Shown here: positions 1 through 64,000 of the stretch, piece by piece
Numbering within the stretch: position 1 is the first letter of the stretch
Layout: each line of letters opens with the position of its first letter
Virus record (IMG/VR): IMGVR_UViG_3300029858_000005
Source: a virus
Reading direction: 5' to 3' (one strand)
Length of the DNA: 64,000 bases
Program-made: the position numbers and the translations under genes
The notes under the pieces: model-generated
Told to the model about the DNA's origin: nothing
The model's input: only the letters and a program-made list of their open reading frames with translations
Databases searched by the model: none

Positions 1-2
1 TG

Positions 3-152
3 CTTGAGTCCGCAAGAGCAGTTCGGTCGGCAGTAACATATGCTTATCAGCTCGCTCAATATGAAGATTTGCCGAAGGGCGTGCTTAAATACTCAACTTC
101 GGCAGACTATAAGAACCATACGGCGATTATTACCGCTGTTCCGGTTGAGTAG
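3..152 (+). CDS. 3' end of a CDS truncated by the window edge (function unknown)
   Basis: The frame is open from the window edge to TAG at 150-152 (...HTAIITAVPVE*). It lies 21 nt upstream of the next start codon. Confidence 0.35.
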   Translation, partial: LESARAVRSAVTYAYQLAQYEDLPKGVLKYSTSADYKNHTAIITAVPVE

Positions 153-173
153 TAAACTTTAAAAGATTAAAGT

Positions 174-929
174 ATGGAGGAAATTATAAAACTCGGAAGA
201 ACCGATACAATGACATCTCTCGAAATTGCAGAGATAACCGGGAAAAAGCATGCTCATGTGATGCGTGACATTCGCTCCCTGATAGAGCAGGGAGTTAACG
301 GATCCAACTTTGGATTGGTTCGTTATAAAGATAAAAAAGGAGAGGTGAGGCCAATGTTTGAGCTAACACCAAAGGGTTGCTTGATTTTGGCGAGCGGCTA
401 TGACGCTTTGCTCCGTGAGAAAATTATAAATAAGCTTGAAGAACTTGAGAAGAAGAATCACCTGGAGCAGTATCAAGTACCTCAGTCTTTCTCCGAGGCC
501 CTTATGCTTGCAGCAAAGCAGCAGGAGAAGATAGAGCAACAACAGCTTGCTCTAGAATCGAAGAACAAAGAGATTGTACAGCTATCGGCAACAATCACCG
601 AGATGCAGCCAAAGGTTAGCTATGTTGATACAATCCTTTCGTGCAAGGAGACCGTTACGACGACACAGATTGCTCAGGACTACGGTCAATCAGCAAAAGC
701 GTTCAACATCTTGCTGAGAAACTTCGGTGTTCAGCATAAAGTTGGCGGTCAGTGGATTCTCTACGCAAAGTATCTCCCTTGTGGCTATGTCCAGTCTGAA
801 ACAGTTTCTATCACTCACCGTGATGGTAGTGTAGGTTCAGTAATGCATACAAAGTGGACTCAGAAAGGAAGATTGTTCTTGTATAATGAGTTAAAGAAAC
901 ATGAAATTCTTCCATTAATCGAAAAATAG
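174..929 (+). CDS. Rha-family phage regulatory protein / antirepressor with C-terminal KilAC (ANT-like) domain
   Basis: The N-terminus TSLEIAEITGKKHAHVMRDIRSL fits the Phage_pRha signature. The C-terminus TTTQIAQDYGQSAKAFNILLRNFGV..GGQWILYAKY..GYV fits KilA-C/ANT domains. Confidence 0.8.
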   Translation: MEEIIKLGRTDTMTSLEIAEITGKKHAHVMRDIRSLIEQGVNGSNFGLVRYKDKKGEVRPMFELTPKGCLILASGYDALLREKIINKLEELEKKNHLEQYQVPQSFSEALMLAAKQQEKIEQQQLALESKNKEIVQLSATITEMQPKVSYVDTILSCKETVTTTQIAQDYGQSAKAFNILLRNFGVQHKVGGQWILYAKYLPCGYVQSETVSITHRDGSVGSVMHTKWTQKGRLFLYNELKKHEILPLIEK

Positions 930-932
930 CCT

Positions 933-1136
933 ATGCCTCGCAAGAAAGTATCAGTAGAGCCTGTCGAAAAGATATGGCTCTCTACAAAAGAGTTCGCCAA
1001 GTATATTGGCATGAGCACTGGTTATATACACGACTTGAGAAAGAGCGGTCAGATTCATCATTATATGATAGGTAACACCGCATTCTTTAAAAAGTCTGAT
1101 ATAGATGAGCTCATTGAAGAGCATAAAGTGTGTTGA
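933..1136 (+). CDS. Small helix-turn-helix DNA-binding protein (excisionase/MerR-like HTH)
   Basis: 67 aa. WLSTKEFAKYIGMSTGYIHDLRKSGQIHHY...FFKKSDIDELI is the usual excisionase-family HTH pattern. It starts 4 nt after the previous stop. Confidence 0.65.
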   Translation: MPRKKVSVEPVEKIWLSTKEFAKYIGMSTGYIHDLRKSGQIHHYMIGNTAFFKKSDIDELIEEHKVC

Positions 1137-1235
1137 AATATTGGTATGGTTAAAGTTATAGATTTATTTCATTTGCTCGTGAGAGTATGATTGTTAGTTA
1201 TTAGTTATTTGGGTTTTATCTACAGCGGTAGATAT

Positions 1236-1276
1236 TTTGGGGCGATGTCTGTTCGTTTAGCTTCTTTCGCCCCAAA
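1236..1276 (+). promoter_or_regulatory. 10-bp hairpin immediately 5' of tRNA-Arg, loop contains TGTCTGT (tRNA-leader hairpin family)
   Basis: TTTGGGGCGA (1236-1245) pairs perfectly with TCGCCCCAAA (1267-1276) around a 21-nt loop TGTCTGTTCGTTTAGCTTCTT. It ends 3 nt before the tRNA. Confidence 0.45.
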
Positions 1277-1279
1277 TCA

Positions 1280-1354
1280 GACTGAGTAGCTCAGTTGGAT
1301 AGAGCATCGTTTTCCTAAAACGAGGGTCGATGGGTCCGAATCCCTCCTCAGTCA
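1280..1354 (+). tRNA. tRNA-Arg (anticodon CCT)
   Basis: Acceptor GACTGAG/CTCAGTC, D arm GCTC-AGTTGGATA-GAGC, anticodon stem TCGTT/AACGA and 7-nt loop TTCCTAA (U33, CCT, A37). The T arm GATGGG-TCCGAAT-CCCTC has one bulged T. Confidence 0.75.
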
Positions 1355-1865
1355 CACTCTTTTTTAGTTCCGTTTAGTAGTTGAATTCCTCTCTGACGGC
1401 GCAAAGATAAGCCCACGACCTTATAAAGTAGGTAGTTCGGGCAGCTACAATCTTGCATCGGGAGAGGTTCGGAAAGGATTGGAGAAGTAGTTCTTTGACA
1501 TATTGATGCACAGAATAGTATGCGTGGAAAATAAGTAGCCGGAGAGCATCGATGGATGCCGTGACCTGGCGAAAAGGACGCACGACATACGAAAAACTAG
1601 TCAGTAACAGATATTACATAGACTATACTGATGAACTATACTGAAACATCAGTACAAGCAAAGGGCATAATATAGGTCTGTATCGTTTACTATGTAGTAT
1701 TCTAGTCGAAGTATGTATTATTGCCATCTTACGTGTAAGATATTTATAATATGTATGGAGTGTCATACGGAACGTCAATGCTAGCTGTATCGGGAATACG
1801 GAAACGATTAATATCGTGGCATTCACAAACGACAGAAAGTTCCATGGTTTTAGATACATAAAACA

Positions 1866-1965
1866 GCAGGGTATGGTGTAAGTGGTATTCTTGCACACCT
1901 CGCACAATAGATGATACCTCTTCTTATCGTGTGAGATAGTGGCGGTTCGATTCCGCCTCCCTGCA
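1866..1965 (+). tRNA. tRNA-like gene with oversized D loop and 23-nt anticodon loop (anticodon not assignable)
   Basis: Acceptor GCAGGG(T)/(T)CCCTGC and a canonical T arm GGCGG-TTCGATT-CCGCC. The anticodon stem CGCAC/GTGTG encloses the 23-nt loop AATAGATGATACCTCTTCTTATC. Confidence 0.55.
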
Positions 1966-2118
1966 CAAATTTTCAATTATTATTATTAGATAGTACAACG
2001 TTTATTACGAATATATAAGTCTAGCTAACTCTGAACAGAGTTAAGTCAAAGAATGAGACTTTAACACTACTTTAAAGTGGAGATTACTTCTCAATACTTT
2101 AATTAAATAACAACAAAG

Positions 2119-2207
2119 AGGAGACTGGTGTAATTGGAAGCACAGCGACAACTAGATGATACCGTTCTTATCGTCGTGAGATGGGGGTTCGAGTCCTCCG
2201 TCTCCTC
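2119..2207 (+). tRNA. tRNA-like gene with 23-nt anticodon loop (contains CTA; anticodon not assignable)
   Basis: Acceptor AGGAGAC/GTCTCCT, U8, D arm GTGT-AATTGGAA-GCAC, 5-nt variable loop and T arm GGGGG-TTCGAGT-CCTCC. The anticodon stem GCGAC/GTCGT encloses the 23-nt loop AACTAGATGATACCGTTCTTATC. Confidence 0.6.
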
Positions 2208-2248
2208 CAACATATAATTCATTGTATTCTAATTTATTCAATTAAAAA

Positions 2249-2276
2249 TGCAGCTCGTCTGTGAAGATAGGCTGCA
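2249..2276 (+). promoter_or_regulatory. tRNA-leader hairpin, loop TCGTCTGTGAAGATAG
   Basis: TGCAGC (2249-2254) pairs with GCTGCA (2271-2276) around a 16-nt loop. It ends 5 nt before the tRNA at 2282. Confidence 0.45.
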
Positions 2277-2281
2277 CACAT

Positions 2282-2354
2282 CGCAGGTTGGAGCAGTTGG
2301 TAGCTCGCTAGGCTCATGACCTAGAGGTCACAGATTCGAGTTCTGTACCTGCCA
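2282..2354 (+). tRNA. tRNA with CAT anticodon (Met; Ile2 or initiator-like cannot be excluded)
   Basis: Canonical cloverleaf: D arm GAGC/GCTC, anticodon stem CTAGG/CCTAG, loop CTCATGA and T arm ACAGA-TTCGAGT-TCTGT. There is a C1xC72 mismatch at the top of the acceptor stem. Confidence 0.8.
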
Positions 2355-2408
2355 CAAATGTTTATTTTTGAAGCTCTAAATTGTTTATATGTGAAAAGAT
2401 TGTTTCTT

Positions 2409-2438
2409 GCGTATCTGGTCTGGGAAGATAGGATACGT
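2409..2438 (+). promoter_or_regulatory. tRNA-leader hairpin, loop TGGTCTGGGAAGATAG
   Basis: GCGTATC (2409-2415) pairs with GATACGT (2432-2438, one G-U). The 16-nt loop is 14/16 identical to the loop at 2255-2270, although the stems are unrelated. Confidence 0.45.
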
Positions 2439-2473
2439 CTATTTCTTTTAGAAGGAATTATTTTTTATTTCTG

Positions 2474-2550
2474 AGGAGAGTAGCTCAGTAGTAGAGCGCC
2501 AGGGGAAGGGTCCTTGGAGGTCGATGGTGCGAATCCATCCTCTCTTCCCA
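2474..2550 (+). tRNA. tRNA-like gene with 6-bp anticodon stem and loop GAAGGGT lacking U33; encoded CCA
   Basis: Acceptor AGGAGAG/CTCTCTT, D arm GCTC-AGTAGTA-GAGC, T arm GATGG-TGCGAAT-CCATC, then C-CCA. The anticodon arm CCAGGG-GAAGGGT-CCTTGG is 19 nt rather than 17. Confidence 0.55.
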
Positions 2551-2595
2551 ATTTTCTTTCGTATTTCAAGATTTTTGATTGGTTAACTTATGTGT

Positions 2596-2667
2596 CGCCC
2601 AGTAGCTTAACTGCATAGAGCCGTGGTTCTTTCCGCGAGGTTGGGAGTTGGAGTCTCCCCTGGGCTT
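2596..2667 (+). tRNA. tRNA-like gene with 6-nt anticodon loop TTCTTT (possibly Lys-CTT-derived)
   Basis: Acceptor (C)GCCCAG/CTGGGC(T), U8, D arm GCTT-AACTGCATA-GAGC and T arm GGGAG-TTGGAGT-CTCCC. The anticodon stem CGTGG/CCGCG encloses only 6 nt, and no position-26 nucleotide is left. Confidence 0.5.
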
Positions 2668-2753
2668 CCCAAGTAGGTAAATTTCTAATTTAGCTGACAG
2701 AGGTCGGCACTTTTTCTTATAAGTCATTTATATTTTAATTTGAGTATTAATAT

Positions 2754-2777
2754 CCTCTTGCTTGTGAAAGTAGGAGG
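2754..2777 (+). promoter_or_regulatory. tRNA-leader hairpin (weaker member), loop TTGCTTGTGAAAGTA
   Basis: CCTC (2754-2757) pairs with GAGG (2774-2777). The loop resembles the other two leader loops (about 11/16). It ends 5 nt before the tRNA-like gene at 2783, the same spacing as at 2276/2282. Confidence 0.3.
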
Positions 2778-2782
2778 TACAA

Positions 2783-2854
2783 GCCACATTAGCTCAGTTG
2801 GTCAGAGCAGTCCAAGATACCGACAGGCCGCAGGTTCGAGTCCTGCATGTGGCT
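2783..2854 (+). tRNA. tRNA-like gene with truncated 15-nt anticodon arm (3-bp stem GTC/GAC, loop CAAGATACC; possibly Ile-GAT-derived)
   Basis: Perfect acceptor GCCACAT/ATGTGGC, D arm GCTC-AGTTGGTCA-GAGC and T arm GCAGG-TTCGAGT-CCTGC. Only 21 nt lie between the D and T arms. Confidence 0.55.
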
Positions 2855-3023
2855 CACTTAATTGTGAGTGCCATAAATTTACAGTTTTTGATTATCTTTG
2901 GGAGTGAGGGTGTCTATTGTCCCTCCTCCCTTTAACATTGACTTCTACTCCATCTCACAATAACCACGTGCAATCACCTCTCCTGCCTTGCGTGGTTGGC
3001 TAAACGGAGAGGTTTTACTATAG

Positions 3024-3287
3024 ATGAAAGTTATAAACATAATAAGAATCAGTAAGGAAAACATTAATGCTCTTCGAAATCTGGAATGCGTTGAAAACGT
3101 AGAACAGAACGGAAAGGACATTATTGTTCGCATTAAACCGAAATATACGGATGGTAGACTTGAAGCCAGAAAGGGTGAATATATTATTCAGTGGGGTAAC
3201 AAAATGTGGCAGAGGTATGGCTCTGATGCTATCAATATGCTTTCCAAAAATCCCGGAGCGGAGGCCGGCAAGACATGGGACGCGTAG
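3024..3287 (+). CDS. hypothetical protein
   Basis: 87-aa ORF that overlaps the next same-strand gene by 13 nt. The antisense ORFs look low-complexity. Confidence 0.5.
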   Translation: MKVINIIRISKENINALRNLECVENVEQNGKDIIVRIKPKYTDGRLEARKGEYIIQWGNKMWQRYGSDAINMLSKNPGAEAGKTWDA

Positions 3288-3739
3288 GTTCAAAGAAGTA
3301 TTACGCTCCTGACGGGAACGAATACGATTCAAGAGAGGAGTATCTGTACTTGCAGACCATCCTCGATGATCCTGGTATAAGCTGCATACACAGACAGGTA
3401 ACCATCACGGCCATCAACCCGGTATGGATGCTGAAACCAAAGCAGCTTAAAACTAAGGTCAAGTATGAGAGAAGGTCACTGCTTTACGGGCATAACTATA
3501 CTGCCGACTTCGTTTACCGGGAAGGCGAGAAGATTGTGATATGTGATGTCAAGAGCCTCTATACCTCAAAGCTCAGAGAGTTCTCGATTACAACAAAGGC
3601 TGTGGTGGCAAGACTTATCGCCCACAATAGGAAACGTCATAACGGCGAGTCTGTTGTGATATTCCGTAAGGCTATCAAGATAAAGAAGAACGAGTGGAAA
3701 ATCGTTGATTATCCACCGTCCGACTGCTATATAATATAA
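3275..3739 (+). CDS. DUF1064-like protein (putative PD-(D/E)xK-type nuclease)
   Basis: KKYYAPDGNEYDSREEYLY...Q...YTADFVY..GEKIVICDVKS matches the DUF1064 pattern as I recall it. Confidence 0.55.
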   Translation: MGRVGSKKYYAPDGNEYDSREEYLYLQTILDDPGISCIHRQVTITAINPVWMLKPKQLKTKVKYERRSLLYGHNYTADFVYREGEKIVICDVKSLYTSKLREFSITTKAVVARLIAHNRKRHNGESVVIFRKAIKIKKNEWKIVDYPPSDCYII

Positions 3740-3883
3740 TAAGGTGTAAAATCTAAAAGATATGGTTATCATTTTCAATAGTCTCGTAGCCACGGTAGCT
3801 ATGTTCGCAGCATGCGCATTCGTCGTACATCTCCTTGGTTGGGATAAGGAAGACTAGTAGTTTAATTCTAAATATTTTAAATT

Positions 3884-4279
3884 ATGGACAAAGACAAAAT
3901 TATCGTCAGTGTAGTAATTGACAAGCAGGCTCTTGTTGACAGAGCATTCGACATCTCGAAGAATCCTTCTGAGTTCAATGAAATCAAGAAGGTTATCGAC
4001 GGCAAAAACCAGTTTACTCGTGATATCGACGAGATTGATGATGAAGGCAAGAAGGAGAATAATACGAACCTTTTCGCCGGCATCGCATTGGACGTCATCC
4101 TCTGTGACAACCAGGAACTGGGAATCACCAAGCGTTTAAACGCGCTTGAGGACAAGAAGAACTCTTTCCTCGCTAAGATGAAAAAGCTCGACGAACTCCA
4201 GAAAAAAGTGAAAAACGGAGAGGTGCATGGCGTTGAAGGTTTCCGTGAGTTGTTGAAAATAATGGAGGAGGACGTGTAA
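3884..4279 (+). CDS. hypothetical protein (acidic, coiled-coil C-terminus)
   Basis: 131-aa ORF whose stop overlaps the next start (ATGA-type junction). Confidence 0.6.
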   Translation: MDKDKIIVSVVIDKQALVDRAFDISKNPSEFNEIKKVIDGKNQFTRDIDEIDDEGKKENNTNLFAGIALDVILCDNQELGITKRLNALEDKKNSFLAKMKKLDELQKKVKNGEVHGVEGFRELLKIMEEDV

Positions 4280-4488
4280 TGGGTGTAGTATCAAAGTACG
4301 GAAACCTGTATGATGTAAAGAAGAACATCATCTGCCACGCTCCTGTCACTTCTTCACATTTCGAAAGTATTTTGAAGAAGGGCAATGTACTTCCAATGAT
4401 GAATGGCGTAACAACACCAGAATTGTTCGGAATTCACGCGGACAAGAAATTTAAGCGTGGACGCTGGCGCCGAGTATTAACACATTAA
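4279..4488 (+). CDS. hypothetical protein
   Basis: 69-aa ORF, translationally coupled to the upstream gene. Confidence 0.5.
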   Translation: MGVVSKYGNLYDVKKNIICHAPVTSSHFESILKKGNVLPMMNGVTTPELFGIHADKKFKRGRWRRVLTH

Positions 4489-4499
4489 TTCATATAACA

Positions 4500-4949
4500 A
4501 TGGCAAAAGAAAAAGCAAACATTTCGGCAACACTAGGTCACGAGTACGAGGACCTGGAGGAGCGTGAGGATTTCCTCGCCAACAACGCTGACTCCGTTGA
4601 GAAGATGGAGTTCATCAAGCGATTCAATTCTGATGAGCTGATGAAAAAGAAGGACCTGTTCGCCCTTCAGTCTGCACGTGCATCTGACATCGAGGAGGAA
4701 ATCAAGGATTTCCGTGAGCAGAAAAAGGCAGAGTTGAAGCCTATCAAGGAAGAGATTTCTTCTCTCCTTAAGGAAATCAAGCAGAAGGGTAGCATGGTTA
4801 ACGAGAAGGTTTACAAGTTTGTTGACCGTGAAGCAAAGATGACTGCCTTCTATGACAAGGAGGGTAATCTTGTTTCTTCCCGTCCGGCAACACGTGACGA
4901 ACTCCCTAGCAATGTATACTCAATTAACCGTGATCAGCAGGCTATGTAG
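4500..4949 (+). CDS. hypothetical acidic coiled-coil protein
   Basis: 149-aa ORF with protein-like composition and no competing ORF. Confidence 0.65.
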   Translation: MAKEKANISATLGHEYEDLEEREDFLANNADSVEKMEFIKRFNSDELMKKKDLFALQSARASDIEEEIKDFREQKKAELKPIKEEISSLLKEIKQKGSMVNEKVYKFVDREAKMTAFYDKEGNLVSSRPATRDELPSNVYSINRDQQAM

Positions 4950-4991
4950 TCTGCTTTCACATAGTTTCTAAATTCTAAAATATTTTGTAAA

Positions 4992-5738
4992 ATGAACAAT
5001 GAAAAATTGCAGATAGACCTCGCTCCTGGACAGGATCATGCGGAGATTGTTCTCCGTGAGGTAGGTAACGAGAACCCTTATAAGCTTCCTGCAAAGGAGC
5101 CTCTTAATCTTCAGGTAGACGGTGTTATTACCTGTATCTATGCCTTCCTTGAGAAGCGTTGGGGTACAGAGCAGATTGACAAAGAGCATACGCATATCCT
5201 GGTTAATCGAGAGAAGCTCGTTGTTACTCTTGTTACAAACGAGAATGATGAGCGCACTACACAGACAATCATCGGCTCTATTCAGCTGTCTCGTCAGTTT
5301 ACGGGATTCCATATCAATGACGGTCAGTTGTGGAAACCGGTACAGCTTGGTGACTTCTTCCGACTCAACCGTTCTTTCTTTGAGACGAAGGAGAAGAACA
5401 TGGAACTCGTCAATCTCCTCAAGAGCTTCTCGGCGAAGGTTCAGACAACAATCAAGAAGGAATACAGCGACAATGGTTCCGTGACTGACAACTATGAGAA
5501 GGCTGTAGACTCTAACCTTCCTCCATCGTTCACTATCAATATTCCTATTTTCAAGGGCGCAGAGCCTGAGAAGCTTTCAATCGAGACTATCGCTCACGTC
5601 GAAGGCAACATGGCATTACTGACGCTTATCTCTGCTGATGCAGAATGTATCATCGAAGAATCCCGCGACAAGATCATCAATACGGAGCTTGACAAGATTC
5701 GTAAGCTCTGTCCTGAGATTCCTATTATGGAAGTGTAA
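4992..5738 (+). CDS. hypothetical protein
   Basis: 248-aa ORF whose stop overlaps the next start. Confidence 0.7.
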   Translation: MNNEKLQIDLAPGQDHAEIVLREVGNENPYKLPAKEPLNLQVDGVITCIYAFLEKRWGTEQIDKEHTHILVNREKLVVTLVTNENDERTTQTIIGSIQLSRQFTGFHINDGQLWKPVQLGDFFRLNRSFFETKEKNMELVNLLKSFSAKVQTTIKKEYSDNGSVTDNYEKAVDSNLPPSFTINIPIFKGAEPEKLSIETIAHVEGNMALLTLISADAECIIEESRDKIINTELDKIRKLCPEIPIMEV

Positions 5739-6001
5739 TGACAGAAATAGATAACAGAATAGCAAAAATGCCCGCCAAGGTGGCCTTTGCTGTACTTGAC
5801 TTGCGTAAGGCGCATGCGTGCATCATGGAACTTCCACGAAGCAAGTCGGTACAGCTGGCCAGAAAGGCGGCATACCTCAACTACATTGAAGGTGAGGGTA
5901 GAAAACTCGGTAAGGTTCCACTTCATTATGAACGCCTTAATGAAAAGGGTGAAAGCGTGACGGTGGAAACTTACTTCAGATATTTAGATAGAGTTCATTA
6001 A
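5738..6001 (+). CDS. hypothetical protein
   Basis: 87-aa ORF, coupled to the upstream gene. Confidence 0.55.
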   Translation: MTEIDNRIAKMPAKVAFAVLDLRKAHACIMELPRSKSVQLARKAAYLNYIEGEGRKLGKVPLHYERLNEKGESVTVETYFRYLDRVH

Positions 6002-6018
6002 TTTCAAAATCTATACAA

Positions 6019-6903
6019 ATGGATATAGAGCAGTTAAACAAAACGCCTCATAATCAGATTTGCGATTTGGCAAGAGACAGATTCATCGAGGTGTACAATC
6101 AGAAGTTCGGAGAGGGTGGAGACGTATTCTTTGAAGAGCAGAAGGCGTTCTTCAACGAAGAACTTCTCAATGGTCCGTTCAAAGGCTATCTTGAAAAGGC
6201 TCCATCACTGAATATTCATGATGCCTTCATGAACCTGGCAATTAACGGATTGTCTCTCGAAAAGGGAACTACGACACTCTGCTACCTCATGGGCTACAGC
6301 AACTACGACAAGAATACCCGACAAACGAATTATACGGCCAAGATTACCTATACAGGATATGGAGAAATCCTTCTTCGCCAGCGAGCCGGTCAGATTGTTC
6401 GTTGTGACAATCCTGTCGTAGTTTACAATTGTGACGATTTTCGTTTCGGTGAACGAGACGGTCATAAGTACGTTGATTACGCAAAGACTTATCCTCGACC
6501 TGAAAATTCATACATCGTTGCTTGTTACGTGAAGATTATTCTTCCGAACAATGCCTACGATTACTTCGTTCTTGACCGCGAAGGTATCGACCGTCTCCGT
6601 ACGTATTCGGAGAAGTTCGGAGGTAAAGACCACAAAGCCAATGCTCTTTACGGCGGAAACTATGTCGGGAACGATGGTAGAACGTATTTCAGAGATATCG
6701 ACACAGGCTTCCTTATCTCGAAGACATGCAAGCATGCGTTCAAGGGCTATCCTAAACTGAAGGTTGGTCTGGGCGCTCTTTTGCAGGCCGATATCGACAT
6801 GCAGACTCAGCAGAAACCGACTCAGGAAGCCTTTGGCGCCGGAGATACCGCACCGGAAGACAAAGGCGTCAAGGTAAAGGTTGACAGTGATTCACCATTT
6901 TAA
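6019..6903 (+). CDS. RecT-like single-strand annealing protein
   Basis: AFMNLAINGLSLEKG..CYLMGY...ITYTGYGEILLRQRAGQIV...VVVYNCDDFRF...YVACYVKI follows the RecT family pattern. It is followed by a PD-(D/E)xK nuclease gene. Confidence 0.6.
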   Translation: MDIEQLNKTPHNQICDLARDRFIEVYNQKFGEGGDVFFEEQKAFFNEELLNGPFKGYLEKAPSLNIHDAFMNLAINGLSLEKGTTTLCYLMGYSNYDKNTRQTNYTAKITYTGYGEILLRQRAGQIVRCDNPVVVYNCDDFRFGERDGHKYVDYAKTYPRPENSYIVACYVKIILPNNAYDYFVLDREGIDRLRTYSEKFGGKDHKANALYGGNYVGNDGRTYFRDIDTGFLISKTCKHAFKGYPKLKVGLGALLQADIDMQTQQKPTQEAFGAGDTAPEDKGVKVKVDSDSPF

Positions 6904-6914
6904 AATTGTTATAT

Positions 6915-8384
6915 ATGGCAGAAAATACAGAATTGCAGTTGGTACAACAACAAGCCAACAATATTACAAGACAGATTGCAACGCTAAAATCTGATACGGA
7001 AAATGCGGTGCAAGCCAACAGGAAATCTTATGAGGCATGCGTGAATGCAGGTGAGTCTCTGTTGTTTGATATTGGCGTTTCCGGAATGAACGATGCTCTT
7101 GACGAGAGAGCCGCTGAGTTTATCAAGAAAGCTAAACTGACAGAGAAAGCAATGACGGAGAAACGTAAGGGTGTTACCCAAGTGTTCGATATTGTCCGTA
7201 AGGGTTTTACTATGATGGAGAACCTTATCTCTATCAAGAACACCGATTCTGTTGTCTATAAGATTCAGGAGAAACGCAACGAGTATGCGGCATACAAACT
7301 TGAACAGCAGCGTAAGGCTGAGCAGGAACGCCTGCGCCAGGAGCGCATCAAGGAGGCCAAGATCAAGTTGAAGACTGATACAATTGATATCTTGAACAAT
7401 CTTCTTACAGAGCATTCTTCTGCTGCTATCAACTCGCTTAATAATACGTTCTCTCTTCTCACCCTTGATAACAAGGATGAAGTTAAGAAACGTATTACAG
7501 AGTGTTCTGATGTTCTTGACCTCGGACATCTTTTCGTTAATAACAAGCCTTCATACTCTTCCGAAATTGATGAGAATGATGCCAAGGAGATTATGAATGG
7601 AGCCTACAAGGAGGTTTCCGCTTCTCTTCTTGCATCTTATAAGCAGACCGTAAATGCTACGCGTGATGAGCTTCTTATGAAGTTTGATTCTAAGATTGCT
7701 GAACTTCTTGAAATCAAGAAGGCTGAGGAAGAGCGCAAGCGTAAGGAAGAGGAAGCTCGCAAGGCTGAAGAGGAGCGTAAGCGCAAAGAGGAGGAAGCAC
7801 GTAAGGCTGCTGAGGAAGAGCGCAAGAAGCAGGAGGAGATTCAGCGTATCAAGGACGAGGAGGAGCGCAAGCGCAAGGAGGCAGAGCGGAAAGTTGCCGA
7901 GGCTGAACGCAAGGCAAAGGAAGCCGAGCTGAAGGCTGCTGAGGAAGAGTGCAAACGTAAGGAAGCAGAAGCTGCCGCTGCTGAGGCTGAACGCAAGGCA
8001 AAGGAAGAGGCTATCCGTAAGGCTGATGAAGCCGCCAAGGAAGAGCAGCAGAGAAAGCTTGCTGCTGAGCAGGAGAAGCGTGATGCAGAGAATGCAGCCC
8101 AGCACGCTACTGCACAGGCTCAGTCGCTCTTTGCCCAGACTTCCGTTGGAGAAACCGGTAAGCAGAAGATCAAGGTAACAAAACGCCTTGTTGTTACCGA
8201 CAAGAATGCCTGGCTCGACATCATCCAGCAGTGGTGGACGATTGAAGGCTCCAAGATGTCTCCAGACAAGCTTGCTTCCAGATTGGAGTTCATGCGCAAG
8301 GCGTGTGAGAAACACGCAAACAGCGAAGAAGAGTATATCGTTTCTCCTTATATTAGATATGAGGATGAGGTAACGGCTAAGTAA
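6915..8384 (+). CDS. coiled-coil protein with tandem E/K/R-rich repeats
   Basis: The long ORF 6906..8384 has its first ATG at 6915 (MAENTEL). The central segment reads KAEEERKRKEEEARKAEEERKRKEEEARKAAEEERKKQEE. Confidence 0.7.
   Translation: MAENTELQLVQQQANNITRQIATLKSDTENAVQANRKSYEACVNAGESLLFDIGVSGMNDALDERAAEFIKKAKLTEKAMTEKRKGVTQVFDIVRKGFTMMENLISIKNTDSVVYKIQEKRNEYAAYKLEQQRKAEQERLRQERIKEAKIKLKTDTIDILNNLLTEHSSAAINSLNNTFSLLTLDNKDEVKKRITECSDVLDLGHLFVNNKPSYSSEIDENDAKEIMNGAYKEVSASLLASYKQTVNATRDELLMKFDSKIAELLEIKKAEEERKRKEEEARKAEEERKRKEEEARKAAEEERKKQEEIQRIKDEEERKRKEAERKVAEAERKAKEAELKAAEEECKRKEAEAAAAEAERKAKEEAIRKADEAAKEEQQRKLAAEQEKRDAENAAQHATAQAQSLFAQTSVGETGKQKIKVTKRLVVTDKNAWLDIIQQWWTIEGSKMSPDKLASRLEFMRKACEKHANSEEEYIVSPYIRYEDEVTAK
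7717..8040 (+). repeat. in-frame tandem coding repeat (GAGGAAGAGCGCAAGCGTAAGGAAGAGGAAGCTCGCAAGGCT-like units)
   Basis: Repeated AAGGCTGA(A/G)GA(A/G)GAGCG(C/T)AAGCG(T/C)AA(G/A)GA(A/G)GAGGAAGC units are visible in the DNA, along with the corresponding (E/K/R/A) peptide repeat. Confidence 0.6.
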
Positions 8385-8385
8385 T

Positions 8386-9066
8386 ATGGCGGAACAACCG
8401 TTTGACCCTTATTATTCTCGTGGTGAGGTCTCCAATTCGGACCTCACTGCGTTGAAATTTGCCCTGAACCCGCAGCTCAACTTCGTAAAGGAAGAGGATA
8501 AGAGAAAGGCTTTCCATCTCGGAACTCTTGTTGACGCTCTCGTTACCGAACCGGAAAAGTGTAATCATTACGCCATGACGGTCGATGACGAGAAATATAC
8601 GGAGAAGGATTGGAAATGGGGGCTAGATCGGCTTGCTGTTCTGAAGAAACAGGCAACAAAGGATAGGTTCCTTGATTTCGTCCTGAAGAATGCGGTCGGT
8701 CAGAAAACATTCATCAATCCGCACATGAAGATGGAATACCAGGGCTTCGAGTTCGAGCTTCCGGTACGCTGCAAGTTCGACTGGTGGCTCGGCGAGTTCG
8801 GAGGTGATTTGAAGACCACCGCAGCTACGTCACAAGAACAATTTGAAGCTCAGATTGATTTCGTGGACTGGGATAGAAGCCGTGCATGGTATATGGACCT
8901 TACGCACAGTATAGACCCAAGATACGGAAACATGGACTTTATCTTTGCGGTCTCCAAGACCAAGAAGAAAGTATTCTATAAGAAGATTGAACGTGGTGAC
9001 GAGTTGTATTTGCGTGGTAGGGAGAAGGCTCTTGAATGGGCTTTCCGCATGTGGTGTTTATTATAA
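8386..9066 (+). CDS. PD-(D/E)xK-family nuclease (likely exonuclease partner of RecT)
   Basis: HLGTLVDALV...CKFDWWLGEFGGDLKTT is a D...(D/E)xK-like core. It sits directly downstream in the recombination module. Confidence 0.55.
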   Translation: MAEQPFDPYYSRGEVSNSDLTALKFALNPQLNFVKEEDKRKAFHLGTLVDALVTEPEKCNHYAMTVDDEKYTEKDWKWGLDRLAVLKKQATKDRFLDFVLKNAVGQKTFINPHMKMEYQGFEFELPVRCKFDWWLGEFGGDLKTTAATSQEQFEAQIDFVDWDRSRAWYMDLTHSIDPRYGNMDFIFAVSKTKKKVFYKKIERGDELYLRGREKALEWAFRMWCLL

Positions 9067-9075
9067 TTTATTATT

Positions 9076-10476
9076 ATGTCAGATAAACCGGAATTATACG
9101 ATTATCAAGAAGAAGGTGTGCGCATGGAGCTTGCCATGAAGCGCTGTATCAATGGCGATGACATGGGAACCGGTAAGACGGTTCAGTCTATCGTCGCCAT
9201 TGAACGTGCAAAGGCAACTCCTTGCCTTGTTGTTTGCCCTGCTGCACTTAAGGTTAATTGGGAACGAGAGATAAAGAAGTTTACGAACCTCCGGCCTCTC
9301 ATTCTTACCGATTCCGTCAATGCGACATACGGATACCATCTTACTAAGATGAACCTGTATGATGTAGTGATATGCAATTACGAGTCGCTTGCAAAATACT
9401 TCGTCGTAAGCCTCGGTCCGAAACCGTTACGGCTGAAAAACTTCCTGTTTCGTGATGAACTGAAGATTATCAAGTCTGTGATTATCGACGAGTCCGCAAG
9501 AGTCAAGGATCCGTCCACAAGGCAGTCTAAAATCATCATGGGATTGTGCCAGGGTAAGGAGTATATCTATGAGCTTACAGGTACGCCCGTTGTAAATCAC
9601 GCAACAGACCTGGCCTGCCAGCTTGCTATCCTCGGTCGCCTGAACGACGAGTTCGGAGGTTTTGGTGAGTTCTGCAACAGGTACGGTGAGAACGAGAATC
9701 TTGAAGAGCTTAACCGGAAGATACACGAAACGTGCTACTTCCGCAGAGAAAAGAAAGATGTTCTTAAGGATTTGCCGGATCTGACCAGAACGACCATCAG
9801 TGTCGCCCTCGACCCTGAAACGCAGGAAGAGTACGATACCTGTCAGAAAGACCTGCTCACGTTCCTTCTCGAATACAAGAGCTGCTCCGAGGAAGAGGCT
9901 AGGAAAAAGCTTAGAATGAAGGCTCTTGTCAGGTTTATGAACCTTCGCTCGATATCTGGGCGAGGGAAGATGAAGGCGACTATAGAGTTTCTCCATGATA
10001 CCGAAGAACAGATAATCGTATTTGCCGAGCATCGTGATGTCGTTAGTGCAATCAAGAAAGAGTTCCCGGATGAGGTTTGCACCGTAACCGGTTCCGATAG
10101 CCAGCAGCAGAAGCAGTGGGCTATCGATTCTTTTCAGGCTAGGAAAAAGAGAATCATCATCTGCTCCATCAAAGCAGCAGGCGTAGGCCTTACGCTTACG
10201 GCTTCTTCCAATGTTGTGTTCGTCGAGCTCCCATGGACGATGGCAGACTTGTCGCAGTGTGAATGCCGTGCCTATCGTAACGGTCAGAAGAATGCGGTTA
10301 CATCGTGGATTCTCATGGGTGCAAATACCATCGACGGCTATCTTTATAGCTTGATTATGCAGAAAGGCTCAATAGCATCAAAGGTTACAGGCGAACAGGA
10401 CTCCGCTATCAAGGATGCAGCCTACTTTGATGAGTTGGCAGATTTGGTTTTACAAAATTCTTTAAATAAAAAATAA
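9076..10476 (+). CDS. SNF2-family (DEAD/H-like) helicase
   Basis: Motif I GDDMGTGKT, motif II IIDESARVKD, and a helicase-C region with SIKAAGVGLTLT...QCECRAYRNGQ. Confidence 0.85.
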   Translation: MSDKPELYDYQEEGVRMELAMKRCINGDDMGTGKTVQSIVAIERAKATPCLVVCPAALKVNWEREIKKFTNLRPLILTDSVNATYGYHLTKMNLYDVVICNYESLAKYFVVSLGPKPLRLKNFLFRDELKIIKSVIIDESARVKDPSTRQSKIIMGLCQGKEYIYELTGTPVVNHATDLACQLAILGRLNDEFGGFGEFCNRYGENENLEELNRKIHETCYFRREKKDVLKDLPDLTRTTISVALDPETQEEYDTCQKDLLTFLLEYKSCSEEEARKKLRMKALVRFMNLRSISGRGKMKATIEFLHDTEEQIIVFAEHRDVVSAIKKEFPDEVCTVTGSDSQQQKQWAIDSFQARKKRIIICSIKAAGVGLTLTASSNVVFVELPWTMADLSQCECRAYRNGQKNAVTSWILMGANTIDGYLYSLIMQKGSIASKVTGEQDSAIKDAAYFDELADLVLQNSLNKK

Positions 10477-10892
10477 TGGAAATTCAAGGAAAAGTTATTG
10501 CCGTTTTACCTGAAAGAAGCGGCGTCTCTGCAAGAGGTGAGTGGAAGTCTCAGACTTATGTAATAGAAACACAAGAGCAATATCCTAAGAAGATGGCCTT
10601 TGATGTTTTCGGAGCAGACCGTCTGGCTCAGTTCAACATTCAGAGTGGTGAGGTTATTAACGTTAGCTTTGATATTGATGCACATGAATATCAGGGCAGA
10701 TATTTTAATCAGATTCGTGCCTGGAATGTTACTAAGGTGTCACAACAAGCAGCACAACAAGCTATGGCAAGTCCTGCTAATGCTGCTGGCGTGGCGAACC
10801 CGACGAATCAGCAAAATCTGTTTCCACCTGAACAGCAGTCTGCACAGCAGCAAACACAGCAACGAGGGAACTCTGATGACCTTCCCTTCTAG
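10476..10892 (+). CDS. DUF3127 OB-fold protein, SSB-like, with SSB-type acidic C-terminal tip
   Basis: The N-terminal ~85 aa (MEIQGKVIAVLPERSGVSARGEWKSQTYVIE...) match DUF3127. A Q/A-rich linker follows, and the protein ends ...SDDLPF, like the bacterial SSB tip DDDIPF. Confidence 0.65.
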   Translation: MEIQGKVIAVLPERSGVSARGEWKSQTYVIETQEQYPKKMAFDVFGADRLAQFNIQSGEVINVSFDIDAHEYQGRYFNQIRAWNVTKVSQQAAQQAMASPANAAGVANPTNQQNLFPPEQQSAQQQTQQRGNSDDLPF

Positions 10893-10924
10893 TGTAGAAT
10901 TAATCAAACGAGCATTCAACGCTT

Positions 10925-11365
10925 ATGTGGTTCAACCTGAAAAATGTGTTTGAACTTGAAACGTTTAGGAAAAAAGTAGCCGAGTTGGAGAACAAAGGCG
11001 CGATGGTAGAGCTGAAAGAAAAACGTGGACGTTCTTTGAAGCAGAATGCCTATCTTCATTTGCTCCTATCTGCATTCGGTCTCCAATACGGCTACACTCT
11101 AGACGAAGTTAAGACGCATTTCTATAAGCTGGTAGTGAACAAAGATATATTCCTCAGAGAAGGAATTGATAAATTCACAGGAGAATGCTATAAGTATCTC
11201 CGTTCTTCTGCTGACCTTACGAAAGACGAAATGAGCAAATCAATTTCTGATTTCAAATCGTGGGCAAAAGAGGAAGCTGGATTTGATTTTCCTGATTCTG
11301 ATGAATATATCGCACTACTTCATATTCAACATGATATAGAAAGACAACAAAATTACATACAATAG
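10925..11365 (+). CDS. NinB/Orf-like recombination mediator (tentative)
   Basis: ELKEKRGRSLKQNAYLHLLLSAFG resembles the lambda NinB core ...ERNRSLDQNRKLWACL... Confidence 0.45.
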   Translation: MWFNLKNVFELETFRKKVAELENKGAMVELKEKRGRSLKQNAYLHLLLSAFGLQYGYTLDEVKTHFYKLVVNKDIFLREGIDKFTGECYKYLRSSADLTKDEMSKSISDFKSWAKEEAGFDFPDSDEYIALLHIQHDIERQQNYIQ

Positions 11366-11368
11366 CTT

Positions 11369-11776
11369 ATGATGTTACCAATTAATATACGTCAGAAGTC
11401 AGGCGAGCTATTCCCGAATGACTTGGAAAAGCAGAAAATCTTTTGCATGGGTGCAGCGTTCTCGTTAGGCAAAGATTTATCAGACTTTGAGGAAGAAGGG
11501 CAGCAGGATGAGATTTACCCTTGCCAGGAAGCTCTCGATATGTGGCTTGCATACAAGAAAGAGAAACGTCAGAAGTATCAACCTCGTGGTCTTGCGGCTC
11601 TTAAAAAGAAGCTTTTAAAGATGTCGAGCGGAAACCCCGAATACGCAAAGGTTATCGTTGAGCATTCTATGGGAAACAACTATTCCGGGTTGTACGCTCC
11701 TAAAAACAATGGTGTAAATAGTTATGAACAACAGCAACGAACTTTCAATAAAATTAGTTCAATCCTTGCCGACTGA
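11369..11776 (+). CDS. hypothetical protein
   Basis: 135-aa ORF that starts 4 nt after the previous stop. Confidence 0.55.
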   Translation: MMLPINIRQKSGELFPNDLEKQKIFCMGAAFSLGKDLSDFEEEGQQDEIYPCQEALDMWLAYKKEKRQKYQPRGLAALKKKLLKMSSGNPEYAKVIVEHSMGNNYSGLYAPKNNGVNSYEQQQRTFNKISSILAD

Positions 11777-12389
11777 ATGTAAACAAGCGGTGGAAAAATA
11801 CGGCGGACAATATGCGCTATTCCTGGACAAATATCCTACCCTGCAAAATCGAACAGATACAATTACATCTGTATATGATTCTGTAGCTAGAGGTGGTATG
11901 TCGTTTGTTAGTATTGATAAGTACTTCAAAGATGGTGCAAGCGAGTTTTGGATTAAAATAATGCTCATTGACTTGTTTATGGTTATTGGTGCTATTGATT
12001 CGACTACTCCTTACCAGTTCAAGGCGATCGCTCAACGTATCAGACAAGAATACTGCCATGTCACACCTAGCGAGCTCACAAGGTTCTTCTACGAGTTCTC
12101 GATGGGCGAGTATGGAGAAATCTATGTCGGTAAGACAGTAAATCCTCAGCGACTATTTATAGCTCTCGACAAGTATATGTGCAAGGTATACGAAAAGAGA
12201 GCAGAAATTGACAGCCAGAGAAACCTCGATAAGCAGAAGATAGAGGATGAGAAGGCTAGGATGAACGCTATATCATACGAAGAGTATTGCTTAAGGAAAG
12301 GTGTGGATCCGAAAGAATCCCCTCTTGAAAAGCTAAAACAAAAACTTGAAAAAGAATCAAAACGAGACCAAAATGGCAGACGTAAGTAA
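11724..12389 (+). CDS. hypothetical protein
   Basis: 221-aa ORF. The start is uncertain because it overlaps the upstream gene by 53 nt. Confidence 0.6.
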   Translation: MNNSNELSIKLVQSLPTECKQAVEKYGGQYALFLDKYPTLQNRTDTITSVYDSVARGGMSFVSIDKYFKDGASEFWIKIMLIDLFMVIGAIDSTTPYQFKAIAQRIRQEYCHVTPSELTRFFYEFSMGEYGEIYVGKTVNPQRLFIALDKYMCKVYEKRAEIDSQRNLDKQKIEDEKARMNAISYEEYCLRKGVDPKESPLEKLKQKLEKESKRDQNGRRK

Positions 12390-12390
12390 A

Positions 12391-12495
12391 ATGGCAGAGG
12401 AATGGCTCAGTGAGCACCCTGATGCGACAAAGAAAGAAATATGGATGGCCGGTTATTGGCAATCTACCGATAACTGGTGCAACCGAACCAAGTAA
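12391..12495 (+). CDS. possible 34-aa ORF
   Basis: ATG at 12391 and stop at 12493-12495 (MAEEWLSEHPDATKKEIWMAGYWQSTDNWCNRTK). It fills the gap between neighbouring genes. Confidence 0.3.
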   Translation: MAEEWLSEHPDATKKEIWMAGYWQSTDNWCNRTK

Positions 12496-12506
12496 ATTTT
12501 AGAATT

Positions 12507-12794
12507 ATGACACAGAAAGAACGTATTGATAACGCTACCACAAAGCAAGCGGTAGTGTTCATTTGTATCTACTCCTGGGTTATTGTGAGAAACCTAGGAA
12601 GAGCAATAAACAAGGCAGTTCACAAGCTGCCCTGGTTGTTCATCGTGATAACGGTAGTAATATCATTCATTGTTAGCTTCGTTCTTATCTCTAAGGCAAG
12701 GGCAGAGCGAGATAACTACAATCAAAAACTAGTTCACGCAACGCAGCAGCTTGATAGCTATATGGCTGCATACGGAAACATTAAATCAAAGTAA
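12507..12794 (+). CDS. small membrane protein
   Basis: Internal ATG of ORF 12477..12794, preceded by the AACCAAGTAAATTTTAGAATT-ATG start motif also used in the 61.5-64 kb array. One clear TM segment (LPWLFIVITVVISFIVSFVLI). Confidence 0.6.
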   Translation: MTQKERIDNATTKQAVVFICIYSWVIVRNLGRAINKAVHKLPWLFIVITVVISFIVSFVLISKARAERDNYNQKLVHATQQLDSYMAAYGNIKSK

Positions 12795-12796
12795 AT

Positions 12797-12955
12797 ATGA
12801 AGAGATACAAACATACAATAGTGATGATCCTGCTTATCATCGCAGCAATTATCGCAGGTTACGGGTTCATCTGCTTCATGGTTGAACATATTTTCCTTTC
12901 GCTCCTGATGCTATTCTGTATCAGCTGCGCATTGGCAGTAAAGAAGGAGGTGTAG
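12797..12955 (+). CDS. possible 52-aa double-TM peptide
   Basis: ATG 12797 to TAG 12953-12955 (MKRYKHTIVMILLIIAAIIAGYGFICFMVEHIFLSLLMLFCISCALAVKKEV). It fills the gap before 12958. Confidence 0.4.
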   Translation: MKRYKHTIVMILLIIAAIIAGYGFICFMVEHIFLSLLMLFCISCALAVKKEV

Positions 12956-12957
12956 GA

Positions 12958-13845
12958 ATGTCGGCATATAATTTCACACCAAAAGGAGCATTCTTCATCA
13001 ACTACAAGGAGCCTGACAGGGAAACAGTAGACCATATCACTTCGCTCTATTACCTCATTATCGGTTCTCTCGCTACAATCACACAGACGGCAATCAAAGA
13101 CTTACACGACAATCTCAGTGAGAGGAAAGACCTGTTTAAGCATGAGCTTAAGTATCGCATAAAGGAGGCATTCTCCCGTTCTGAGGCTCTTATCGGTATA
13201 TTCAAGAAGTATACTGCCGAGATTTCGCAGTATGAACTCTGGCTTGATATTACGGACAGCATGGAGGAAGACCTGAAGATTGACATACAGAGACTCTTCT
13301 ACACGACCGACAACATACTCCTGAAGAACAATATCAAGGAACACAAGCTTCAGGCGTATGCATGCGTAGCCTATAACCTGTCAATCATGCTGCACGATAT
13401 GTGTACGAAGTTTGATGACGTTATGAGTGAACGTGGCATCAGTTCAGGCAGCATAAGACCTTGCGGAGAATTCATACAGTCTATGTATGGTATGTATGCA
13501 TCGATGAGAGAGGTTGCCAGGATCCTCATACCGGACAAGGATGCTGAATACTTCAAGGAAGGCGGTCAGATTTACAGGGCTTTGCAGGTGGTTGCAATGA
13601 AGGTATGCAACCCGGAAAGGATTGACAACGCCGCCGACGAAGGACTGAAGCTTAATGGCGTTGACTACCATGGTGAAGAACACCAGAATAACGCATTCCT
13701 CCCTTGGAACGGCATCCAGGTTAACTTCCTGTCACGCAACTTCGATAAAATGTCTGATGAAGAACTTGCAAAGACTCTAGGACGATCTGTTGGTGCAGTA
13801 AAGGCAAAAATGAGACAACTTAAACTAAAACGCAATAACGATTAG
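12958..13845 (+). CDS. hypothetical protein with C-terminal HTH resembling sigma-70 region 4
   Basis: 295 aa. The C-terminus MSDEELAKTLGRSVGAVKAKMRQLKLKR is a typical region-4/LuxR-like HTH. AGGAGG lies upstream of the ATG. Confidence 0.6.
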   Translation: MSAYNFTPKGAFFINYKEPDRETVDHITSLYYLIIGSLATITQTAIKDLHDNLSERKDLFKHELKYRIKEAFSRSEALIGIFKKYTAEISQYELWLDITDSMEEDLKIDIQRLFYTTDNILLKNNIKEHKLQAYACVAYNLSIMLHDMCTKFDDVMSERGISSGSIRPCGEFIQSMYGMYASMREVARILIPDKDAEYFKEGGQIYRALQVVAMKVCNPERIDNAADEGLKLNGVDYHGEEHQNNAFLPWNGIQVNFLSRNFDKMSDEELAKTLGRSVGAVKAKMRQLKLKRNND

Positions 13846-13856
13846 AAGGTGTAATT

Positions 13857-14042
13857 ATGGAAGATTTACCTATAGGGGCAGAAATCGTCTTGAAGGTGGT
13901 TAAGACAGAGAAAGAACAATGTAATGGCTGTTTTTTCGATGAGATATGTAACAATATCTATGAGAATGTTTGCGGAGATTTTGACTGTAGCGCAAGCACT
14001 AGAAAAGACGGAAAGGCTGTTCAATTTAAAAGAGTGAAGTAG
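13857..14042 (+). CDS. Cys-rich mini-protein (paralog of 14286..14468)
   Basis: It shares the pattern (I/V)xLxVxxTxKExCxGCFFD...C...C(S)...R.D.K.V.FK.V with the 60-aa ORF at 14286. Confidence 0.55.
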   Translation: MEDLPIGAEIVLKVVKTEKEQCNGCFFDEICNNIYENVCGDFDCSASTRKDGKAVQFKRVK

Positions 14043-14074
14043 TGTTTACTTGATTCTATTAACTTTGTTTTATT

Positions 14075-14284
14075 ATGGAGAAAATAGTTTTGAAAGCAGG
14101 AGACCAATTCTATCAAAAATGGAGTGGACTTCAAAAACCAATGAAGTTTGATGTACTGTCTATACATGGTAACCTGATAGATATAGAATGCCACGCTTAC
14201 AATGGTAAGCATTTTACGGAAACATGGACTTTAGAGAGTACCATAAAAGGAATTGAATTAGGTGTTTATATTTTAATTAAGTAA
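14075..14284 (+). CDS. hypothetical protein
   Basis: 69-aa ORF between the two paralogs; the next gene starts 2 nt after its stop. Confidence 0.45.
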   Translation: MEKIVLKAGDQFYQKWSGLQKPMKFDVLSIHGNLIDIECHAYNGKHFTETWTLESTIKGIELGVYILIK

Positions 14285-14285
14285 T

Positions 14286-14468
14286 ATGAAAGAGTTTAAA
14301 GTTGGAGAAAAAGTAACTCTTGAAGTTACCGAGACTGATAAAGAATCTTGCAAAGGGTGCTTCTTTGATAGTAAGATGTTTTATTGCGAAGCATGGCGCA
14401 AATACCCTTGTAGCATCAAAATACGTTCAGACCATAAAAGTGTAATCTTTAAAGAAGTTGAGGAGTAA
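14286..14468 (+). CDS. Cys-rich mini-protein (paralog of 13857..14042)
   Basis: See 13857..14042; KESCKGCFFDSKMFYCEAWRKYPCSIKIRSDHKSVIFKEV. Confidence 0.55.
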   Translation: MKEFKVGEKVTLEVTETDKESCKGCFFDSKMFYCEAWRKYPCSIKIRSDHKSVIFKEVEE

Positions 14469-14472
14469 AGCT

Positions 14473-14703
14473 ATGAATGGATTATTATCAATGATTGGTA
14501 TGCAAACTGAATTGGAATATCAAATGAGTGATTTTCCTTTTGGTTCTCCACGTATTAGATTTAATGTACCGAAAGGTAAAATTCCATCCGACAAACAGAA
14601 GTGTCAGCCAAAGGCGCAGCATGAGTTCACCATCAAAGGTGTTAAGATCATGGCAGCTTCTAAGAAGGATGCTATCAAAAAGTATAATCATCGTAAAAAG
14701 TAA
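14473..14703 (+). CDS. hypothetical basic protein
   Basis: First ATG of ORF 14458..14703. It ends in the AAAAAGTAAAGCGTATG junction element. Confidence 0.45.
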   Translation: MNGLLSMIGMQTELEYQMSDFPFGSPRIRFNVPKGKIPSDKQKCQPKAQHEFTIKGVKIMAASKKDAIKKYNHRKK

Positions 14704-14708
14704 AGCGT

Positions 14709-14984
14709 ATGGAATTAATTATCAAACCTTTTCATTCATTACCTTGTCGTTTGGAGGTGTTTACAATTAATGGAAAGGGTGCAGACCAAGACGACTTTGG
14801 AGACATGCATGACCATGATGCTGAAAGCGCAGAGCCTTATGCGTGCGCAGATATGCACTTTGACCCAAAGCCTCCAACAAAGGAAGTGTTAGATGAATAC
14901 AATTTAACAGAAGGAGAATATTATAACATCTGCAACGAATTGGAATGCAAACTATGCGTAGGTAGTTGCGGATGGTGTGTTTAA
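14709..14984 (+). CDS. hypothetical acidic Cys-containing protein
   Basis: 91-aa ORF whose start lies inside the junction element. Confidence 0.5.
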   Translation: MELIIKPFHSLPCRLEVFTINGKGADQDDFGDMHDHDAESAEPYACADMHFDPKPPTKEVLDEYNLTEGEYYNICNELECKLCVGSCGWCV

Positions 14985-15008
14985 CTATTTATCCAAAAAG
15001 TAAAGCGT

Positions 15009-15161
15009 ATGTATTTTGAATATAGAATCGTAAAGATTGAGAAGGGTCTTTTTCTCATCGAGTATAAGACCGCTCCTTATGGAGTTTGGCATGAAGTAAA
15101 AAACAAACAGTTCAAGACTAAGCCAAAGGCAGAAGCTTGGGCTAGAAAGAACTTAGTTTAA
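15009..15161 (+). CDS. possible 50-aa ORF
   Basis: The ATG lies inside the second copy of AAAAAGTAAAGCGTATG (MYFEYRIVKIEKGLFLIEYKTAPYGVWHEVKNKQFKTKPKAEAWARKNLV). It is too short for the ORF track. Confidence 0.4.
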   Translation: MYFEYRIVKIEKGLFLIEYKTAPYGVWHEVKNKQFKTKPKAEAWARKNLV

Positions 15162-15174
15162 TGAAGTAAAGCGT

Positions 15175-15405
15175 ATGGAATATGAAGATTATAAAAGAGC
15201 AAAACAGTTGCAAGAAGAAACACTCCCAGCTTTTGAAAGATTAAAAGAAGCTGTTTCTGTTGGCACGCTTGACAAGAAAGCAATAAAAGAAATTGGAGAT
15301 TCTTTTGCAAACGCTATGTTTTATGAAAATGATTTTGCAGATTCTCTTGAAGAATTTATTGATGGGTGGGCTGTAAAATTTAAAGAGGAATTTAATAAAT
15401 TGTAG
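15175..15405 (+). CDS. hypothetical protein
   Basis: 76-aa ORF whose start lies inside the third copy of the junction element. Confidence 0.5.
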   Translation: MEYEDYKRAKQLQEETLPAFERLKEAVSVGTLDKKAIKEIGDSFANAMFYENDFADSLEEFIDGWAVKFKEEFNKL

Positions 15406-15436
15406 GTTAACAGCCTTCGGACATAAATTTAAAAAT

Positions 15437-15742
15437 ATGACAAAAGAAGAATTAAAAGCAAAGGTTGCCAAGCAACAAAGTATTATCAATGATGCTAACA
15501 ATCAGATTTGTTCTGATGTGAAGGAGTACATCGAAAGTCTACCATACAAGGTCGGTGACAAAGTGAGCTGTTCAAGATGTAATGTATGTTGGATTGCAAG
15601 CATTATTCCAGAACGAAATTGCGCAAGATATTCTGGCATGATTGAGGTAAGAATCAACCCTGCTAAGAAAGATGGTACTCGCTCCAATAGAGAGTTTGTA
15701 CTATTGAGTATGGAAATTGATAGTATCAAAAAGATTAGTTAA
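15437..15742 (+). CDS. hypothetical protein
   Basis: 101-aa ORF. Confidence 0.5.
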   Translation: MTKEELKAKVAKQQSIINDANNQICSDVKEYIESLPYKVGDKVSCSRCNVCWIASIIPERNCARYSGMIEVRINPAKKDGTRSNREFVLLSMEIDSIKKIS

Positions 15743-15774
15743 TCATCCTGCAAAGGATATAAATAGATAGTAAT

Positions 15775-16068
15775 ATGAAAAAGATTATTTTTGCAGCCTT
15801 AGTCGTTGCAAGTTTGTTCGCTTCTTGCTCTAGCGAGAAGACTTTTAAAAAGAAAGATGGCTCTACGATTACAGCAAAGCCTTATGGCTGGGCTAGTAAG
15901 GAAAACAAAGTAGAAGGTGTTAACTACGAGTTGAATGCTCCAGATGTTGTAGCATCTATCATCTTCGCACCTTCTGTTATCGCTCCTGCTTTACTGACGG
16001 CTTACGATGTATGGGAACCAGTATCATATACTGAGCCATCTAAGTTAACTAACCACCCTCTCCTGTAA
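15775..16068 (+). CDS. putative lipoprotein
   Basis: Signal peptide plus lipobox MKKIIFAALVVASLFASC. An 8-bp hairpin CCCTCTCC/GGAGAGGG spans the stop codon. Confidence 0.65.
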   Translation: MKKIIFAALVVASLFASCSSEKTFKKKDGSTITAKPYGWASKENKVEGVNYELNAPDVVASIIFAPSVIAPALLTAYDVWEPVSYTEPSKLTNHPLL

Positions 16069-16094
16069 AAGGGAGAGGGTAAAAAGAAGAGAAT

Positions 16095-16433
16095 ATGGCC
16101 GAGATTATTTACTTTGGAACAAATGGGTGTTCCGGTCATTATCCTATTGGCATTGATAAAACGCTAAATGGGGACGAATATGGGATATGGTGCGAGTGTG
16201 ATAATGAAGTCTGGATAGAAAACATCCGGAAAAACCCAGGTCGCCACGTTATCAAACATCACGGAGAGGTTTATACAAATTATGGTGTTCCGTTCTCTGT
16301 AGATGAAGACAGAGTTGGTGATCATACCGAACTGTTTTGGAAAGGCATTCATACAGAAGAAGAAATCATCAGCTTGATAAAGAATGATTCATTCTTATCA
16401 AAGCAGTTTAAATTAAACAAGGATAAGCAATGA
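16095..16433 (+). CDS. hypothetical protein
   Basis: 112-aa ORF whose stop overlaps the next start. Confidence 0.55.
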   Translation: MAEIIYFGTNGCSGHYPIGIDKTLNGDEYGIWCECDNEVWIENIRKNPGRHVIKHHGEVYTNYGVPFSVDEDRVGDHTELFWKGIHTEEEIISLIKNDSFLSKQFKLNKDKQ

Positions 16434-16639
16434 GTAAAGTAGAAATGAAAAGAACACAACTATCAGGAAAGTTTGGTCTATATACAACTTGTGATTTTTT
16501 CTGTATGTTTGCACGTGGAAGAAGAAAAATTCCACCAGAAGCTTGCTATGACCCAAGAAGAGACATAGAAATAAGAGCGCATTGCAGAGAAGCGGAAAAC
16601 GCACTCGCTGCTTATTACAATATAAAATTGATAGATTAA
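16430..16639 (+). CDS. hypothetical protein
   Basis: 69-aa ORF, coupled to the upstream gene. Confidence 0.45.
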   Translation: MSKVEMKRTQLSGKFGLYTTCDFFCMFARGRRKIPPEACYDPRRDIEIRAHCREAENALAAYYNIKLID

Positions 16640-16726
16640 TAGTTATGGTTGGATTTTATGTTATACTTACCATAGTTGTTCTATATATAGCTTTTATGGG
16701 TGGAGTTATCGGTTATTCTAGGGTTT

Positions 16727-16903
16727 ATGACACAAACAGATGCTCATTATCTCTTCGATAAGGTCTTCACCAAAGAGTTTGTCAAAGAAATGACTGATAG
16801 AGGATATGATGTGAGAACGATGAAGTTTGAAATCTCTCCCAAGCTGCCGAATTATGAACGATTCAATGGCTTATCAGAGAAGTATTACGGAAAGGAGAAA
16901 TAG
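16727..16903 (+). CDS. hypothetical protein
   Basis: First ATG (MTQTDAHYLF...) of ORF 16700..16903. It ends 3 nt before rtcB. Confidence 0.45.
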   Translation: MTQTDAHYLFDKVFTKEFVKEMTDRGYDVRTMKFEISPKLPNYERFNGLSEKYYGKEK

Positions 16904-16906
16904 TGT

Positions 16907-18148
16907 ATGGAGAAACGAATAATTTTAGACGAACAAGATATGAATGAGTTTACAAAGATTTTCGCAAAGACAATAGAAGATGAAGCTATCAAACAGATAG
17001 AAACCCTATCTAATAGCGAGGCTTACAATAGTTGTAAAATAAGAATAATGCCAGATTGCCATGCAGGTAAAGGATGCACTATTGGCACGGTAATAGAGCT
17101 TGATAACAGAGTAGTTCCTAACACTGTTGGAGTAGATATAGGCTGCGGCATGAAAGTCGTAAGACTTGGTAAAGTTGATATTGACTTGCAGAAATTTGAT
17201 GAAGCAGTCAATAAGTTGATTCCGTCTGGTTTTAATGTCAACGAGGGAGAAGTATCAGCCTACATAAACGGATTGGTTGATGGTTGTATGTTTGGCAAAT
17301 TCCGTGCTTGGGATTGTCTTGACAGCATGGAAATAGTATATCGTTCTGTTGGAAGTCTTGGCGGTGGCAATCACTTTATTGAGTTAGATGCAAATGAAGA
17401 AGGAGAGAAGTTTCTTGTGATACATACAGGAAGTAGAAACCTTGGTGTTAGGGTATGCAACTATTACCAAAAACTTGCCTACGAGTATTGTCGTAAGAAA
17501 ATAGCTGATAAGTCTGAGGTTATTGCCAAGTTGAAAAGCGAAGGAAGAGAAAAGGAAATACAGAGTGTTATCAAGTTGTTAGGTACTAGAACCATTAGCA
17601 AGGAACTTTCTTACTTGGAAGGTGATTTGCTCAATGACTACCTCAATGATATGCGCATAGTTCAAAAATATGCTGAACAAAACAGAATGATTATCGCCAA
17701 CAGACTTGTAAATGCTTTAGGTGTAGATATTGATGCTAATTCAGATAAGTATTCTTTTACAACCATTCACAACTATATAGATACAGACAAGGGTATATTG
17801 CGAAAGGGAGCTATCAGTGCAAAAAAGGATGAGGTAGTCATTATCCCAATGAATATGCGTGATGGTTCTCTTATCTGCAAGGGAAAAGGTAACAAAGATT
17901 GGCTATGCTCTGCCCCTCATGGCGCGGGTAGATTAATGTCTCGTACACAGGCAAAGAAAGAGTTATCTATGGATTTTTACAAGAATGAAATGAATGGTAT
18001 TTATTCCACATCAGTTTGTGAAGAAACCATTGATGAAGCACCTATGGCATACAAGCCAACCGAAGAGATTGTTGAGTTAATCAAACCTACGGTTGATGTC
18101 ATTGATGTCATTAAGCCAATTTACAACTTTAAAGCAAAATCATTATGA
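16907..18148 (+). CDS. rtcB: RtcB-family RNA 3'-phosphate/5'-OH ligase
   Basis: All hallmark motifs are present: MPDCHAGKGCTIGT, VGVDIGCGM, GGGNHFIE, HTGSRNLG, TIHNY and SAPHGAGR. Confidence 0.9.
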   Translation: MEKRIILDEQDMNEFTKIFAKTIEDEAIKQIETLSNSEAYNSCKIRIMPDCHAGKGCTIGTVIELDNRVVPNTVGVDIGCGMKVVRLGKVDIDLQKFDEAVNKLIPSGFNVNEGEVSAYINGLVDGCMFGKFRAWDCLDSMEIVYRSVGSLGGGNHFIELDANEEGEKFLVIHTGSRNLGVRVCNYYQKLAYEYCRKKIADKSEVIAKLKSEGREKEIQSVIKLLGTRTISKELSYLEGDLLNDYLNDMRIVQKYAEQNRMIIANRLVNALGVDIDANSDKYSFTTIHNYIDTDKGILRKGAISAKKDEVVIIPMNMRDGSLICKGKGNKDWLCSAPHGAGRLMSRTQAKKELSMDFYKNEMNGIYSTSVCEETIDEAPMAYKPTEEIVELIKPTVDVIDVIKPIYNFKAKSL

Positions 18149-18387
18149 GCAAGGAAACATTTGACTTCTCGGAGGCTCTGAGAAGAATGAAGGAAGGGAA
18201 GAAAGTGAGAAGAATCGGCTGTGGTATAGTTGACAAACTATGGATAGATAAAGATAAAAATATCAACATTTTCTATAAAGCAACAACACATTCTTCGGAA
18301 GGTTTCATTCATATTTTTCCAAGTTGTTGGAGTTATTTCACTTGCGAAGATATTCTCGCAACAGACTGGGAGGAGGTGGAAGGATGA
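18145..18387 (+). CDS. DUF2829 / Tad2-like protein (candidate anti-Thoeris signal sponge)
   Basis: 80 aa. N-terminal FDFSEALRRMKEGKKVRRIG and C-terminal EDILATDWEEV match the DUF2829 signature (F.EAL..MK.GKKV.R ... D.LA.DWE). Confidence 0.6.
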   Translation: MSKETFDFSEALRRMKEGKKVRRIGCGIVDKLWIDKDKNINIFYKATTHSSEGFIHIFPSCWSYFTCEDILATDWEEVEG

Positions 18388-18521
18388 TGAAGAATGATGA
18401 AGAAAGATGTTGTGGTAACTGTCTTTGGATGGGATGCGAAGACATCTTAGGCAATGGATGGTGCTACAAAAAAGATTGCGAAACATCTTGTGATAAGGTT
18501 TGCAAGAAACATGAATTTTAA
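18384..18521 (+). CDS. 45-aa Cys-rich ORF
   Basis: ATGATG at 18384 overlaps the TGA of the previous gene (MMKNDEERCCGNCLWMGCEDILGNGWCYKKDCETSCDKVCKKHEF). It is the in-frame distal part of ORF 18324..18521. Confidence 0.45.
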   Translation: MMKNDEERCCGNCLWMGCEDILGNGWCYKKDCETSCDKVCKKHEF

Positions 18522-18535
18522 ACTTTAAATATAAA

Positions 18536-19183
18536 ATGGAAAAGATTTTTAGACATTTCAAAGGAGGTTATTACAGATTTATTACTGAGGTAACTAATAG
18601 TGAAACTCAGGAGAAAGAAGTTGTTTATCAGGCTCTCTATGGGGAGCACAAGGTTTGGACTCGCCCTGCTGATATGTTCTACGGAAAGGTGAACGTTGAT
18701 GGCGTAGAGATTGATAGATTCACCGAGGTTATTGGCGTACCTGTCTTATTCAAAAAGACCAACGAGAACGCTATTATGCCAACTAAGGCGCACGATGATG
18801 ATTTCTGCTATGACTGCTATGCCGTATCAGAAGAAGAGGTTGCGCCTAACGTATGGAAATACGGTCTCGGATTTGCGCTACAGATTGAAAACCGCAACAA
18901 ACCTGCCGACATTTCTAGGTGCTTCACGCTCCGCCCTCGCTCTTCTGTATGGAAGACTGGCATGGTTCTCAGTAACTCAGAAGCAACCATTGATGATGGT
19001 TTTGTTGGCGAGATTTCTGCTGTCTTCTATCACGTATTTCCAAAAATGCCGCGATATAAGGTTGGCGACAAAGTGGTTCAATTTCATCTTGAAACAAGTG
19101 ACAACATCATGCTTATCGAGACGGACAAATTAAACAAAACAGAACGTGGCGATAACGGCTACGGCTCTTCTGATAAAAAGTAA
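18536..19183 (+). CDS. dut: DUF1653 - trimeric dUTPase fusion
   Basis: The N-terminus FRHFKGGYYRF..ETQEKEVVYQALYGEHKVWTRPADMF fits DUF1653. The C-terminus carries dUTPase motifs PRSS, IDDGFVGEI, VGDKVVQF and RGDNGYGSS. Confidence 0.75.
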   Translation: MEKIFRHFKGGYYRFITEVTNSETQEKEVVYQALYGEHKVWTRPADMFYGKVNVDGVEIDRFTEVIGVPVLFKKTNENAIMPTKAHDDDFCYDCYAVSEEEVAPNVWKYGLGFALQIENRNKPADISRCFTLRPRSSVWKTGMVLSNSEATIDDGFVGEISAVFYHVFPKMPRYKVGDKVVQFHLETSDNIMLIETDKLNKTERGDNGYGSSDKK

Positions 19184-19186
19184 TAC

Positions 19187-19813
19187 ATGAACATCACAGA
19201 TGAACAGAAAACATATATAAAGGAACACCCTTACGAATCTCCTTACGCAATGGCCAAGAGCTTTGGTTGCGCAGTACAGACTGTTTACTGGTGGCTACAT
19301 AGGCTGCATGGGGATTCGTTCAAGGACGCAAGAAAAGAGCAAAGAGAGAAGATCAGGGAATCTGTCCGTAAGCTATATCCGGATTACTCTTCTTCCGAAA
19401 TTTCCAAAGAGCTTGGGATAACAAAGTCATGTGTAACAAACATAGCAAAGTCACTTGGCGTTACTCATACCCAGGAAACGGAAGAAAGACTTCGGTTGAA
19501 ATGTGCTCAGGCAATAGTAAGACCGGAGATAATAGCTAAACGTTCTGAATCTCTAAAAAAGACGCTGAGGCTTGACAGGTACAGAGCAACGAATGGTATA
19601 AAACAGAAGACACGACGCAAGTTCAAGACCATTCCGAGCAGATGTCTCTCTGCAAGGAACTATCTCTGCAATAAATACAACTACTTCTACGACAAAGATT
19701 ACGGAGAGCTGCTTACCGTGTTCTACGACAGCGAAACCAAAATGTTGAGTGAAGATCAGCAGAAACACTACGAGACGAAGTATGGTATCAAGTTCCTCCA
19801 GGGAGCTGAATAA
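19187..19813 (+). CDS. putative DNA-binding protein with two HTH-like segments
   Basis: AMAKSFGCAVQTVYWWLHRL and SSSEISKELGITKSCVTNIAKSLG. Confidence 0.55.
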   Translation: MNITDEQKTYIKEHPYESPYAMAKSFGCAVQTVYWWLHRLHGDSFKDARKEQREKIRESVRKLYPDYSSSEISKELGITKSCVTNIAKSLGVTHTQETEERLRLKCAQAIVRPEIIAKRSESLKKTLRLDRYRATNGIKQKTRRKFKTIPSRCLSARNYLCNKYNYFYDKDYGELLTVFYDSETKMLSEDQQKHYETKYGIKFLQGAE

Positions 19814-19844
19814 TTAATAATTTCTGTGCATTATCTATATGTTT

Positions 19845-19885
19845 AGGGGTGGCTACACATCGCGTGCGGTCACCCCTTTTTGTTT
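19845..19885 (+). terminator. intrinsic terminator ending the rightward early block
   Basis: AGGGGTG...CACCCCT stem followed by TTTTTGTTT, at the convergent junction with the leftward genes. Confidence 0.7.
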
Positions 19886-19920
19886 ATAAATCAATAACCA
19901 AATAAAAACATTAGAAAAAA

Positions 19921-20517
19921 CTAAGAACGTTTGTGTAGCTTTAATTTCCAGTATATCCAACCTAAAAATGCGAGAATGCCTATAAAAAGGCAAACTGAAG
20001 CTATCTTACCTATATTCAATAAAGCTTTATCGGTCTTTGATAGTTGTTTCTCGACATATACTTTATCTTTCGATATTTTATTTATCACTGAGATTAAGGA
20101 GTCACACTTGCTATGATATATCGCAGCACTATCCTTGTATTCCTTGAGGCACGAAATGCTGTCCCTGAGTATCTGTACGTCCTCCTGCGATATTTCGTGA
20201 TATTCGTAGTGGAATCTGTCTTCTCCAACTTTGTTACCATTGGCATCGTATTTGGAAGCCGTGCTGTCCTTTATATGAGTCTTCTCTTTGGTGGTAGACT
20301 TTACAGACTCTTTATGCGATGCTCTGTATGATTCCAGTTCCTTAATAAGCCTTGCGTTAAAGAGTGAATCCCACTTAGCCTCGTTACGCTTATCGGTGAT
20401 GTATGTCTGTTTCTCTATCACACGTTCTTTCGCCTTACATCTACAGAACATTGATAGAATTAGCATTGCTACTGCAATGGCAATTACAACCTTTGTTATT
20501 TTATCTATCAGTTTCAT
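19921..20517 (-). CDS. membrane-anchored coiled-coil protein (spanin-like/lysis accessory, tentative)
   Basis: N-terminal TM (VVIAIAVAMLILSMF), C-terminal TM (ASVCLFIGILAFLGWIYW), and a position directly after the putative endolysin. Confidence 0.5.
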   Translation of the reverse strand: MKLIDKITKVVIAIAVAMLILSMFCRCKAKERVIEKQTYITDKRNEAKWDSLFNARLIKELESYRASHKESVKSTTKEKTHIKDSTASKYDANGNKVGEDRFHYEYHEISQEDVQILRDSISCLKEYKDSAAIYHSKCDSLISVINKISKDKVYVEKQLSKTDKALLNIGKIASVCLFIGILAFLGWIYWKLKLHKRS

Positions 20518-20520
20518 AAG

Positions 20521-20955
20521 CTACTGAATTACAATCGTTACTTTTTCCTTTTTATCCCAAGCTGTCTTCATAGTCTGAATGAGCTTGTTTGTCCAGAATC
20601 GGGAATCACTAACCCAACCTTTCTTATCATTCTTACCACAAAGAATGCACCCCTCTGTATCTTTTGCAGAGTTACCGGAATGAATACGGATACCATCGAA
20701 CCCTGGCACATCCTTTAATAATGGAAGCATCTTCTTGAATCTGTTAGAGTAGGTATATACGCATTCATAACTGCCGCGTGGTATTGCAGTCTGCCCATAC
20801 ACCTTTTTCTTCTTGATTTCTTCAAGCTGCATATCTTGGCGCAATCCTCTATCAGCATCTTCAAGGGTATTGCAGCCGAATAATTCACCGTTGACGTAAA
20901 GACGGCTGATAGTATAGCCATCCTTTTTCCAAGCTCTGTCTATTGTAATTAACAT
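20521..20955 (-). CDS. putative cell-wall hydrolase, DUF5675-like with YkuD-like H-x-G...G-C-I motif
   Basis: GIRIHSGNSAKDTEGCILCG resembles the L,D-transpeptidase/peptidase catalytic motif HG..(7-9)..S/T-x-G-C-I. It overlaps the upstream multi-TM gene by 7 nt. Confidence 0.45.
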   Translation of the reverse strand: MLITIDRAWKKDGYTISRLYVNGELFGCNTLEDADRGLRQDMQLEEIKKKKVYGQTAIPRGSYECVYTYSNRFKKMLPLLKDVPGFDGIRIHSGNSAKDTEGCILCGKNDKKGWVSDSRFWTNKLIQTMKTAWDKKEKVTIVIQ

Positions 20956-21428
20956 GATTGATTTCCTTTCTGTTGTTTGTATGAGTTAAAAAATGATGAT
21001 AGGAAAGGTATCCTCTCCAAAAAGTACAGTCCAAGGCAATAATGTAGAAAGTTCGCTACCATCCATGGTGGCGTACCTTTCTTGAATATCTCCATCATCT
21101 TTTGGGTGATATTCATGCCATAGAAGTAAATCACAACGTAGGTAATCATTGACACACACTGAATAGCTCCATCCATTTGCCCCTTCCACCTACCAATGGT
21201 ATATACGGCTGCACATAGAACGAAGTATATCGTTGCGTGACCTACGCAAATAAGTGCCTTCTTGAGTTCGAATTTCTCACCTTTAGCTATCATACCACTA
21301 AGGTATCCAAACGCAAAGTTGAGAAAGAAAACCAAAGCCAATGTCTTCAATTCTCCATCAATAGGCTTTAAGTAGGCTACGACCGCTATCACGACCCCTA
21401 CTAATAATTCTCTTAATCTTTCTGCCAT
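20949..21428 (-). CDS. putative holin (4 predicted TM segments)
   Basis: 159 aa and strongly hydrophobic, with 4 TM-like stretches. It lies immediately upstream of the hydrolase gene. Confidence 0.45.
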   Translation of the reverse strand: MAERLRELLVGVVIAVVAYLKPIDGELKTLALVFFLNFAFGYLSGMIAKGEKFELKKALICVGHATIYFVLCAAVYTIGRWKGQMDGAIQCVSMITYVVIYFYGMNITQKMMEIFKKGTPPWMVANFLHYCLGLYFLERIPFLSSFFNSYKQQKGNQSC

Positions 21429-21477
21429 TTTCGTTATCCTGAATAATTAATAAAAATAAAGTTTCGGTCTCTTTCTG

Positions 21478-21485
21478 CAAAGATA
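21478..21485 (-). promoter_or_regulatory. Bacteroidota-type -7 box TATCTTTG (minus strand)
   Basis: Plus-strand CAAAGATA is TATCTTTG on the minus strand, about 50 nt upstream of the start at 21428. I saw no clear -33 TTTG. Confidence 0.4.
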
Positions 21486-21525
21486 GCAAAAAAAACCGAA
21501 ACTTCATTCAGAATAACGAAAAACT

Positions 21526-21954
21526 TTAGATATTCAAGTCGTAATATGGAAGTCTGCCACTTTCCAGGAAGGAAATACATTCATCGAAAATCTTTTGCTC
21601 GTAGTTGTACGTGTTGATCTTCGGGAACCATTTCTTTATCTTTGCGTCGTTACGCTTTACCATTTCTCCCCAGAGAACGCACCAGTCTTCGAGATTGATG
21701 TTGTCATTCTTGACCTCATGCCAATAATCTTTGGCAACGTCTTTGGTGTGAAGCTGACCAATGAGACAAAGATGCATATCTGCCATATCTTCGTTATAAT
21801 GACACGCGCCAATCTCTCCCTTGACCTGCTTCATCATTTCAAGCATTACGCTGTCGTTCATTCCGACTTCGCAACAATCAGCCATGATCGTAACACAGTT
21901 CTTTATAGCCTGCATGTCATTGCTAGCTATAATGTCTTCGAATACCTTTTTCAT
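21526..21954 (-). CDS. hypothetical protein
   Basis: 142-aa ORF in the leftward block. The 225-aa antisense ORF is low-complexity. Confidence 0.6.
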   Translation of the reverse strand: MKKVFEDIIASNDMQAIKNCVTIMADCCEVGMNDSVMLEMMKQVKGEIGACHYNEDMADMHLCLIGQLHTKDVAKDYWHEVKNDNINLEDWCVLWGEMVKRNDAKIKKWFPKINTYNYEQKIFDECISFLESGRLPYYDLNI

Positions 21955-21972
21955 AACCGTATATTTTTGATG

Positions 21973-22479
21973 TTACTTCAGAAAATACTCTCTGATGTTG
22001 TATACACCGTCCTTGTCTTTCAACAAATCGAGTGCAAGGCTGTGGGCATACTTAACCAGATGTTCTGTATCAATGTCCTTAACATCTTCCTTGCCGAGTA
22101 TCTTAGCGATGGTGCATCCATGGTCGCTTACAACCTGATTCATGGCAACGTACAAAGCGTAGTCATTGTAGTAAGGTTTCTCATCTGTTGCAAGTCCGAG
22201 ACTGGTCATTGCATTGAGCCATGTCTGCATATCCCAAGTTGCAGCTGGATTCATTCCGTTCACAATCTCTGAAGCCTCCTTCTTTGTGAGATAGTTCTTC
22301 CACTTAATTGCACAAAGTTTCTCAACGTACTCTTGCGCCAACTCTGGGTGCTTCGACGCCATATCCTTCATCATGCAGCGCATCGTATCTCCGAATGTGC
22401 GCATATACTTTACATTAGTTGATGATGCCATCATTCCGTAAAGCTCATCAAACTTACTCATAATGTCTTTTGTTTCCAT
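21973..22479 (-). CDS. hypothetical protein
   Basis: 168-aa ORF. Confidence 0.6.
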   Translation of the reverse strand: METKDIMSKFDELYGMMASSTNVKYMRTFGDTMRCMMKDMASKHPELAQEYVEKLCAIKWKNYLTKKEASEIVNGMNPAATWDMQTWLNAMTSLGLATDEKPYYNDYALYVAMNQVVSDHGCTIAKILGKEDVKDIDTEHLVKYAHSLALDLLKDKDGVYNIREYFLK

Positions 22480-22491
22480 ATCTTGTATATT

Positions 22492-22923
22492 TTAACCTAT
22501 TATCAAATCTTTCAACTCGGCAAAGTCCTCCTCTGTGAAGTTGATGCTTCTCTTGCTTCCAAAGAGGATAGCGGTGGCAATTCCATCCGGCAGGTCAATA
22601 GACACAACGCCTTTATCGATATGTCCGTGAATAAAACCTACATCGAATTTGTAATCTTCCACGGATTTTAGCATCTGCATCATATCTGCGAAGATGGTAT
22701 CTGCATCAATATTTCCATTCTCATCAGCAAGAAATAGGGTAGCATTGTCTATCGATTTATCCCACTTATCCTTATTCTTGGATATGATATTATGCGCCGC
22801 ACGTTTCATATACACTGATGGTATGGCTAGCATCGGGTTAGCCTTAACCATATCGTCTATTCTTGCGTCTGCCCAAACGTCAACCGATTCAAGCAGTTTC
22901 TCTTTAAGCTCTGTTATATTCAT
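22492..22923 (-). CDS. hypothetical protein
   Basis: 143-aa ORF that overlaps the upstream gene by 4 nt. Confidence 0.6.
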   Translation of the reverse strand: MNITELKEKLLESVDVWADARIDDMVKANPMLAIPSVYMKRAAHNIISKNKDKWDKSIDNATLFLADENGNIDADTIFADMMQMLKSVEDYKFDVGFIHGHIDKGVVSIDLPDGIATAILFGSKRSINFTEEDFAELKDLIIG

Positions 22924-23426
22924 TTCTTAGACCCTCCTTTCTTAGCTTGATTCTGACCATTAATCATTGCGAGATAATCCTTGTATGCCATATCTGGATA
23001 ATTGGTGAGGTAGTCATCAAGCAAGGCTCGCTTCTGTTCCTCCTCCTTAGCCATCTCCTTCTTTAGCTTTGTTACGATGGATAGGTGATGCTTCAAAGCC
23101 TCCTTGCCTTGCTCTGTCTGCTCTATACGAGGTCGGATAATGCGTAGTTCCTCATCTTGCACAAGCTTAGATACGTACTGCAAACTCTCCACGTATTCTT
23201 GGTTTTGTATCAAGAACTGCTTCTGAGTATCTGTAAAACTATCCTCTATCTTATCTATCTCATCGAAGAGTGGAGTAGAAGATACCTGCGTCTGCATATT
23301 GATAGATGCTCGCTTCTGTTGTATTGCTTCGTACATCTTCTGTAGCTCGGCATCCATCATCTGCGGCTGCTGCTGACTTGTACCCATATCCAATAATGGG
23401 CTGTTTCCAAAATTCATCATAATCAA
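22920..23426 (-). CDS. hypothetical protein
   Basis: 168-aa ORF. Confidence 0.6.
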   Translation of the reverse strand: MIMMNFGNSPLLDMGTSQQQPQMMDAELQKMYEAIQQKRASINMQTQVSSTPLFDEIDKIEDSFTDTQKQFLIQNQEYVESLQYVSKLVQDEELRIIRPRIEQTEQGKEALKHHLSIVTKLKKEMAKEEEQKRALLDDYLTNYPDMAYKDYLAMINGQNQAKKGGSKK

Positions 23427-23543
23427 TATCTTTAAGTTGGTGATATATTATAGAGAGGTGAGAGGGCATCCACCAACGAGGGCAAACACCCCTCACCAAC
23501 TCATTTTTTCTTAGTCTTTTTTACGGACTTTCTTACTGCTCTG

Positions 23544-24215
23544 TTACGCTCCTGTAGTGGGAGTAGAAGCTGCCTTGCAGCAACAGTAGCTACCATAACC
23601 TGTAACTGTAGGTGTACTTGGAAGTACCAACTGCCCCTTAATATCATAAGCAGTCTTCAACTCCATAGCCTGGAGCAAAATCTTCTCCTTGTAAGGAGCA
23701 AGTGCTTCCATAACGGCAATCTTAGTCTCCAATGCAGCCATCTTAGCGTTGGTTGCATCATACTGGTCTCTGCCAGCCTTATAAAGACCAAACTCTGCGT
23801 CAATCGCTCTGCGGTTCTCAGCGTTGATAGCATCTACCTGCGACTTGTAAAGACCGAATTTCTCGGCAACATCTGTCTCACGCATAGCATAGAACTTGTT
23901 AGCGGTGTCGAGCTTCAAACCGAACATGTCGGTAAGCAACTTCACCTCATCAGCGCATTCCTTCTCCATTACCTGTAAGGCAGTTGGCTGATTGGAACTT
24001 GAATTAGCTCCGTAGGTGTTGATGTTTACGTTCTCAGGCATATTGCTGCCGCCGAGAGAGCCGAATACACCACGACCATTGCCGTTGAGCAAAGCTAAAG
24101 CCAAGCCACCGATGCCAATTCCGAGGGCTGTTCCTGCCAAACCCTTGCTGGCATACTCCTTCTTACCATCTTCGTAGATTTTCTTCTCTACGACCTTTGC
24201 ATCTGTCATTTCCAT
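23544..24215 (-). CDS. hypothetical membrane-associated protein with internal repeat
   Basis: Gly-rich TM segment GLAGTALGIGIGGLALALL, and a repeated (A)EKFGLYKSQVDA / AEFGLYKAGRDQYDA. Confidence 0.6.
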   Translation of the reverse strand: MEMTDAKVVEKKIYEDGKKEYASKGLAGTALGIGIGGLALALLNGNGRGVFGSLGGSNMPENVNINTYGANSSSNQPTALQVMEKECADEVKLLTDMFGLKLDTANKFYAMRETDVAEKFGLYKSQVDAINAENRRAIDAEFGLYKAGRDQYDATNAKMAALETKIAVMEALAPYKEKILLQAMELKTAYDIKGQLVLPSTPTVTGYGSYCCCKAASTPTTGA

Positions 24216-24271
24216 AATACAATCTTTTGAAATCCTTAATATTAACTAACACTATTGTAACGTTACGGATG

Positions 24272-24279
24272 CAAAGGTA
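24272..24279 (-). promoter_or_regulatory. Bacteroidota-type -7 box TACCTTTG (minus strand)
   Basis: Plus-strand CAAAGGTA lies 57 nt upstream of the start at 24215. Confidence 0.4.
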
Positions 24280-24392
24280 CAAAGAATAGGGGAGAGCAAA
24301 TATAACTCTATCACACTTTCTTTTAGTGGTTGATTATCAGTGATTTAAGGTGATAGAAGGTAATATCATAAATAACAAAAAAAGAGAGGCAG

Positions 24393-24737
24393 TCACTTAC
24401 CTCTCTTACTCTTAATGAAGTGCAGAATATCCCACTTCTTCCAATATCGGGTGTGCCCACGTTTCTTGCATTCGCCATGGGGCAAATCGCCCCTAGCCAC
24501 CATTCTGTTAAGGGTAGCATCAGAAACTCGCAATTTTTCCTTGACCTCCTCGGTGCTCATCATAGGGTTGAGAGCATACGGCAGATAGTTCTCACAAAGG
24601 TCTTCTATCTCATCGCTACTCATTCCGCAAGCAGTTACCTTCTCCCCTCTCTTCTCTTGCTCGTCTGCTCGAAAGCAAGAGTCAGACAACGATTTTAATA
24701 ACACTCCCAAGGTGTGATAACCAAATAACTTTCCCAT
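24393..24737 (-). CDS. HTH DNA-binding protein (excisionase-family HTH at C-terminus)
   Basis: VSDATLNRMVARGDLPHGECKKRGHTRYWKKWDILHF. Confidence 0.55.
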   Translation of the reverse strand: MGKLFGYHTLGVLLKSLSDSCFRADEQEKRGEKVTACGMSSDEIEDLCENYLPYALNPMMSTEEVKEKLRVSDATLNRMVARGDLPHGECKKRGHTRYWKKWDILHFIKSKRGK

Positions 24738-24741
24738 ATCA

Positions 24742-25293
24742 TTATAATCTAGAGATTAAACTTTGACAGCCCTTGCCTGAGAAATACTTGTCGGCAAAAC
24801 CATATACATAAAATATAATGGTCATTACAAGTATTACAACATTAGCTTCCACCATTTCGTTGGTGGTAAAAACATTCCAGTATACGATATGAATAGCATT
24901 TATCCCAAATAGGTAGATTATCATCGGAATACGCCATCTGTAGCAGAGCCAAAAGAATCTGCTCGCAAGTATAAGCACAAGCGGATGGATGTAAACGGAA
25001 AAATAGATAAATGCTGCCGATACCCAATTCTCCTTAAACCATACGCACATTTCTTTTTCATGAGACGCAAATGTTACCATGCATGCAATATGAAAAAGCA
25101 TGATAAACAGAGGCATCACTTCACAATAATACTTAAACCAAGTGAGTAGCTTTATGCTGTAGCCTCTACCTGCAAGGATAATGACGTTTATAATTTCGCT
25201 AACGTCCATGTCCTTAAACATTACTCTTGACAACTGTACAACACCGACTGATTGAACTAACCGATGGACTTCGTCTTTTTGTTCTTCTGTCAT
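24742..25293 (-). CDS. multi-pass membrane protein
   Basis: 183 aa with 4-5 hydrophobic segments. Confidence 0.6.
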   Translation of the reverse strand: MTEEQKDEVHRLVQSVGVVQLSRVMFKDMDVSEIINVIILAGRGYSIKLLTWFKYYCEVMPLFIMLFHIACMVTFASHEKEMCVWFKENWVSAAFIYFSVYIHPLVLILASRFFWLCYRWRIPMIIYLFGINAIHIVYWNVFTTNEMVEANVVILVMTIIFYVYGFADKYFSGKGCQSLISRL

Positions 25294-25358
25294 TGAAATA
25301 CCTCCTTTTGTCTATAGTTAATTGTTCATAATTCGTTGATTTAAATTAAATGATGGTG

Positions 25359-25366
25359 CAAAGATA
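25359..25366 (-). promoter_or_regulatory. Bacteroidota-type -7 box TATCTTTG (minus strand)
   Basis: Plus-strand CAAAGATA lies 66 nt upstream of the start at 25293. Confidence 0.4.
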
Positions 25367-25454
25367 CAGTTTTTTGCACAAAATTAATGGAAATGAGAAT
25401 GTTTCTGTGTTAAATTTCATAAAAAGTAACAATCTGAAAGTAGACGGCTACAAA

Positions 25455-25496
25455 AATAGCGTTAGAACGGCTTTCTTGCCTAATTCTAACGCTATT
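25455..25496. terminator. 13-bp perfect inverted repeat (hairpin; terminator-like)
   Basis: AATAGCGTTAGAA (25455-25467) pairs with TTCTAACGCTATT (25484-25496). It lies just downstream of the stop of 25516..25980. Confidence 0.5.
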
Positions 25497-25515
25497 TCTA
25501 TCTACTTATCAGTGT

Positions 25516-25980
25516 TTATCCTATCACAACATCAAGGGTCTCCATATCAGCGAACTTCAAGCCGCAATCTTTCGCTGCCTTGAACAACTCCTTCTCGTCA
25601 ACTGCCTCGATGGCTACCTCTACCTCCTTGTCGGCAAGTTCCTTGAAATACTTCTCGGTCTTCTGCTTCTGATTGAAGAAGTACTCATTGACCTCAGCGA
25701 ACTTGGCTGAATCGTCCTTGGTGTATTCGTAGCCCTCATTGGCGTGCTTCTTCTCCAACTGCTGGCACTCCTGAAGCTTGCGCTGCATCTCCTCGAACTT
25801 ATCGTCCTTCAAGCTCTGCTGCGCTTCCTCCACATCCTTGTCGTAGGTATCGGCTACTTGGCGCAGTGCCTTCATATTCTTCCAAACTCGCATAGCGGCA
25901 TCATCGCTCATTGATGATGTCTTCAATGCCTTCAATGTTCTGTAGGCTGCAACAGCCTCGATTGTCTTAATCTTTTTCAT
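25516..25980 (-). CDS. hypothetical protein
   Basis: 154-aa ORF. Confidence 0.6.
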   Translation of the reverse strand: MKKIKTIEAVAAYRTLKALKTSSMSDDAAMRVWKNMKALRQVADTYDKDVEEAQQSLKDDKFEEMQRKLQECQQLEKKHANEGYEYTKDDSAKFAEVNEYFFNQKQKTEKYFKELADKEVEVAIEAVDEKELFKAAKDCGLKFADMETLDVVIG

Positions 25981-26233
25981 AATTGTTTCTATATTTTTAT
26001 GTTATACAATATTCTTCGTCAGATTGCCATAGCAGAATACCTTTCCTATTAACAGTACAAAGTTAAGAAAATAATTCCGAATAGCAATGCAGGAGGAGCA
26101 AAATTTACGAATTTTAAAAATCAGCTTCCCCTCGTTGGGTAATCACTAGGTCGCAACGTGTCTGCTTTCTCGGTGAGAACGTAAACCACAAATACGTTTC
26201 TATCACATTTGTTACATTAATAATATTTACGTT

Positions 26234-27547
26234 TTAACGCATAATATAACTACCTCCTGGAGGAACTTGTTTCCATCCACCATCTATATTAATTTCAAAA
26301 GATAATTGACACATTTGTCCATAATATCCTCCTTCATAAATATTATCAAATCTTATATATACTTCAATATAATCTGTTCTATCACCTTCAGGAATAGTTA
26401 CAGAGCCTGCACCTTGACCAGAGCTATTAGATACATAACCTCTTCCGTATGTTGTCTTTTTACTAGTAGGCATACGAAAAGTCTGATTATTACCATAACT
26501 ACAAACACTTCTAAACATACCATCAGTAACTGTTAATGCAGCATCAGGAAGTTTATATATTTTAGCTTTACAAATACAACTAGCACCAACTAATTCTCTC
26601 AACGATGAGAAATCAACAAAACCACTAGAACCACTTTTAATACTTTCCATATTAATTTGTCTAGGATAATATTTAAAACTAATAGCACCCGGAAGAGATA
26701 TGAAAATTATTTTTGTATCATCATATAAAGTTGCATTACGAGTGTATGCTAAAAAAGGTACAATAGTAATAACCTTATCTCCACTACCTATATCAAAAGT
26801 TATTTCTCTACCAGCATATATATAATCTGTTGGTTTTTTGCAATTACCAACATAATAATTTTTATAAATCTTATCAGTAGTATTATATGGTGAATCATAA
26901 CGAATTTGAATCCAAAAAGACCAAGCTAAAGATAAATCAGGTATTATATCATCCATAGTAAGATTTGTGTTATTATCCACATGTGTATTCATATATAATA
27001 CACAATTAAATTTACGAATTGAAGAATAATAAACTTCAACAGTATTATATTGAGGAAGAGAAGTCAGACATCTATTGTCTATTGCTTTGCTATTGTAGTT
27101 TCTAAAATCACTTAATCTATAAGGAGAATTAGCACCACCTTTTGGAAAATGTTTTCCTGATACCATTGTAGTTGTATCAGCACTAATACCACCATTTTTT
27201 CCATATATATTATCTACATAAAGGTTGTAACAACCATTAATTGCAAAACCTTCTCCTCCATAATTATTACGTAAGTTTTTATAAGTATCCATAGGTATAT
27301 TCATACCACAACGAACAACACAAGTAAATTTACTATATGAAGATGTTGCTTTTTCATCAGAATCTTCTCTAATAGGATATTCTTTAAATTCACCTTTACA
27401 ATTAATAGGTTTATACTTACTCCATATATTTATATTTTCACTCTTACAAAGAGTAGCAAGGTCATTGCTACTCTCTCCAAGAGCTTGTTTAACATCATCA
27501 ATGCTAACAGGAGCACTAATAATTCCGTTTTCACTATTGTAAGACAT
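26234..27547 (-). CDS. hypothetical protein downstream of the tail fibre, strongly AT-rich (candidate receptor-binding/fibre accessory protein)
   Basis: 437-aa ORF. Position and composition are the only evidence; for example 26281-26340 has 15 G+C of 60. Confidence 0.65.
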   Translation of the reverse strand: MSYNSENGIISAPVSIDDVKQALGESSNDLATLCKSENINIWSKYKPINCKGEFKEYPIREDSDEKATSSYSKFTCVVRCGMNIPMDTYKNLRNNYGGEGFAINGCYNLYVDNIYGKNGGISADTTTMVSGKHFPKGGANSPYRLSDFRNYNSKAIDNRCLTSLPQYNTVEVYYSSIRKFNCVLYMNTHVDNNTNLTMDDIIPDLSLAWSFWIQIRYDSPYNTTDKIYKNYYVGNCKKPTDYIYAGREITFDIGSGDKVITIVPFLAYTRNATLYDDTKIIFISLPGAISFKYYPRQINMESIKSGSSGFVDFSSLRELVGASCICKAKIYKLPDAALTVTDGMFRSVCSYGNNQTFRMPTSKKTTYGRGYVSNSSGQGAGSVTIPEGDRTDYIEVYIRFDNIYEGGYYGQMCQLSFEINIDGGWKQVPPGGSYIMR

Positions 27548-27680
27548 AATCTTTATTTTTTAAATATTCAACTTTAGTTACTAATTCTGTTACAACTTCT
27601 TTAGTAACAACTTGCTCTACTGTTACATTACTTAGAACACTAGGCAAGGCAGCTCTATAAGAGCCACCCTGCGTTAATGC

Positions 27681-27986
27681 TTACTCTGCTGCCTCGCTTG
27701 CCATATTAGCGGCGATAGCGGAATTGACCTCCTTAATCAATGCTGATACCTCACTGAGCTTGCTCTGCGGAACACCGCTGATGTTGTAGGTCAGCTCGCT
27801 GCCGTTGGAGCTTGCGTTGGCATTGCCGAGATAATTACCATTTGGGTCACCATAGATACTCATATTGATGCTCTCAATGTTGCCACCCGTCTTGTCAACA
27901 TTGTAGGTGATTTCTACTCGATAGCCGCCCTTTGTGTAAGTGGCGGTTGTCTGTTCACTCTTCTTGTTAATCTTTAAATTCTCCAT
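27681..27986 (-). CDS. hypothetical protein
   Basis: 101-aa ORF that starts 9 nt after the fibre gene stop. Confidence 0.6.
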   Translation of the reverse strand: MENLKINKKSEQTTATYTKGGYRVEITYNVDKTGGNIESINMSIYGDPNGNYLGNANASSNGSELTYNISGVPQSKLSEVSALIKEVNSAIAANMASEAAE

Positions 27987-27994
27987 TTTCTTAA

Positions 27995-30900
27995 CTAATT
28001 TAATAAATTAATATTCTTGTTATCTAATCTCTTCTTGTTGCAGTCTTCCTTATCTCCACTCAATCGCAGAACCTCTGATTCAAGGAAGACCACCCGAGCC
28101 TTCAACCTGCTGACCTCATCGCCCACCTGCTCGATAGCACCGAATGCCGTTGCAATCAGCTTCGGAGACCAGTAGTTAATCTTGTAATAGCCCTTCTCGT
28201 CAGTCTCCACGATGTCCTTTAAGTGAGGGTTGCACAAGACGTGTTGGGCAATCCAACCGATAGACCTTGTGTTGTCCTTCTTCCAAGCAAAGCTGAACGT
28301 GCCACCCATTGCCTTGATGATACCCAAGTAGTCCAGCTTCCGCAAATCCTGCTTCAAGCGGATGTCAGAAGATTGATAAGCTGTAACTCCACCTTTAGCA
28401 AGAATGCTATTAGGGAAGTAAGTATTCATATAAGCGTCATAATCATATATATGACCAGTAGTACTAATTGTATATCTGTCACCATTATAGCTATATTTAG
28501 TTAAAGCTAAAGCTCTAATTTTAACAACAATACCATTACGTAAATTAGTATTATTGCTAGGGTGACTAAATACTAATCTTACATAACGATATGTATCATT
28601 ACCAACATTTACATTTAAAGGACCAACACAAATATCACATTTGTGTGCCCATCCTTTTATTATTTTAGAAACATATTCTTTATAACCACCAGTACTACTT
28701 CCAAAGTATACTTGACATTTTATATCAACTCCATTATTTACATCAATACTTATCCAACTAAGTTCTTGATATATTTCATCAGGAATCTTAACAGTAACTC
28801 TAAGTTGATTTTTCTTTATTTGAGCAAGTTTATCAGCCTCAGTATTACCAATCATATTATCAGACCCTAAAAAATAATTAAATACCCTAACATTATCATT
28901 TACAAGATTAAATCTATTTTCTGGATTACCAGGATATGTATTCCAACTAGCACCGTTATCAGTTGAATATTCTACTTGTATATTATCCTGAGGAATACCA
29001 TTAAACATATTAGTAACATTAGCTCCAATACTACCATCCCAATTTTGTAATGACGTACCATATACATTTGAATCAGAGGTTGTAAACATTGTACCTCTAG
29101 CAGTAAGCATATTGTTAACTTTAACTGGACCATTAAATGTAGCACCGCTGTTAATATCAATACTAGTAAAATGAGCATTACCATTTTGATATATATACCA
29201 ATAATTAGAACCATTATGACTACATATATCTTGAACTTTCACCCAATTACTATTATTAGCATTACCTAAATATAAATCACCACCACTACCTCCAATTCTA
29301 GCTCCAGCATCAGGAGTTATAGTTGTAATACCTGGAAATTTAAGTGTACCATTACTTCTTTTATTAGAATAATAATTAAATACAGTTCCATCGGCTATAC
29401 CTAAATATATAGCATTAGCAACAGTATCATATTTAAGACCAGCCCAATCACTATACTCCCAGTCGGCTGCTCCAAAACGAATAGCAGCACCAGTATTAAA
29501 TACTACTTGGTCTTTTATAGCTGATATACGAGCATTAGCATTTACATTATTATTTAATATTATAGCTCCGTTTTCAGAATCACTATTGTTTATATATATA
29601 GTTCCGTTAACATTACCAGTTCCATCAAAACTTTGACCCCATATCGTTCTTGCTGCCGCAAGTTTTGTTGCAGAAGCTACATTTATATTATGTATATCAG
29701 TACCGTTAAGAAGTAACTTACCATAGTCTAACCTTAATGTGTTAGCTGTTTTAATAGTCATACCAAAGTAATCAGTAATAGTAGTACTATATGCTCCAGT
29801 ATTTGGATAACGATGGTCAAATCCATACCAAGGATGTTTATTAGTACCATCACTCCAAACATCGTTCCAATTAGGAGACCAATTTATATTACCATTAAAA
29901 GTTCTACCATCAGTACCATGAAGTCCATCAACTGTATCTGCGTTACCAGCACTACTAGCATAATTAACACTAATATTACTAATACTTTTTGTAGTTCCAC
30001 CAACGGTTATACTAATTCCCTTATCAGAATTAGATAGAGCAGTAAGAAGTCCACTTGCATGGTAACCATCTACAGTGTCAGAATTGCCTGCGCTGCTAGC
30101 ATATCCATTATGCAAAGCATTATATAAACTATTTGCACCTTTTTGACTAAGACTTGTACCAGTAGAAGTTCCACTATAACTATCAGTAATTCCTCTCCAA
30201 GTATTTTGCCAAGTAGTAGAAACACCATTGATAGTAATAGTTTGACCACTTACAGAACCAGTAACAAAGTTTTTGTCATTAGTAAGTTGACTAAGTTTAG
30301 TAAGATTACCTTTATGATAAACTTCATATTCAGCATCATATTTACTAGTAGTTCTAACTACATTATTGCTAAAATATAATACTCCATTTGCTGCACGAAT
30401 ACCATCATAGTTGCCATTACTTCTACAAAAAAGAATAGCTTCTGTAGGGGAATCAGATAAATCTTGAGTATAAACGCTATTAACTCCAATAATATCAGAA
30501 TTTCGCATATTTATACCATAAGCATTATTAGAATAATATCTATCATTAGCCATGTTAAGAATACTAACATCTTGATGACTAGTAAGATAACCTTGACTTT
30601 TAACCCAAGATTGCGTAGCATACCCATTAAGAGATTGATGACTAGTAAGATAAGTTCCTAAATCTACAGCAGCACCTCCACTAGCTGCAATAGTTTTAGT
30701 AACACCGTTAATCTTTACACTATGAGTATGACTAGTTGCCGACTTACCACTAAGAAGTGAATCTACACTACTTTTGGTATAATAGTTAGCAAGACTTTGG
30801 TGAGAAGTTAAAAATGTAGCACCTTTAGTAAATGTAATACCCTTTCCGCTTTTAGATACAGACGTGATAGCATTCCCACTTCCACTTACAGATATTGCAT

Positions 30901-33900
30901 TAACGTAACCATCAAGTGACTGATGACTAGTTAAGAACGTACTACCTTTAACTACGCTGATAGTAGTACCATCCTTGGTGACAGACGTAACCGCATTACC
31001 GCTACCGCTGACAGAAATAGCAGTAGCACTACCACCTTCCAAGCTGGAGATACGAGAATCAAGAGCCTTAATAGAGTAGGCAGAAGCTATCTCAGACAGC
31101 GATTCTGATGTAAGCTTCAAGGCATTTGAATAACTCTTCACACTGCCGTTCAAGCCGCCACCACCGCCCGTGGTAGATGCTCCTGCTCCGTATGCCGTGA
31201 TACCGCCTGTGGCATAGAGATTACCATCAATTTTGATAGCCTTGTTTGTGGAATCATACGTGAGCTTAATGCCATGGAAGGAGATTGTACCCTCGAATGT
31301 AGCATCGCCCGATACGCCAAGTTTAGAGAATGGAGCGTTTGGCTTCAAAGACACAAGGTCGGCAACGCTCGTTCCTGCACTTCCTTCCTTCCAAGTCGGC
31401 TCGAAGAAGATGAGGTATGCGCCAAGATTCTTTTCGCTGATGATAAACGATGTCGGGTCTGCGTGAACCTTTCCGCTCACATCCCACCAGATAGCACCAT
31501 TGGCAAGATAACCAGAGCCATCGAAGCGGATGAGGGAGGTTGCAGGGGTAAGATTTCCGCTATTATAGTCCTTATCCACCATCTGACCGCCCCACCATGT
31601 TGCGATACTCTTCTTACCTCTGTTCGGGTCTATTGCTCCGTTGATACCGCTCTGAACGTTTCCGTCTCCGTCTCTCAGCGCAAGGAGCGTTGTCATTACA
31701 AGACCACCGTCAATATCTGTAGTCTGACCGAGCGCATCCTTGAGATACTTGTAACCTGCGAGGTCTGTGATATTCTGCTTCAAGTCACCATATATCTTGC
31801 TAGTGATATAGGCGTTTGCCAAGCCAAGTTTGTCATAGAATGCGCTGTATGTGGACTGAAAGTTGGTGAACTTCGTTCCCACGGCTGAGACGATAGTAGC
31901 CTTGCCGTTTGTATCAGACGCATTGTATCTTGCTGATATATCTGAGAGATACGTAACGAGTTCCGTCTTGGCAGTCGTGAGGGTAGCAAAAGCGGTGTTG
32001 AGGTCGGTGAGTTCCTTGGTGTTCGTCAGCACCTCTGCTTCCTTCACCTCATTGTACGACTTCTGTGCTGCCGCAAAATCATCCTCAAGTCGCTTAGAAT
32101 CCTGCGCCATTGCCGCAATCTCGGAAGGCTCCAGGTAGCCATCGGTAACATAATTATCGAATTCCTTCTTGTTATCAGTGACCGTCTTTCCGAGGTTCGT
32201 AATGTCTGTCTGTGCGGTCTGTGCCGCCTTCTGAGCATTTTCTGCCGCCTTTTTGGCTGCGTTGGCAACGGTATCATCGGTGTATTTAGATGCTTTAATC
32301 CAATCACCGATGGCGAACTGAGAACCAGCCGCTTTGTTAGTCTGACAGCGCAATACCTCATTCTTGTAGGTACTGCCGTCAGAAGGATAAGTGGCATTAA
32401 CCCATATATCGCCAACCTGATAAGGTGTCGTAGGCTGAACGCTGAACACCTTCATTTTCCCGTTTGCGGTCTCCTGTGCCATTCTTGCATCGGAAAGGGC
32501 TTTGGCGATGTCGGTATCTGTAATTATAGTCCACTTATAGGTGTTGCTATCCTTGGCAAAGCGGTATGCCTTGCCCGTCTTGTTGTCGTAGTAAAGGTCG
32601 CCAAGATGGATTTCTTTATCCTTATCGGTCTTCCAACTGATGGCTGGGGCATTCTCCAAGGTAGGAACACCATCATAGAACCACGTTTCGATAGCACCAT
32701 CCACCTGATTCTGCAAGTCGGCAATCTTCTTGAAATACTGAGACAATTCCTTGCCATCCACAGTGGATTTAGCGGAAATCTTAGCCTTAACAGACATTTG
32801 CTTAGTGCTGCTATCATATCTGATATAAGAGCTGCCCTCATAGCCATTCTCCTTTGTAGGTCTATCACCTACATACATATCACCATAGACGTTGAAGAAT
32901 GCCTTGTTATTCTGCTTATTCACACCATATTCCACGTACTCCCTATTGGCAAAGGAATAGCTGTTGATGCCGTGATAGAGGCTGATGGATGGCGAATAGG
33001 TATCTACCGCCGAGAAGATAAGGCAGTTCTGACGTTCTACATCGGTTCTGTTACCGCACTGATTGAGTACATCACCTTTAGCAGGAACATCGCTTGCCGT
33101 AGCGCAATCGGTATCAGAGAGGTCGATATAATGATATTTCTTTCCTTCCAACTCTACTGGTTCCTCGTCACGACCGATTACCAATCGCCAATAGAAGTGA
33201 TTACCAGCCTTGTGATAAGTACCCTTGCGAACGTTGAATGATTCCGAGCGCACTTGGTCGTTAACCGCGAAGTCGTTATCTACCTCATCACCATCCTGCT
33301 CTGCTAAGAAATAGCAACGATAAGCCTTCTGTGACACATTATTGTATGTCACAGTAACCTCTTCTACCTTATGAGCCACCACGCCGCCAGCAGGAGAGAT
33401 TATCTCCTTACCACCGATGGTGGATGTTTTATTGATAACCAGCTCCTCGAAGATAGCCTTCATTCTTACCTCCAAGTAATCTGTGATGAGGTGCGAACGA
33501 CCTTCTGCATCGGGAGTCCACGACCCTCCACCGACAAGCAATCCCTGCAAGAACTTCTGCACCTTTTCCCAAGTGATGGTGCCGTTGGCTATGTCATCGT
33601 TTATCTTTGAGATGAAGTGCTTACTTCCCTCTGTTGCAATCTGGCCTTTGACTTGTGTAGTTGTCAAGCCTGCACCTGTTCCGCCATTTCCACTTTGGAG
33701 CGACGATATCTGCTGTTGGATCTTCTGGATAGTTCCAACCTCCTTATCCTCGCGAAGAGTTATATCGTAGGTAGGAATCTTACCATCTTCTTCCTTGATT
33801 GTGAGCTGATCTATGGATATTACACCGCCAATTCTGAGGTCAGTATCCTCAAACTCCATCAAGTCTCCGGCTTTGAGCGTATCATGAAGACTCTTGATAA

Positions 33901-35872
33901 CTCCTGTAGTATCCTTTTCAGCAAGATCATGCTGCCTTGCCATGAAAATCTCATCAACCTTAGGCTGATAGACGTACCTTGTGTAGTCGTTCTTGTCAAT
34001 GAATGCTATGGCGTATTTAAGGAGCTTCAGAGACGCAGCATTGACATACGAATCAGGAAGTGTGATGCCGGTAAGAACGAAATGGTCGCCTTTCTTGATA
34101 GGGTAGTCCTTGTATGGAAACCAAAGCTCAAGAGCGTCGTCCTTTACTCTTTCAATAGTAAGCCTCCATCTTCCATCAATCTTGGTTGAGGATGCTACCT
34201 TGAATGTTCGTCCGCCACACATACCATCCTTCATCGAGATGGAGAAGTCGTCATCCTTTAAGTCGTTGATATCAAAATCGATAGCCTTTTTAAGATAGAT
34301 ATCAACATTCTTTACGGTTTCATTATCGCCAAATCTTCCGTCATCATCAGGAGCCACACCCTCATCAATCTCATCAACACGTACGCCACCGATTTCCATC
34401 TCCTCGATAGTAGGGTAGATTTCAATAACTCCATTTGTCTTATCATCTGTTTCAAAGAACTGCGATGCAGAACGAAGACCAATCTGCTCGATGTTGATAG
34501 AATCGATGTATGGCCTGTGCGGATCTGTGGAGAATTTATGCTGTCTCCCGGTAGGATTCACGTACTTCTTCTCTTTATCCGTGAGTGTGTTATAGAAATC
34601 ACTCAGCGATACATGAGGGAATCCAGGCAACATAAGTCTGTTGATGGACATGTTGTTCGGAAGATTCTTTGCGTACTCCTTCATGGACGAAGGAACATTT
34701 TTCTTGTTGAGGCCCGATGTGATATACATCTTTGTGTTTCCGGCCTCGACCTGCGCAATAAACGCATCAAGCTTCTCCTTTGACTCCTCATCTCCGGTGT
34801 CAGTCTGTGTTCCCTTCAGCTCAGAATAGAATCTACATTTTTTAGAGCCGTATCCCTGTGTTACATAACCGGTAATCTCAGTCTTGAAATCAAATGTAAC
34901 CTTAAGTACCCAACCGGAAGACTGCTCGCCAGTTTCTGGAGAAACAATATACTTTCTCGGATTCTTGAAATATGTCTCTATATAATCGAGGTCCAGTTCA
35001 AGTTCAACATTCGTGCTGGCTCCGACGACTTTCGTGATGTTCGCCACGTACTTGACACCGAGGTCAGCATAGTAGTGGGAAGGAAGATTCTTCTCGGAAC
35101 CATAGGCTCTCAATCTCGTAACGACACTCTGGTCGGAATCAGCGTTCTGAACAATCTCATATAATCCATTACCGAGGCCATACTTGAAGATATGGCTTGC
35201 CTGTATTCCGGTAGTACCGACATAGATGTTTCTTCCTCTGACGATGAAGTTTATGTCCCACTTCTCGTTCACAAGCGCAAGGGCCTGCCAACAGGTCTGC
35301 GAATCCACTGTAATGGACATCGATTCGATGACGTTATCGTCGGTTTTCTCACCATAAACCGACAACCACTCACTTTCAAGGGCTCCACGCTGAACGGAAC
35401 GGTCCTTGTTTCGGGAGTAAATCTTCCAAAGACCTGCACCAATCTGCTCGTTTAAGCATGCCTGGATTCTGTCTAGCAAATCATCCAAAGTCTGTACATA
35501 GAATGGAAATTTCGGCAGGGCAGTGTAGTGAAGCTCGTTATCGTTCAATACCACATCGAGGAACTCTGCCCTGGCAAGCTCATCCTGCAATGCATTGAAC
35601 TTTACGCTGTCATATACGAAGCCCTCACCGTAGGTGTCAGGTCTTGCCTGCTTATCTTTGCCCGGCTCGTAGTTGAGCTCAAACCGCTCGCCACGATAGA
35701 CAATATAGTCGCCTATCTGAAAGTTGATAGGCACTTCATGCTTGAAGTTGATAGTCAAAAAACACTCACCCATCCAGGAATCAGAGTACTCCAATCCATG
35801 AACGGTTATCTGCTCTCCGTTAACGTCTGTCAGCTTCGAGCCATCCTTATGATAAATATTCCAAGCGCTCAT
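27995..35872 (-). CDS. giant tail-associated (Tal-like N-terminus) / tail-fibre protein with C-terminal S74 intramolecular-chaperone domain
   Basis: 2625-aa uninterrupted ORF directly downstream of the Dit-like and tape-measure genes. It has repeats SVSGSGNA(V/I)TSV..K...FLTSHQSL and a C-terminal ...YQSSDIRLKQD... autoproteolysis motif. Confidence 0.85.
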   Translation of the reverse strand: MSAWNIYHKDGSKLTDVNGEQITVHGLEYSDSWMGECFLTINFKHEVPINFQIGDYIVYRGERFELNYEPGKDKQARPDTYGEGFVYDSVKFNALQDELARAEFLDVVLNDNELHYTALPKFPFYVQTLDDLLDRIQACLNEQIGAGLWKIYSRNKDRSVQRGALESEWLSVYGEKTDDNVIESMSITVDSQTCWQALALVNEKWDINFIVRGRNIYVGTTGIQASHIFKYGLGNGLYEIVQNADSDQSVVTRLRAYGSEKNLPSHYYADLGVKYVANITKVVGASTNVELELDLDYIETYFKNPRKYIVSPETGEQSSGWVLKVTFDFKTEITGYVTQGYGSKKCRFYSELKGTQTDTGDEESKEKLDAFIAQVEAGNTKMYITSGLNKKNVPSSMKEYAKNLPNNMSINRLMLPGFPHVSLSDFYNTLTDKEKKYVNPTGRQHKFSTDPHRPYIDSINIEQIGLRSASQFFETDDKTNGVIEIYPTIEEMEIGGVRVDEIDEGVAPDDDGRFGDNETVKNVDIYLKKAIDFDINDLKDDDFSISMKDGMCGGRTFKVASSTKIDGRWRLTIERVKDDALELWFPYKDYPIKKGDHFVLTGITLPDSYVNAASLKLLKYAIAFIDKNDYTRYVYQPKVDEIFMARQHDLAEKDTTGVIKSLHDTLKAGDLMEFEDTDLRIGGVISIDQLTIKEEDGKIPTYDITLREDKEVGTIQKIQQQISSLQSGNGGTGAGLTTTQVKGQIATEGSKHFISKINDDIANGTITWEKVQKFLQGLLVGGGSWTPDAEGRSHLITDYLEVRMKAIFEELVINKTSTIGGKEIISPAGGVVAHKVEEVTVTYNNVSQKAYRCYFLAEQDGDEVDNDFAVNDQVRSESFNVRKGTYHKAGNHFYWRLVIGRDEEPVELEGKKYHYIDLSDTDCATASDVPAKGDVLNQCGNRTDVERQNCLIFSAVDTYSPSISLYHGINSYSFANREYVEYGVNKQNNKAFFNVYGDMYVGDRPTKENGYEGSSYIRYDSSTKQMSVKAKISAKSTVDGKELSQYFKKIADLQNQVDGAIETWFYDGVPTLENAPAISWKTDKDKEIHLGDLYYDNKTGKAYRFAKDSNTYKWTIITDTDIAKALSDARMAQETANGKMKVFSVQPTTPYQVGDIWVNATYPSDGSTYKNEVLRCQTNKAAGSQFAIGDWIKASKYTDDTVANAAKKAAENAQKAAQTAQTDITNLGKTVTDNKKEFDNYVTDGYLEPSEIAAMAQDSKRLEDDFAAAQKSYNEVKEAEVLTNTKELTDLNTAFATLTTAKTELVTYLSDISARYNASDTNGKATIVSAVGTKFTNFQSTYSAFYDKLGLANAYITSKIYGDLKQNITDLAGYKYLKDALGQTTDIDGGLVMTTLLALRDGDGNVQSGINGAIDPNRGKKSIATWWGGQMVDKDYNSGNLTPATSLIRFDGSGYLANGAIWWDVSGKVHADPTSFIISEKNLGAYLIFFEPTWKEGSAGTSVADLVSLKPNAPFSKLGVSGDATFEGTISFHGIKLTYDSTNKAIKIDGNLYATGGITAYGAGASTTGGGGGLNGSVKSYSNALKLTSESLSEIASAYSIKALDSRISSLEGGSATAISVSGSGNAVTSVTKDGTTISVVKGSTFLTSHQSLDGYVNAISVSGSGNAITSVSKSGKGITFTKGATFLTSHQSLANYYTKSSVDSLLSGKSATSHTHSVKINGVTKTIAASGGAAVDLGTYLTSHQSLNGYATQSWVKSQGYLTSHQDVSILNMANDRYYSNNAYGINMRNSDIIGVNSVYTQDLSDSPTEAILFCRSNGNYDGIRAANGVLYFSNNVVRTTSKYDAEYEVYHKGNLTKLSQLTNDKNFVTGSVSGQTITINGVSTTWQNTWRGITDSYSGTSTGTSLSQKGANSLYNALHNGYASSAGNSDTVDGYHASGLLTALSNSDKGISITVGGTTKSISNISVNYASSAGNADTVDGLHGTDGRTFNGNINWSPNWNDVWSDGTNKHPWYGFDHRYPNTGAYSTTITDYFGMTIKTANTLRLDYGKLLLNGTDIHNINVASATKLAAARTIWGQSFDGTGNVNGTIYINNSDSENGAIILNNNVNANARISAIKDQVVFNTGAAIRFGAADWEYSDWAGLKYDTVANAIYLGIADGTVFNYYSNKRSNGTLKFPGITTITPDAGARIGGSGGDLYLGNANNSNWVKVQDICSHNGSNYWYIYQNGNAHFTSIDINSGATFNGPVKVNNMLTARGTMFTTSDSNVYGTSLQNWDGSIGANVTNMFNGIPQDNIQVEYSTDNGASWNTYPGNPENRFNLVNDNVRVFNYFLGSDNMIGNTEADKLAQIKKNQLRVTVKIPDEIYQELSWISIDVNNGVDIKCQVYFGSSTGGYKEYVSKIIKGWAHKCDICVGPLNVNVGNDTYRYVRLVFSHPSNNTNLRNGIVVKIRALALTKYSYNGDRYTISTTGHIYDYDAYMNTYFPNSILAKGGVTAYQSSDIRLKQDLRKLDYLGIIKAMGGTFSFAWKKDNTRSIGWIAQHVLCNPHLKDIVETDEKGYYKINYWSPKLIATAFGAIEQVGDEVSRLKARVVFLESEVLRLSGDKEDCNKKRLDNKNINLLN

Positions 35873-35879
35873 CTGTATG

Positions 35880-36368
35880 CTATACTAAATTTGAAATATT
35901 GCCCTGTGTATCCTTAATCGGCTTAATATCAGTAACAGGGTCGTTAAACTTGAAAGTAATAGAGAGGACTAGCAAGTCCTCGTTATCCGGATCTCTATAT
36001 AGGTTTGGATCAATATCCTTAAGTCTTACATGCTGTCTTCCGATTCTATTGAAGTCGCAATACATCTTCATCATGCCTGACTTGCGGATGTAATCAATAA
36101 AAGCCTTACATTTCTCGTTAGCGCCGAAAGCCTCGCCGTGGAACATAAACTTTACCTTATTCTCGTATGCCGCCATATAAAGTCCATCCTTTCCGATATA
36201 TTCGTCATCACCATGCTCATCGTGCCACTCCCTTTTCGGTGGTTCCTTGACAGAATCGCAAGGCTTGAACGGGTTCTCGGAAACATACATGCCGAAGTCG
36301 GCGATGGAGTCCTTCACCTCATTCCCATCGCCTTCCTTCTGCATGTATATCCTGAAATATTCTTTCAT
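35880..36368 (-). CDS. putative distal tail protein (position-based)
   Basis: 162-aa ORF between the tape measure/171-aa gene and the Tal-fibre gene. Confidence 0.5.
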   Translation of the reverse strand: MKEYFRIYMQKEGDGNEVKDSIADFGMYVSENPFKPCDSVKEPPKREWHDEHGDDEYIGKDGLYMAAYENKVKFMFHGEAFGANEKCKAFIDYIRKSGMMKMYCDFNRIGRQHVRLKDIDPNLYRDPDNEDLLVLSITFKFNDPVTDIKPIKDTQGNISNLV

Positions 36369-36446
36369 ACCTTAAATCAACTTTTTACAATTGCAAATAT
36401 ACAAAATATTGCATAAATATGCAAGCAATATACGTATAAACATGCG

Positions 36447-36962
36447 TTAATTGAACTTAAAATCGTGTCTGTCCCTGATATTGACTGGTCCGGTAGCTTT
36501 CACGACTGTTCCTCCGTATTGGTAGACGAAGCACTTCGCGGTATCTTCGCATTCAACATGAAGCTCTGCACCATCTAACAGATTGACAAACACCCTGGAG
36601 AATCCCTTAACCTTCAGGTAAAGTGAAGAGTTGTGCCTTACATATATCTCACCACTATCCATCCAGTCATAGCTGATATTTGCTACGCACTCTCCATTGA
36701 GGATGACAACCTTCGGATTTTGCAGGTCAACGTTCTCGTCAACATACACACCATGATCATGAATGACATCACCAAAGTACTTCTTCATATCCTTGGTCGA
36801 AGGCCAGTTCTTTCCGATACAGAAGTCAATACCCTTAACAAACTTCTCGACCATCTCATGCTTGGATGAGTTGTCGTGCCACTCGGCGGTCCACTGAGCG
36901 CAAAGACCCAGTGAAACCGCCTCGTTCTTCATTCTGTCTGATAAATTTCTTTTTTCAAACAT
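36447..36962 (-). CDS. hypothetical tail-module protein
   Basis: 171-aa ORF that starts 3 nt after the tape-measure stop. Confidence 0.6.
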   Translation of the reverse strand: MFEKRNLSDRMKNEAVSLGLCAQWTAEWHDNSSKHEMVEKFVKGIDFCIGKNWPSTKDMKKYFGDVIHDHGVYVDENVDLQNPKVVILNGECVANISYDWMDSGEIYVRHNSSLYLKVKGFSRVFVNLLDGAELHVECEDTAKCFVYQYGGTVVKATGPVNIRDRHDFKFN

Positions 36963-36964
36963 AA

Positions 36965-39900
36965 TTATTTCATTTTTAAAGATTTCGTACCATTGATAAC
37001 TCTGTTGAAGTTATCGTTATACTCAATGAAAATTTTCTCGATTCTCTCTGCTGCATCTGCATTGCGCAAGGTATTCCTAGCAATAAGGTTGAGCTGCGTG
37101 AGCTGAGATTTTGAAATCTCGCTCATCTCAGGAAGGAACTTGCCCTGCATTTCCCTGATTACAGAGACATCAAGTCTAATCGCGTTAAGATAGGATGCAA
37201 AAAGATCACCTGTCTCCTCGGTAATGCCTTTTATCGAGTTGGTCAAAGAGGAACTTCCGTTTTCTCTCAAATCAAGTCCCTTTTCCTTTAGAGCATCGAA
37301 GATACCGGTTAACTGAGGAACTACATTTTCGCCAACTTGGTAGAGCTTGTCAGCAAAATCGTCCATGTCGGTCTCATCAAGTTTACCCTTTTCATCAAGG
37401 ATACCTGTAAGCCATTCGAGAGGTTTTTCAAGTGCCTTCTCCATGATTTTCTGAGATACAATATTCTTCGTAACTTCGCGAACCATTTCCTTGACCTTAT
37501 TCTTGTAAGCCTCAACCGCATCTTCCCCCTTAGTCCATGCGCTTACAACAGTATCAGTCAGCTGATTTCCCCAACTCTTCATATCGATAGAGTAAACGTC
37601 TTTAAGGAAGTCCTGTGCGAACGTCTTAATCTGCAACTGCATCTCCTTGATTTGCTGGTCGTAGTCAGCAATCTTATCCTTGTCCGTCTTTTTCTTATCC
37701 TCCTCAGCTTGTCTCTGCTTTCTCAACTCGTCTTCCTGAGCGTGGAGTAGGGCGAGCTGATCTGCGTATGCGGAAGGATTCGTCTCTGTCTTCATTACAG
37801 CGTCATAAGTCTCCTTGCTGTAGTGACTGAAGTTGTGACCTCCAAAGAAATTCTTTCCAATATCTGTCTTAGAAAAAGAATCCCAAGCCTTATAGTCATT
37901 CTTGACATCGTTGAGCTTTTTATTCGCATCGGAAGACCTATTGTAAGAATAGATTCCACCGAGTGTCTTTTCAATAACGGAACTGATATTGCTAGATAGG
38001 TTCTTCAATTCATTCAGCTGTCTCTCTGCAAGCTTTATCTGTCTGTCGAGCTTGGCATCATGAGCCTTTGCAAACGCCTTAATAGGAGAGGTAAATATGC
38101 CAGTGACACCGGCAAGGATTCCACCAACGTTGCCGGACTCCGCGCTTGTTACCACCTTTGACAGTGAACTTGACATGCCGGAGAATGTCTCGAAGAACGC
38201 AGAAGCGTCCTGCCATCCATCAGACTCAGTGTCAGCTCCGAGAAGGGAAGCAGTCTCTTTGATGTCATTGAATGCTTCACTCATTCCCTGGACATTCTGG
38301 TCGATAATACTTACTACGTTAGCAAACTTATCAAGAGACTCCTTTGCTTTTGTTCCATCCTTAAACAGAATCTCAGCAGCTTTCATCATAGCCTTTCCGC
38401 TGTCAATCATGCTGTCACCACGCTTGATGAAGTTTTCGTCTCCCATTTTGAGACCAAGTTCACGAACCTTCTTTCCTTCAGCAATTTTACTTGCTGCGAT
38501 GGTCATCTGCTCGCTGGCATCAGAAATCTTCTGCTCAGCCATTCCCTTCAGGCCACCATTGAGGAAAGTCTTCTTTGGACTCGTCAGCTTCGATAACTGC
38601 TCATCAAGCTGCTTGATTTCCTTGGCGTACTCTCTAGCATCAATGGCTCCGCTTTGTAGAGCCTCATTGATATTCTGCCTGATTCTTGCTCCGATAGTCT
38701 GAGCCTTATCCATACCGAGAGACACGATGGCTCCGTAGAAGTTGAGATAATCAGAAGAGTTCTTGAACTTGTCAAGCTTAACCTGACCAATCTCCTTGTC
38801 TCTCTGAATCTCATATCTCGCCTTGATGCCAGGATCATTCGTCTTGCTGATAAGCTCGTTGTATCTCTCCCTTATCTTCAAGATTTTATCCTCATAATCT
38901 TCTGTCTTCTCAATGATGTCGGCGGCATCTTGCAAAGACTTAACATAATTACCACGGAGGAGTTCTGTAATTTTTTTCCACTCTTCGTACTGATTTGGCT
39001 GCTTAAGCTTTTTCTCAGCTTCTCCGTCAGTCATGCTGAGAGAATCCTGAAGATTGAATATCTCATGGTAGTGAGCGTAATACTCGTCCATAAGAGATTG
39101 AGTCTTGTCATCCATCTGGAAAGCGTCAATCCATGCGGACTCAGCAAAGAACTTGCTGCCTGTCTTTTCGAGAAGACTCTTGTACAAATCCCAACGTTCT
39201 GACAGCTTGTTCATGGACTCATTGAAGTCAGCTGCCTTTCTCTCATACTCCTTCTTGTCCTTCTCGTCGAAGAGCCACTCTGCAACCTCACGATAGATGG
39301 AAGTTTGGAACTTCTTTCTCTCGGTGGTGTTTATACTGAATCCTTCAAGGAGAGAATGGACAGCCTTCTGATAGTCGTCAAGATTAAGACCGGTAACCTC
39401 CGGGAAGAGATTATAAGTCTTCTTCTTTGCCTCTTCATCAGACATTATGCTCTTGTACTTCTGATACATCTGCCTTGCAGACTTCAAGCTGCTAAGGCGT
39501 TCCTGCAAGCGTTTGAGCTCAGTATCTTCTTCGCGACCATTCTTGTTTTTACCCTTACCGAAGTGACCAGTAACCTTATTCTTTCCTACATCAAGACTTA
39601 TTCCAGACTGAGCCGCTATTGCTTCAAGCATTCGCTGCTCCCTTACGTATGGTTGCCTGTCGCCTGCATTCTTTGCATTGTCGTTCTCGTCACGGACCTC
39701 CTTATATCTCTTTCTTACAGCCTCTCCGAATGAAGTCCATCCGTTACTATTTCCTCCATTCAGATTGTGGAGATACTCGGCCATTTCCTTCTGCCAGAAA
39801 CCACCTGTTCCTCCTTTAAGCTTTCCTGCCTTTTGTAGCTTGCCGAAGACTTTTCTTTCGATAGTTCCTACTTTGTTAGGGTTCTTCCAAACTTTTGGAC

Positions 39901-42900
39901 CAGTATTGCCTTCTTGTGGCTTTGCTTTTCCTATGTTCAAAATAGCCATAGCTACGCTTTGAAGTCTCGCTACAAGACCAGGAACTTTCTTGTTCGCCTC
40001 AGATAACATTTGGTCAAGCATGGTTCTGAACTTATCCGGGTGCTGTTTGCACCACCTTGAGAACTCAACCATGTCCATATTCCTACTCTTGGCCATATAT
40101 TCGAGATATTTAGGAATATCGTCGGTAGCTATCTCGCCGAAATTCGCTCCAAAATGCCGAAGGTCGTCTTCCAAATTTTCAAGACTTCCCTTCATGTCTT
40201 TGTTTCCGTTGCTTACTTTGTCAACAAAGTGACGCCAGGTTGCAGCCCCTTTTCCGCCAGTTGTATATAGCGTGTATAGTTTTTCCTCGAATGTCATACC
40301 TGCCGCCCTTGCTCCAAGCATCGAGTTTGCCACTTTCTCCATAGAGCTTTTTGTGGAATCGCCGAATTTCTCCATCTTCATCTGGAGCTGAGCAAGGTTC
40401 CCTGCGACGTCGTTTATGTTCTCGTCAATATCGTCTTGACCGATACCAGTCCATTGGCCGAACCAACTTGCTCCACCTGCGAATCCAGCACCAGAAGCCT
40501 TCTTTGCCTTTGCGAAGTTCTCTCCTTCGCTTGGAGTGAAATTATTCTCATTCCTAGCGTCAATGATTTTCTGTTTTAAGATATCATACTCCTTGCCGAG
40601 GTCATCAGTACTATCTATCTGTTCCTTAATGGAGTCTGTATAGAGTCCGCTCTGTTTAAGGACATCAGTCATCTTGTCTACCTGTTGCTGAAGAGCCTCG
40701 CCAGTGCCTTTATTGCCAACTTCCGATAACGTATCAGATAGTGTCTTTACTGTTGTTTTTGCAGTCTCGTTTATCCTATCGGTATCCTGTTTGATGCTGT
40801 CCTTGAACTGACTATATGCCGAATACAGAGCCGTTCCTATAGTAATACCAAGTGTTGCAATATTCCATCCTGAGAAGAATCCTCCAAGCTTTCCTTTTGC
40901 CTGGTTAACAGCAAGCGACATTCTTGCCCTTGTTCCTTCTTTAGTTATAAGCTCGGACTCCTTTGCGCTTATCATACCCATAAGGCGAAGCTGTTCGATC
41001 ATCTCCTTGGATATTAGACCCTCGCGGAAAGCTTTTTGCATCTTCAACGCGCTAAGTCTTCCCTCTAGTGCAGCTTGCTCTACAGCATTTCTGGTAATAA
41101 TCTTGCTATTCAGCATTCCCTGGTAGTCAGCAATATTCTGCCTCATTATTTCCTGGGTTATCTTACCCTCAATGAGAGCTTGCTGCTGCTCTACGGCGAA
41201 AGTTCTTAGCTTTACCTGTTGTTCAGCACGCAAAGCTGCAAGGTTACTGCTTATACCAACTCTTGAAGCAATGGCTGTCGCACCCTTACGCAAAGCATAC
41301 ATAGCACCGAATGCAAGTGCTGCGTTAGAGACCTTATCCAAAGCCAAAACCAAATCTGTTGTTCTATTAATAAGGAATGAGAAAGTACCTCCGACAACAC
41401 TCTTACCTTCTGCGAACTTTCCAAGCATAATGTCCCAGGCATCAATGAGCTTATTCCATCGACCAAGCAATGTTTCGGACAGAACGAACTGCATGTTGTA
41501 GAACTGGCCTCCCTCGTCTGTCATTTTCCAAAGCACTTTCTGGACATCCTCAAAGCTAACCTGTCTAGCACTAATCATCTTCTTGACATCTGCCTGGGTA
41601 TAATTGTTCCTTCCGTTCTTTCCTTCTGAGTTATAAAGCTCAGTGATTCTCTGCAAAAGAGGAAGACCGGCGTAAGCAAACTGGCGCAACTCCTTACCAT
41701 CGAGCCAAGAACGAGCCTTTACCTGGCCGAATGCCAAGCCCAATCGTCCGAAGTCTACGCCAAGACCAGATGCAATATCCGCAAGTCGTTTTGTGGTATC
41801 ATACAAGTCATTTGCTTCGACTCCGAATGCAGCCAGCTGCTTTACATCTCGGTTCAGCTCTCCAAACTTGAATGGAGACTGCAACGCAAGCTGCTGAGTC
41901 TGAGCGAATAATTCGTCCGCCTTCTGCACATCTCCAAGGATAGAACGCAACGCAACATGCTGCTGAACAATCTCACCACCGGTCTGTACGATTGAATTAA
42001 AGAATTGCTGTGCGCCAAAGACAATACCTCCCTGTAAGAAGAGAGACTTGATGTCTCCGACTATGGATTGCATCTTCTTCGCTTCAGCGTTTGCTCCGGC
42101 GAATGCTGAAGCAAGGTCGTTTCGTGCTCTTGCAGCAGACTGAGCAATTTCCTGCTGACGCTTCTGTTCAAGCTCGATACCTTTCTGAACCTCTTGGTTT
42201 ACTGCTTTCTGATCTTGAAGAACCCTAGAAGCTAATGTGGTATCGTGGCCACTACCGATATTGCCAAGCATACCGAGGCTATCCTTCCAGTTCTCTGAAT
42301 TAAGTCTTCCCTTGATATTTATAAGGGCTCTCATTAAAGAAAGAAGTCTGTTAATCTCGGCTTCAGCTTTACTAACATCTGCTCCGACAGAAATTCCTCG
42401 GCTGTATTCAGAGCGAAGCTGGCGAACCTTATTGCCGAGAGAATCATACCGACGCTCCGTGTTCTTCAAATCATTCTGGCGTTGTCTCTCTGCCTCTTTT
42501 GCCTCGCGTGCTGCGTCCTTTATAACCTTTGCATAAGTATTTGCTTTATCTATAGCATTAAGATACCCGGAACTCTTTACGATATCAGTTGCTGTGAGTC
42601 CTGTGATAGGATGAATACCTCTGTTATTCCTGATCTGTTCTAACTCAGTTCTGTATTTAGACAGCTCTGACAACGACTGGCGTATGTTGTTCGTTGAATC
42701 GATGCCAAACAACTGTATTCCTTCACCATGGCGTTTGTTGATTTCGTCAATAATAGAAGATAACTTATAAAGTTCTCTCTCTGCCTTGTTTGCCTCAGTG
42801 GAAACACTGTTAGGGAATATGTTGAATCCAGCACCTTCCTTAGACACCTCTCCAAGTATGCGGCCTATTTTGTACAGCCCGTCCTGGACAGACTCCAACT

Positions 42901-43174
42901 GCTGGAGTTTTTTCGAACTGAAGAAATCTTCGCTTGAAAATACGCCAATGTTACGACGTAATTCTTTAACGAAGTTGTTTAGCTTTTCAAAACTACGACC
43001 TCCCTTATCTCCAATACCTTTTGTTGCTTCGGATATTGCTTCCAAAGCATTCTGTGCCTGCTTACCAGTAGAATCAACCTTGTTTAATTCTCTGATAATC
43101 TTTTTGGTTTCCTCTTCAATTCTCGATTTTAGAGTGAGCGAGAAACTGAGGTCTCCCATATTTCCACCTGCCAT
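36965..43174 (-). CDS. tail tape measure protein
   Basis: 2069 aa, largely helical/coiled-coil composition, immediately downstream of the G/GT frameshift pair. Confidence 0.85.
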   Translation of the reverse strand: MAGGNMGDLSFSLTLKSRIEEETKKIIRELNKVDSTGKQAQNALEAISEATKGIGDKGGRSFEKLNNFVKELRRNIGVFSSEDFFSSKKLQQLESVQDGLYKIGRILGEVSKEGAGFNIFPNSVSTEANKAERELYKLSSIIDEINKRHGEGIQLFGIDSTNNIRQSLSELSKYRTELEQIRNNRGIHPITGLTATDIVKSSGYLNAIDKANTYAKVIKDAAREAKEAERQRQNDLKNTERRYDSLGNKVRQLRSEYSRGISVGADVSKAEAEINRLLSLMRALINIKGRLNSENWKDSLGMLGNIGSGHDTTLASRVLQDQKAVNQEVQKGIELEQKRQQEIAQSAARARNDLASAFAGANAEAKKMQSIVGDIKSLFLQGGIVFGAQQFFNSIVQTGGEIVQQHVALRSILGDVQKADELFAQTQQLALQSPFKFGELNRDVKQLAAFGVEANDLYDTTKRLADIASGLGVDFGRLGLAFGQVKARSWLDGKELRQFAYAGLPLLQRITELYNSEGKNGRNNYTQADVKKMISARQVSFEDVQKVLWKMTDEGGQFYNMQFVLSETLLGRWNKLIDAWDIMLGKFAEGKSVVGGTFSFLINRTTDLVLALDKVSNAALAFGAMYALRKGATAIASRVGISSNLAALRAEQQVKLRTFAVEQQQALIEGKITQEIMRQNIADYQGMLNSKIITRNAVEQAALEGRLSALKMQKAFREGLISKEMIEQLRLMGMISAKESELITKEGTRARMSLAVNQAKGKLGGFFSGWNIATLGITIGTALYSAYSQFKDSIKQDTDRINETAKTTVKTLSDTLSEVGNKGTGEALQQQVDKMTDVLKQSGLYTDSIKEQIDSTDDLGKEYDILKQKIIDARNENNFTPSEGENFAKAKKASGAGFAGGASWFGQWTGIGQDDIDENINDVAGNLAQLQMKMEKFGDSTKSSMEKVANSMLGARAAGMTFEEKLYTLYTTGGKGAATWRHFVDKVSNGNKDMKGSLENLEDDLRHFGANFGEIATDDIPKYLEYMAKSRNMDMVEFSRWCKQHPDKFRTMLDQMLSEANKKVPGLVARLQSVAMAILNIGKAKPQEGNTGPKVWKNPNKVGTIERKVFGKLQKAGKLKGGTGGFWQKEMAEYLHNLNGGNSNGWTSFGEAVRKRYKEVRDENDNAKNAGDRQPYVREQRMLEAIAAQSGISLDVGKNKVTGHFGKGKNKNGREEDTELKRLQERLSSLKSARQMYQKYKSIMSDEEAKKKTYNLFPEVTGLNLDDYQKAVHSLLEGFSINTTERKKFQTSIYREVAEWLFDEKDKKEYERKAADFNESMNKLSERWDLYKSLLEKTGSKFFAESAWIDAFQMDDKTQSLMDEYYAHYHEIFNLQDSLSMTDGEAEKKLKQPNQYEEWKKITELLRGNYVKSLQDAADIIEKTEDYEDKILKIRERYNELISKTNDPGIKARYEIQRDKEIGQVKLDKFKNSSDYLNFYGAIVSLGMDKAQTIGARIRQNINEALQSGAIDAREYAKEIKQLDEQLSKLTSPKKTFLNGGLKGMAEQKISDASEQMTIAASKIAEGKKVRELGLKMGDENFIKRGDSMIDSGKAMMKAAEILFKDGTKAKESLDKFANVVSIIDQNVQGMSEAFNDIKETASLLGADTESDGWQDASAFFETFSGMSSSLSKVVTSAESGNVGGILAGVTGIFTSPIKAFAKAHDAKLDRQIKLAERQLNELKNLSSNISSVIEKTLGGIYSYNRSSDANKKLNDVKNDYKAWDSFSKTDIGKNFFGGHNFSHYSKETYDAVMKTETNPSAYADQLALLHAQEDELRKQRQAEEDKKKTDKDKIADYDQQIKEMQLQIKTFAQDFLKDVYSIDMKSWGNQLTDTVVSAWTKGEDAVEAYKNKVKEMVREVTKNIVSQKIMEKALEKPLEWLTGILDEKGKLDETDMDDFADKLYQVGENVVPQLTGIFDALKEKGLDLRENGSSSLTNSIKGITEETGDLFASYLNAIRLDVSVIREMQGKFLPEMSEISKSQLTQLNLIARNTLRNADAAERIEKIFIEYNDNFNRVINGTKSLKMK

Positions 43175-43192
43175 ATCCTGAATATTTTTAAA

Positions 43193-43920
43193 TTAGAGTT
43201 TATTGTTTAAGTAATCTGCAAGACTTATCTTCTTGCCAACGAGGCTTCCCTCATTCTTCTTTTTCTCCATCCATCTGTCGTAGAGGTCATCCATCTCCTT
43301 CTTGGTATGCTTCTTCGGACCGCCTTCCTTCTTGGTCTTTGGATAGACGACAAGAGGCTGGTCTGCAACCATTAGGTCAATCTGTGCTGATGAATAGCCC
43401 CACCAGTAGTCGTAGGCTGCAATGAAGTACTTGCGCTGAAAGAGGAAACCGAACTTCTCCGCTAGTGAGAAGGCTGCTCCCCAGCTGGTTCTGCTTGGAT
43501 AGCTTTTGCTTCGCTCCTCGTCATCGTCATCATCACGTCCGTCATCCCGGTCGCTAATATGGTAGCCAGTGAGAATGCGTTCGATGGAATTTTTTTTTTA
43601 GAAACATCGAGGACTCTCAGCACCTCGGCCACGTCCACATCCTTGATGTAGTAGAGCCAACGCCAGTAGATCCAATACAGGAATCGAATCTTCCAGATGT
43701 TGTTGAGGAGAATGCAGACACAAATCTTGACGTTGCGCTTCCATTCGTTCTTCTCCTTTGACCTGATGTGGGAACACCTGCTCATGGTTCCCTTGCGAAG
43801 CCAGCCGATCTTGTGCTTCTTTCCACGGAACACGAACTCGGTAGGCTCGTCGTGCAGCACGCTGTCAAGCAACTCCTGCAAGTCCACTGAAGGCTGCTCT
43901 ATTTTCTTTTCTTCTGCCAT
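43193..43920 (-). CDS. tail assembly chaperone -1 frameshift fusion (gpGT analogue, ~242 aa)
   Basis: After the A10 run, the -1 frame is open for 132 codons (NSIERILTGYH...ISLADYLNNKL*) to TAA at 43193-43195. It has no start codon of its own near its 5' end. Confidence 0.6.
43462..43920 (-). CDS. tail assembly chaperone (gpG analogue, zero-frame product)
   Basis: 152-aa ORF between the major tail protein and the tape measure. It contains the A10 slippery run. Confidence 0.7.
   Translation of the reverse strand: MAEEKKIEQPSVDLQELLDSVLHDEPTEFVFRGKKHKIGWLRKGTMSRCSHIRSKEKNEWKRNVKICVCILLNNIWKIRFLYWIYWRWLYYIKDVDVAEVLRVLDVSKKKIPSNAFSLATILATGMTDVMMTMTRSEAKAIQAEPAGEQPSH
43590..43599 (-). promoter_or_regulatory. 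A10 slippery site for programmed -1 frameshifting (or transcriptional slippage)
   Basis: The plus strand has T10 at 43590-43599. The minus-strand reading is GTT TCT AAA AAA AAA ATT. Confidence 0.6.
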
Positions 43921-44024
43921 GATTGTATGCTATTAAATGAAGAAGGGCGGCACGGCTGTTGATTAGCCTGCCGCCCAACGGTTTGTTATCCTGAATCTAA
44001 TTACCTAAAGAAGCCTTTACTTGA

Positions 44025-44636
44025 TTAACCGCCAATGCCTGGTTCACCAGCAGCTGGAGCCTTAGTAAGCCAAGCGATGCTGCGCTTACCTGCACCCTCG
44101 ATAGAACCTGAGAACTTAAACGCAACTGGCTCAGTACCGGAGTTGTCCCACTGCAATGTAGCGTAGAGAGCGATGTTGGTAATAACCATGAGGTTCTCCT
44201 TCTCGTCGTCAACAATAACGATAGTACCCTTGATCTTGAACTTCTTAGGCTCAACAGCGATACCTGTAAAGCCGGTAGTAGCGTCGAGGGTAGCGTCACC
44301 TGTACCCTTCAGAGTAACCTTGGTCAGCTCTGTGATAGCATCCTCGCCGAACATAATTGTCAGCAAGTCCTTTGCCTTTGAAGGAACAACGAACTCTACA
44401 TTGAAGTCGCCGAGCTCAGCTGTGGTTGCCCAGTCGCCTGCAAGACCGATAACCTTGTAGTGGTTGATGGTTGGGTCATCCATAGTCGCCTTCAGCGAGT
44501 CAACGGTAACCGGAAGCTCAACCTCTGGGGTGATGTCAACTGTAGCCTTGCTCAAATCGGTAATAGCCTTTGAGTAGAGCAGAGTTTTAGGACCATTGAA
44601 AATGTCCTTCATCTTGTCAATAGTTGTCATAGCCAT
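44025..44636 (-). CDS. major tail protein (position-based)
   Basis: 203-aa ORF directly upstream of the chaperone pair. It is followed by an 8-bp hairpin GGGCGGCA/TGCCGCCC plus a T-rich tract (minus strand) at about 43935-43970. Confidence 0.6.
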   Translation of the reverse strand: MAMTTIDKMKDIFNGPKTLLYSKAITDLSKATVDITPEVELPVTVDSLKATMDDPTINHYKVIGLAGDWATTAELGDFNVEFVVPSKAKDLLTIMFGEDAITELTKVTLKGTGDATLDATTGFTGIAVEPKKFKIKGTIVIVDDEKENLMVITNIALYATLQWDNSGTEPVAFKFSGSIEGAGKRSIAWLTKAPAAGEPGIGG

Positions 44637-44671
44637 AATCTAAAATATTTTAAATTGTTATACCTGAATAC

Positions 44672-45079
44672 TTATTTCGTGCGTAACCTTCCCTGTATGA
44701 TTGTCACGGAAAAACCTGCGCCATCGTCTGTCTGTAGTGTTATACGAGGATTGGAAACAATGAGATTTTTTGTGGAGATTGGAAATCTGTCCATAATCTC
44801 CTGGACTTTCTCGTCAACGCTAGAAACATCAAATGTGTTTGGATTTCTTGCTGAAGCTTTATCGCGCACATACAATTCGATTTGAGCTGTAGTGGTGAAA
44901 TCATTGTAAACTCCACTTGAGTTCATCTCGTTATTGTAGATACTAGATGGAAAGTATACCACGATGTAGCTGTTGATTTTCGTATCAACTGCTTTTGGTC
45001 GGCTCCGGGAGTAGAGCTTGTCACAAATCCCCTTCATTGCATTGCCGACATCGAAATATAGAGTCTTAATACTAACCAT
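44672..45079 (-). CDS. tail completion/neck protein (position-based)
   Basis: 135-aa ORF in the head-tail joining cluster. Confidence 0.5.
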   Translation of the reverse strand: MVSIKTLYFDVGNAMKGICDKLYSRSRPKAVDTKINSYIVVYFPSSIYNNEMNSSGVYNDFTTTAQIELYVRDKASARNPNTFDVSSVDEKVQEIMDRFPISTKNLIVSNPRITLQTDDGAGFSVTIIQGRLRTK

Positions 45080-45082
45080 ATC

Positions 45083-45616
45083 TTACATCGTTCTAAAGTA
45101 TCTAACCAAATATTCTCTAAGAGAGGTAATCACGTCGTGACCTCTCTTAACCTCGACAAACTTAGCGTAATCCACACCGGCAACAAGGAGCATCTGCCAT
45201 GTGGCATCGTACTTTCCTTTGTTGTGCTCCCTGGAAACAAGTTCATCCCACGCCGCGTTTGGACCATATTCACCACCTTCTCCGTATTCACCCTTGTAAG
45301 GTCTCCTTCCGCTGTCTTTGAAGGAGAATGAACTGCGATAATACTTATCGAGGTTGTATCTCTCTCCGGCAGCAAGGGTTACTCGGGTTGGCTCTGGGCC
45401 TGGAGCATAATGAATCGACTGCAATGAGCCGTTGTAATATGTACCGATGGCTGTTGACTTGTACAAGTTACCGGTTACGTCATCATAGTTTCGAGACTTG
45501 TCAGCAGCCTTCATTGTCATTTCAGCCGCATGGTCCATCTTCTGCTGCATCTTTGCTACAGCCATCTGACGGATTTTCTTCTCGACCTGTAAAAACTGAC
45601 CTGATAAACTTGTCAT
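45083..45616 (-). CDS. HK97 gp10-like head-tail joining protein (tentative)
   Basis: 177-aa ORF. The call rests on position and a general resemblance to the gp10 family. Confidence 0.45.
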   Translation of the reverse strand: MTSLSGQFLQVEKKIRQMAVAKMQQKMDHAAEMTMKAADKSRNYDDVTGNLYKSTAIGTYYNGSLQSIHYAPGPEPTRVTLAAGERYNLDKYYRSSFSFKDSGRRPYKGEYGEGGEYGPNAAWDELVSREHNKGKYDATWQMLLVAGVDYAKFVEVKRGHDVITSLREYLVRYFRTM

Positions 45617-45619
45617 AAT

Positions 45620-46036
45620 CTAAACCCTTGTCAAATTCCAATACACAACAGTCCTGTTATTATCCGGCTCGCAGTCCTTTACAATACCTACCTCGGTATT
45701 GTTACCGACAGTGGAGTAGATGGTGTCGCCGTCAAGAGGACATCTATCAGCATCCCATTCGTCATATCTGACCGGAATCGATGCCTTCCTCTTGTTCTGG
45801 TCGACATTCTTGTCTCCCTCTGTAGTGGTATCGGTGTAGCTGCGGCCTTCGCCATAATAGAGAATGATTTCCTTGTCCTCACCAACTGGAGCATCATCAT
45901 CGGCAAACGGGTCATCAGGGTCGGCTTTTCCGACGACCTTCCTCACGATCTTGATGATGTGAGGATATCTTGGGTTTCTGATATTTTCCTTTTCCATACG
46001 CCTTATTTGATGATGTGAGGGAGAGGTTCTCCCCAA
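45620..46036 (-). CDS. head closure/adaptor protein (position-based)
   Basis: 138-aa ORF. Confidence 0.5.
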   Translation of the reverse strand: MGRTSPSHHQIRRMEKENIRNPRYPHIIKIVRKVVGKADPDDPFADDDAPVGEDKEIILYYGEGRSYTDTTTEGDKNVDQNKRKASIPVRYDEWDADRCPLDGDTIYSTVGNNTEVGIVKDCEPDNNRTVVYWNLTRV

Positions 46037-46437
46037 GGAGAATAATTCGCCCTCTTTACTCCGTGGGAGGTCACCCGGAAGGTGGACTTCTTCTTGAGCA
46101 TCGAATCAGGCTCCAGCTCTGCATAGATAGCGTTAGCCTCTGCCTTCATCTCGCTCCTGTCGTTGTCCGACATATCATAGCCACCTCCCGAATGAGTCCA
46201 TCCGTTATCGGAATCGGAGGTGTTGTTCACCTTGCTCGGACCAAGAACAAACCATTTCAGCATGTCGGCATAGGCAAGTCTCACCTTGTCCTTGTCGCAG
46301 GCTTCGAGGTCGATGCCATTTTCAAGCTTCCTGTCGTGCATGATGCCCAACAGAGCCTTTATCGGCATCTCGAACTTCACCTTATTAATAAGGTAGTCGT
46401 TCACAGTGTAAATGTTCATCTCCGAATCCATAGTCAT
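46003..46437 (-). CDS. head-tail connector protein (position-based)
   Basis: 144-aa ORF immediately downstream of the capsid gene. Confidence 0.5.
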   Translation of the reverse strand: MTMDSEMNIYTVNDYLINKVKFEMPIKALLGIMHDRKLENGIDLEACDKDKVRLAYADMLKWFVLGPSKVNNTSDSDNGWTHSGGGYDMSDNDRSEMKAEANAIYAELEPDSMLKKKSTFRVTSHGVKRANYSPWGEPLPHIIK

Positions 46438-46459
46438 ACAATCTAGTTACGTTAAGAAA

Positions 46460-47641
46460 TTAACCCTTCTTGGTAATGTCGATAATCCAACGGTAAGGAG
46501 AATCGAGCATAGCAGGAACAGAAGCGAGGAACAAGTCTGTTTTGAACTCCTGGTAGAGACCGTTCGCGGTAATCATGTTACGCAGCAAGCCAAGCTTGTT
46601 GTTGGTCTGCGCCCAAGCCACATCAATGAGCTTGTTGCCAAGGGTGTCAAAGATACGCTTGTCAAGGATCTCCTTACGCATGAAACGCAAAGGCTTGCCA
46701 GCAGGACGAAGAACAACTGTTCCGTCTGCCCAACCACGAATCTCTGTAACTGTGCCATCGAAGCGCTTGTTGTGCTCAACCTCATCGACAATCTCGATAG
46801 GAGAAAGACCGTTGAGGTCAACAACAGACTTCAAGAACATTGCGTTGTTTGGACCGTAGTTCTGCAAAACTGCCACAAAGTTAGCGTTCGCCCAGCTCTT
46901 GTACAACTCAGCAATCTGCTTGTTCTTCAAGAATACGTTATTGTAGTCGTTCTTGGTCATCTGCCATACGAGAGGTACACTGCGGTACTCGATGTTCTCC
47001 TTGCGCCAATCCTCCTCAAACTTGCGCATCTGCTCAAGCAAGTCGCAGTTTGGATCGTTCCAGGCAAGCGTACCCGCCTTTTTGAAGTTCTCCTTTGGAA
47101 CCTTTGCGTCATACAGAGGCTCCTGGATACCACGACCAATCTTGTCGTAGTCGATGAAACCTGTCGAACTCAACTGGGCTGACATGTAGGTCATAGTCAT
47201 GTCGAGTGAGTCGTACAATACCTGTACCTTGTCGAGGTAAGCATCAACCAGGTCAGCGTCGTTGCCGAACTCATCCTGGAGAAGCTTCATCTTGTGGTAA
47301 CGCTCTGTCGCAGTCTCACGGAAGCCGTCAGCAGCGAAGTCTGGAATTGAAGCGGTGTACCACTCAATACCCTCATGGTCGTTCTGATAACCCTCGCCGA
47401 GAGGAGCACGGAGGTTCATCAAGGTTGCAGGGTTCAATGTACGTGTGCGAACCTTGAAGGTTGCATCACCATTGTTAGATGTAGGGGTGAGATTTGGATC
47501 AATGTCACCCTGTGTCAGATACCAGCCGTTGTTACAGCGAAGTACGCCGTCACGATTGACGAACTTCTGAAGGTAAGTGTTGTTACCCTTACCAGTGAAG
47601 AACTTCGCAAGCTGCTCGACACCAATATCAATTTTTGCCAT
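46460..47641 (-). CDS. major capsid protein (lambda gpE-like size/position)
   Basis: 393-aa ORF in the order scaffold - 257-aa protein - this gene - connectors. The 256-aa antisense ORF was rejected. Confidence 0.7.
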   Translation of the reverse strand: MAKIDIGVEQLAKFFTGKGNNTYLQKFVNRDGVLRCNNGWYLTQGDIDPNLTPTSNNGDATFKVRTRTLNPATLMNLRAPLGEGYQNDHEGIEWYTASIPDFAADGFRETATERYHKMKLLQDEFGNDADLVDAYLDKVQVLYDSLDMTMTYMSAQLSSTGFIDYDKIGRGIQEPLYDAKVPKENFKKAGTLAWNDPNCDLLEQMRKFEEDWRKENIEYRSVPLVWQMTKNDYNNVFLKNKQIAELYKSWANANFVAVLQNYGPNNAMFLKSVVDLNGLSPIEIVDEVEHNKRFDGTVTEIRGWADGTVVLRPAGKPLRFMRKEILDKRIFDTLGNKLIDVAWAQTNNKLGLLRNMITANGLYQEFKTDLFLASVPAMLDSPYRWIIDITKKG

Positions 47642-47676
47642 AATCCTGAATCAATCTTTTTACGTTAGACAATAGG

Positions 47677-48450
47677 TTAAATATGCCAGAACTCTGGGTA
47701 GAGTGACTTGTTCATCGCCTTGACAGCAGGAGGAACAGGACCCATACGGTCAAGCCACATAACGCAGTCTGGATTCAACATACAGAAGTTGACGTTTGTA
47801 CGAGGCTTGTGGTACTTGTCGCCGCCGGCATCAAAATAAGGGAAGTCGTTGTCGCTCGGAGCAAAGCAGTTAGGGTTGGTTACCATAGGCAGCACGCTCG
47901 CGCCCGCCTTCTCTGCCTCCACCAGCACGTCACCAGCGCTCAATGTTCCAAGCGTCTCCGAGAGGGTCAGCTTCCATACGTCGCCTACCGATGTATCGGT
48001 GGTTGCCTCCACGGCGGTCACAGTCACACCCTTTGCCTTTGTCTTAAAGTCCTTCTGACCGACCATGATGGTGTCGCCAGGGAACGGGATGTGAACAAAG
48101 CCGTTACGAACGATGTAGATGTCTGTGTCTGTAGCCGCAGCGGTAGCCTTTGCCACGCCGTAAGCCTTCAGAATCTTGATGGTAGCACCAGGACCATCGT
48201 TGCCTGCTGTAAAGCCAAGGTCGTGCTCGATCAAGTCACCGGCATAAATCTTAGCCTGGCCCTTGAATGGGTTGACAAGCTTACCACCAATAGGTGGGTG
48301 AACGAAGGCATTCTTGATGAGTGCCTCAAGGCCAGCAAACACGTATCGGGTTCCACCGACCTTACCTTCTGTCTGAACAATGGTTGCGCCGTGGTTCAGC
48401 ATACCACGAGTACCCATCTGTTCCATGTAGGAAATAGAAGTGTTGTCCAT
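47677..48450 (-). CDS. capsid-associated protein (decoration or second head protein; position-based)
   Basis: 257-aa ORF between the scaffold and the major capsid protein. Confidence 0.6.
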   Translation of the reverse strand: MDNTSISYMEQMGTRGMLNHGATIVQTEGKVGGTRYVFAGLEALIKNAFVHPPIGGKLVNPFKGQAKIYAGDLIEHDLGFTAGNDGPGATIKILKAYGVAKATAAATDTDIYIVRNGFVHIPFPGDTIMVGQKDFKTKAKGVTVTAVEATTDTSVGDVWKLTLSETLGTLSAGDVLVEAEKAGASVLPMVTNPNCFAPSDNDFPYFDAGGDKYHKPRTNVNFCMLNPDCVMWLDRMGPVPPAVKAMNKSLYPEFWHI

Positions 48451-48485
48451 AATCTTTTTACCTTTTTAAAATTGTTATCCTGAAA

Positions 48486-49184
48486 TTACTTCTTGTCTCC
48501 ACCGCCGAATCTCTTCTTTCGACGCTCGGCCACTTCTTCCATAAACTTGTCATCATCTGTGGACGTGCCTCCGCTAGACGTGCGACTGCCTTTTGCAGGA
48601 ATACCGTTTTCACCGGTAGCTTCCTTGTACTCTGCGGTGTAGATCTTCTCAGCCTTAGAAACCAGGTCGTCGATGTCGGCATCTTCGTCCGGAATCTCCA
48701 GCTTTGCGATTGCAGCATTGAGGAAGTAGTTCTTCATTTCAAGGTTTGCCTTGTCGAACTTATCCTTCAAACCTGCCTTTACAGACTCGATGGTTGCCTT
48801 CCTTGCAGCCTTCTTGTCTCTTTCTGCGTTAGCTTCCTTGAGGGCTTTGATTTCTTTGAGAAGCTCGTTGTACTTGTCGTCAGAACCGGTTTTACCCTTG
48901 TCTTCCTCCTTGCGCTTACGCTCCTCTTCCTCTTCCTTCTTCTTGCGTTCAGCTTCCTCCTTGCTCTTCTTTACCTCGTCAGAGATATTCTTGTGCAAGT
49001 TGCCGTTGATACGCTTCAGACGGTTTGCTAACTTGGTAACCAACTTGGAATTTGCTTCCTCGTCATCACCGAAATCTTCCAAAACATCATCAAGTTCCTC
49101 ATCGATGGTCTTTTGGCTAAGTTCTTTGAACTTGGTGGTATCAACCTCCTTGTTCACTAATGCTAAGAGTTCCTCTCTTGTCAT
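48486..49184 (-). CDS. scaffolding protein
   Basis: 232 aa, highly charged helical sequence (EEAERKKKEEEEERKRKEEDKGK). It is the first gene of the leftward head operon. Confidence 0.65.
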   Translation of the reverse strand: MTREELLALVNKEVDTTKFKELSQKTIDEELDDVLEDFGDDEEANSKLVTKLANRLKRINGNLHKNISDEVKKSKEEAERKKKEEEEERKRKEEDKGKTGSDDKYNELLKEIKALKEANAERDKKAARKATIESVKAGLKDKFDKANLEMKNYFLNAAIAKLEIPDEDADIDDLVSKAEKIYTAEYKEATGENGIPAKGSRTSSGGTSTDDDKFMEEVAERRKKRFGGGDKK

Positions 49185-49330
49185 GTTGTTTTTTTGATTA
49201 AAATGTTATCCCGAAAGTGGTCCCTCCACCTCGAAAACGTATAAATATACCTTTTATTTTGCAAATATATGAATAAATATGCAATTATCCAAGAAAAATT
49301 GTATATTTTTGCAGTATTAAATGTATATTT

Positions 49331-51625
49331 ATGCAAAAGGAAGTATTTTCAGGATTAAAATTGGATAACGGTGAGCCTATTTATACTCAAGAGTATATCC
49401 AATCATTAAGAGACGCCGATAAGAAGCATCCCGACAAGCTGAAGATTATAGCTCAGCGTGGCGGTCAGGAGCGCATGCTGTCTATTGATGCAGATATTAA
49501 GATAGTTGGCGGCTCGCGAGGTGGACCTCTGGATGAAGACACGAGAGTGTTAACTACTAGAGGATTCATTAAAATCAAGCATCTTAAATATGGCGACACC
49601 GTAATAGGACATGACGGTAAGGGACATAGAGTATTAGGTCGAATCGATTATCCTGATAGAGATTGCTACGAAATTGAACTATCTGACGGATCGAGTGTAG
49701 TATGCTCGGATGACCATATCTGGAATGTATCTATCGATGGCGACAGGAGATTTATGCCACATCTTGCCTGTGAGATAGCTAGTTACATCAACGAAGGCTA
49801 CGACATCACTATTCCCTGCGTAAAACCTGTAGAGTTTGATGAAAAGTTCGGCCTAGCCTCTGTCGCTGAGAGAACTGAGTCTTTAAGACGTATCATCGAA
49901 ACATCGGGTAGATTTTCCGGAAAATACTGGAAGAAGACTTTCAAGACAAGAAAGAAAGCATTCGATTTCAAGTATCTGGTTGATAGTCTCGGTTCTGTTT
50001 GCTACGTAAAAAGGAAGTCAAACAAGAAATGGGAGGTTCGATTCGATTACAGAAAGAAGGAATTAGAGAGGAGGATTGTCAGCTGTAAACCGGTCGGCAA
50101 GCGAAACTGCTGTTGCATCGCCGTTGAGAATCCGGACTCATTATTCGTTGTCGAGGACTTTATCGTCACTCACAACTCCAAGTCCTTCTCTTCCCTTATG
50201 GAAGTTCTGAAGGATATCAAAAATCCAGATTTCCATGCAACAATTCTTCGTAACGAAAAAGACGACTTGCAGTCCTTGGTGACAGACTCTTACAAATTGT
50301 TCTCCCAATTTGGAACTTACAATAAGTCACAGAACGATATGACCTGGAACTTCGACAACGGAGGATGGCTCAAATTCTCGTACTACGCAGGAGCCTATCA
50401 GGATTTCAAGACACGATTCCAGGGGCGCCAGTATGCCTATGTCTGCATCGATGAGGGTACTCAGTGTCCATACAAGAAGTTCAAGTACCTATTGACCAAC
50501 AACCGAAACGCAGCTCACATACGAAACCGATTCTGGATTACCTGTAACCCTGACCCGGAATCATGGGTGCGAAAGTTCATCGACTGGTGGGTTGACGAGA
50601 ATGGATACATAATACCGGAGCGAGATGGAGTTATCCGCTACTGCTTCATGGATGGTGATACACCGGACTCTATCTACTGGGGTAACACAAGAGAAGAGGT
50701 ATACGAACAGTGCAAGGGCATCATCGATAGCCTCTGGAAGGACAGCTACGAGGAACTTGGATACACGAAGCTCGAAATGTTCATCAAGTCGGCAACATTC
50801 GTTCGCGCTGACGTATCAGAGAATATTAAGCTTATCTCTACCGATGCCTCATATCTCGCCAACCTTGCCCAACAGGACGAGGAACAGCGCATGCGAGACC
50901 TGGAAGCTAACTGGAACTGGAAAGCTGCCGGTGATGACATGATCAAGATGGAAGACCTTGATGAAATCTACGACAATGCAGAACAGATAGGAGATGGAAA
51001 ACGCAGAGCTTCTGCCGATATCGCATTCACCGGAGGCGATAACTTCGTAATGTGGCTTTGGGAAGGATGGCATTGTAAAGACTTGGTTGTTCTGAGGCTG
51101 GACCCTAAGACACTCGTTTCGGTAGTTGAGGCCAAGCTGAGAGAGTGGGGTGTCGAGGAATGTAACTTCACTTACGATATGCAGGGTATCGGTCAGTACT
51201 TTAAGGGATTCTTCAAGGATGCCGTCCCATTCAACAACCAGGCAGCACCTATCGCTAGGAATCATCAGGAAGAAGAAGGAATCAAATACCTATATAAGGA
51301 TTTGAAGTCTCAGTGCGCATGGTTATTCTATAAGATGATAAAAGAGAAGCAGATTTCCATCGACTCGGCCCTGCTTGAAAGAAAGTATTCAGGAAACGGA
51401 TTTGACAAGGTTCCTCTCAGACAGATTCTTCAGAAGGAGCGTAAGATGCTCAGACGTGACGAGAATAGCGATGATAGGGGATTCAAGCTATTACCTAAGA
51501 AGATTGCCAAGAAATATGTCGGGCACTCGCCTGACTTCTTTGAATCTTGGTTCTACGTAATGATATTCAGTTTAACAAAAAAGAAAAATAAAAAGGTAAA
51601 AGGATTATGGATGCTATCAAGGTAA
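49331..51625 (+). CDS. terL: terminase large subunit interrupted by an intein in the Walker A loop
   Basis: The exteins give IVGGSRGG/SKSFSS (P-loop), YVCIDEGTQ (Walker B) and WITCNPD. The C-terminal half is the nuclease domain. Confidence 0.85.
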   Translation: MQKEVFSGLKLDNGEPIYTQEYIQSLRDADKKHPDKLKIIAQRGGQERMLSIDADIKIVGGSRGGPLDEDTRVLTTRGFIKIKHLKYGDTVIGHDGKGHRVLGRIDYPDRDCYEIELSDGSSVVCSDDHIWNVSIDGDRRFMPHLACEIASYINEGYDITIPCVKPVEFDEKFGLASVAERTESLRRIIETSGRFSGKYWKKTFKTRKKAFDFKYLVDSLGSVCYVKRKSNKKWEVRFDYRKKELERRIVSCKPVGKRNCCCIAVENPDSLFVVEDFIVTHNSKSFSSLMEVLKDIKNPDFHATILRNEKDDLQSLVTDSYKLFSQFGTYNKSQNDMTWNFDNGGWLKFSYYAGAYQDFKTRFQGRQYAYVCIDEGTQCPYKKFKYLLTNNRNAAHIRNRFWITCNPDPESWVRKFIDWWVDENGYIIPERDGVIRYCFMDGDTPDSIYWGNTREEVYEQCKGIIDSLWKDSYEELGYTKLEMFIKSATFVRADVSENIKLISTDASYLANLAQQDEEQRMRDLEANWNWKAAGDDMIKMEDLDEIYDNAEQIGDGKRRASADIAFTGGDNFVMWLWEGWHCKDLVVLRLDPKTLVSVVEAKLREWGVEECNFTYDMQGIGQYFKGFFKDAVPFNNQAAPIARNHQEEEGIKYLYKDLKSQCAWLFYKMIKEKQISIDSALLERKYSGNGFDKVPLRQILQKERKMLRRDENSDDRGFKLLPKKIAKKYVGHSPDFFESWFYVMIFSLTKKKNKKVKGLWMLSR
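49526..50176 (+). mobile_element. 217-aa intein (Hint domain with short central insert), class-3-like signature
   Basis: Block A (P)LDEDTRVLT, block B VVCSDDHIW, block F CCCIAVEN, block G FIVTHN followed by +1 Ser. Removing it restores GGSRGG-SKS. Confidence 0.75.
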
Positions 51626-53313
51626 CAAATTTCAGAAAGATTCTCGTAAAGAAGCCTTTCTTTGAACTCACGCCAAAGGGGTACATGACCCACGATGGCT
51701 ATTGCAGGAACGAGGTGTCCGATAATGAAGACCCTCAGATGCCGCAAGATACATTGTACAGAGTGATTAAGACTCAGAAGGACTTCCTTCGTGAGTTCTA
51801 TCCTACGTCCCACAAAATCTTCGACAAGGATCTCTACCCTGACATCTGGAGAAAGAACCCGGAAGACGGGAAATGGTATGTCCAGGAGATTCAAAGAACG
51901 GCATTTGCTTTCCAGCAAGTTATTCATACGAAGCACGTTCTCCACATGACAGGTAACGATATTCAGTTTGAGCTTGCCGGTGATCCTGAGATGAAGAAAC
52001 AGGAAGAGTATATTAATCTTCTTGCCAAGTTTAAGAAGGGATGGTATATGCACGATATGGAGATTCGCCACTATGAGGCTGTAAGTTCGTACATGAAGGT
52101 TGCTGAGGCTGCTGTAGTCGGATTCTTCGATAAAAACAAGAAATTCGGTACTCGCACATTGGCTTTCGATAGAGGAGACACATTGTATCCTCAGTTCGAC
52201 CCTCTTACTGGTGAACTCGTTGTGTTTGCTCGCAAGTATTACGACTTCGATGAGGAAGGCAATGAAAAGATTGAATGGGTAGAGGTGTGGGATGACAAGA
52301 CATTCTACCGCTTCAAGAAGCAAGTTAACGAAGGCAAGGTCAAGGAGACTATCAAGAGAATTGCCAAGATATTCGGAATCGACGACTACACTTGCGTTGA
52401 AGAGAAAGCTCACGGCTTCCCATTTATCCCTGTTGCATACGTAAGAAACGATGACGGCCCATGCTGGTCTGTTGTGCAGAAGAACATCGAGGACTACGAG
52501 GAAGCTTTCTCTTATCTCTGCGAGAACAACAAGGCTTACGCCTTCCCTATAATGAAGTTGAAGGGCGATGGTGACGACATTACCGTTGTTGGAGATACAG
52601 ACGGATCGGCTAAGATGATTCAGATTACCGATACGAATGGTGATGCTGACTTCATTAACGGAACAGACGCTTCCGATGCATTTGCGACACAGCTCAACAA
52701 GTCGTATGACCTCATCTATGAGCTTTCGTTCACAGTAAAGCCACCGGAGCTGAAGTCGGGTGACCTTCCGGGCGTTGCCATCAAGCTGCTCTATTCTCCT
52801 GCTATCGAGGTTGCAGAGAACGATGCCAAGAAGATGCATCCGTTCCTGGATCAACTTGTTCGTATCTCAAAGTATGGTATCGGAGTTGAAGAAAACTGCA
52901 TGGCCACTATGACCGGTCTTCCTATTCACGCTTGGGTGGAAATCTATGTGCATCAGAATAAATCTGAAATAATAACAAACTTAGCGACAGCTGTTCAGAA
53001 CAACTTCCTCTCAAAGCAGACTGCATCTGAGCGTTGTCCAGACTTCCCAGTTAACGATGAATACGACCGTATCATGCGCGAGAAGAAGGAAGAGGATCAG
53101 CAGGACCTACTCATGGATATTCAGCGTGCGGATAACGAAACTCAAAATGCAATCGAGGAGCAGAAAGCTACTGCGAATATTCAGAATGGAGGTAGTGGAA
53201 ACGTACGTACGGGTCGCGGAGCTGGACGCCCAAATAAGTCAGGAACCAAATGGGACGAGAATCGGAACGCCCCGAATGAGAACAACTGGCAGCACTACAA
53301 TCAAACCCATTAA
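51607..53313 (+). CDS. portal protein
   Basis: 568-aa ORF that overlaps the terL stop by 19 nt. Size and position are typical, with an acidic/Gly-rich C-terminus. Confidence 0.75.
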   Translation: MDAIKVTNFRKILVKKPFFELTPKGYMTHDGYCRNEVSDNEDPQMPQDTLYRVIKTQKDFLREFYPTSHKIFDKDLYPDIWRKNPEDGKWYVQEIQRTAFAFQQVIHTKHVLHMTGNDIQFELAGDPEMKKQEEYINLLAKFKKGWYMHDMEIRHYEAVSSYMKVAEAAVVGFFDKNKKFGTRTLAFDRGDTLYPQFDPLTGELVVFARKYYDFDEEGNEKIEWVEVWDDKTFYRFKKQVNEGKVKETIKRIAKIFGIDDYTCVEEKAHGFPFIPVAYVRNDDGPCWSVVQKNIEDYEEAFSYLCENNKAYAFPIMKLKGDGDDITVVGDTDGSAKMIQITDTNGDADFINGTDASDAFATQLNKSYDLIYELSFTVKPPELKSGDLPGVAIKLLYSPAIEVAENDAKKMHPFLDQLVRISKYGIGVEENCMATMTGLPIHAWVEIYVHQNKSEIITNLATAVQNNFLSKQTASERCPDFPVNDEYDRIMREKKEEDQQDLLMDIQRADNETQNAIEEQKATANIQNGGSGNVRTGRGAGRPNKSGTKWDENRNAPNENNWQHYNQTH

Positions 53314-53319
53314 TAGCCT

Positions 53320-54096
53320 ATGGATGAATTAAAACGTTCTGTCGATTACAGCAGGAAGCGCTTGCAGGCAATCCGAAACTGCGAGGGCCATGTTGCTGAT
53401 ATCCTCTGGAAAACGACGCAGAAGGTAATTACCGCAAGTAAGCGATACAGAGGCGCGGGCAGGCTCACAAACGAGTCAGCCCTGCTCTCTTACGCCAAGA
53501 ATGTTACTGCTGAGGCCGAGGAGAGCATCAATACCTATATCTCTGCTTACTCCAAGGCTTCATGCAAGATTCTCGGGATTGACAGCGAGAACATCGAATC
53601 GTTTCTCGTCAGCGACATCTACGGAAAGACGACATCTGAAAGAAACGCTGTCTATCTCGGAAACTTTGCTGAAGATATTGTAAGGATGATCAAGGCAGGA
53701 ACCTTGATGGAATATTCAGACCAGCAGCTCCTGTCTTCCATCCGCACAGGCTATAAAGACCCATATCACACATCAGTCATCACCAAGGCGAAGAGAAAGG
53801 ATATTAACATCGATGTTCCTTCTTACGGAAAGGGCTACTACAAGAACGCCTATCAGAATATCGTAAGAAATGCTTCTCAAGTGATTGCTTTGGCGTGGGG
53901 ACAGGCAGAGCAGGAGTATGGACAGGAGAATAAGGCTATCGGATTCTATGTCAAGAGAGGAAGCAGTTATCCTTGTGATATCTGTCAAAGCGAAGCCGAT
54001 GCCGGCCTCCATTCTTTCAAAGACCCATATCCGCCATTTCACGTTTCGTGTTGTTGCTACACAGTATTTGCATTCAAGGATAATAAAAAGAAATAA
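53320..54096 (+). CDS. head morphogenesis protein (SPP1 gp7 / Mu F-like)
   Basis: It follows the portal. The C-terminal YPCDICQSEADAGLHSFKDPYPPFHVSCCCYT resembles the Mu-F family ...P.H.NC.C motif. Confidence 0.65.
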   Translation: MDELKRSVDYSRKRLQAIRNCEGHVADILWKTTQKVITASKRYRGAGRLTNESALLSYAKNVTAEAEESINTYISAYSKASCKILGIDSENIESFLVSDIYGKTTSERNAVYLGNFAEDIVRMIKAGTLMEYSDQQLLSSIRTGYKDPYHTSVITKAKRKDINIDVPSYGKGYYKNAYQNIVRNASQVIALAWGQAEQEYGQENKAIGFYVKRGSSYPCDICQSEADAGLHSFKDPYPPFHVSCCCYTVFAFKDNKKK

Positions 54097-54100
54097 GATT

Positions 54101-54649
54101 ATGATTGAAGAAACAAAAGGATACACGTTATCCGTCGATACGTACAAGAAGGCGAAGGCTCTCAAGATGAAAGACCCTCGCTATTACATCTACGCCAGCC
54201 TCCGTGGTTCAGGTATGTCTGTTCGTGACAGCTGGGCCATCGCATTCCAAGGAGAAGGAATAGGTGTGTGGGAGAAATCTTTCCTCGAAAACGAGATGAA
54301 TAAGCTAGAAGCCAAGGAGTCCGTTCAGAAGAGAATCGCAGAGGTACAGGGCAAGAAAGCGAAGAACGAGAACGCCGATGAGCTCACCCAGGAGGAACTT
54401 ATTAAGGCTACCTCGAAGGAAGAGATTCTGAGAAACCTCGTTATCGCTCAGCGCAAGCAGAAGTTTGGCTCTCCAGAGTGGCAAAAGACGACTGCCATGA
54501 TAGCCGACTACTCTAAGATTAAGCAGGACGAAATTGATACAGAAAATAATGTGGTCCACTACTATATTCCTCTATCAATGCCTCGATGCTGCGAGGACTG
54601 CATTATCTTTAAAAATGGTCAGGCGACTTTCCAAAAGAAGAAGAAATAG
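54101..54649 (+). CDS. hypothetical protein
   Basis: Internal ATG (MIEETKGYTL...) of ORF 53885..54649, 5 nt after the previous stop. 182 aa. Confidence 0.6.
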   Translation: MIEETKGYTLSVDTYKKAKALKMKDPRYYIYASLRGSGMSVRDSWAIAFQGEGIGVWEKSFLENEMNKLEAKESVQKRIAEVQGKKAKNENADELTQEELIKATSKEEILRNLVIAQRKQKFGSPEWQKTTAMIADYSKIKQDEIDTENNVVHYYIPLSMPRCCEDCIIFKNGQATFQKKKK

Positions 54650-54772
54650 TTAAATTCGTGTTAAAGTAACTTTGTTTTACTAGAAATTCAGCAAAACCAA
54701 GTACCTTTGCAAATAATTAATGTTCACAGATTCTTTCTGCTGAGCATAATTCAAATTATTTTGGTTAACTAA

Positions 54773-54811
54773 GAGGGGCAGTGTCTTCACAGATACTGCC
54801 CCTCGCTTTTT
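54773..54811 (+). terminator. intrinsic terminator of the rightward packaging operon
   Basis: 9-bp stem GAGGGGCAG/CTGCCCCTC followed by GCTTTTT. Confidence 0.75.
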
Positions 54812-54849
54812 AAAACAAATATATAAGTAGAAGAAAACTTTGAAGTCAA

Positions 54850-55038
54850 TTAAGGATACTTCTCTCCGGTAACCAACTCAAGTATACCCTTAAGCCTATC
54901 ATTAAGAAGGTCGTCATTGAATACAGGAAGAACACCGTATGGAGGCAGTTTCTTAGTCTCTGCGGCCTCCAAAATGAACTGGAGCGCCTGTACTAAGGAA
55001 GTGTGGTCTTGAACGACCTCAAGCAATTTATCGCTCAT
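54850..55038 (-). CDS. hypothetical protein (62 aa)
   Basis: Internal ATG (MSDKLLEVVQ...) of ORF 54850..55215, overlapping the stop of the upstream gene by 11 nt. Confidence 0.45.
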   Translation of the reverse strand: MSDKLLEVVQDHTSLVQALQFILEAAETKKLPPYGVLPVFNDDLLNDRLKGILELVTGEKYP

Positions 55039-55582
55039 CCTTGCCTCCTTCCTTCTTAATCTGCTCTGCCATTTCAAGAAGAGTCTCGGCGTGCTTATCG
55101 CGGTCGATAACTTCCTGTACGGCCTCATCGCTCTCCTTGCGAAGCTGCTCTTCAGTCTTACCATCGTCGGCAGCAGCGTTTCTTCTTGCAGCCTCACGAG
55201 CAATGTATTCGTCACGGAGTTTCAACTTACCTGCCGTGTATTCTGCATCGCCAGGCAACGATGTATCCGCATACATAAGCTGGGCAAATGCCTCGATGAT
55301 GTTTCCATTATCCTTGGAGAACTCATAATGGTCTCCTACAGCCATAGGAACACATTCATCGAGCGCAGCGTACATTGATGTACCGATAGAGTATTCAATA
55401 CCCCATGTACCGGCAATGTCAGCAATCTTGATGAAAGGCAGCGAGCCTCTCTGTAAATGCTTCTTGATATCAGCAGGGATATCCTCTCTGAGTGAAGCAA
55501 CTTCTTTCTTAGACAAGCTCTTACTGAACTTCAGCACGGTGAAGTGTCTTGTCTTGATAGTCTTTCCAAATGGTAATGCCAT
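55028..55582 (-). CDS. hypothetical protein
   Basis: 184-aa ORF with an acidic C-terminal half. Confidence 0.6.
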   Translation of the reverse strand: MALPFGKTIKTRHFTVLKFSKSLSKKEVASLREDIPADIKKHLQRGSLPFIKIADIAGTWGIEYSIGTSMYAALDECVPMAVGDHYEFSKDNGNIIEAFAQLMYADTSLPGDAEYTAGKLKLRDEYIAREAARRNAAADDGKTEEQLRKESDEAVQEVIDRDKHAETLLEMAEQIKKEGGKDER

Positions 55583-55594
55583 GATAACAATATT

Positions 55595-55738
55595 TTAAAG
55601 TTCAACTTTTATTTCCTTATACTCGAAATCTGTGCAAGATGGATTCTCCTCAGAAGTAAACCTAATCTCATTAGGGTGGTTACAAGCTCCATTCTTGAAG
55701 AAGAAGCAATCCTTGCAAGTGTAATCAGTCTGTTCCAT
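55595..55738 (-). CDS. possible 47-aa Cys-rich ORF
   Basis: MEQTDYTCKDCFFFKNGACNHPNEIRFTSEENPSCTDFEYKEIKVEL. It shares the C-x-x-C-F-F motif with the 13857/14286 paralogs. Confidence 0.4.
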   Translation of the reverse strand: MEQTDYTCKDCFFFKNGACNHPNEIRFTSEENPSCTDFEYKEIKVEL

Positions 55739-56351
55739 GTTCCTTACGTTTTTGATATTCCATCAATGTCAAGATACAATAGTTAGCGCAGTCAAGAAGA
55801 GCATCTTCCAATGGTTCATTAGCAACTTGCGCCTCATTGTCCTTCAGCGTCTTGATGCGATTCACCTTCTCTCGTATCTTTCCGTAGCCGTAGTTGATAC
55901 CAAGCTCATCATACATTTCGGAAAAAGCATTCCCATAATCGTGATTCTTGCGCTTGTAGGTATCGCTCATCTTGTCGGTGATATCCTTGAAGCGGTCAGC
56001 ATCGGTTCTTTCGTTTTGTTTCCCCTTAAGCGGCAACTTGCTCCAATCAAGATTATCGCCGATGATACAATCCTTCCATTCATCCATCAGCTTTTCTGCA
56101 TATTCGGGATATAAACCATTCTTCTGCAAAATATCTAAATCTACGCGTACATTAGTAATGTCGCGAACGCCACAATAAACACGGTCATCTTTAACAGACT
56201 TTACACGAAAAACATCTGTAGGTCTAATCAGTGACATGCAGCATCCTTTCCTTGTATTGACATAATAGAGAAATCCTCCTCTGGTGCGTTCTATACTCTC
56301 GCACGGAAGTAAAAACTCCAGCCCAACCTTAATATCTTCTTTCTTAATCAT
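55725..56351 (-). CDS. DUF1599 / MazG-like all-alpha NTP-pyrophosphohydrolase-fold protein (C-terminal half)
   Basis: KRKNHDYGNAFSEMYDELG..GYGKIREKVNRIKTL....EPLEDALLDCANYCIL fits DUF1599. Confidence 0.55.
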   Translation of the reverse strand: MIKKEDIKVGLEFLLPCESIERTRGGFLYYVNTRKGCCMSLIRPTDVFRVKSVKDDRVYCGVRDITNVRVDLDILQKNGLYPEYAEKLMDEWKDCIIGDNLDWSKLPLKGKQNERTDADRFKDITDKMSDTYKRKNHDYGNAFSEMYDELGINYGYGKIREKVNRIKTLKDNEAQVANEPLEDALLDCANYCILTLMEYQKRKEHGTD

Positions 56352-56354
56352 AAG

Positions 56355-56756
56355 CTATTTCTCCTTATCTTTTAGTTCAACGAAATCTCCAATACCCAAA
56401 CGAGCCTTGTTGATGCAAGACGCAATCCAACCAATCAGATAGGCAGAAGGCTCGCCGCCGTGTTCCATGCCAATAGCATCTTCGATGGCCTCGCAGGCAT
56501 GAGAAACCTCGTGGCAACAAACTCCCATTCTCATAGAATCCTTGCTTGCAAAATTAATAATAAATGAACAAAGCTTCTTATTCGACTTTTCCCTAACTTC
56601 ATCGTAGGTTGTTGCGTTAGAATTAGAGAAATCAACCTTCAAAACCTCGCCATTTCTACCTTCGAAACACTTATTAGCGTCTTCTTGGCTCATGCCAATA
56701 GCGACACATAGCATTCTTGGATAGATAACAGGGTCGTATTCGTAATATCCTTTCAT
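56355..56756 (-). CDS. hypothetical protein with HExxH motif (possible Zn-metallopeptidase)
   Basis: 133 aa; CCHEVSHACEAIED. Confidence 0.4.
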   Translation of the reverse strand: MKGYYEYDPVIYPRMLCVAIGMSQEDANKCFEGRNGEVLKVDFSNSNATTYDEVREKSNKKLCSFIINFASKDSMRMGVCCHEVSHACEAIEDAIGMEHGGEPSAYLIGWIASCINKARLGIGDFVELKDKEK

Positions 56757-56764
56757 ATTCTCAA

Positions 56765-57259
56765 CTATTTCTGTTTTGATACAATCTCGATAGCAGACAA
56801 TAATGTCTTCTCGCTGATACCTTTTCCACTACCAACACCATCTTTCTCTATTCTTTCAAGAGATTTCTCAATAGAGCAAAAATCATCCTGAGAATTACTT
56901 ATAAAGCCATCAAGTTCTTCACTTACACTACTGATACAATCGTTGTTTTTTTTAACAATAGCTTCAAGACGGCCGAAACACTTGTCGATATAATCCTTCA
57001 ACCTTTCTTCATGCTCTATGATAGTTGCAGAGTTTGAGATTTTCCCATGCACCCAGTAATTATTTACGCATGCGTAATAATCACCTTTTTCATCGCTGTG
57101 TTTTTTGCCAGATACGACTCTTAACTCAACGAAATTTTCTCCATCCATTACCGCATACACTCCTTCTCCAAATGGATATAGTTCGGCTTTTTCTGCATCC
57201 TCCCTACTTTCTCTTTCTTTGTATGCGACCTTTCCTAAAACGCTAACTCTAATTTCCAT
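56765..57259 (-). CDS. hypothetical protein
   Basis: 164-aa ORF. Confidence 0.55.
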   Translation of the reverse strand: MEIRVSVLGKVAYKERESREDAEKAELYPFGEGVYAVMDGENFVELRVVSGKKHSDEKGDYYACVNNYWVHGKISNSATIIEHEERLKDYIDKCFGRLEAIVKKNNDCISSVSEELDGFISNSQDDFCSIEKSLERIEKDGVGSGKGISEKTLLSAIEIVSKQK

Positions 57260-57266
57260 ATCTCAA

Positions 57267-57494
57267 CTATTTATTATGTAATCTACCAATATGCCACTTT
57301 GAGCAAACCTTACATAAGTAAGGATGCCAGCCGAGTGCCTTCAACCTCGGAATCTGATTCAGAAACTCCCAAGCATCATCCTCAGTCTCGTATGCAACCT
57401 TCGCCTTCCATGAATGAACCTTTCTTGTCCAATGCTCTGGGTCCGGCTTGAACGGCGGCACTTTATTAGGATTGTGATGTCTTCTCATAGGCAC
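57267..57494 (-). CDS. hypothetical protein
   Basis: 75-aa ORF; basic, with C..C..H at the C-terminus. Confidence 0.45.
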   Translation of the reverse strand: MPMRRHHNPNKVPPFKPDPEHWTRKVHSWKAKVAYETEDDAWEFLNQIPRLKALGWHPYLCKVCSKWHIGRLHNK

Positions 57495-57691
57495 TTGAAT
57501 GAAACACTGTTCAACGTTCTGTTCACCGCAATCTCCCTCTCGTTACACATGGTCCTCATGCACTCCAGGGCATCATCGCGGACAGCAATCATAATCTCCT
57601 GCATCGAAGCGGTGGCCGGAACAATATTCCCATCAGCCTTCTTCTTCGTGATACGGGATATAATCTCCTTGATATATTCCTTGTCTATCAT
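57485..57691 (-). CDS. hypothetical protein
   Basis: 68-aa ORF that overlaps the downstream gene by 10 nt. Confidence 0.45.
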   Translation of the reverse strand: MIDKEYIKEIISRITKKKADGNIVPATASMQEIMIAVRDDALECMRTMCNEREIAVNRTLNSVSFKCL

Positions 57692-57711
57692 AGAAATCTG
57701 TTTTATAACCG

Positions 57712-59274
57712 TTAATCATCAGGCTGAATGAAGCTCTCAGGCTGCTTGATGTCCTCCTCACCACGCAATTTATTCTTCACGTCATTAATGAGAACTTCCT
57801 GCTTCAGGTCAACCATCTGCGCACCGTACACCAGATACGTCATTCCGCCCTGTGACCTCTTCTTGAAGAAGCCGTACTTGTCGCTCATATCACGCCCGAA
57901 CTTCTGAATCGTAGGGATATCCTTCTCCTCGACATCGTTGGCCTTGCAGAACTCGACGAATCTCTCGTACATCTCCTTGGCAAGCATGCACTCCGAAATC
58001 TCGCCTCTCGCCTCCTGGCTGCACCTCATATCATACGCCCTTATCCAGGCATAGATAGGATTGCTTCCTAGAAGAGAGATGAGTAACTGCCTCCTGCTGC
58101 CCTCAGCTGCCGGGAACCTGTACTTCCTGCTTCTCAGCTCCATCGCGCCACGGAATATCCAGTTGAACACTCCGCTCAGCTCTTCACGGATGATCTTGCT
58201 CGCAAGCTCCGGGTCCTGCCTCTCCTTAGGAATGGTAACATCGAAGCTCACGTACTGCAAGCGTCTGATGAATCCGAGCGACGCATCGTCCGGGAACGGA
58301 AGCTCATTGAGGTTGAAGATGAGGTAGGGGATTGAGTTCCCCTCAAGGATATCCCTTCCAAGCTTCCTCATAGGGACGGGCTCACCGCTCACGAGTCTCT
58401 TAAACATACCGGTGTTCTTCCTTCCGAACTTCTTCGGGTCAGAATCGGAAGACCAGTTGAAGATGGCGTTCCTGATAGGATACCTTCCCCTCATTCCCTC
58501 GTCGCCGTCAGCAGTGAGGTCGGCGTAGTCCATCTTGCTTATCCTGTCCTTGCCGAATATGTTGCAGGCAACGTCGAAGATGACACTCTTTCCGTTGGCT
58601 CCCGTACCTATAAGGAGAAGACAGAGCTCAATCTTCGATGATTCCTTCCCCTCGTACGGATTGTATGCAGTACCTCTCTGTATGAGACCGAGACCGAGGA
58701 ACATCTGGAGGATCATCCTCGACGTCCTGTCTGGGAGGACCTCCTTGATGAAGTTCATCCACCTGTCGCACTTCGCCTTCGGATTGTAGTCGTATGGGTG
58801 GTAGTATGTGACATGGTACTCGGGAGAGAACGGCATCACGTTCGGATACTTCAGACCGCTGCCGAAGTCAACAACTCCGTTTGCGAATGCAACGATGTCG
58901 AAGGTAGGTCTCAGTATGTTGTAGCACTCTATCACCTCCATGAATGACTTGTTCATCACCGTACTGATGCCGAGCATCGGAGCCATGGCCAGGTCGAGGA
59001 GCAGAAGCTGGTAAGCCTGTTCCAAAACTATCTTCGGAACAGCTTCGTATATCTTGCCGTTGAACATGTAGTAAGCACCGTTGTAGTACTTCACCGGAGC
59101 CTTCTTCGCCAGACGTCTCATTGACCTGATGAAAGTAGACTTCAGCTTGTTGTACTTATCAGAGTTTGCCTTACCCCAGTCCTGGCAACGGAGCGCTTCG
59201 AAGCCGTACTCGTCATGCCTCAAAAGGTCTAGCAACTGAGCGTGCAATGTGTCTATAGCAATACCATTTTCCAT
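57712..59274 (-). CDS. P4/D5-type primase-helicase (D5_N + SF3 NTPase)
   Basis: 520 aa. Walker A LLIGTGANGKS and Walker B-like IFNWSSDSD. The overall architecture is typical of phage/plasmid primase P4-family C-terminal domains. Confidence 0.75.
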   Translation of the reverse strand: MENGIAIDTLHAQLLDLLRHDEYGFEALRCQDWGKANSDKYNKLKSTFIRSMRRLAKKAPVKYYNGAYYMFNGKIYEAVPKIVLEQAYQLLLLDLAMAPMLGISTVMNKSFMEVIECYNILRPTFDIVAFANGVVDFGSGLKYPNVMPFSPEYHVTYYHPYDYNPKAKCDRWMNFIKEVLPDRTSRMILQMFLGLGLIQRGTAYNPYEGKESSKIELCLLLIGTGANGKSVIFDVACNIFGKDRISKMDYADLTADGDEGMRGRYPIRNAIFNWSSDSDPKKFGRKNTGMFKRLVSGEPVPMRKLGRDILEGNSIPYLIFNLNELPFPDDASLGFIRRLQYVSFDVTIPKERQDPELASKIIREELSGVFNWIFRGAMELRSRKYRFPAAEGSRRQLLISLLGSNPIYAWIRAYDMRCSQEARGEISECMLAKEMYERFVEFCKANDVEEKDIPTIQKFGRDMSDKYGFFKKRSQGGMTYLVYGAQMVDLKQEVLINDVKNKLRGEEDIKQPESFIQPDD

Positions 59275-59401
59275 TTATGTACAATAATAATATTAATTTT
59301 CCGTTATTGTGTAGGATAAACCCCGATAAATAGGGGCTTTCTGAAGGATAACACGTGTCAGGTCGTCCTTATAACATGTCGTCTATAAAATATCGACAAT
59401 A

Positions 59402-59409
59402 CAAAGATA
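59402..59409 (-). promoter_or_regulatory. Bacteroidota-type -7 box TATCTTTG (minus strand) upstream of the primase gene
   Basis: Plus-strand CAAAGATA lies about 130 nt upstream of the start at 59274. Confidence 0.35.
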
Positions 59410-59659
59410 CAGATAATATCCTGAATATCCGGTAAAACCCTAGTAAATAAAGGGTATAAATATACATTTTAGGTATACATTAAATGAAGGATAGGTATAC
59501 ATTTATGGTTTGGTCTGCAAAGTAAGAGTTTATGCTATCAAATGTTAATAAATAACGGATGAATGAATATGCATAATTATCCTTTATGGTAGGAGGTAAT
59601 TAAACTTTACAAAAAGGCTGAAAAATCGGAAGAAAAAATTTTTAGATGAGGTGACTACC

Positions 59660-59980
59660 GCGCTGGTTTATAGCTGCAAAGGGGGTGTGGGGGTGTTTCT
59701 TCTGAAATTATTACATTTTGTGTCGGTTTATATAGTGTAAACGGGCGTGAAACAATATTTTTGTAATTATTTTAAATTGTCGGTTTATATTTATAAAAAA
59801 TTTATGTAACCCCTTAATAACCAACACTTTATAATTTTGTTTATATTCATTTTCTTGCATACTTATTCATTATCAATAAAGCGTGGAACACAAAAACTTA
59901 TTATAATACACTTGACCGAAAAAATGTTACATAATAACGTACTGGTTAAATGTTAAAATATTAACATTTAGTGTTTATAT
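59660..59980. repeat. iteron-like direct repeats (T)GT(C)GGTTTATAT; candidate replication origin
   Basis: GGTTTATA occurs at 59665, 59725 and 59782, and GTTTATA at 59839 and 59973 (spacings 60, 57, 57 and 134 nt). The region is AT-rich and lies between the divergent primase gene and the 60196 gene. Confidence 0.5.
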
Positions 59981-60102
59981 AGTTAGATATATAGAAGTAA
60001 AACGTAATATATTAAGACTTTGCCACAAAGTGTTAAAACCCATAACAACCTATATATCAATACGTTACAACGTCTTTAAAGGTCGATTTTTAACATAAAA
60101 AA

Positions 60103-60134
60103 TTTGCTTTTATCAATAAATTTTCGTACCTTTG
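60103..60134 (+). promoter_or_regulatory. complete Bacteroidota sigma-A-type promoter (-33 TTTG, 20-nt spacer, -7 TACCTTTG)
   Basis: TTTG at 60103-60106 and TACCTTTG at 60127-60134, about 60 nt upstream of the ATG at 60196. Confidence 0.6.
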
Positions 60135-60195
60135 TAGTACAAAAAGAAAGAGATAGGACACTATCTTATAAGTAACATTTAAACAATTTAGGTAT

Positions 60196-60717
60196 ATGAA
60201 AGAATTATCTGTAAAAGGTGCTCAAGGTTACGAGCACGCAAGTGCTAAGGTTGCTAGTTATGTAACCGAGTGCAAAGGTAGCGCAGTATTAGCGCAGAGT
60301 TTAGAAGTGCTCAATAGTTACCGCAAAAAGTTATTGAGTGAGTGCGCCGATAGTGAAGTAGTAAGCGCAAAGAAAGAGTTAGAAGTAGCTAGGGAACGCT
60401 ATAACAAACTAGCTACAAAGTATGTGCTTTCAGATGAAAGCTACTGCAATTTGCAAACCGAGTGCGTACGTAGCGCAGTTAGCGAGTTTTCACGCAAACA
60501 TAAACTGCCTAATTTCTTTGCGTGGTTTGATAGCAACGGCAAAGACAAACAAACTACTATAATAGATAGTTTGCAGCGTCTTGGTTCTAAATTGTGTTCT
60601 TTGCATCAATCATTTGCAAGTGGTGCAAAGGTAGCAAGGAAGAAGAGTGAAAGCATAACAGACCTACAAAAACAGATAGCAGAATTGCAGGCAAAGTTAG
60701 CAGCAGCGCAAAAGTAA
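60196..60717 (+). CDS. hypothetical coiled-coil protein
   Basis: 173-aa ORF behind a good promoter, followed by a terminator. Confidence 0.65.
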   Translation: MKELSVKGAQGYEHASAKVASYVTECKGSAVLAQSLEVLNSYRKKLLSECADSEVVSAKKELEVARERYNKLATKYVLSDESYCNLQTECVRSAVSEFSRKHKLPNFFAWFDSNGKDKQTTIIDSLQRLGSKLCSLHQSFASGAKVARKKSESITDLQKQIAELQAKLAAAQK

Positions 60718-60728
60718 CACAAACAAGG

Positions 60729-60758
60729 TAGCTAGAGAAATCTAGCTATCTAGTTTTT
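60729..60758 (+). terminator. intrinsic terminator with GAAA tetraloop
   Basis: TAGCTAGA-GAAA-TCTAGCTA (8 bp) followed by TCTAGTTTTT. A second 7-bp hairpin lies at 60763-60784. Confidence 0.65.
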
Positions 60759-60784
60759 CCTACTGGCTATCTAGTGGTAGCCAG

Positions 60785-61452
60785 TGGGATATTTCCACCG
60801 TGCGAATTACGTGCGGTGCGGGTCGTCGTACCCTTATTTTTCCTATCACGTTTAGGCGTACATTTGCAGGTCGGTGCTGCATAAGGGAACAAAACAGAGA
60901 TTTTGGTGTTATTCCAGAGAGAGAGAATTTATTCTCCCTCAGGGGATTTATTATCAAAATTTCAGAGAGCTATCCGGCAAACGAATCTGTAGTGATACAG
61001 AAAGGCGGGCGAGAAATCCCGTCGAGGGTAGCGAGAGAGCACAGAGCCACCACGATACCGAATGAGATGAGGCACGTGGAAAGAGTAAGAGCCGTAGCTG
61101 TGCAGTTGTCTAGCGAGATAACGGACGGATAAATCATAATTCATATTCTATCCCGTTGGCTGCGGGTTTAGGGATACGAGATATCCTGAAAAGCTGCGTG
61201 TTGGATGGCACGTGGAGTGGTTGCCGTTGCAGGGATTTTCCTGCACATCATATTCGCTCATAGTTTTTAAAGTGTGGGCTAGCGAATATAAAACGCACTT
61301 TCTGAAATCGGTTGCTTGTCATCCGTGCGAGATTTATCTCCTCAGAAATAAACAAGCTGCTGGCAGAAGCATAAAATCTGTAGGGTGTGAGCCACGTAGT
61401 TAAGACGATAAAGATAAAACGTGGTGCAAAGATGCACATCCTGGCTAACGGG
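60785..61452 (+). ncRNA. candidate structured non-coding RNA(s) or long structured 5' leader (family unknown)
   Basis: There is no credible ORF in ~670 nt. G+C is visibly higher than in the flanks. At least 10 stems are visible, several with G-U pairs that work only on the + strand. A TAcaTTTG -7-like box lies at 60859-60866. Confidence 0.4.
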
Positions 61453-61501
61453 GCGGGGAGAAATCTCCGCTCTACAATTACAAACCATTTATATTAGAAT
61501 T

Positions 61502-61627
61502 ATGAAACAGAGAATCAAGGAATTTTGCGATAAGTACATGTGGTTTATCTTGCCTGCTTGCAGCGTTCTAGCTATAATGCTGGGTGTTGTTTTGGAGAAG
61601 CATTTTCCACTGAGTGAAATTCTGTAG
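61502..61627 (+). CDS. 41-aa membrane peptide (cassette 1)
   Basis: ATG preceded by AAACCATTTATATTAGAATT (MKQRIKEFCDKYMWFILPACSVLAIMLGVVLEKHFPLSEIL). It is the in-frame distal part of ORF 61421..61627. Confidence 0.5.
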   Translation: MKQRIKEFCDKYMWFILPACSVLAIMLGVVLEKHFPLSEIL

Positions 61628-61677
61628 CCTAATCTCCCTACGCTTGTAGGGAACGAATAACCAAAAATATTAGAATT

Positions 61678-61812
61678 ATGAGTACGCTGAGAATTAAATG
61701 CCTCGATATGTGCGAGGTTGAGAGTATCATTGCAGATGCTCAGGAGATTTTGAGTCACGTAGAATTCGGGTCGCTAAAGAATGGTGTGCTTACATTATTC
61801 TGCGTGGCGTGA
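61678..61812 (+). CDS. 44-aa ORF (cassette 2)
   Basis: ATG preceded by AACCAAAAATATTAGAATT (MSTLRIKCLDMCEVESIIADAQEILSHVEFGSLKNGVLTLFCVA). Confidence 0.45.
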   Translation: MSTLRIKCLDMCEVESIIADAQEILSHVEFGSLKNGVLTLFCVA

Positions 61813-61830
61813 GCCTAAAAATCCGTAGCC

Positions 61831-62196
61831 AGTACGATAATTGTCGTGCGTGGCTACGGAACAATTACCAATATTTTAGAATTATGAAAGCAAGACAGAT
61901 CATTTATTCAAGTACGATAATTGTGCTTGGATTTATTCAGAGTGCGCCGGCATTCATTTGCTTGGCAAGTACGATAATTCTCCTGAATGTGCTTGGAATT
62001 CTTTACGGAATTCTGCTTGTGTATATTTGGAGCAGTACGAAAAAGGGTAAGTGGTATTTCCGTGAGCTGTGGAGATCCACACTCCGCTTGGAGAATTTCA
62101 TCCTTCCTGGAGTTTAAGAGATTTGGAAAGTACGATAATTGTGCTTGGAAACATTTAGCTAAATTCTGCTTGGAGAAATCCAGGCAGTACGATAAT
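61831..62196 (+). repeat. five copies of AGTACGATAAT(T), plus partial copies AGTACGA at 62034 and AGTACG at 61681
   Basis: Copies start at 61831, 61911, 61968, 62129 and 62186. The 21-nt AGTACGATAATTGTGCTTGGA is identical at 61911 and 62129. Confidence 0.8.
61884..62117 (+). CDS. 77-aa membrane protein (cassette 3) containing two in-frame AGTACGATAATT copies
   Basis: ATG preceded by TTACCAATATTTTAGAATT. It is the in-frame distal part of ORF 61809..62117 and has two TM segments. Confidence 0.5.
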   Translation: MKARQIIYSSTIIVLGFIQSAPAFICLASTIILLNVLGILYGILLVYIWSSTKKGKWYFRELWRSTLRLENFILPGV

Positions 62197-62219
62197 ATAA
62201 CCAATTAAATTACAGAATT

Positions 62220-62417
62220 ATGAAGAAGAATATTTTCGTGGCATTGTTTGCCGTAGTGTGTGTTGCATTGTTTGTAGTATCAATTACTCTGTATAATTGT
62301 CACAGGGCGAACGTGATGCTGAGAAAGACTGTTATCAGCCAGGCTAACGAGATTTTGAAACTAAACGGCTGTCACACAGCAGAGGGAGGTACAACGTTCG
62401 TAGGTCTCAGAAAGTAG
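62220..62417 (+). CDS. 65-aa membrane-anchored protein (cassette 4)
   Basis: ATG preceded by AACCAATTAAATTACAGAATT. N-terminal TM FVALFAVVCVALFVVSITL. Confidence 0.55.
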   Translation: MKKNIFVALFAVVCVALFVVSITLYNCHRANVMLRKTVISQANEILKLNGCHTAEGGTTFVGLRK

Positions 62418-62480
62418 CCAAAAAATGTGCTCAGGCATTTTCCTGGGCATACTATGTAAAACCATTAAACAAATTGAATT

Positions 62481-62657
62481 ATGTTAGACAGAAAATCACA
62501 GAAGAATTTTGAGCGTGCGCTTATGCATGAGATGGAGAAGATCAAGATTGCAGCGCGCCAGTGGCATAGCAACAATACTAAGGGCTACAGAGATTATCGT
62601 AGCAAGAAAACTATCTCCAAGAGTTTCTCTGAGATTGCGGTATTGTGCATGAGCTAA
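62481..62657 (+). CDS. 58-aa basic protein (cassette 5)
   Basis: ATG preceded by AAACCATTAAACAAATTGAATT (MLDRKSQKNFERALMHEMEKIKIAARQW...). Confidence 0.45.
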   Translation: MLDRKSQKNFERALMHEMEKIKIAARQWHSNNTKGYRDYRSKKTISKSFSEIAVLCMS

Positions 62658-62705
62658 ATGTGCGTGACGATTGTCACGCATACTATTCACCAATATTTAA
62701 GAATT

Positions 62706-62996
62706 ATGATAGATGAAGAATACAAGGAGAATGTAGAGTACATACTCTCTACGATTTTGCCTAAGTTGCAGGAAATCCAAAAAAAAGTATTGAAAAATCA
62801 ATCAAGACTGAGCCTTGATGTTAGCGTTAGCAATAAAAACGGCGAAGGGTATATAAGTTGTTTTGCCTGTGTCATGAATGACATGGGAGAAATAACGGAT
62901 ACTTGTTTTCCACGTTTCATCTGCGTATGCAGCAAAGAGGAGATGGACGAGCGGCTCAACGAGCTTAAAGAGTTCATCAAGAAGCACCTAACCTGA
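62706..62996 (+). CDS. 96-aa protein (cassette 6)
   Basis: ATG preceded by TCACCAATATTTAAGAATT. It is the in-frame distal part of ORF 62658..62996. Confidence 0.55.
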   Translation: MIDEEYKENVEYILSTILPKLQEIQKKVLKNQSRLSLDVSVSNKNGEGYISCFACVMNDMGEITDTCFPRFICVCSKEEMDERLNELKEFIKKHLT

Positions 62997-63045
62997 AATT
63001 GAGGGAGTTATTTCTCCCTCTCCTATAAACCAAAAATGTAGAATT

Positions 63046-63315
63046 ATGAGCAAGTGGATTCAGTTTTATCATAAGATTAACAAGTTTGACCTTGTGAACA
63101 TGAGATTTACGGATGATTTCAGTATCGTGGAAATGGTGGGCATGGATTCTGTCATGCCTATCGACGGCAGATTGAGTCTGTCATCCATACGTGATGTAGT
63201 ACAAAAGAAAATCGAGAGCATGAAGAAAATCGAGAGTTTCGACCCTTGTGCGTTCTCCATCCTCACCGGTCCTACTATTCTGTGTGCTTCAGAAAGTCCG
63301 GTGTACAATCTCTAG
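63046..63315 (+). CDS. 89-aa protein (cassette 7)
   Basis: ATG preceded by AAACCAAAAATGTAGAATT. Confidence 0.55.
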   Translation: MSKWIQFYHKINKFDLVNMRFTDDFSIVEMVGMDSVMPIDGRLSLSSIRDVVQKKIESMKKIESFDPCAFSILTGPTILCASESPVYNL

Positions 63316-63327
63316 CCAGAACTGGGC

Positions 63328-63338
63328 AGTACGATAAT
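63328..63338 (+). repeat. sixth copy of AGTACGATAAT, in the loop/arm of an intergenic hairpin
   Basis: GGCAG-TACGATAATGCG-CTGCC between cassettes 7 and 8. Confidence 0.8.
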
Positions 63339-63372
63339 GCGCTGCCTGCTATTAACCAAAACAGAATATATT

Positions 63373-63537
63373 ATGACAGCAGAAGAAAAGACTCAGCTAG
63401 AGAAGCTTGTAGAAAAGTATTTGAAAGAAGATGCGTACAAGCCACGAGGATGGGGAGAGAGAGCCGCAAGGAAGTTTCTCAGCGCATTAAATGGCGAGTG
63501 GCTTCTTACGTACAGCTTTAGACCAGATCCGGCGTAG
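63373..63537 (+). CDS. 54-aa protein (cassette 8)
   Basis: ATG preceded by TTAACCAAAACAGAATATATT, a degenerate copy of the motif. It is the in-frame distal part of ORF 63337..63537. Confidence 0.45.
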   Translation: MTAEEKTQLEKLVEKYLKEDAYKPRGWGERAARKFLSALNGEWLLTYSFRPDPA

Positions 63538-63582
63538 TTATTTGCTACGCCTCCAATTATTAACCAAATCAAAATTAGAATT

Positions 63583-63759
63583 ATGACAGACGGAGACAGA
63601 AAGTTCCTTGCCAGGCTCGTAGCGAGTCACAAGGCAGTTATCAGCGAGGAGTGCAGACGCAAGAATCTCGACAAGAGCGAGTATTTCAGACGCGTAGCGC
63701 GTGCAGACAAGAAGGCTCGGGAGATTGAGCAAGCGTGCATGAGTCCTCGCAAATTCTAG
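63583..63759 (+). CDS. 58-aa protein, possibly ribbon-helix-helix-like (cassette 9)
   Basis: ATG preceded by TTAACCAAATCAAAATTAGAATT (MTDGDRKFLARLVASHKAVISEECRRKNLDKSEYFRRVARADKKAREIEQ...). Confidence 0.45.
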   Translation: MTDGDRKFLARLVASHKAVISEECRRKNLDKSEYFRRVARADKKAREIEQACMSPRKF

Positions 63760-63820
63760 CCAAACATTCTGTGCAGTCTATCTGCACAGAAACCATGTTA
63801 AACCATAAAAATGTAGAATT

Positions 63821-64000
63821 ATGAAGAAAATTGTTAATACATTTACGAAGATTTTCGTACGAGACGGAAAGCGTCACAGAATTGTCGCTGTCGCTTCTTT
63901 AGGTGATGAGTGCAGAAATAACATCTGCACTTTCTCTATTACAGGTCAGATAGATATTTTCTGTTTCGGTTCATGGCACTGCAAAACCTGCGGTTGCATT
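63821..64000 (+). CDS. 5' part of a Cys-rich ORF running off the window (cassette 10)
   Basis: ATG preceded by TAAACCATAAAAATGTAGAATT. The frame is open for 60 codons to the window end. Confidence 0.45.
   Translation, partial: MKKIVNTFTKIFVRDGKRHRIVAVASLGDECRNNICTFSITGQIDIFCFGSWHCKTCGCI

Follow-up and report, generated by a model that had tools for sequence, protein, structure and literature searches.

Current explanations of phage tRNA genes are that they supply codons or that they replace tRNAs cut by host defences. tRNA-shaped RNAs that do not decode are also known, including the vtRNAs of herpesvirus MHV68 and the 'species 1/2' RNAs encoded in the tRNA cluster of phage T4. Escape from, or neutralisation of, tRNA-cleaving defences has been described for anticodon-loop variants of mycobacteriophage tRNAs (PMC10264068), for the tRNA-Lys of phage T5 acting against PARIS (PMC11464382) and for phage tRNAs acting against retron effectors (PMC11555353); the published examples keep a 5-bp anticodon stem, a 7-nt loop and an anticodon, and act by decoding. 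Bacterial YrlA Y RNAs contain a tRNA-like domain and are encoded beside rtcB (PMC4201824), while the allo-tRNA-like polycistrons of soil bacteria (Mukai 2017) encode irregular tRNAs, some with G-1 and an 8-bp acceptor stem, that are neither aminoacylated nor used in E. coli (PMC7609411). Archaeal and eukaryotic pre-tRNAs carry bulge-helix-bulge introns and are joined by RtcB (PMC4090602).

The array considered here comprises seven tRNA or tRNA-like genes and lies in IMG/VR virus record IMGVR_UViG_3300029858_000005, of which a stretch of 64,000 nucleotides (the window) was analysed. It resembles the nuclease-escaping systems in being a phage tRNA array that departs from host-type tRNAs mainly in the anticodon arm, and in having an RNA repair ligase in the genome. 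Unlike them, it has lost the geometry of the arm, with loops of 3-9 or 23 nt whose sequence is free of constraint in some genes and has given way to a module in the others. In this abundant human-gut phage lineage, most of a conserved early-region array consists of tRNA-shaped RNAs without a working anticodon.

Layout of the array

All seven genes are on the + strand, and only two have a 5-bp anticodon stem, a 7-nt loop, U33 and a purine at position 37. The first, t1 (1280-1354), is a tRNA-Arg(CCU) with loop TTCCTAA, called Arg(cct) by ARAGORN and matched by Rfam RF00005 at 52.3 bits with the anticodon arm complete; its T loop is TCCGAAT, with C at position 55, and Arg(cct) is called 124 times across related loci. 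The second, t4 (2282-2354), is a tRNA(CAU) by ARAGORN, RF00005 and the alignment of relatives, with a canonical arm but G37. ARAGORN calls it Met(cat), RF00005 matches it at 59.1 bits, again with a complete anticodon arm, and it is initiator-like in part, with 1:72 mismatched.

The other five genes, t2 (1866-1965, in an accessory cassette), t3 (2118-2207), t5 (2474-2550), t6 (2596-2667) and t7 (2783-2854), fail the same test, and the tools handle them poorly. For t2 there is no ARAGORN call and no RF00005 match at E<=1. ARAGORN forces t3 (as 2119-2208) into 'Ser(act)' with a stem that pairs at only 3/5 positions, and the sole Rfam match is to tRNA-Sec, at 23.8 bits, below the gathering score of 47. 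The gene t5 is called 'Pro(agg)' and reaches 47.8 bits with RF00005 only via a local jump over the loop (9 nt; model 7), and t7 is called 'Ile(gat)' with 3/5 stem pairs and reaches 52.5 bits only via the same kind of jump (9 nt; model 11). For t6 the ARAGORN call is 'tRNA-???' with a 2-nt anticodon, and RF00005 gives no match at E<=1. In current annotation pipelines the odd genes receive wrong labels (Ser, Pro, Ile or 'undetermined' tRNA), and codon-usage analyses of gut phages are distorted as a result.

A preliminary description of this DNA, made by reading the sequence, had located all seven genes and given each anticodon arm its geometry, and in both respects it was right. ARAGORN and Rfam agree with its claim that normal anticodon arms occur only in t1 and t4, and RF00005 does not fold the other five with ordinary arms. 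Three details need correction. The gene placed at 2119-2207 is correctly located but begins at G2118, a G-1 that pairs with C73 (2207) to give eight acceptor pairs; D arms of the GCTC/GAGC type are not found in t2 and t3, which both have GTGT/GCAC; and the T loops of t5 (TGCGAAT) and t6 (TTGGAGT) are not of the GGTTCGA type. The L-shaped body is nonetheless intact, with a 7-bp acceptor, a D arm and a T arm; the acceptor, D and T stems and the 19:56 pair covary, and the deviations are G55 in t5, G56 with C19 in t6, and the long D stem of t2. The description had also treated the five odd genes as one phenomenon, but they fall into two classes: three whose loops are effectively unconstrained (class 1: t5, t6 and t7) and two that carry a strongly conserved 23-nt module (class 2: t2 and t3).

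Class 1: anticodon hairpins with a variable tip

The class 1 genes keep an anticodon hairpin whose tip is free to vary in sequence and length: the loops range from 3 to 9 nt and drift at the rate of spacer DNA. In t5, the arm (2499-2517) is a 6-bp stem, CCAGGG/CCTTGG (2499-2504/2512-2517), around the loop GAAGGGT (2505-2511); the D loop is AGTAGTA and CCA is encoded. Its family comprises 36 distinct variants in which 96.5% of cells are paired and eight pairs have changed on both sides, a covariation score reached by 0/500 shuffles. At least 12 loop variants occur among relatives, some of them forming a 7-bp stem with a 4-5-nt loop.

The arm of t6 (2622-2637) has the stem CGTGG/CCGCG (2622-2626/2633-2637) and the 6-nt loop TTCTTT (2627-2632), which varies from 3 to 8 nt among relatives. 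The t6 body is the least diverse of all (0.008), and its elbow pair is reversed, C19:G56. Counted by variant, the tertiary pair 19:56 is CG in 17, AU in four and GC in three, and it is never unpaired. In t7, the arm (2810-2824) is only 15 nt long, GTC C AAGATAC C GAC, with three pairs and a C.C mismatch below a 7-nt loop that has A at position 33; relatives have in this slot either a different 15-nt arm or a canonical one, Asn(GTT) or Thr(TGT).

Diversity in the t7 arm (0.337) falls in the top 4.5% of spacer windows, and that of the t5 and t6 loops in the upper ~20%. The t5 and t6 values fit an absence of constraint as well as they fit an arms race, and an arms race is not proven for any of the three genes. 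Normal decoding is ruled out for t5 and t6, because their relatives have 3-6-nt loops and closed 7-bp hairpins; on the same grounds, the odd genes are not simply more extreme nuclease-escaping decoders. None of the five has the normal geometry with point substitutions seen in the mycobacteriophage cases (PMC10264068), and among relatives the loops differ in length. A kissing interaction of the t5 loop with the t6 loop was also considered and rejected, since the two vary independently across arrays.

Class 2: a conserved module in place of the anticodon loop

In class 2, which comprises t2, t3 and the t3 paralogues t3' and t3'', the 7-nt loop is replaced by a sequence-conserved module of 23-25 nt on a covarying stem. 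The gene t2 has six acceptor pairs and an unusually long D stem, and a 6-bp stem (1900-1905/1929-1934) closes its 23-nt insert (1906-1928, AATAGATGATACCTCTTCTTATC). It folds with an MFE of -40.3 kcal/mol (z = -4.78) and is present in ~20 relatives, where the acceptor shows the compensatory change GCAGGG/CCCTGC -> GCATGG/CCATGC. In t3, G-1:C73 is followed by seven further acceptor pairs, the T arm is normal, and so is the D arm, with loop AATTGGAA; a 5-bp stem (2145-2149/2173-2177) closes the insert AACTAGATGATACCGTTCTTATC (2150-2172, + strand). The 127 copies of t3 and t3' comprise 34 distinct variants in which the acceptor, arm and T stems covary. The G-1:C73 pair is invariant in 34/34 of these and also in t3'', and is absent from t2. 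Unrelated viral contigs encode class-II tRNAs with anticodon UAU that have the same D arm as t3 (GTGTAAnnGGAAGCAC).

The insert is built from an unpaired 5' part, AAC-NNN-A-W, followed by a GATA/TATC inner helix that carries a 7-9-nt apical loop, CC..TCT. It is the most conserved part of the gene: in t3 its diversity is 0.039, while the remainder of the gene reaches 0.165 and spacers 0.135. The same module is common to four paralogue families whose closing stems differ. No insert-free allele was found among ~125 copies, and a search with the D arm for insert-free homologues returned only unrelated tRNAs and coding sequence. In cellular genomes, the insert matches only two MAG contigs, which resemble binned phage DNA.

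Several readings of the insert were tried and rejected. A class-II or tRNA-Sec-like refolding of t3, with an anticodon and a long variable arm, has no supported alternative pairing, and the insert-closing stem covaries. A tmRNA-like mini-ORF would have seven codons (ATG...TGA) in t2 and in t3; t3' and t3'' lack its ATG, however, and GTCGCAAAT variants its stop. An amber-suppressor role for the CTA triplet fails because this position is not constant (CTA, CTT, CTG or CAA) and standard-code ORFs of 2625 and 2069 aa occur in the window. By inspection, no kink-turn, C/D box or tetraloop-receptor motif fits. A second inner helix, pairing insert positions 5-8 with 16-19, is not supported: it would cross the GATA/TATC helix, and in t3'' its pairing is disrupted. 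An antisense search within the window gave a single 3-mismatch site, which is at chance level. A group I intron would need ~200 nt or more with a P1-P9 core, against 23-25 nt here, and there is no Rfam intron match.

Comparison with unusual tRNAs yields only partial likenesses. The soil-bacterial polycistrons are likewise arrays of irregular tRNAs, some with G-1 and 8-bp acceptor stems, but allo-tRNAs combine 8/4 or 9/3 acceptor/T helices with a long variable arm and an anticodon loop of the normal 7 nt, whereas t3 is 8/5 (counting -1:73), with a 4-5-nt variable loop and the 23-nt insert, and is not an allo-tRNA. With tRNA-His, all t3, t3' and t3'' variants share the extra G-1 pairing with C73, but t3 lacks a 7-nt loop and has no conserved GTG at the anticodon position. 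The only likeness to tRNA-Sec (RF01852) is the 8+5 acceptor/T length: t3 has a 4-bp D stem with an 8-nt loop (6 bp and 4 nt in tRNA-Sec), a 4-5-nt variable loop and no UCA.

Conservation and selection among relatives

The comparison set contains >150 related contigs from independent assemblies, all of one gut phage species-complex, probably Segatella/Prevotella phages, in which the gene flanking the array is 90-100% identical at the nucleotide level. Because everything described recurs in >150 independent assemblies, the pattern lies far beyond chance; the covariation, coming from a single species-complex, represents few independent events. No relative of the array was found among the GenBank phages searched, which gave generic tRNA similarity only, and no description of such an array type was found in the literature. 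Judged by contig names, coverage of the lineage reaches the thousands in some assemblies.

Spacers have a diversity of 0.135 and gene bodies one of only 0.008-0.046; class 1 bodies are 5-25x as conserved as spacers, and bodies are 3-17x less diverse than the spacers beside them. Both t5 and t6 are kept in 44/44 complete arrays, nearly all of which also have a t3-type gene. In no case do defects occur outside the anticodon arm. Stem covariation, the use of G.U pairs in stems and covariation of the 19:56 pair show that purifying selection acts on the bodies as + strand RNA. The view that the abnormality is limited to the anticodon arm, and the body selected, is thus borne out by compensatory changes in acceptor, T and anticodon stems; the alignment of related arrays shows no random decay spread across the molecule.

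Leader hairpins and genomic context

Three hairpins with GNRA tetraloops lie among the genes on the + strand. The first (2250-2275, GCAGC TC GTCT GTGA AGAT AG GCTGC) ends 6 nt 5' of t4, is 100% identical even in distant relatives, and covaries in its outer and inner stems. The second (2409-2438, GCGTATC TG GTCT GGGA AGAT AG GATACGT), upstream of t5, belongs to repeat family D7 and covaries among relatives. The third (2754-2777, CCTCT TG CTT GTGA AAG TA GGAGG) ends 5 nt upstream of t7 and, as read from its sequence, shares the architecture of the other two. A conserved noncoding block of ~250 nt (1356-1606) lies between t1 and t3.

The array sits in an early/regulatory region, adjoining a Rha/KilAC antirepressor gene. 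The RtcB RNA ligase (3'-phosphate/5'-OH) noted earlier at 16907-18148 on the + strand is confirmed by Pfam (PF01139, 6.9e-64) and PHROG (1075, 'tRNA splicing ligase', 1.6e-131) matches. It is a possible partner of the array, a circumstantial link across 14 kb. Overlapping its stop codon is a + strand gene (18145-18387) for a protein with a Tad2-like (Thoeris anti-defence 2) domain (PF11195, 6e-07, 30.3 bits against a cut-off of 25).

Non-decoding tRNA mimics as the probable explanation

The five odd genes are probably non-decoding tRNA mimics under selection, kept for their L-shape and acceptor end. The mimics would be transcribed early together with the two normal tRNAs, excised by RNase P and RNase Z, and act on proteins that recognise tRNA shape. 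They would resemble the vtRNAs, T4 species 1/2 and YrlA, which are tRNA-shaped non-decoders that use tRNA processing or recognition enzymes, YrlA also being genomically linked to RtcB. MHV68 differs in being a eukaryotic Pol III system, and YrlA in that its tRNA-like domain combines a closed acceptor end with a Ro-binding helix; there was no match to the Rfam Y RNA-like family at E<=1 in positions 1-6000 of the window, and no TROVE/Ro domain in the ORFs scanned.

Most likely the mimics would bait host defence nucleases that target tRNA, or act on them as competitors that cannot be cleaved. The module of class 2 is a putative specific protein-binding (or cleavage/ligation) site, and the phage RtcB might reseal tRNAs that still get cut. 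A decoy or counter-defence role is plausible but tentative. The RtcB gene, the Tad2-like gene and the antirepressor neighbour are consistent with it, as is the finding that phage tRNAs counter tRNA-cleaving defences (PMC10264068, PMC11464382, PMC11555353). Against it, an arbitrary loop sequence would be no bait for nucleases that recognise the anticodon loop, and a stoichiometric decoy competes with the entire cellular tRNA pool. If the mimics are decoys or inhibitors, tRNA mimicry would be a counter-defence strategy in its own right and the 23-nt module a handle on its protein partner. A more elaborate version is doubtful: the array would be an RNA-based anti-defence island in which class 1 genes are uncleavable competitors, and the class 2 module, on a tRNA-His-like scaffold, specifically binds and blocks a host tRNA-targeting effector or is an RtcB-religated substitute substrate. 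If true, this would be phage counter-defence of a new class, built from RNA instead of protein.

Alternative explanations

Selection on the bodies could also reflect processing. The tRNA-shaped elements would then be RNase P/RNase Z cleavage signals and 3'/5' end stabilisers on an early polycistronic transcript, releasing the two real tRNAs, the ~250-nt RNA and the GNRA leader hairpins. Since only the acceptor, T arm and elbow would be needed, the anticodon tip would drift, which agrees with loops that evolve as spacer DNA above a conserved body that includes the elbow contacted by RNase P/Z. The conserved block flanked by t1 and t3, and the covarying GNRA hairpins ending 5-6 nt before t4 and t7, also suit this reading. 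Precedents are mitochondrial tRNA punctuation and the tRNA-linked small RNAs of MHV68, and the array would be a bacterial-virus counterpart of such punctuation. We nevertheless consider it unlikely, as it leaves the strongly conserved module and the invariant G-1:C73 of the t3 family unexplained, complete D arms and anticodon stems exceed a minimal RNase P/Z substrate, and t5, t6 and t7 flank merely short spacers that are less conserved than the genes themselves.

Alternatively, some odd genes, above all those with t7-like 7-nt loops, might still decode, with A33 and a shortened stem resisting anticodon nucleases at a cost in efficiency. The t7 slot keeps a triplet and purine-37 (AAGATAC, AAGGTAC, AACATGG) beside canonical Asn and Thr alleles, and A stands at loop position 2 in most of the aberrant loop types listed. 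This is improbable: the 3-8-nt loops of t6 relatives and the 7-bp stems with 4-5-nt loops of t5 relatives cannot present an anticodon, loop diversity carries no sign of constraint, and U33 is near-universal in decoding tRNAs. Loop-substituted phage tRNAs do escape nucleases (PMC10264068) and anticodon stems other than 5 bp can function (PMC13092985), but the latter case is merely an unpaired terminal pair, whereas the 15-nt arm of t7 is two nucleotides short.

It is still less probable that t2 and t3 are pre-tRNAs with a new, short (~16-nt), protein-spliced intron, cut by a sequence-specific endonuclease and joined by RtcB. As in intron-containing pre-tRNAs, the extra nucleotides lie exactly in the anticodon-loop position of an otherwise normal cloverleaf, and the phage encodes RtcB, the ligase of protein-catalysed tRNA splicing; an insert conserved across paralogues with different bodies could be a recognition site. 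However, the setting is bacterial/phage, the bulge-helix-bulge (two 3-nt bulges and a 4-bp helix) is absent, and the insert passes at its 3' end (TATC) directly into the stem. No 16-nt excision gives a canonical loop with U33 in any prefix/suffix combination worked through by hand, and the candidate 'anticodon' is the same unconserved triplet considered above. The lack of an insert-free allele also argues against splicing, as does the absence of a splicing endonuclease domain in the ~50 ORFs scanned, many of them without annotation, and no precedent was found in the literature.

Finally, the genes could hardly be decaying pseudogenes whose apparent conservation reflects the close kinship of phages within one species-complex: tools do flag their arms as defective, but this reading is largely refuted by bodies less diverse than the adjacent spacers, by compensatory changes that preserve the stems and the 19:56 pair, by the retention of t5 and t6 in all 44 complete arrays, and by defects confined to the anticodon arm.

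Anticodon arms of the array genes

The array at 1280–2854 comprises seven tRNA-shaped genes on the + strand, recognizable by inspection of the sequence. As the preliminary description had claimed, only two of the seven have an ordinary anticodon arm with a 5-bp stem and 7-nt loop when checked with ARAGORN and Rfam RF00005: t1 (1280–1354, +), an Arg-CCU tRNA, and t4 (2282–2354, +), with anticodon CAU. Neither tool returns a call for t2 (1866–1965). For t3, the ARAGORN call at 2119–2208 is a forced ‘Ser(act)’ with three of five stem pairs, and the sole Rfam match, to tRNA-Sec, stays at 23.8 bits, below the gathering score of 47. The t6 gene (from 2596) is given a two-base ‘anticodon’ by ARAGORN and has no RF00005 match at E ≤ 1, while t5 (from 2474; 47.8 bits) and t7 (from 2783; 52.5 bits) pass the RF00005 threshold only because the model skips the anticodon loop. 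All arm geometries folded by hand in the preliminary description agree with the sequence; for t3 the arm stands but the start moves from 2119 to G2118, which pairs with C2207. The observation of an aberrant array is confirmed and strengthened. The five aberrant genes form class 1 (t5, t6 and t7, with a variable anticodon tip) and class 2 (t2, t3 and the t3 paralogue families t3′ and t3″ of relatives, with a 23–25-nt insert).

The loss of arm geometry sets these genes apart from nuclease-escaping decoding tRNAs, and tests for the defining features of tRNA-Sec, allo-tRNA, YrlA and tmRNA found those features absent, as is the bulge–helix–bulge motif of intron-containing pre-tRNA. In possible mode of action, the nearest parallels are tRNA-like noncoding RNAs of viruses and bacteria, together with irregular tRNA polycistrons from soil metatranscriptomes that cannot be aminoacylated (PMC7609411). 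Published 4-bp anticodon stems have an unpaired terminal pair within a 17-nt arm (PMC13092985), which differs from the 15-nt arm found here. The array would fit a known theme, that of tRNA-like RNAs in phage–host conflict, and no description of this array type was found in the literature searched.

Selection on the tRNA bodies

The five genes are very probably non-decoding tRNA mimics whose tRNA body is under purifying selection, as judged from alignments with relatives. The array occurs in over 150 contigs from IMG/VR and metagenomes, approximately 85–90 kb long and nearly all from the human gut, and is absent from the annotated phages searched in GenBank. Because the neighbouring DUF1064 protein is 95–100% identical among array-bearing contigs, these are treated as one species-complex, and the comparative evidence throughout comes from this single complex.

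Each array gene was aligned with its own relatives for covariation. In the t5 family 96.5% of cells are paired and 8 of 22 pairs have changes on both sides, with acceptor variants such as AGGAGAG/CTCTCTT, GGTGGCG/CGCCACT and AGTGGAG/CTCCACC; the covariation score was reached by none of 500 shuffles. In the t6 family, 17 variants have C:G at the elbow pair 19:56, four have A:U and three G:C, and none is unpaired there. Since this tertiary pair swaps yet stays paired, it provides direct evidence, at the level of sequence, that the folded L-shape is what selection maintains in this family. The t3 families covary in the acceptor (eight pairs with −1:73), the insert-closing stem and the T stem. G·U pairs occur on the + strand, which indicates that it is RNA of this strand that is constrained. 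Across 29 distinct full arrays, nucleotide diversity is 0.008–0.046 in the t4–t7 bodies against 0.135 in the spacers between genes, and virtually every array with both flanks has a t3-type gene.

A possible counter-defence role

How such mimics would act is less certain, and the mechanism that we tentatively favour is counter-defence. The RNAs would be produced early, excised by RNase P/Z, and engage proteins that recognize tRNA by shape; against tRNA-targeting nucleases they would serve as uncleavable competitors or baits. The class 2 module is a candidate site of specific binding or cleavage–religation, with RtcB as a putative repair arm. We favour this reading because the array behaves as an accessory, mosaic element, because it sits in the early region, because the phage encodes an RtcB–Tad2-like gene pair, and because phage tRNAs that counter PARIS, retron and other tRNA nucleases have been published (PMC10264068, PMC11464382, PMC11555353). 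Some arrays are approximately 70% identical over t5–t7, whereas across the loci compared the DUF1064 gene is 90–100% identical at the nucleotide level. The RtcB gene proposed at 16907–18148 is borne out by Pfam (6.9e-64) and by the PHROG ‘tRNA splicing ligase’ (1.6e-131). Its stop codon is overlapped by an 80-aa ORF (18145–18387) encoding a Tad2-like domain (Thoeris anti-defence 2; 6e-07), an arrangement that sets the ligase beside a known type of anti-defence gene. Of the earlier interpretation, selection on the tRNA body is upheld by the relatives' alignments, and its mechanistic part stands as a proposal.

Leader hairpins and a conserved noncoding block

It is possible, but unlikely, that the tRNA-like elements instead punctuate an early transcript for RNase P/Z. 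Consistent with punctuation, tRNA genes flank a conserved noncoding block of approximately 250 nt between t1 and t2/t3 (1356–1606), which may be a new small RNA freed by those genes. The block is found in approximately 50 relatives at 82–88% identity; its ends are conserved and its centre varies. It has no Rfam match and no + strand ORF of ≥80 aa, and only 2 of the 56 pairs in its predicted helices covary. Covarying GNRA leader hairpins also speak for punctuation. Three copies (2250–2275, 2409–2438 and 2754–2777) lie upstream of tRNA or tRNA-like genes, with no further occurrence within the window, and each consists of an outer stem, a 2×2 internal loop and an inner stem of 3–4 bp capped by a GNRA tetraloop (GTGA, GGGA and GTGA, respectively). 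Outer and inner stems both covary in relatives (GCCC GTGA GGGT; GTAC GTGA GTAT; GTCC GCGA GGAT), and the hairpin may act as a processing signal or bind protein in the manner of boxB/nut. Punctuation leaves unexplained, however, the 23-nt module and the G−1:C73 pair, a tRNA-His hallmark that is invariant in t3.

The 3′ half of the hairpin before t5 (2421–2434) is complementary at 13 of 14 positions to the t5 3′ end (2537–2550: the 3′ strands of the T stem and acceptor, plus CCA), and in relatives a different t5 acceptor goes with a different leader hairpin. Between t6 and t7, an intrinsic-terminator-like hairpin (2693–2708; GCTGACAGAGGTCGGC then ACTTTTTCTT) suggests that the array may form more than one transcription unit.

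Variable tips of the class 1 arms

In class 1 the anticodon stem stays paired, and the tip is at least as variable as spacer DNA. Tip diversity is 0.238 in t5, 0.219 in t6 and 0.337 in t7, ranking in the upper 18%, 20% and 4.5% of equal-length spacer windows, respectively; this points to an absence of constraint and is not by itself proof of diversifying selection. Loops of t6 have 3, 5, 6 or 8 nt across relatives, and the t5 arm is a 6–7-bp hairpin with a 4–7-nt loop, in at least 12 versions. From their predicted structure, t5 and t6 loops cannot present an anticodon. That the genes are hardened decoders is improbable overall and plausible for t7-like genes only: some arrays have a canonical Asn(GTT) or Thr(TGT) arm in the t7 slot, others one of several 15-nt arms. 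The t7 arm and the t3′ insert have the 9-mer AAGATACCG in common.

The insert module of class 2

The 23-nt insert (2150–2172) is the best-conserved part of t3, with a diversity of 0.039 against 0.165 in the remainder of the gene, and no insert-free allele occurs among approximately 125 copies. The consensus across class 2 is AAC-NNN-A-W-GATACC-(G/TC/GT/GAT)-(T/A)TCTTATC. Closing stems are compensatory between families (GCGAC/GTCGT, GCGGC/GCCGT, CATAC/GTATG, GCGAT/ATCGC and TCGCAC/GTGTGA), the inner helix GATA/TATC is preserved with an occasional G·U, and apical loops of 7–9 nt are tolerated. Apart from the insert, t3 folds as a standard cloverleaf, having U8, D loop AATTGGAA, a variable loop of 5 nt and T loop TTCGAGT. 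The t2 gene lies in an accessory cassette of 500 nt (1600–2100), present in only approximately 20 related loci, where it is 97–100% identical. That t2 and t3 are spliced precursors is decidedly improbable: they have neither a bulge–helix–bulge motif nor a conserved anticodon, no excision product yields a canonical loop, and an endonuclease gene was not found among the approximately 50 ORFs scanned. Pseudogenes are scarcely credible, since the random decay over the whole molecule by which the preliminary description proposed to judge the array is not seen: body diversity is low against the spacers, stems covary, and t5 and t6 are retained in 44 of 44 arrays having both flanks.

In one relative (L023, IMGVR_UViG_3300045988_086047) a chimeric gene combines the 5′ two-thirds of t3, insert included, with the 3′ end and T arm of t5, which would imply deletion through recombination between tRNA-like genes. 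Unrelated, mostly environmental viral contigs (L073, L081, L092, L094, L102, L104 and others) carry class-II tRNAs sharing the t3 D arm AGTGTAAnTGGAAGCAC. Their acceptor stem has 8 bp, the variable arm is long, the loop reads CTTATAA (anticodon UAU) and CCA is gene-encoded; they resemble the allo-tRNA(UAU) group from soil bacteria.

Phage and host

The window encodes a terminase, portal, major head protein, primase, helicase, RecT-like protein, NinB and very large tail-fibre-like proteins, with a Rha/KilAC antirepressor directly upstream of the array. Matches in genome collections are limited to MAG contigs labelled Segatella copri (JAJXAL010000049.1) and Lachnospira (CAKRIN010000043.1, Lachnospira sp.), and at least one of these labels is probably a binning artefact. 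The t4 CAU tRNA shares 87% identity with one from Prevotella Lak megaphages; on this identity and the MAG labels, Segatella/Prevotella is the likely host. The S. copri label agrees with the G+C content of the window (41–47%) and with the Lak-phage tRNA likeness.

Unusual elbow and loop positions

Position 55 of the T loop is nearly universally U or pseudouridine. The elbow is unusual in t5 (G55 with D loop AGTAGTA), in t6 (the swapped 19:56 pair) and in t1, whose T loop TCCGAAT has C55 and is TTCGA or TCCGA in relatives. Under the uncertain registration given by ARAGORN, A replaces U at loop position 2 (tRNA position 33) in most aberrant loop types of several gene families (aagatac, aaggtac, aacatgg, gacatca, gaagNNt, tataaat, aactNga, aatcag and aacgaa), which we regard as a lead only. 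The t4 gene has a C1·C72 mismatch, C1·A72 in relatives, like an initiator tRNA; its anticodon stem has just two G–C pairs at the bottom, and position 37 is G (or A).

Follow-up and report, generated by a model that had tools for sequence, protein, structure and literature searches.

The tRNA genes of Prevotella Lak megaphages contain conserved introns described as 'enigmatic' (Devoto et al. 2019, Nat Microbiol, PMC6784885), which are the closest precedent for the two tRNA-like genes considered here. In archaea and eukaryotes, tRNA introns are associated with a bulge-helix-bulge motif, the EndA/Sen endonuclease and the RtcB or Trl1 ligase (PMC4090602). Phage tRNAs are known to be under selection by host anticodon nucleases (PMC10264068, PMC11464382, PMC11555353), the described cases including T5 tRNA-Lys versus PARIS (PMC11464382) and retron evasion (PMC11555353). 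Phage tRNA genes are now viewed as weapons against host tRNA-cleaving defences; those described so far encode functional tRNAs that carry point changes in the loop. Among temperate gut phages, we have found a widespread family in which the tRNA body is kept and the decoding loop is replaced by an invariant 16-nt module.

The locus was studied in a window of 64,000 nucleotides, this being the whole stretch of DNA analysed (IMG/VR record IMGVR_UViG_3300029858_000005). It comes from a temperate gut phage of Prevotella/Segatella type with a genome of about 89 kb; no DNA match to annotated relatives was found in the phage collection, and the portal protein shares 41% identity with its counterpart in a Bacteroides LoVEphage. 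Two genes, designated gene 1 and gene 2, belong to a tRNA array on the plus strand (1280..2855), together with canonical tRNA-Arg(CCU) (1280-1355) and tRNA-Met(CAU) (2282-2355) and with tRNA genes having abnormal loops at 2474-2550 (a 9-nt loop and, as in gene 2, a G-1:C73 pair), 2596-2669 (a 6-nt loop) and 2783-2855 (a 4-bp stem and the loop AAGAUAC). An Ant protein, indexed in 424 assembly blocks, is encoded just upstream of the array, and a DUF1064(-like) protein (3275-3739) adjoins it. The other tRNA genes of the array combine conserved bodies with hypervariable loops of 5-9 nt, and an RtcB gene is present in the same genome. A diversity-generating retroelement was rejected as the source of this loop variability: the reverse transcriptase encoded nearby belongs to the UG27 defence type, and no template/variable repeat pair was found.

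Gene 1 is located in a 512-bp cassette (1595..2107, plus strand) delimited by blastn of the near-identical phage L222 against the window; the same comparison revealed 144 unrelated bases in place of the cassette in L222. The cassette contains a sigma-70-like promoter match at 1721-1750 (11/12 matches in a promoter scan) and moves between phage lineages with the loop unchanged. A chimera between array members, combining the 5' part of gene 2 with the 3' end of a gene of the 2474 type, was found in the relative L026.

RtcB RNA ligase (16907..18148, plus strand; Pfam PF01139, E = 6.9e-64; PHROG 1075, E = 1.6e-131), already noticed in an earlier reading made from the sequence alone (below, the sequence-only reading), stands alone in the window as a recognised enzyme of RNA repair or splicing. 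Enzymes of this family join 3'-phosphate or 2',3'-cyclic phosphate ends to 5'-OH ends. The ligase may be linked to the tRNA-like genes; strict co-occurrence is unsupported, the best 80 of 129 RtcB-bearing relatives being mostly absent from the lists of contigs with the loop motif.

Gene 1 (1866..1965, plus strand) is a tRNA-like gene of 100 nt, recognised from the sequence and by ARAGORN with introns allowed. It consists of an acceptor stem (1866-1872/1958-1964) with U.U at 7:66, a long D arm (1876-1896) with a stem of 6-7 bp, the anticodon stem CGCAC/GTGTG (1901-1905/1929-1933; 5 bp, one G.U), extendable to 1899-1905/1929-1935 (up to 7 bp), a T arm (1941-1957) and the discriminator A1965; a G-1:C73 pair is absent. 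The anticodon loop AATAGATGATACCTCTTCTTATC (AAUAGAUGAUACCUCUUCUUAUC) occupies positions 1906-1928 of the plus strand (23 nt), and its GAUA (1913-1916) is able to pair with UAUC (1925-1928).

Gene 2 (2118..2208, plus strand), 91 nt long, was defined by sequence, ARAGORN and covariation. Its acceptor stem (2119-2125/2200-2206) reaches 8 bp because G2118 (G-1) pairs with C2207 (C73) in the manner of tRNA-His. The D stem (2128-2131/2140-2143) is followed by the anticodon stem GCGAC/GTCGT (2145-2149/2173-2177; 5 bp, one G.U), a variable loop (2178-2182) and a T arm (2183-2199). The anticodon loop AACTAGATGATACCGTTCTTATC (AACUAGAUGAUACCGUUCUUAUC), also of 23 nt (2150-2172, plus strand), includes the former anticodon CUA (2152-2154), the segment UUCUUAU (2165-2171) and the complementary tetranucleotides GAUA (2158-2161) and UAUC (2169-2172). 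The G-1:C73 pair was found in every gene-2 homologue except L111, although the corresponding alignment pair, 2-94, is GC in 24/24 homologues owing to the way L111 is aligned. Some of these homologues encode CCA. In spite of G-1:C73, the identity of tRNA-His was rejected for gene 2, as the loop lacks GUG and the body is of a Gln-like kind.

The 5-bp stems and 23-nt loops proposed by the sequence-only reading were thus confirmed from the sequence at their positions in both genes, and its view of the genes as tRNA-like paralogues was supported. The identity of the two bodies is 68%, while the other tRNAs compared showed 52-65%, mostly 52-60%. Its statement that the acceptor, D and T arms are dissimilar was wrong: apart from the overall similarity of the bodies, both genes have the D arm TGGTGTAA.TGG..GCACA and the sequence GTGAGAT after the stem. 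The two loops are identical at 21/24 positions. Judging by sequence resemblance, both genes derive from a tRNA-Gln-like ancestor, since their D arm and variable region match those of the canonical tRNA-Gln(UUG) of this phage group. By standard numbering, with an 8-nt D loop and a 5-bp stem, positions 34-36 are CUG, CUA or CUU in different lineages, corresponding to a former anticodon CUN, and stand behind A32 A33.

A search of viral contigs for the motif within tRNA-like genes, suggested in the sequence-only reading, revealed it inside the same genes in 86 + 22 contigs (> 100 related contigs), and the loop of gene 1 is identical in ~18 contigs. In 24 distinct gene-2 homologues, 95.5% of the cells pair and 12 pairs are changed on both sides; 0/500 shuffles reached such pairing and two-sided change. 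RNAalifold gave the same fold, and the cloverleaf is under selection. Compensatory changes were found in the acceptor, T and anticodon stems; in the gene 1 homologue L028, for instance, GCAGGG is replaced by GCATGG together with CCCTGC by CCATGC. The anticodon stem has 5 bp in gene 2 of the window, 6 bp in homologues of the CAUAC type, and in gene 1 it can reach 7 bp.

At the same time, the loop is nearly invariant. Invariant columns make up 20/25 of the loop and 20/69 of the body (Fisher p = 1.3e-5). The loop has a 16-nt insert beside the apparent ancestral anticodon CUN, and this insert is the conserved element, as the sequence-only reading had supposed. Even when the bodies of gene-2 homologues fall to 58-62% identity, 20-23/23 loop positions are identical. 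The conservation is the same in homologues fetched by a body pattern only; in those fetched with only GATACC fixed, AACU and UUCUUAUC are kept in 23/23 family variants, with the exception of two single changes. Across homologues, the loop of gene 2 varies at five places only: position 5 (A/G/U), position 6 (G/A), position 8 (U/A), the spacer after ACC, and the two single changes, at positions 22 and 23. Consequently, the loop is constrained in sequence and not only in structure. As for the internal hairpin of the sequence-only reading, GATA and TATC can indeed pair and are invariant, but the hairpin is energetically marginal (about -0.2 kcal/mol versus the open loop) and, being invariant, provides no information through covariation. 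The extension GATGATA/TATCGTC proposed for gene 2 does not hold, as it competes with the anticodon stem and is lost in other variants.

Standard tRNA finders overlook or mislabel genes of this type. The Rfam tRNA model RF00005 matches neither gene even at E <= 10. With introns allowed, ARAGORN called both genes, with mutually inconsistent solutions; without introns, it called only gene 2, as 'Ser(act)' (2119-2208, 90 nt). Similarly to canonical elongator tRNAs, the genes have a cloverleaf with covarying stems, the T loop TTCGA and the D-loop GG, whereas the loop of 23-25 nt, the lack of U33 and an anticodon stem of 5, 6 or 7 bp distinguish them. The absence of U33, pointed out from the sequence, extends to every register. 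A weak match of gene 2 to tRNA-Sec (RF01852, 23.8 bits versus a gathering score of 47) results from its 8-bp acceptor stem, and this identity was rejected in view of the missing 6-bp D stem, long variable arm and UCA anticodon. No intron type other than group I is known to be established in the tRNA genes of bacteria or phages. Group I introns are > 200 nt long and possess a catalytic core, so the insert, having 16 nt and no Rfam match, cannot be one of them. The reading of gene 2 as an amber suppressor was also discarded: long ORFs are obtained with the standard code, in agreement with the earlier opinion that TAG suppression is unnecessary, TAG ends 31 ORFs, and little is gained by treating it as a sense codon.

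The explanation that we tentatively prefer, without granting it an even chance, is that genes 1 and 2 encode a non-decoding tRNA mimic whose rebuilt anticodon arm would serve as a ligand recognised by its sequence, probably in the conflict of phage and host over tRNAs. The alternative named beforehand by the sequence-only reading as fatal to its own fold, an ordinary tRNA of type II in which a long variable arm accompanies a normal anticodon loop, has practically no chance of being correct. It could appeal to the default ARAGORN call of tRNA-Ser(act), but that fold of gene 2 has only 3/5 anticodon-stem pairs and leaves the 'variable arm' unpaired; ACU is not used as a Ser anticodon, and gene 1 receives no default call at all. 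This reading is already refuted by covariation, inasmuch as the covarying stem (GCGAC/GUCGU, GCGGC/GCCGU, CAUAC/GUAUG, CCUAC/GUAGG) encloses the 23-nt loop. It is also rather unlikely that the genes encode intron-containing pre-tRNAs, from which 14-16 nt are removed by an endonuclease recognising the conserved block and whose exons are sealed by RtcB of the phage or the host. Such an endonuclease might conceivably leave 2',3'-cyclic phosphate and 5'-OH ends, and the product might be a tRNA in which an A.C pair closes the loop UUCUUAU (anticodon CUU) or, alternatively, one with the loop AACUNGC. The size of the insert is that of short tRNA introns and its location, beside the ancestral anticodon, is the 37/38 region; the genome encodes a ligase for exactly these ends, and Lak megaphages of the same host genus have their 'enigmatic' introns (PMC6784885). 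Moreover, in its intron mode ARAGORN derives Lys(CUU) with a canonical U33/A37 loop after removal of 14 nt, all the variation (positions 5, 6 and 8 and the spacer) falls into the removable part while UUCUUAUC is invariant, and C23->U in L028 converts the closing A.C into A-U. The perfect-looking Lys(CUU) loop UUCUUAU likewise speaks against a mimic, and the variation 5' of it would fit an insert 5' of a working loop as well. A bulge-helix-bulge has two 3-nt bulges at the splice sites, with a 4-bp helix between them and helices flanking them. Nevertheless, an exhaustive scan of both genes revealed no such motif whose excision leaves a tRNA, and enumeration of every 16-nt excision gave A33 or C33, never U33. 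The CUU solution requires a mismatched 6-bp anticodon stem, which grows to 7-8 bp in gene 1 and in homologues of the CAUAC type. Decoding would lead to mistranslation, since the acceptor identity conferred by G-1:C73 fits neither Lys nor Gln, and stop-codon recoding is unnecessary. No EndA/Sen or HEPN-like nuclease was recognised in about 48 ORFs of the window (Pfam/PHROGs) or in annotated flanks, with precomputed Pfam hits in the flanking 20 kb likewise lacking EndA/Sen, and no insert-free allele was found among the relatives searched. The intron reading is therefore weakly supported, and the archaeal/eukaryotic type of intron contemplated in the sequence-only reading is not supported. Within its three listed possibilities, a decoy or a new tRNA-derived non-coding RNA fits better than cutting and religation. 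The latter, as a minority possibility that we regard as quite improbable, would consist in cutting of the short insert by an endonuclease recognising GAUACC..UUCUUAUC and sealing by RtcB, a splicing-like protein-dependent step in phages of bacteria. In bacteria or phages, such a step would correspond to the tRNA splicing of archaea and eukaryotes or to Ire1/RtcB splicing, and it could keep the tRNA inert until infection or shield it from anticodon nucleases.

Two further explanations concern the conservation of the loop itself. The genes could be decaying or selfish relics, namely, copies of a tRNA-Gln gene that was interrupted by a short insertion or by its anticodon loop being duplicated locally, persisting only through their young age and through hitchhiking in a recombining array, and chimeras such as that in L026 and the plainly defective 5-9 nt loops of the neighbouring tRNAs are in line with this. 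The first seven bases of the loop (AACUGAA in L424) and UUCUUAU both resemble the Gln loop UUCUGAU, which we take to be that of E. coli tRNA-Gln2, and a duplication would therefore fit. We consider such relics distinctly improbable, however, as the loop stays nearly identical on bodies diverged to 58-62% with many compensatory stem changes, which loop-unbiased searches also show. Two paralogues unlike in almost every stem retain the same block, and neutral decay is expected to hit the loop first, as it did in the neighbouring genes. A tRNA-scaffolded small regulatory RNA, with a body responsible for stability and processing and an exposed 23-nt loop pairing with a conserved host or phage RNA, seems very doubtful. 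It would explain a strongly conserved single-stranded sequence without structural covariation on a tRNA-like scaffold with intact processing determinants; however, the free variation at position 5 and in the spacer is unusual for a seed region, and no complementary site better than chance exists within the 64-kb window, where the best antisense duplex (-20.5 kcal/mol) lies within the shuffled range (-19.8 to -25.3). For the mimic, the lack of U33 in any register, the variable length of the anticodon stem, the 6-7 bp D stem of gene 1 and the rejection by RF00005 constitute the geometry of a non-decoder. Against it are the hairpin without covariation support and the absence of strict co-occurrence of RtcB with the motif; also against it, so invariant a loop implies that the partner is conserved, and an arms race with a defence nuclease would more likely diversify the loop.

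Several other resemblances were examined and dismissed. Gene 2 contains the tmRNA-like mini-ORF AUG AUA CCG UUC UUA UCG UCG UGA, to which an in-frame sequence of gene 1 corresponds. It was treated as a coincidence, because AUG is lost in GAAGAUACC variants and the frame in +1-nt and some +2-nt insertion variants. K-turn or box C/D elements, a hammerhead core and Ire1-type CNGNNGN loops do not fit the sequence on inspection. Mimicry of the 790 loop of 16S rRNA (AGAUACC) comes down to a 7-nt match, about 4-5 such rRNA matches being expected by chance according to our estimate. An H-type pseudoknot with helices 5-8/16-19 and 9-12/20-23 is sterically impossible, since its linkers would be zero nt long.

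As structural tests speak against the insert being a classical spliced tRNA intron, the RNAs of genes 1 and 2 most likely no longer decode codons. According to the mimic hypothesis, genes derived from tRNA-Gln and retired as decoders would yield tRNA-shaped non-coding RNAs. The T loop, the GG of the D loop and the helix of the acceptor and T arm are retained, so the transcripts should be processed by RNase P, RNase Z and the CCA-adding enzyme; gene 2 RNA, due to G-1:C73, is possibly charged by HisRS irrespective of the anticodon. The rebuilt arm would comprise a 5-7 bp stem, an 8-nt 5' segment A-A-C-U-N-R-A-W exposing the old anticodon CUN without a U33 turn, and the invariant module GAUACC-(1-3 nt)-UUCUUAUC, whose short GAUA/UAUC hairpin may stack on the 3' strand of the stem. 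This module is a putative sequence-specific binding site, through which the RNA may bait a factor binding to the anticodon arms of tRNAs or be its competitive ligand. The most plausible candidate targets are a defence nuclease of the host directed at tRNA and an enzyme that handles tRNA, and the bait would act alongside the RtcB repair ligase of the phage. If a decoy or ligand role is true, these genes would represent a new class of tRNA-mimicking anti-defence RNA, and the conserved loop would give a direct handle for pull-down of the partner. If the insert is spliced, the bacterial world would gain its first pathway for short tRNA introns outside group I.

In comparison with known systems, the genes share with archaeal/eukaryal introns a short anticodon-loop insert beside the anticodon and an encoded RtcB-family ligase, but they differ in the bacterial host and in having no bulge-helix-bulge, no recognised endonuclease and no canonical product; the location in the anticodon loop is common to group I introns as well. 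Like nuclease-escaping phage tRNAs, they belong to a tRNA array with altered anticodon loops and RNA-repair functions, with tRNA-directed immunity as a plausible agent of selection. Those tRNAs, by contrast, keep the 7-nt loop and decoding and carry substitutions only, whereas the 16-nt insertion abolishes decoding geometry, and any role would therefore be that of a decoy or ligand and not of a replacement tRNA. In bacteria, Y RNAs (YrlA) that include tRNA-like domains are reportedly encoded beside Ro60 and RtcB (Chen et al. 2014, RNA). They resemble the present RNAs as non-decoding tRNA mimics handled by tRNA enzymes and genomically linked to RtcB, but YrlA is permuted, with its ends at the anticodon side and a Ro60-binding helix, while genes 1 and 2 are unpermuted; YrlA needs Ro60, and neither a TROVE-domain protein in the ORFs scanned here nor an Rfam Y RNA hit was found. 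Lak inserts have 79-114 nt, are located at 37/38 of otherwise canonical Tyr, Phe, Thr and Gly tRNAs, occur in alleles with and without the insert, and in one case are themselves predicted to encode a tRNA (PMC6784885). In contrast, the genes of the unrelated temperate phage studied here, of about 89 kb, have a 16-nt insert, a non-canonical remaining loop (A32 A33), an anticodon stem of variable length and no empty allele among those found. Nevertheless, in both cases phages of the same host genus have oversized tRNA genes with a conserved anticodon-loop insert (identical across cohorts in Lak), no known splicing mechanism and no Rfam hit, and a splicing pathway for the present genes, if it exists, would also account for the 'enigmatic introns' of Prevotella megaphages.

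The tRNA array of the window (1280-2855, +; from the window sequence and tRNA gene calls) contains two genes in which the anticodon stem closes a 23-nt loop, with 16 extra nucleotides designated here as the insert. Their coordinates, stems and loop sequences, earlier read from the sequence alone, were all found to be right on re-reading the window. Gene 2 (2118-2208, +) folds into an almost textbook cloverleaf with an acceptor stem at 2119-2125/2200-2206, brought to 8 bp by G2118:C2207, U8 G9 and A26, a D stem at 2128-2131/2140-2143 whose 8-nt loop includes GG, the anticodon stem GCGAC/GUCGU (2145-2149/2173-2177) around the loop 2150-2172, a variable loop of 5 nt and a T arm at 2183-2199 with the loop TTCGAGT. 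In gene 1 (1866-1965, +), the acceptor stem is 7 bp long with U.U at 7:66, the D arm is abnormally long with a possible 7-bp stem (1876-1882/1890-1896), the anticodon stem around the loop 1906-1928 is the 5-bp one of the sequence-only reading, extendable to 7 bp (1899-1905/1929-1935), and the T arm is normal. The genes had been regarded as dissimilar outside the loop; in fact, their bodies are 68% identical, against 52-65% (mostly 52-60%) for other tRNAs compared, and their loops 88%. They are thus whole-gene paralogues, not unrelated tRNAs with only a common insert.

The search for the insert motif in related genomes, suggested earlier, revealed the pattern TAGATGATACC-N0-4-TTCTTATC in 86 IMG/VR contigs, nearly all from human gut and 45-94 kb in length, with all but 4 of the matches inside the same tRNA-like genes; further contigs were gained with a relaxed pattern. 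In 24 distinct gene-2 homologues, standard pairs occupy 95.5% of cells and 12 of the 26 pairs show both-sided changes, values attained by none of 500 shuffles, and pairing drops to 30-62% when the partners are slid. The same cloverleaf was recovered independently by RNAalifold. The stem of the 23-nt loop occurs in five compensated versions: GCGAC/GUCGU, GCGGC/GCCGU, (U/C)CAUAC/GUAUGG, CUAUAC/GUAUGG and CCUAC/GUAGG. Because of this compensation, the alternative fold considered in the sequence-only reading, a type-II tRNA with a long variable arm, is ruled out, and tRNA-like genes with a long loop are not a product of chance.

Tools for finding tRNAs cope badly with both genes. The Rfam tRNA model matched neither, even at E <= 10, and gene 2 gave a weak tRNA-Sec match (23.8 bits vs a threshold of 47). 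Without introns, ARAGORN reported gene 2 as 'Ser(act)' with 3/5 anticodon-stem pairs and the arm unpaired. Its intron mode, proposed earlier as a check, did call both genes, but the solutions are mutually inconsistent: gene 1 came out as 'Ala(cgc)' with a 23-nt intron, gene 2 as 'Lys(ctt)' with a 14-nt intron.

Among the pattern-selected homologues, whose body identity falls to 58-62%, 20/25 columns are invariant in the loop vs 20/69 in the body (p = 1.3e-5). Since this set had been fetched by the loop motif, retrieval was redone in two less biased ways, without the full motif. Using the D arm and T loop only, the loop was found to be kept in all 20 distinct family members. With only GATACC fixed, AACU and UUCUUAUC, both left free to vary, were retained in 23/23 variants, single U22C and C23U changes excepted. 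In 'Asn-gene1-gene2-Met-Gln' phages, the neighbour of gene 1, retrieved independently of its own loop, is identical at 21/23 loop positions, with body identity at about 60%. Variation concerns loop positions 5 (A/G/U), 6 (G, but A in contigs L424 and L450) and 8 (U/A) and the 1-3 nt after ACC (G, A, UC, GU, GAU). The insert, already recognised as a conserved element in the sequence-only reading, is the most constrained part of the gene family and no search artefact.

Loop positions 9-12 (GAUA) are complementary to positions 20-23 (UAUC); their pairing would put a 4-bp helix right on the stem's 3' strand, leave AACUNRAW as an 8-nt 5' bulge and place the length variation in a hairpin loop of 7-9 nt. 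These pair columns are invariant except for one G.U, and the helix is worth only ~0.2 kcal/mol. Another helix, between positions 5-8 and 16-19, is equally weakly supported, and the two are mutually exclusive, as no nucleotide would be left for the linkers. It is safe to state that the conserved feature of the loop is its primary sequence, which favours recognition by a protein or through a tertiary contact over a simple hairpin. Enlarged anticodon arms of different sequence on tRNA genes with a Gln-type D arm were also seen in unrelated viral contigs, namely L145 (1613-1699; loop of 23-25 nt enclosing an internal hairpin), L201 (9883-9971; fully paired, ~15 bp), L219 (19-nt loop) and L141 (13-nt loop), so that such arms may recur among phage tRNA-like genes.

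Both the D arm (UGGUGUAA..GG.AGCAC) and the stretch that follows the anticodon stem agree with the canonical tRNA-Gln(UUG) of related phages. In standard numbering, the loop begins with A32 A33 C34 U35 N36 R37, where triplet 34-36 reads CUA in the window; other lineages have CUG, a Gln anticodon, or CUU. The Gln-like body together with CUN places the insert directly 3' of an ancestral anticodon, where it had been located before. U32 U33 have turned into A A in the family, in line with the earlier remark that U33 is missing. G-1 is encoded and paired with C73 in every gene-2 homologue but one (contig L111), and CCA is encoded in some; G-1:C73 is the bacterial histidine identity set and is anticodon-independent.

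Two tyrosine integrases ~10 kb upstream of the window (38-1057 and 6917-8095 in the near-identical phage L222) and a sister contig (L223, 1-8152) continuing into bacterial capsule/polysaccharide genes indicate a temperate phage found integrated. Binning grouped sister contigs with MAGs of Segatella copri and Prevotella, and the portal protein shares 41% identity with its counterpart in the Bacteroides LoVEphage. The cassette that carries gene 1 (1595-2107, 512 bp) is missing from a 96%-identical phage and has flanks matching those in the 'Asn' lineage; inside it, an 11/12 match to a sigma-70-type promoter was found at 1721-1750, Bacteroidota promoters differing from this consensus. At least 129 viral contigs encode homologues, 94-99% identical, of the RtcB RNA ligase of the window (16907-18148, +); most of the best 80 of these 129 are not in the motif lists, so RtcB and the motif are not strictly linked. 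Two giant ORFs lie on the - strand of the structural region, 27995-35872 (2625 aa) and 36965-43174 (2069 aa). The first ORF past the array (3275-3739) gave a borderline match to DUF1064 (24.8 bits, cutoff 24.7), a family of the PD-(D/E)XK nuclease group, and no match in PDB or PHROG.

In the related contig L225, the segment 15492-19919, ~5.5-10 kb past the 3' end of the window, encodes a UG27-class defence-type reverse transcriptase (PADLOC E = 1.3e-224) and, after 1.3 kb of non-coding DNA that holds internal inverted repeats, an RTas337-type associated protein (E = 1.2e-113). A search for a template/variable repeat pair gave none; the locus is therefore a prophage-borne DRT system, and a diversity-generating retroelement was rejected. 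A ~45-nt motif (TTAACCAA...N...AATTATGA) repeated directly upstream of several start codons at 10026-20154 may be a common promoter or translation-start signal of the gene block.

Three other tRNA families of the array (2474-2550, 2596-2669 and 2783-2855; same slots in contigs L001-L135) have conserved bodies and loops differing in sequence and length (5-9 nt) between close relatives, for example CCAGG-GGAAG[NN]UC-CUUGG, CGUGG-UUCUUU / AAUCAG / UCCAU-CCGCG, and GUCC-AAGAUAC-CGAC vs canonical Thr UUUGUAC; the same slot holds a canonical tRNA in some phages and an aberrant one in others. An encoded G-1:C73 (His-type acceptor) and similar acceptor stems (GAGGAGAC and GAGGAGAG) are found both in gene 2 and in the gene with a 9-nt loop at 2474 (region 2473-2550), and contig L026 carries a chimera of the 5' part of gene 2 and the 3' end of a 2474-type gene. 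The 9-mer AAGAUACCG is common to the 2783-type loop region (CC-AAGAUAC-CGAC) and the insert of GAAGAUACC gene-2 variants (L010, L012, L113), and UUCUU to the insert and the 2596-type loop; the insert may thus have arisen by recombination or duplication among array anticodon arms.

The simplest account is a tRNA-Gln-derived family that no longer decodes and is kept as an RNA of tRNA shape in which a sequence-specific module takes the place of the anticodon loop. A spliced intron, one of the possibilities in the sequence-only reading, is in our opinion an improbable minority explanation. Its location beside the anticodon and the presence of RtcB stand, all natural loop variation lies 5' of the invariant UUCUUAUC, and the closing pair would improve with a single C23U change; however, an exhaustive scan gave no 3-4-3 bulge-helix-bulge motif with flanking helices whose excision leaves a tRNA, and every 16-nt removal leaves A33 or C33. 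The sole canonical-looking product, UUCUUAU (U33, A37), demands 14 nt out and an extra A.C pair, giving stem lengths of 6 bp (gene 2 of the window), 7 bp (CAUAC-type homologues) and 8 bp (gene 1), and the unspliced stem already has 5, 6 or 7 bp depending on the homologue, whereas a decoding tRNA requires a constant anticodon-to-elbow distance. Among the ~48 window ORFs that were scanned and in 20 kb of annotated flanking sequence from sister contigs, no RNA endonuclease (EndA-like, HEPN or other) was recognised, two dedicated searches gave no insert-free allele, and the window bears no sign of stop-codon reassignment, as expected from the earlier view that TAG suppression is not needed. Conserved, unexplained inserts in tRNA genes of Prevotella Lak megaphages (PMC6784885) speak for an intron-like element.

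For a non-decoding family, a role as bait or ligand in host-phage conflict over anticodon nucleases is tentatively favoured, at somewhat short of even odds, because such nucleases shape phage tRNAs (PMC10264068, PMC11464382, PMC11555353) and RtcB and a loop-aberrant tRNA array occur in the same genome. The invariance of the loop argues for a partner that would be conserved rather than fast-evolving. A base-pairing sRNA is also a candidate role. Relics are unlikely, the body diverging as the loop stays fixed. No report was found in the literature of a short invariant insert, not of bulge-helix-bulge type, on a non-decoding tRNA body across common temperate gut phages. The one report of oversized phage tRNA genes whose conserved inserts lack an explanation concerns Lak megaphages (PMC6784885), where inserts of 79-114 nt interrupt otherwise canonical tRNAs, in contrast to the 16-nt insert and non-canonical loop of genes 1 and 2.

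Follow-up and report, generated by a model that had tools for sequence, protein, structure and literature searches.

Sequence and modeled structure make it very probable that the large terminase subunit (TerL) encoded in IMG/VR virus record IMGVR_UViG_3300029858_000005 is interrupted in its Walker A loop by a splicing-competent class 3 intein, descended from a LAGLIDADG homing intein whose endonuclease activity has been lost. The window, the 64,000-nucleotide stretch of this record that we analyzed, contains a TerL open reading frame (ORF) in which the Walker A loop, GGSRGG/SKS, is broken at the slash by a 217-aa insert at nt 49526-50176. The coordinates and residues reported in a first-pass annotation of the DNA, for the ORF (49331-51625) as for the insert, all agree with the sequence. 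The features are as follows.

49331-51625, + strand: TerL precursor ORF, 764 aa, 89.2 kDa, with a match to Pfam Terminase_6N (E 1.2e-12)
49331-49525, + strand: N-extein (aa 1-65), whose last residues, ..GGSRGG (aa 60-65), form the first Walker A half
49526-50176, + strand: class 3 intein by sequence and predicted fold, 217 aa, 25.1 kDa, from Pro1 (TerL Pro66) to Asn217 (TerL Asn282)
49526-49555, + strand: block A (PLDEDTRVLT), with Pro1 and Leu2 invariant in all lineages at the site
49664-49666, + strand: intein Cys47 (TerL Cys112), aligned with Cys48 of Msm DnaBi1
49697-49723, + strand: block B (VVCSDDHIW, aa 123-131), with Ser61 (position 7), His64 (position 10, TerL His129) and Trp66 (position 12, TerL Trp131), all three invariant
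49838-50059, + strand: degenerate LAGLIDADG half-domain, intein residues ~105-178
50108-50131, + strand: block F (CCCIAVEN, aa 260-267), with invariant Cys195 at position 2 and Cys197 at position 4
50159-50179, + strand: block G (FIVTHN/S; FIVTHN is aa 277-282), with Thr215 (position 5), His216, Asn217 and the +1 residue Ser283
50177-51625, + strand: C-extein, aa 283-764, comprising the remainder of the ATPase as well as the nuclease domain

The insert opens with a CCT codon for Pro66 (49526-49528) and is followed directly by SKSFSS (aa 283-288). Its +1 residue, Ser283, is also the Walker A residue immediately preceding the Lys, and Ser occupies the equivalent place in an intein-free LoVEphage TerL (GGCRGGSKT). 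Splicing would leave a mature terminase of 547 aa and 64.1 kDa (computed). An SPP1-type portal gene lies 3' of the TerL ORF, at 51607-53313. The phage carrying the interrupted gene is of the human-gut Bacteroides type, and its group is LoVEphage-like. Splicing at the RNA level was considered and rejected, as an Rfam scan of the window returned only tRNAs and no intron, and the TerL ORF is continuous. Apart from that ORF, no ORF of at least 60 aa lies within the intein on either strand.

Empty alleles fix the boundaries of the insert. Relatives with ~100% identical exteins (P0046 and others) read GGSRGGSKSFSS with nothing inserted between, and in near-identical phages the uninterrupted TerL is 547 aa long and carries GGSRGGSKS. 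Such intein-free relatives, which the first-pass annotation had proposed as a check on its reading, make up 19 of the best 120 matches. In one intein-free contig (L001) the DNA is 95.5-96.8% identical, and exactly the 217-aa segment is absent. Around the insertion site, the DNA of the empty allele runs ..GGTTCGCGAGGCGGC up to the junction and TCAAAATCGTTC.. beyond it. From this allele, the boundaries fall at Pro66 and Asn282, with Ser283 at +1. The claim that no Cys or Ser stands in the residues before the junction was mistaken, as Ser62 lies four residues upstream; the empty allele assigns this Ser to the extein. The presence of an in-frame insert is far beyond chance. In the phage collection, the sole match to near-identical DNA was a 315-nt fragment. 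Window and empty allele also differ by six synonymous changes within 22 nt of the insertion site; we rejected endonuclease resistance as their explanation because the same region varies among other alleles, which leaves no clear sign of such resistance.

By all of the sequence and fold tests run, the insert is a class 3 intein. Searched against the PDB, the family profile found as its top match a gp41-1 variant with a grafted W-C-T triplet (6riz, E 1e-15), followed by the natural class 3 inteins 6rix, 6riy and 6bs8 (E 2.5e-10 to 1.2e-9), with H-x-W, Cys and THN in register. The AF2 model of the intein has a pLDDT of 95.4, and its top Foldseek matches are the class 3 inteins MchDnaB-1 and Msm DnaBi1 (target-normalized TM-scores of 0.79-0.87); the best 50 PDB matches are all inteins or BIL domains. 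Curated Pfam and NCBIfam models gave only sub-threshold matches (Hint_2 with E 0.0077, intein_Nterm with E 0.016), so the assignment rests on PDB sequences, the family profile and the predicted fold. The blocks proposed at first pass hold in the PDB and family profile alignments but are not recovered above cut-off by the curated Hint and intein models. That an intein sits in the TerL P-loop is borne out by the fold prediction, by Hint profile matches and by the existence of an empty allele.

Four intein lineages occupy this insertion site, with lengths of 137 aa, 139 aa, 217-226 aa and 362-370 aa, and P1, L2, S61, D63, H64, W66, C195, C197, T215, H216 and N217 are invariant across them. Every one of the 100 intein-bearing homologs has H216, N217 and Ser+1. 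Position 1 bears no Cys, Ser or Thr nucleophile in any intein at the site, being always Pro. The W-C-T triplet W66/C197/T215 is in register with 6rix, 6bs8, the W-C-T-grafted gp41-1 and the MP-Be DnaB intein of mycobacteriophage Bethlehem, the class 3 prototype (Tori et al. 2010, PMC2807308), as is the block B H-x-W with 6rix, 6bs8 and MP-Be. The earlier reading of a class 3 signature behind Pro1 is upheld by this alignment and by the invariance of the triplet. BLASTP against MP-Be gave an E value of 1e-8 and aligned P1 with P1, H64/W66 with H65/W67, and C197 with C320. The novelty that had been implied for Pro1 disappears, as MP-Be, the founding class 3 intein, has the same residue; Pro is also found at position 1 in ~32 of 198 W-C-T relatives. 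At +1, these 198 relatives have Thr (123), Ser (64) or Cys (11). The block F cysteine had been given as any of C260-262; a Cys does stand there, but position 4 is specifically Cys262, the third of the run (intein Cys197, nt 50114-50116), and from sequence this is the predicted nucleophile.

Splicing of the window intein, and its passage through a block F thioester, are likely by analogy with the tested prototype. The Pro1 MP-Be intein splices efficiently and requires Cys320, His65 and Trp67, and a branched block F thioester intermediate that depends absolutely on the position-4 Cys is known only from tested members of the class (PMC2807308). Here, the Cys197 thiol would attack the Gly65-Pro66 bond at the carbonyl of Gly65, the -1 residue, with the help of block B residues His64 and Trp66, leaving the N-extein on a thioester branch. 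The N-extein would then be transferred to the hydroxyl of Ser283, cyclization of Asn217 would free the 25-kDa intein, and an O-to-N acyl shift would yield GGSRGGSKS and restore an ATP-binding terminase. A class 2-like route, in which Ser283 attacks the Gly65-Pro66 amide directly without a block F thioester, would fit with Pro1, which excludes the class 1 first step, as an N-terminal nucleophile is missing from class 2 inteins too (PMC2807308). We consider this route highly improbable: class 2 (KlbA-type) inteins have no W-C-T triplet, whereas W66, C197 and T215 are all present and invariant here, the nearest sequences and structures are all class 3, and in the Pro1 prototype both C320A and C320S abolish splicing and cleavage alike (PMC2807308).

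Within the class 3 route through Cys197, splicing might be conditional. Oxidation could lock Cys197 in a disulfide with Cys47 or with Cys195/Cys196, such that TerL would mature only under reducing conditions, for example, inside an anaerobic Bacteroides cell. In Msm DnaBi1, a reversible disulfide between the catalytic Cys118 and Cys48 blocks splicing (PMC6195587); Cys47, which aligns with that Cys48, does not vary within the 217-aa lineage, Cys195 is the same in every lineage at the site, and the 217-aa intein contains nine cysteines. Against such a lock, Cys47 is not conserved in the 369-aa lineage, being Ala or Ser there and in some 139-aa inteins at the site, and class 3 relatives at large often have Cys at block F position 2 (41 of 198). 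We regard this lock as unlikely; it would refine, not replace, the explanation offered above.

Selection and intact reading frames support splicing indirectly. The same 217-aa form occurs in 69 IMG/VR loci at 65-100% identity, and all are in frame with catalytic residues intact. The intein is under purifying selection, with dN/dS at 0.06 compared to 0.04 for the extein, and with values of 0.03 over the C-terminal splicing region and 0.09 over the half-endonuclease domain. That the insert is a decayed, nonsplicing relic, in a terminase gene that is either defunct or functions with the insert retained, is suggested by the clear decay of the endonuclease part and by the weak matches to curated Hint models. 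The low dN/dS and the 69 intact loci argue against it, as do the 1195 member sequences of the protein cluster and the position of the insert, which divides the Walker A loop in an ATPase essential to packaging, and we give such a relic very little credence.

LAGLIDADG endonucleases of inteins have either two motifs (blocks C and E) or a single motif combined with dimerization, each motif ending in an acidic catalytic residue (Asp or Glu) ahead of the Gly. When the window intein was tested for such a homing endonuclease, the block C half was found to be absent, and the fold of one half-domain alone survives. In the AF2 model, this half-domain has an alpha-beta-beta-alpha-beta-beta topology (H113-126, E129-131, E134-139, H142-154, E159-165, E168-174), and a Foldseek match to PI-SceI has a query-normalized TM-score of 0.71-0.73. 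No Pfam LAGLIDADG match was found at E<=1. The second motif reads IIETSG instead of LMDTDG, block H reads FKYLVDSLGSV, and relatives have SNTG, NTQG, ATCG or RFHL in block E. With the catalytic Asp of the second motif gone, the endonuclease is predicted to be inactive, and with the first half also deleted, the intein would be unable to home on its own. The first-pass description of the central region as the remnant of a single LAGLIDADG motif is confirmed by the modeled topology and by its alignment with the second endonuclease half of the 369-aa sister intein. The 217-aa intein very probably descends from a LAGLIDADG homing intein and has since lost the endonuclease activity. A more elaborate scenario, in which Cys47 and Cys195-x-Cys197 form a redox switch that ties packaging to the reducing state of an anaerobic host and the half-endonuclease is kept for a role beyond folding, is more doubtful still than the disulfide lock by itself.

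Sister inteins of 369 aa (LAGLIDADG), 137 aa and 139 aa (mini-inteins) share the insertion point GGSRGG/SKS with the 217-aa form and the empty allele. They have Pro1, W-C-T and THN/S like the 217-aa form, and exteins up to ~100% identical. Both LAGLIDADG motifs, acidic residues included, persist in the 369-aa form, which is probably still mobile; compared to it, the 217-aa form lacks residues 130-226 and carries Ser where the second catalytic Asp would stand. As the Hint parts are only ~34-36% identical, the forms are old lineages rather than recent deletion products. In their C-terminal blocks, the 217-aa form and the 369-aa form are nearly identical. Recent gene conversion was rejected as the cause, since DNA identity there is only 66-83%, which points instead to selection at the protein level.

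Because its Pro start is that of the first class 3 intein described, the window intein is an ordinary addition to a known class, and it adds no new mechanism to intein biology. In annotation, the 764-aa ORF should be treated as two products, a terminase of 547 aa and an intein of 217 aa, and the intein should be taken out before terminase trees of these abundant gut phages are computed. Closely related LoVEphage-like phages offer a natural series at one site, comprising the empty allele, two kinds of mini-intein, the half-endonuclease form and the full homing form, each known from clusters that contain hundreds to thousands of metagenomic sequences. Such a series would lend itself to work on how inteins are gained, decay and are lost in a cycle, and on splicing across a Gly-Pro junction.

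Class 3 inteins in terminase large subunits and in ATPase P-loops were described in 2009-2010 (PMC2807308). MP-Be resembles the window intein in its Pro-Leu start, in the two-residue spacing of the block B His and Trp, in a block F Cys ~20 residues ahead of the C-terminal T-H-N, in a hydroxyl +1 residue, and in a LAGLIDADG-type insert. In phage Bethlehem, MP-Be is located in gp11 and not in the gene annotated as DnaB-like. The gp11 gene is found just 5' of the portal gene and encodes a TerL nuclease domain, which places the MP-Be intein in a large terminase as well. Unlike the window intein, MP-Be is 341 aa long with a full two-motif endonuclease, and its site (Q/T, with Gln at -1 and Thr at +1, where the window has Gly and Ser) was placed by eye ~40 residues C-terminal to KGWGKD, a P-loop-like motif, in a TerL lacking the Terminase_6N match seen in the window. 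The two inteins are ~33% identical from block A to block B.

The solved class 3 mini-inteins M. chimaera DnaB-1 (6rix, 6riy) and M. smegmatis DnaBi1 (6bs8) share W-C-T and insertion into an ATPase P-loop with the window intein; they are its best structural matches and among its best sequence matches, and DnaBi1 also has Ser at +1. They differ in an Ala1 start, the lack of an endonuclease remnant and a bacterial DnaB helicase host, and structure-based identity is 15-19%. In mycobacteriophages, TerL1-c, -d and -e are class 3 inteins in TerL (Kelley et al. 2016, PMC5050341); the TerL1-a and -b sites of that study, which lie in the P-loop, occur in terminase_1 proteins. The class 3 TerL inteins of Acinetobacter phage TaPaz and Parabacteroides phage PF672P2 also lie in the Walker A loop, and that of PF672P2 has a block F C-x-C and a closely similar LAGLIDADG block H, as in the window. 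Both differ from the window intein in a site two residues later (GK/T), an Ala1 start and a full endonuclease.

The large terminase (TerL) gene of the window is interrupted in its Walker A loop, and the motif positions assigned in the first-pass annotation are all borne out in its open reading frame:

49331-51625, + strand: TerL open reading frame, 764 aa
TerL residues 60-65: GGSRGG
TerL Pro66: codon CCT at 49526-49528
TerL His129-x-Trp131
TerL Cys260-262
TerL Thr280-His281-Asn282: ends at nt 50176, followed by Ser283

The frame contains a Terminase_6N domain, the N-terminal domain of T4-type large terminases (Pfam, E 1.2e-12, TerL residues 284-527), and an SPP1-type portal gene lies directly 3' of it. 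Among 1281 relatives from 5.8 billion proteins, the GGSRGG-to-SKSF segment was measured in the best 120, where insert lengths form discrete classes of 137 or 139 aa (44 proteins), 217-226 aa (38) and 362-370 aa (18); the intein-free TerL that the annotation proposed looking for is present in 19. Intein-free proteins read GGSRGGSKSFSS, with identity to the window's flanks of up to ~100% (protein P0046), and L001, a contig with the empty allele, matches the window at 95.5% and 96.8% DNA identity on the two sides with exactly the insert missing. Because these relatives and L001 lack precisely that segment, sequence comparison places the insert at exactly Pro66 to Asn282. The N-terminal Pro and C-terminal Thr-His-Asn occur in 100 of 100 inserts among the best 120 relatives. 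The annotation had seen no nearby Cys or Ser upstream of the junction, which needs correction, as Ser62 sits four residues upstream, but it belongs to the extein.

All 78 differences between the window and L001 terminase exteins are at third codon positions. Six synonymous differences lie within 22 nt around the insertion point (window 49512-49534 and 50177-50185, L001 6183-6204), compared to an extein average of about one per 21 nt. This cluster could reflect co-conversion or target-site divergence, and other alleles vary there too.

Assignment to class 3 is supported by an alignment (A1) of 19 diverse inserts that includes every length class. Invariant in A1, in intein numbering (TerL residue minus 65), are P1, L2, T10, G13, G55, S61, D63, H64, W66, C195, C197, F207, T215, H216 and N217. 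Position 1 thus lacks a nucleophile throughout, while block B has His at position 10 and Trp at position 12, block F has Cys at position 4, and block G has Thr at position 5 ahead of the C-terminal His-Asn. Searched against all PDB sequences, the A1 profile matched best to 6riz (gp41-1 with a grafted Trp/Cys/Thr, or W-C-T, motif; E 1e-15), with other top matches to wild-type gp41-1 (6qaz) and to the class 3 inteins M. chimaera DnaB-1 (6rix, 6riy) and M. smegmatis DnaBi1 (6bs8), and in these the H-x-W pair, the Cys of block F and T-H-N all line up. The annotation had left the block F residue within Cys260-262; the run is present, and these alignments refine the position-4 residue to the third Cys, TerL Cys262. 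An AlphaFold2 model using A1 (pLDDT 95.4, pTM 0.89) retrieved the two class 3 structures first from the PDB by Foldseek (TM-score 0.79-0.87 normalised to target), with gp41-1 next. The block assignment stands in the profile comparison. The sole weak point of the assignment is that the Hint and intein models curated in Pfam and NCBIfam stay below their cut-offs. The observation of a P-loop intein with Pro1 and a W-C-T signature is confirmed, and its interpretation as class 3 is supported.

Searching 1.84 billion representative proteins exhaustively with a profile gave 17,918 matches, and the best 150 proteins contain 216 intein domains, 198 with W-C-T. Of these 198, 116 have Ala at position 1, 32 have Pro and 10 have Gly; the profile alignment was extended back to its beginning to infer this position, which makes those counts approximate. 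At +1, 123 have Thr, 64 Ser and 11 Cys, and at -1, 121 have Lys and 19 Gly.

In M. smegmatis DnaBi1, a reversible disulfide between catalytic Cys118 and Cys48 blocks splicing under oxidative stress (PMC6195587). Redox-conditional terminase maturation in this phage of an anaerobe is conceivable, because the window's Cys47 aligns with Cys48 and Cys195, next to the nucleophile, is invariant in A1. We consider it improbable, however, as the lineage of the 369-aa sister intein lacks Cys47 and many relatives have Cys at position 2 of block F (41 of the 198 W-C-T domains in the best 150 proteins).

For the class 3 route, homology with the tested prototype, the mycobacteriophage Bethlehem intein (MP-Be), leads us to expect four steps. 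Cys197 would attack the Gly65-Pro66 bond to form a thioester branch, the N-extein would be transferred to the Ser283 hydroxyl, cyclisation of Asn217 would free the intein, and an acyl shift would restore GGSRGGSKS. The +1 Ser is native to this family of terminases; LoVEphage TerL, which has no intein and is 58.7% identical, reads GGCRGGSKT.

An IMG/VR scan found 69 loci with the same 217-aa form (65-100% identity, contigs of 11-92 kb), all 69 with the frame intact and no stop codons, and 87 of the 217 residues are invariant, every catalytic residue among them.

dN/dS by Nei-Gojobori, 18 diverse sequences
Whole intein: 0.06
N-terminal splicing part: 0.07
Endonuclease remnant: 0.09
C-terminal splicing part: 0.03
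C-extein: 0.04

The packaging ATPase is essential and the insert interrupts its Walker A loop, so constraint of this kind is expected of an intein able to splice; the low dN/dS argues against the intein being a dead relic, and splicing itself is inferred. In loci L044 and L045 (2501-3151), dN to the window is ~0.05 in the N-terminal splicing region and ~0.26-0.28 in the endonuclease remnant, a contrast that suggests recombination inside the intein.

The proposal that the middle of the insert is a remnant of a single LAGLIDADG motif also holds. In BLASTP, the window's intein aligns with the 369-aa form in two stretches (E 4e-16 and 6e-16), its residues 1-109 matching 1-129 and its residues 107-217 matching 227-369; because they skip 130-226, the first LAGLIDADG half is missing. 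LRRIIETSG lies opposite the second motif, IIQGLMDTDG, and FKYLVDSLGSV opposite block H, VKFLVNSLGG. Model residues 113-174 form a single helix-strand-strand-helix-strand-strand unit that superposes on PI-SceI (Foldseek TM-score 0.71-0.73 normalised to query). The catalytic Asp before Gly is Ser in the window and Thr, Gln, Cys or others in relatives, some of which have also lost the Gly, and a dead endonuclease is predicted for the window's intein. The 369-aa form may still be homing, as both its motifs keep their acidic residues and Pfam LAGLIDADG_3 is present.

Just after the portal gene, L001 has an extra 325-aa gene (9508-10485; compare window 53213-53398) with NUMOD4, NUMOD1 and I-HmuI-like domains, which resembles a free-standing homing endonuclease and has no counterpart in the window; L076, another relative, has a 207-aa NUMOD1-type gene (7726-8349) at this position. 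Selfish elements appear to concentrate in the terminase-portal module. Elsewhere in the window, ARAGORN calls six tRNA genes at 1280-2855, three of them accepted at the Rfam gathering score, with odd calls including Ser-ACT, Pro-AGG and one two-base anticodon; together with a 413-aa RtcB RNA ligase gene (16907-18148, Pfam E 6.9e-64), these could make up a set for supplying and repairing tRNAs. A 2625-aa frame (27995-35872, - strand) has at its end a Peptidase_S74 intramolecular chaperone domain, as tail fibres or spikes typically do, and a 2069-aa frame (36965-43174, - strand) has no Pfam match.

Pro1 with W-C-T, the combination that gave the finding its unusual look, is how the founding class 3 intein was described and so is already known: the Bethlehem "DnaB" intein starts with Pro1, splices efficiently and absolutely requires Cys320, His65 and Trp67 (Tori et al., PMC2807308). 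MP-Be matches the window intein at E 1e-8, and the two correspond at Pro1, at the His and Trp and at the Cys of block F. We located it in Bethlehem gp11 (903 aa; AY500153, L080 7260-9971) as AAVSQDQ/PLALNT...ILTHN/TKNTF, slashes marking junctions; the annotated DnaB-like gp62 has no intein. Because gp11 carries a TerL nuclease domain (Pfam) and the portal gene lies just downstream of it, it is a large terminase, which makes the prototype itself a terminase intein. The Bethlehem record annotates gp11 as a hypothetical protein. Class 3 terminase inteins have been described in mycobacteriophages (PMC5050341) and actinobacteriophages (bioRxiv 10.1101/2025.01.02.630785). In two annotated phages, Acinetobacter phage TaPaz and Parabacteroides phage PF672P2, a class 3 intein with an Ala start interrupts this loop two residues further on (GK/T). 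In PF672P2 (OP172820, L003 2764-5604), the large terminase is a 946-aa "hypothetical protein" whose Walker A loop holds an unannotated class 3 LAGLIDADG intein, GGGK/ALIIS...CRCIKV...VVTHN/T, related to the window's. A non-systematic look at the literature found no mention of the GG/SKS site. The window's intein is a further member of a well-described kind, particular only in that site, in its half-endonuclease architecture and in its host phage group, human gut relatives of Bacteroides phage LoVEphage.
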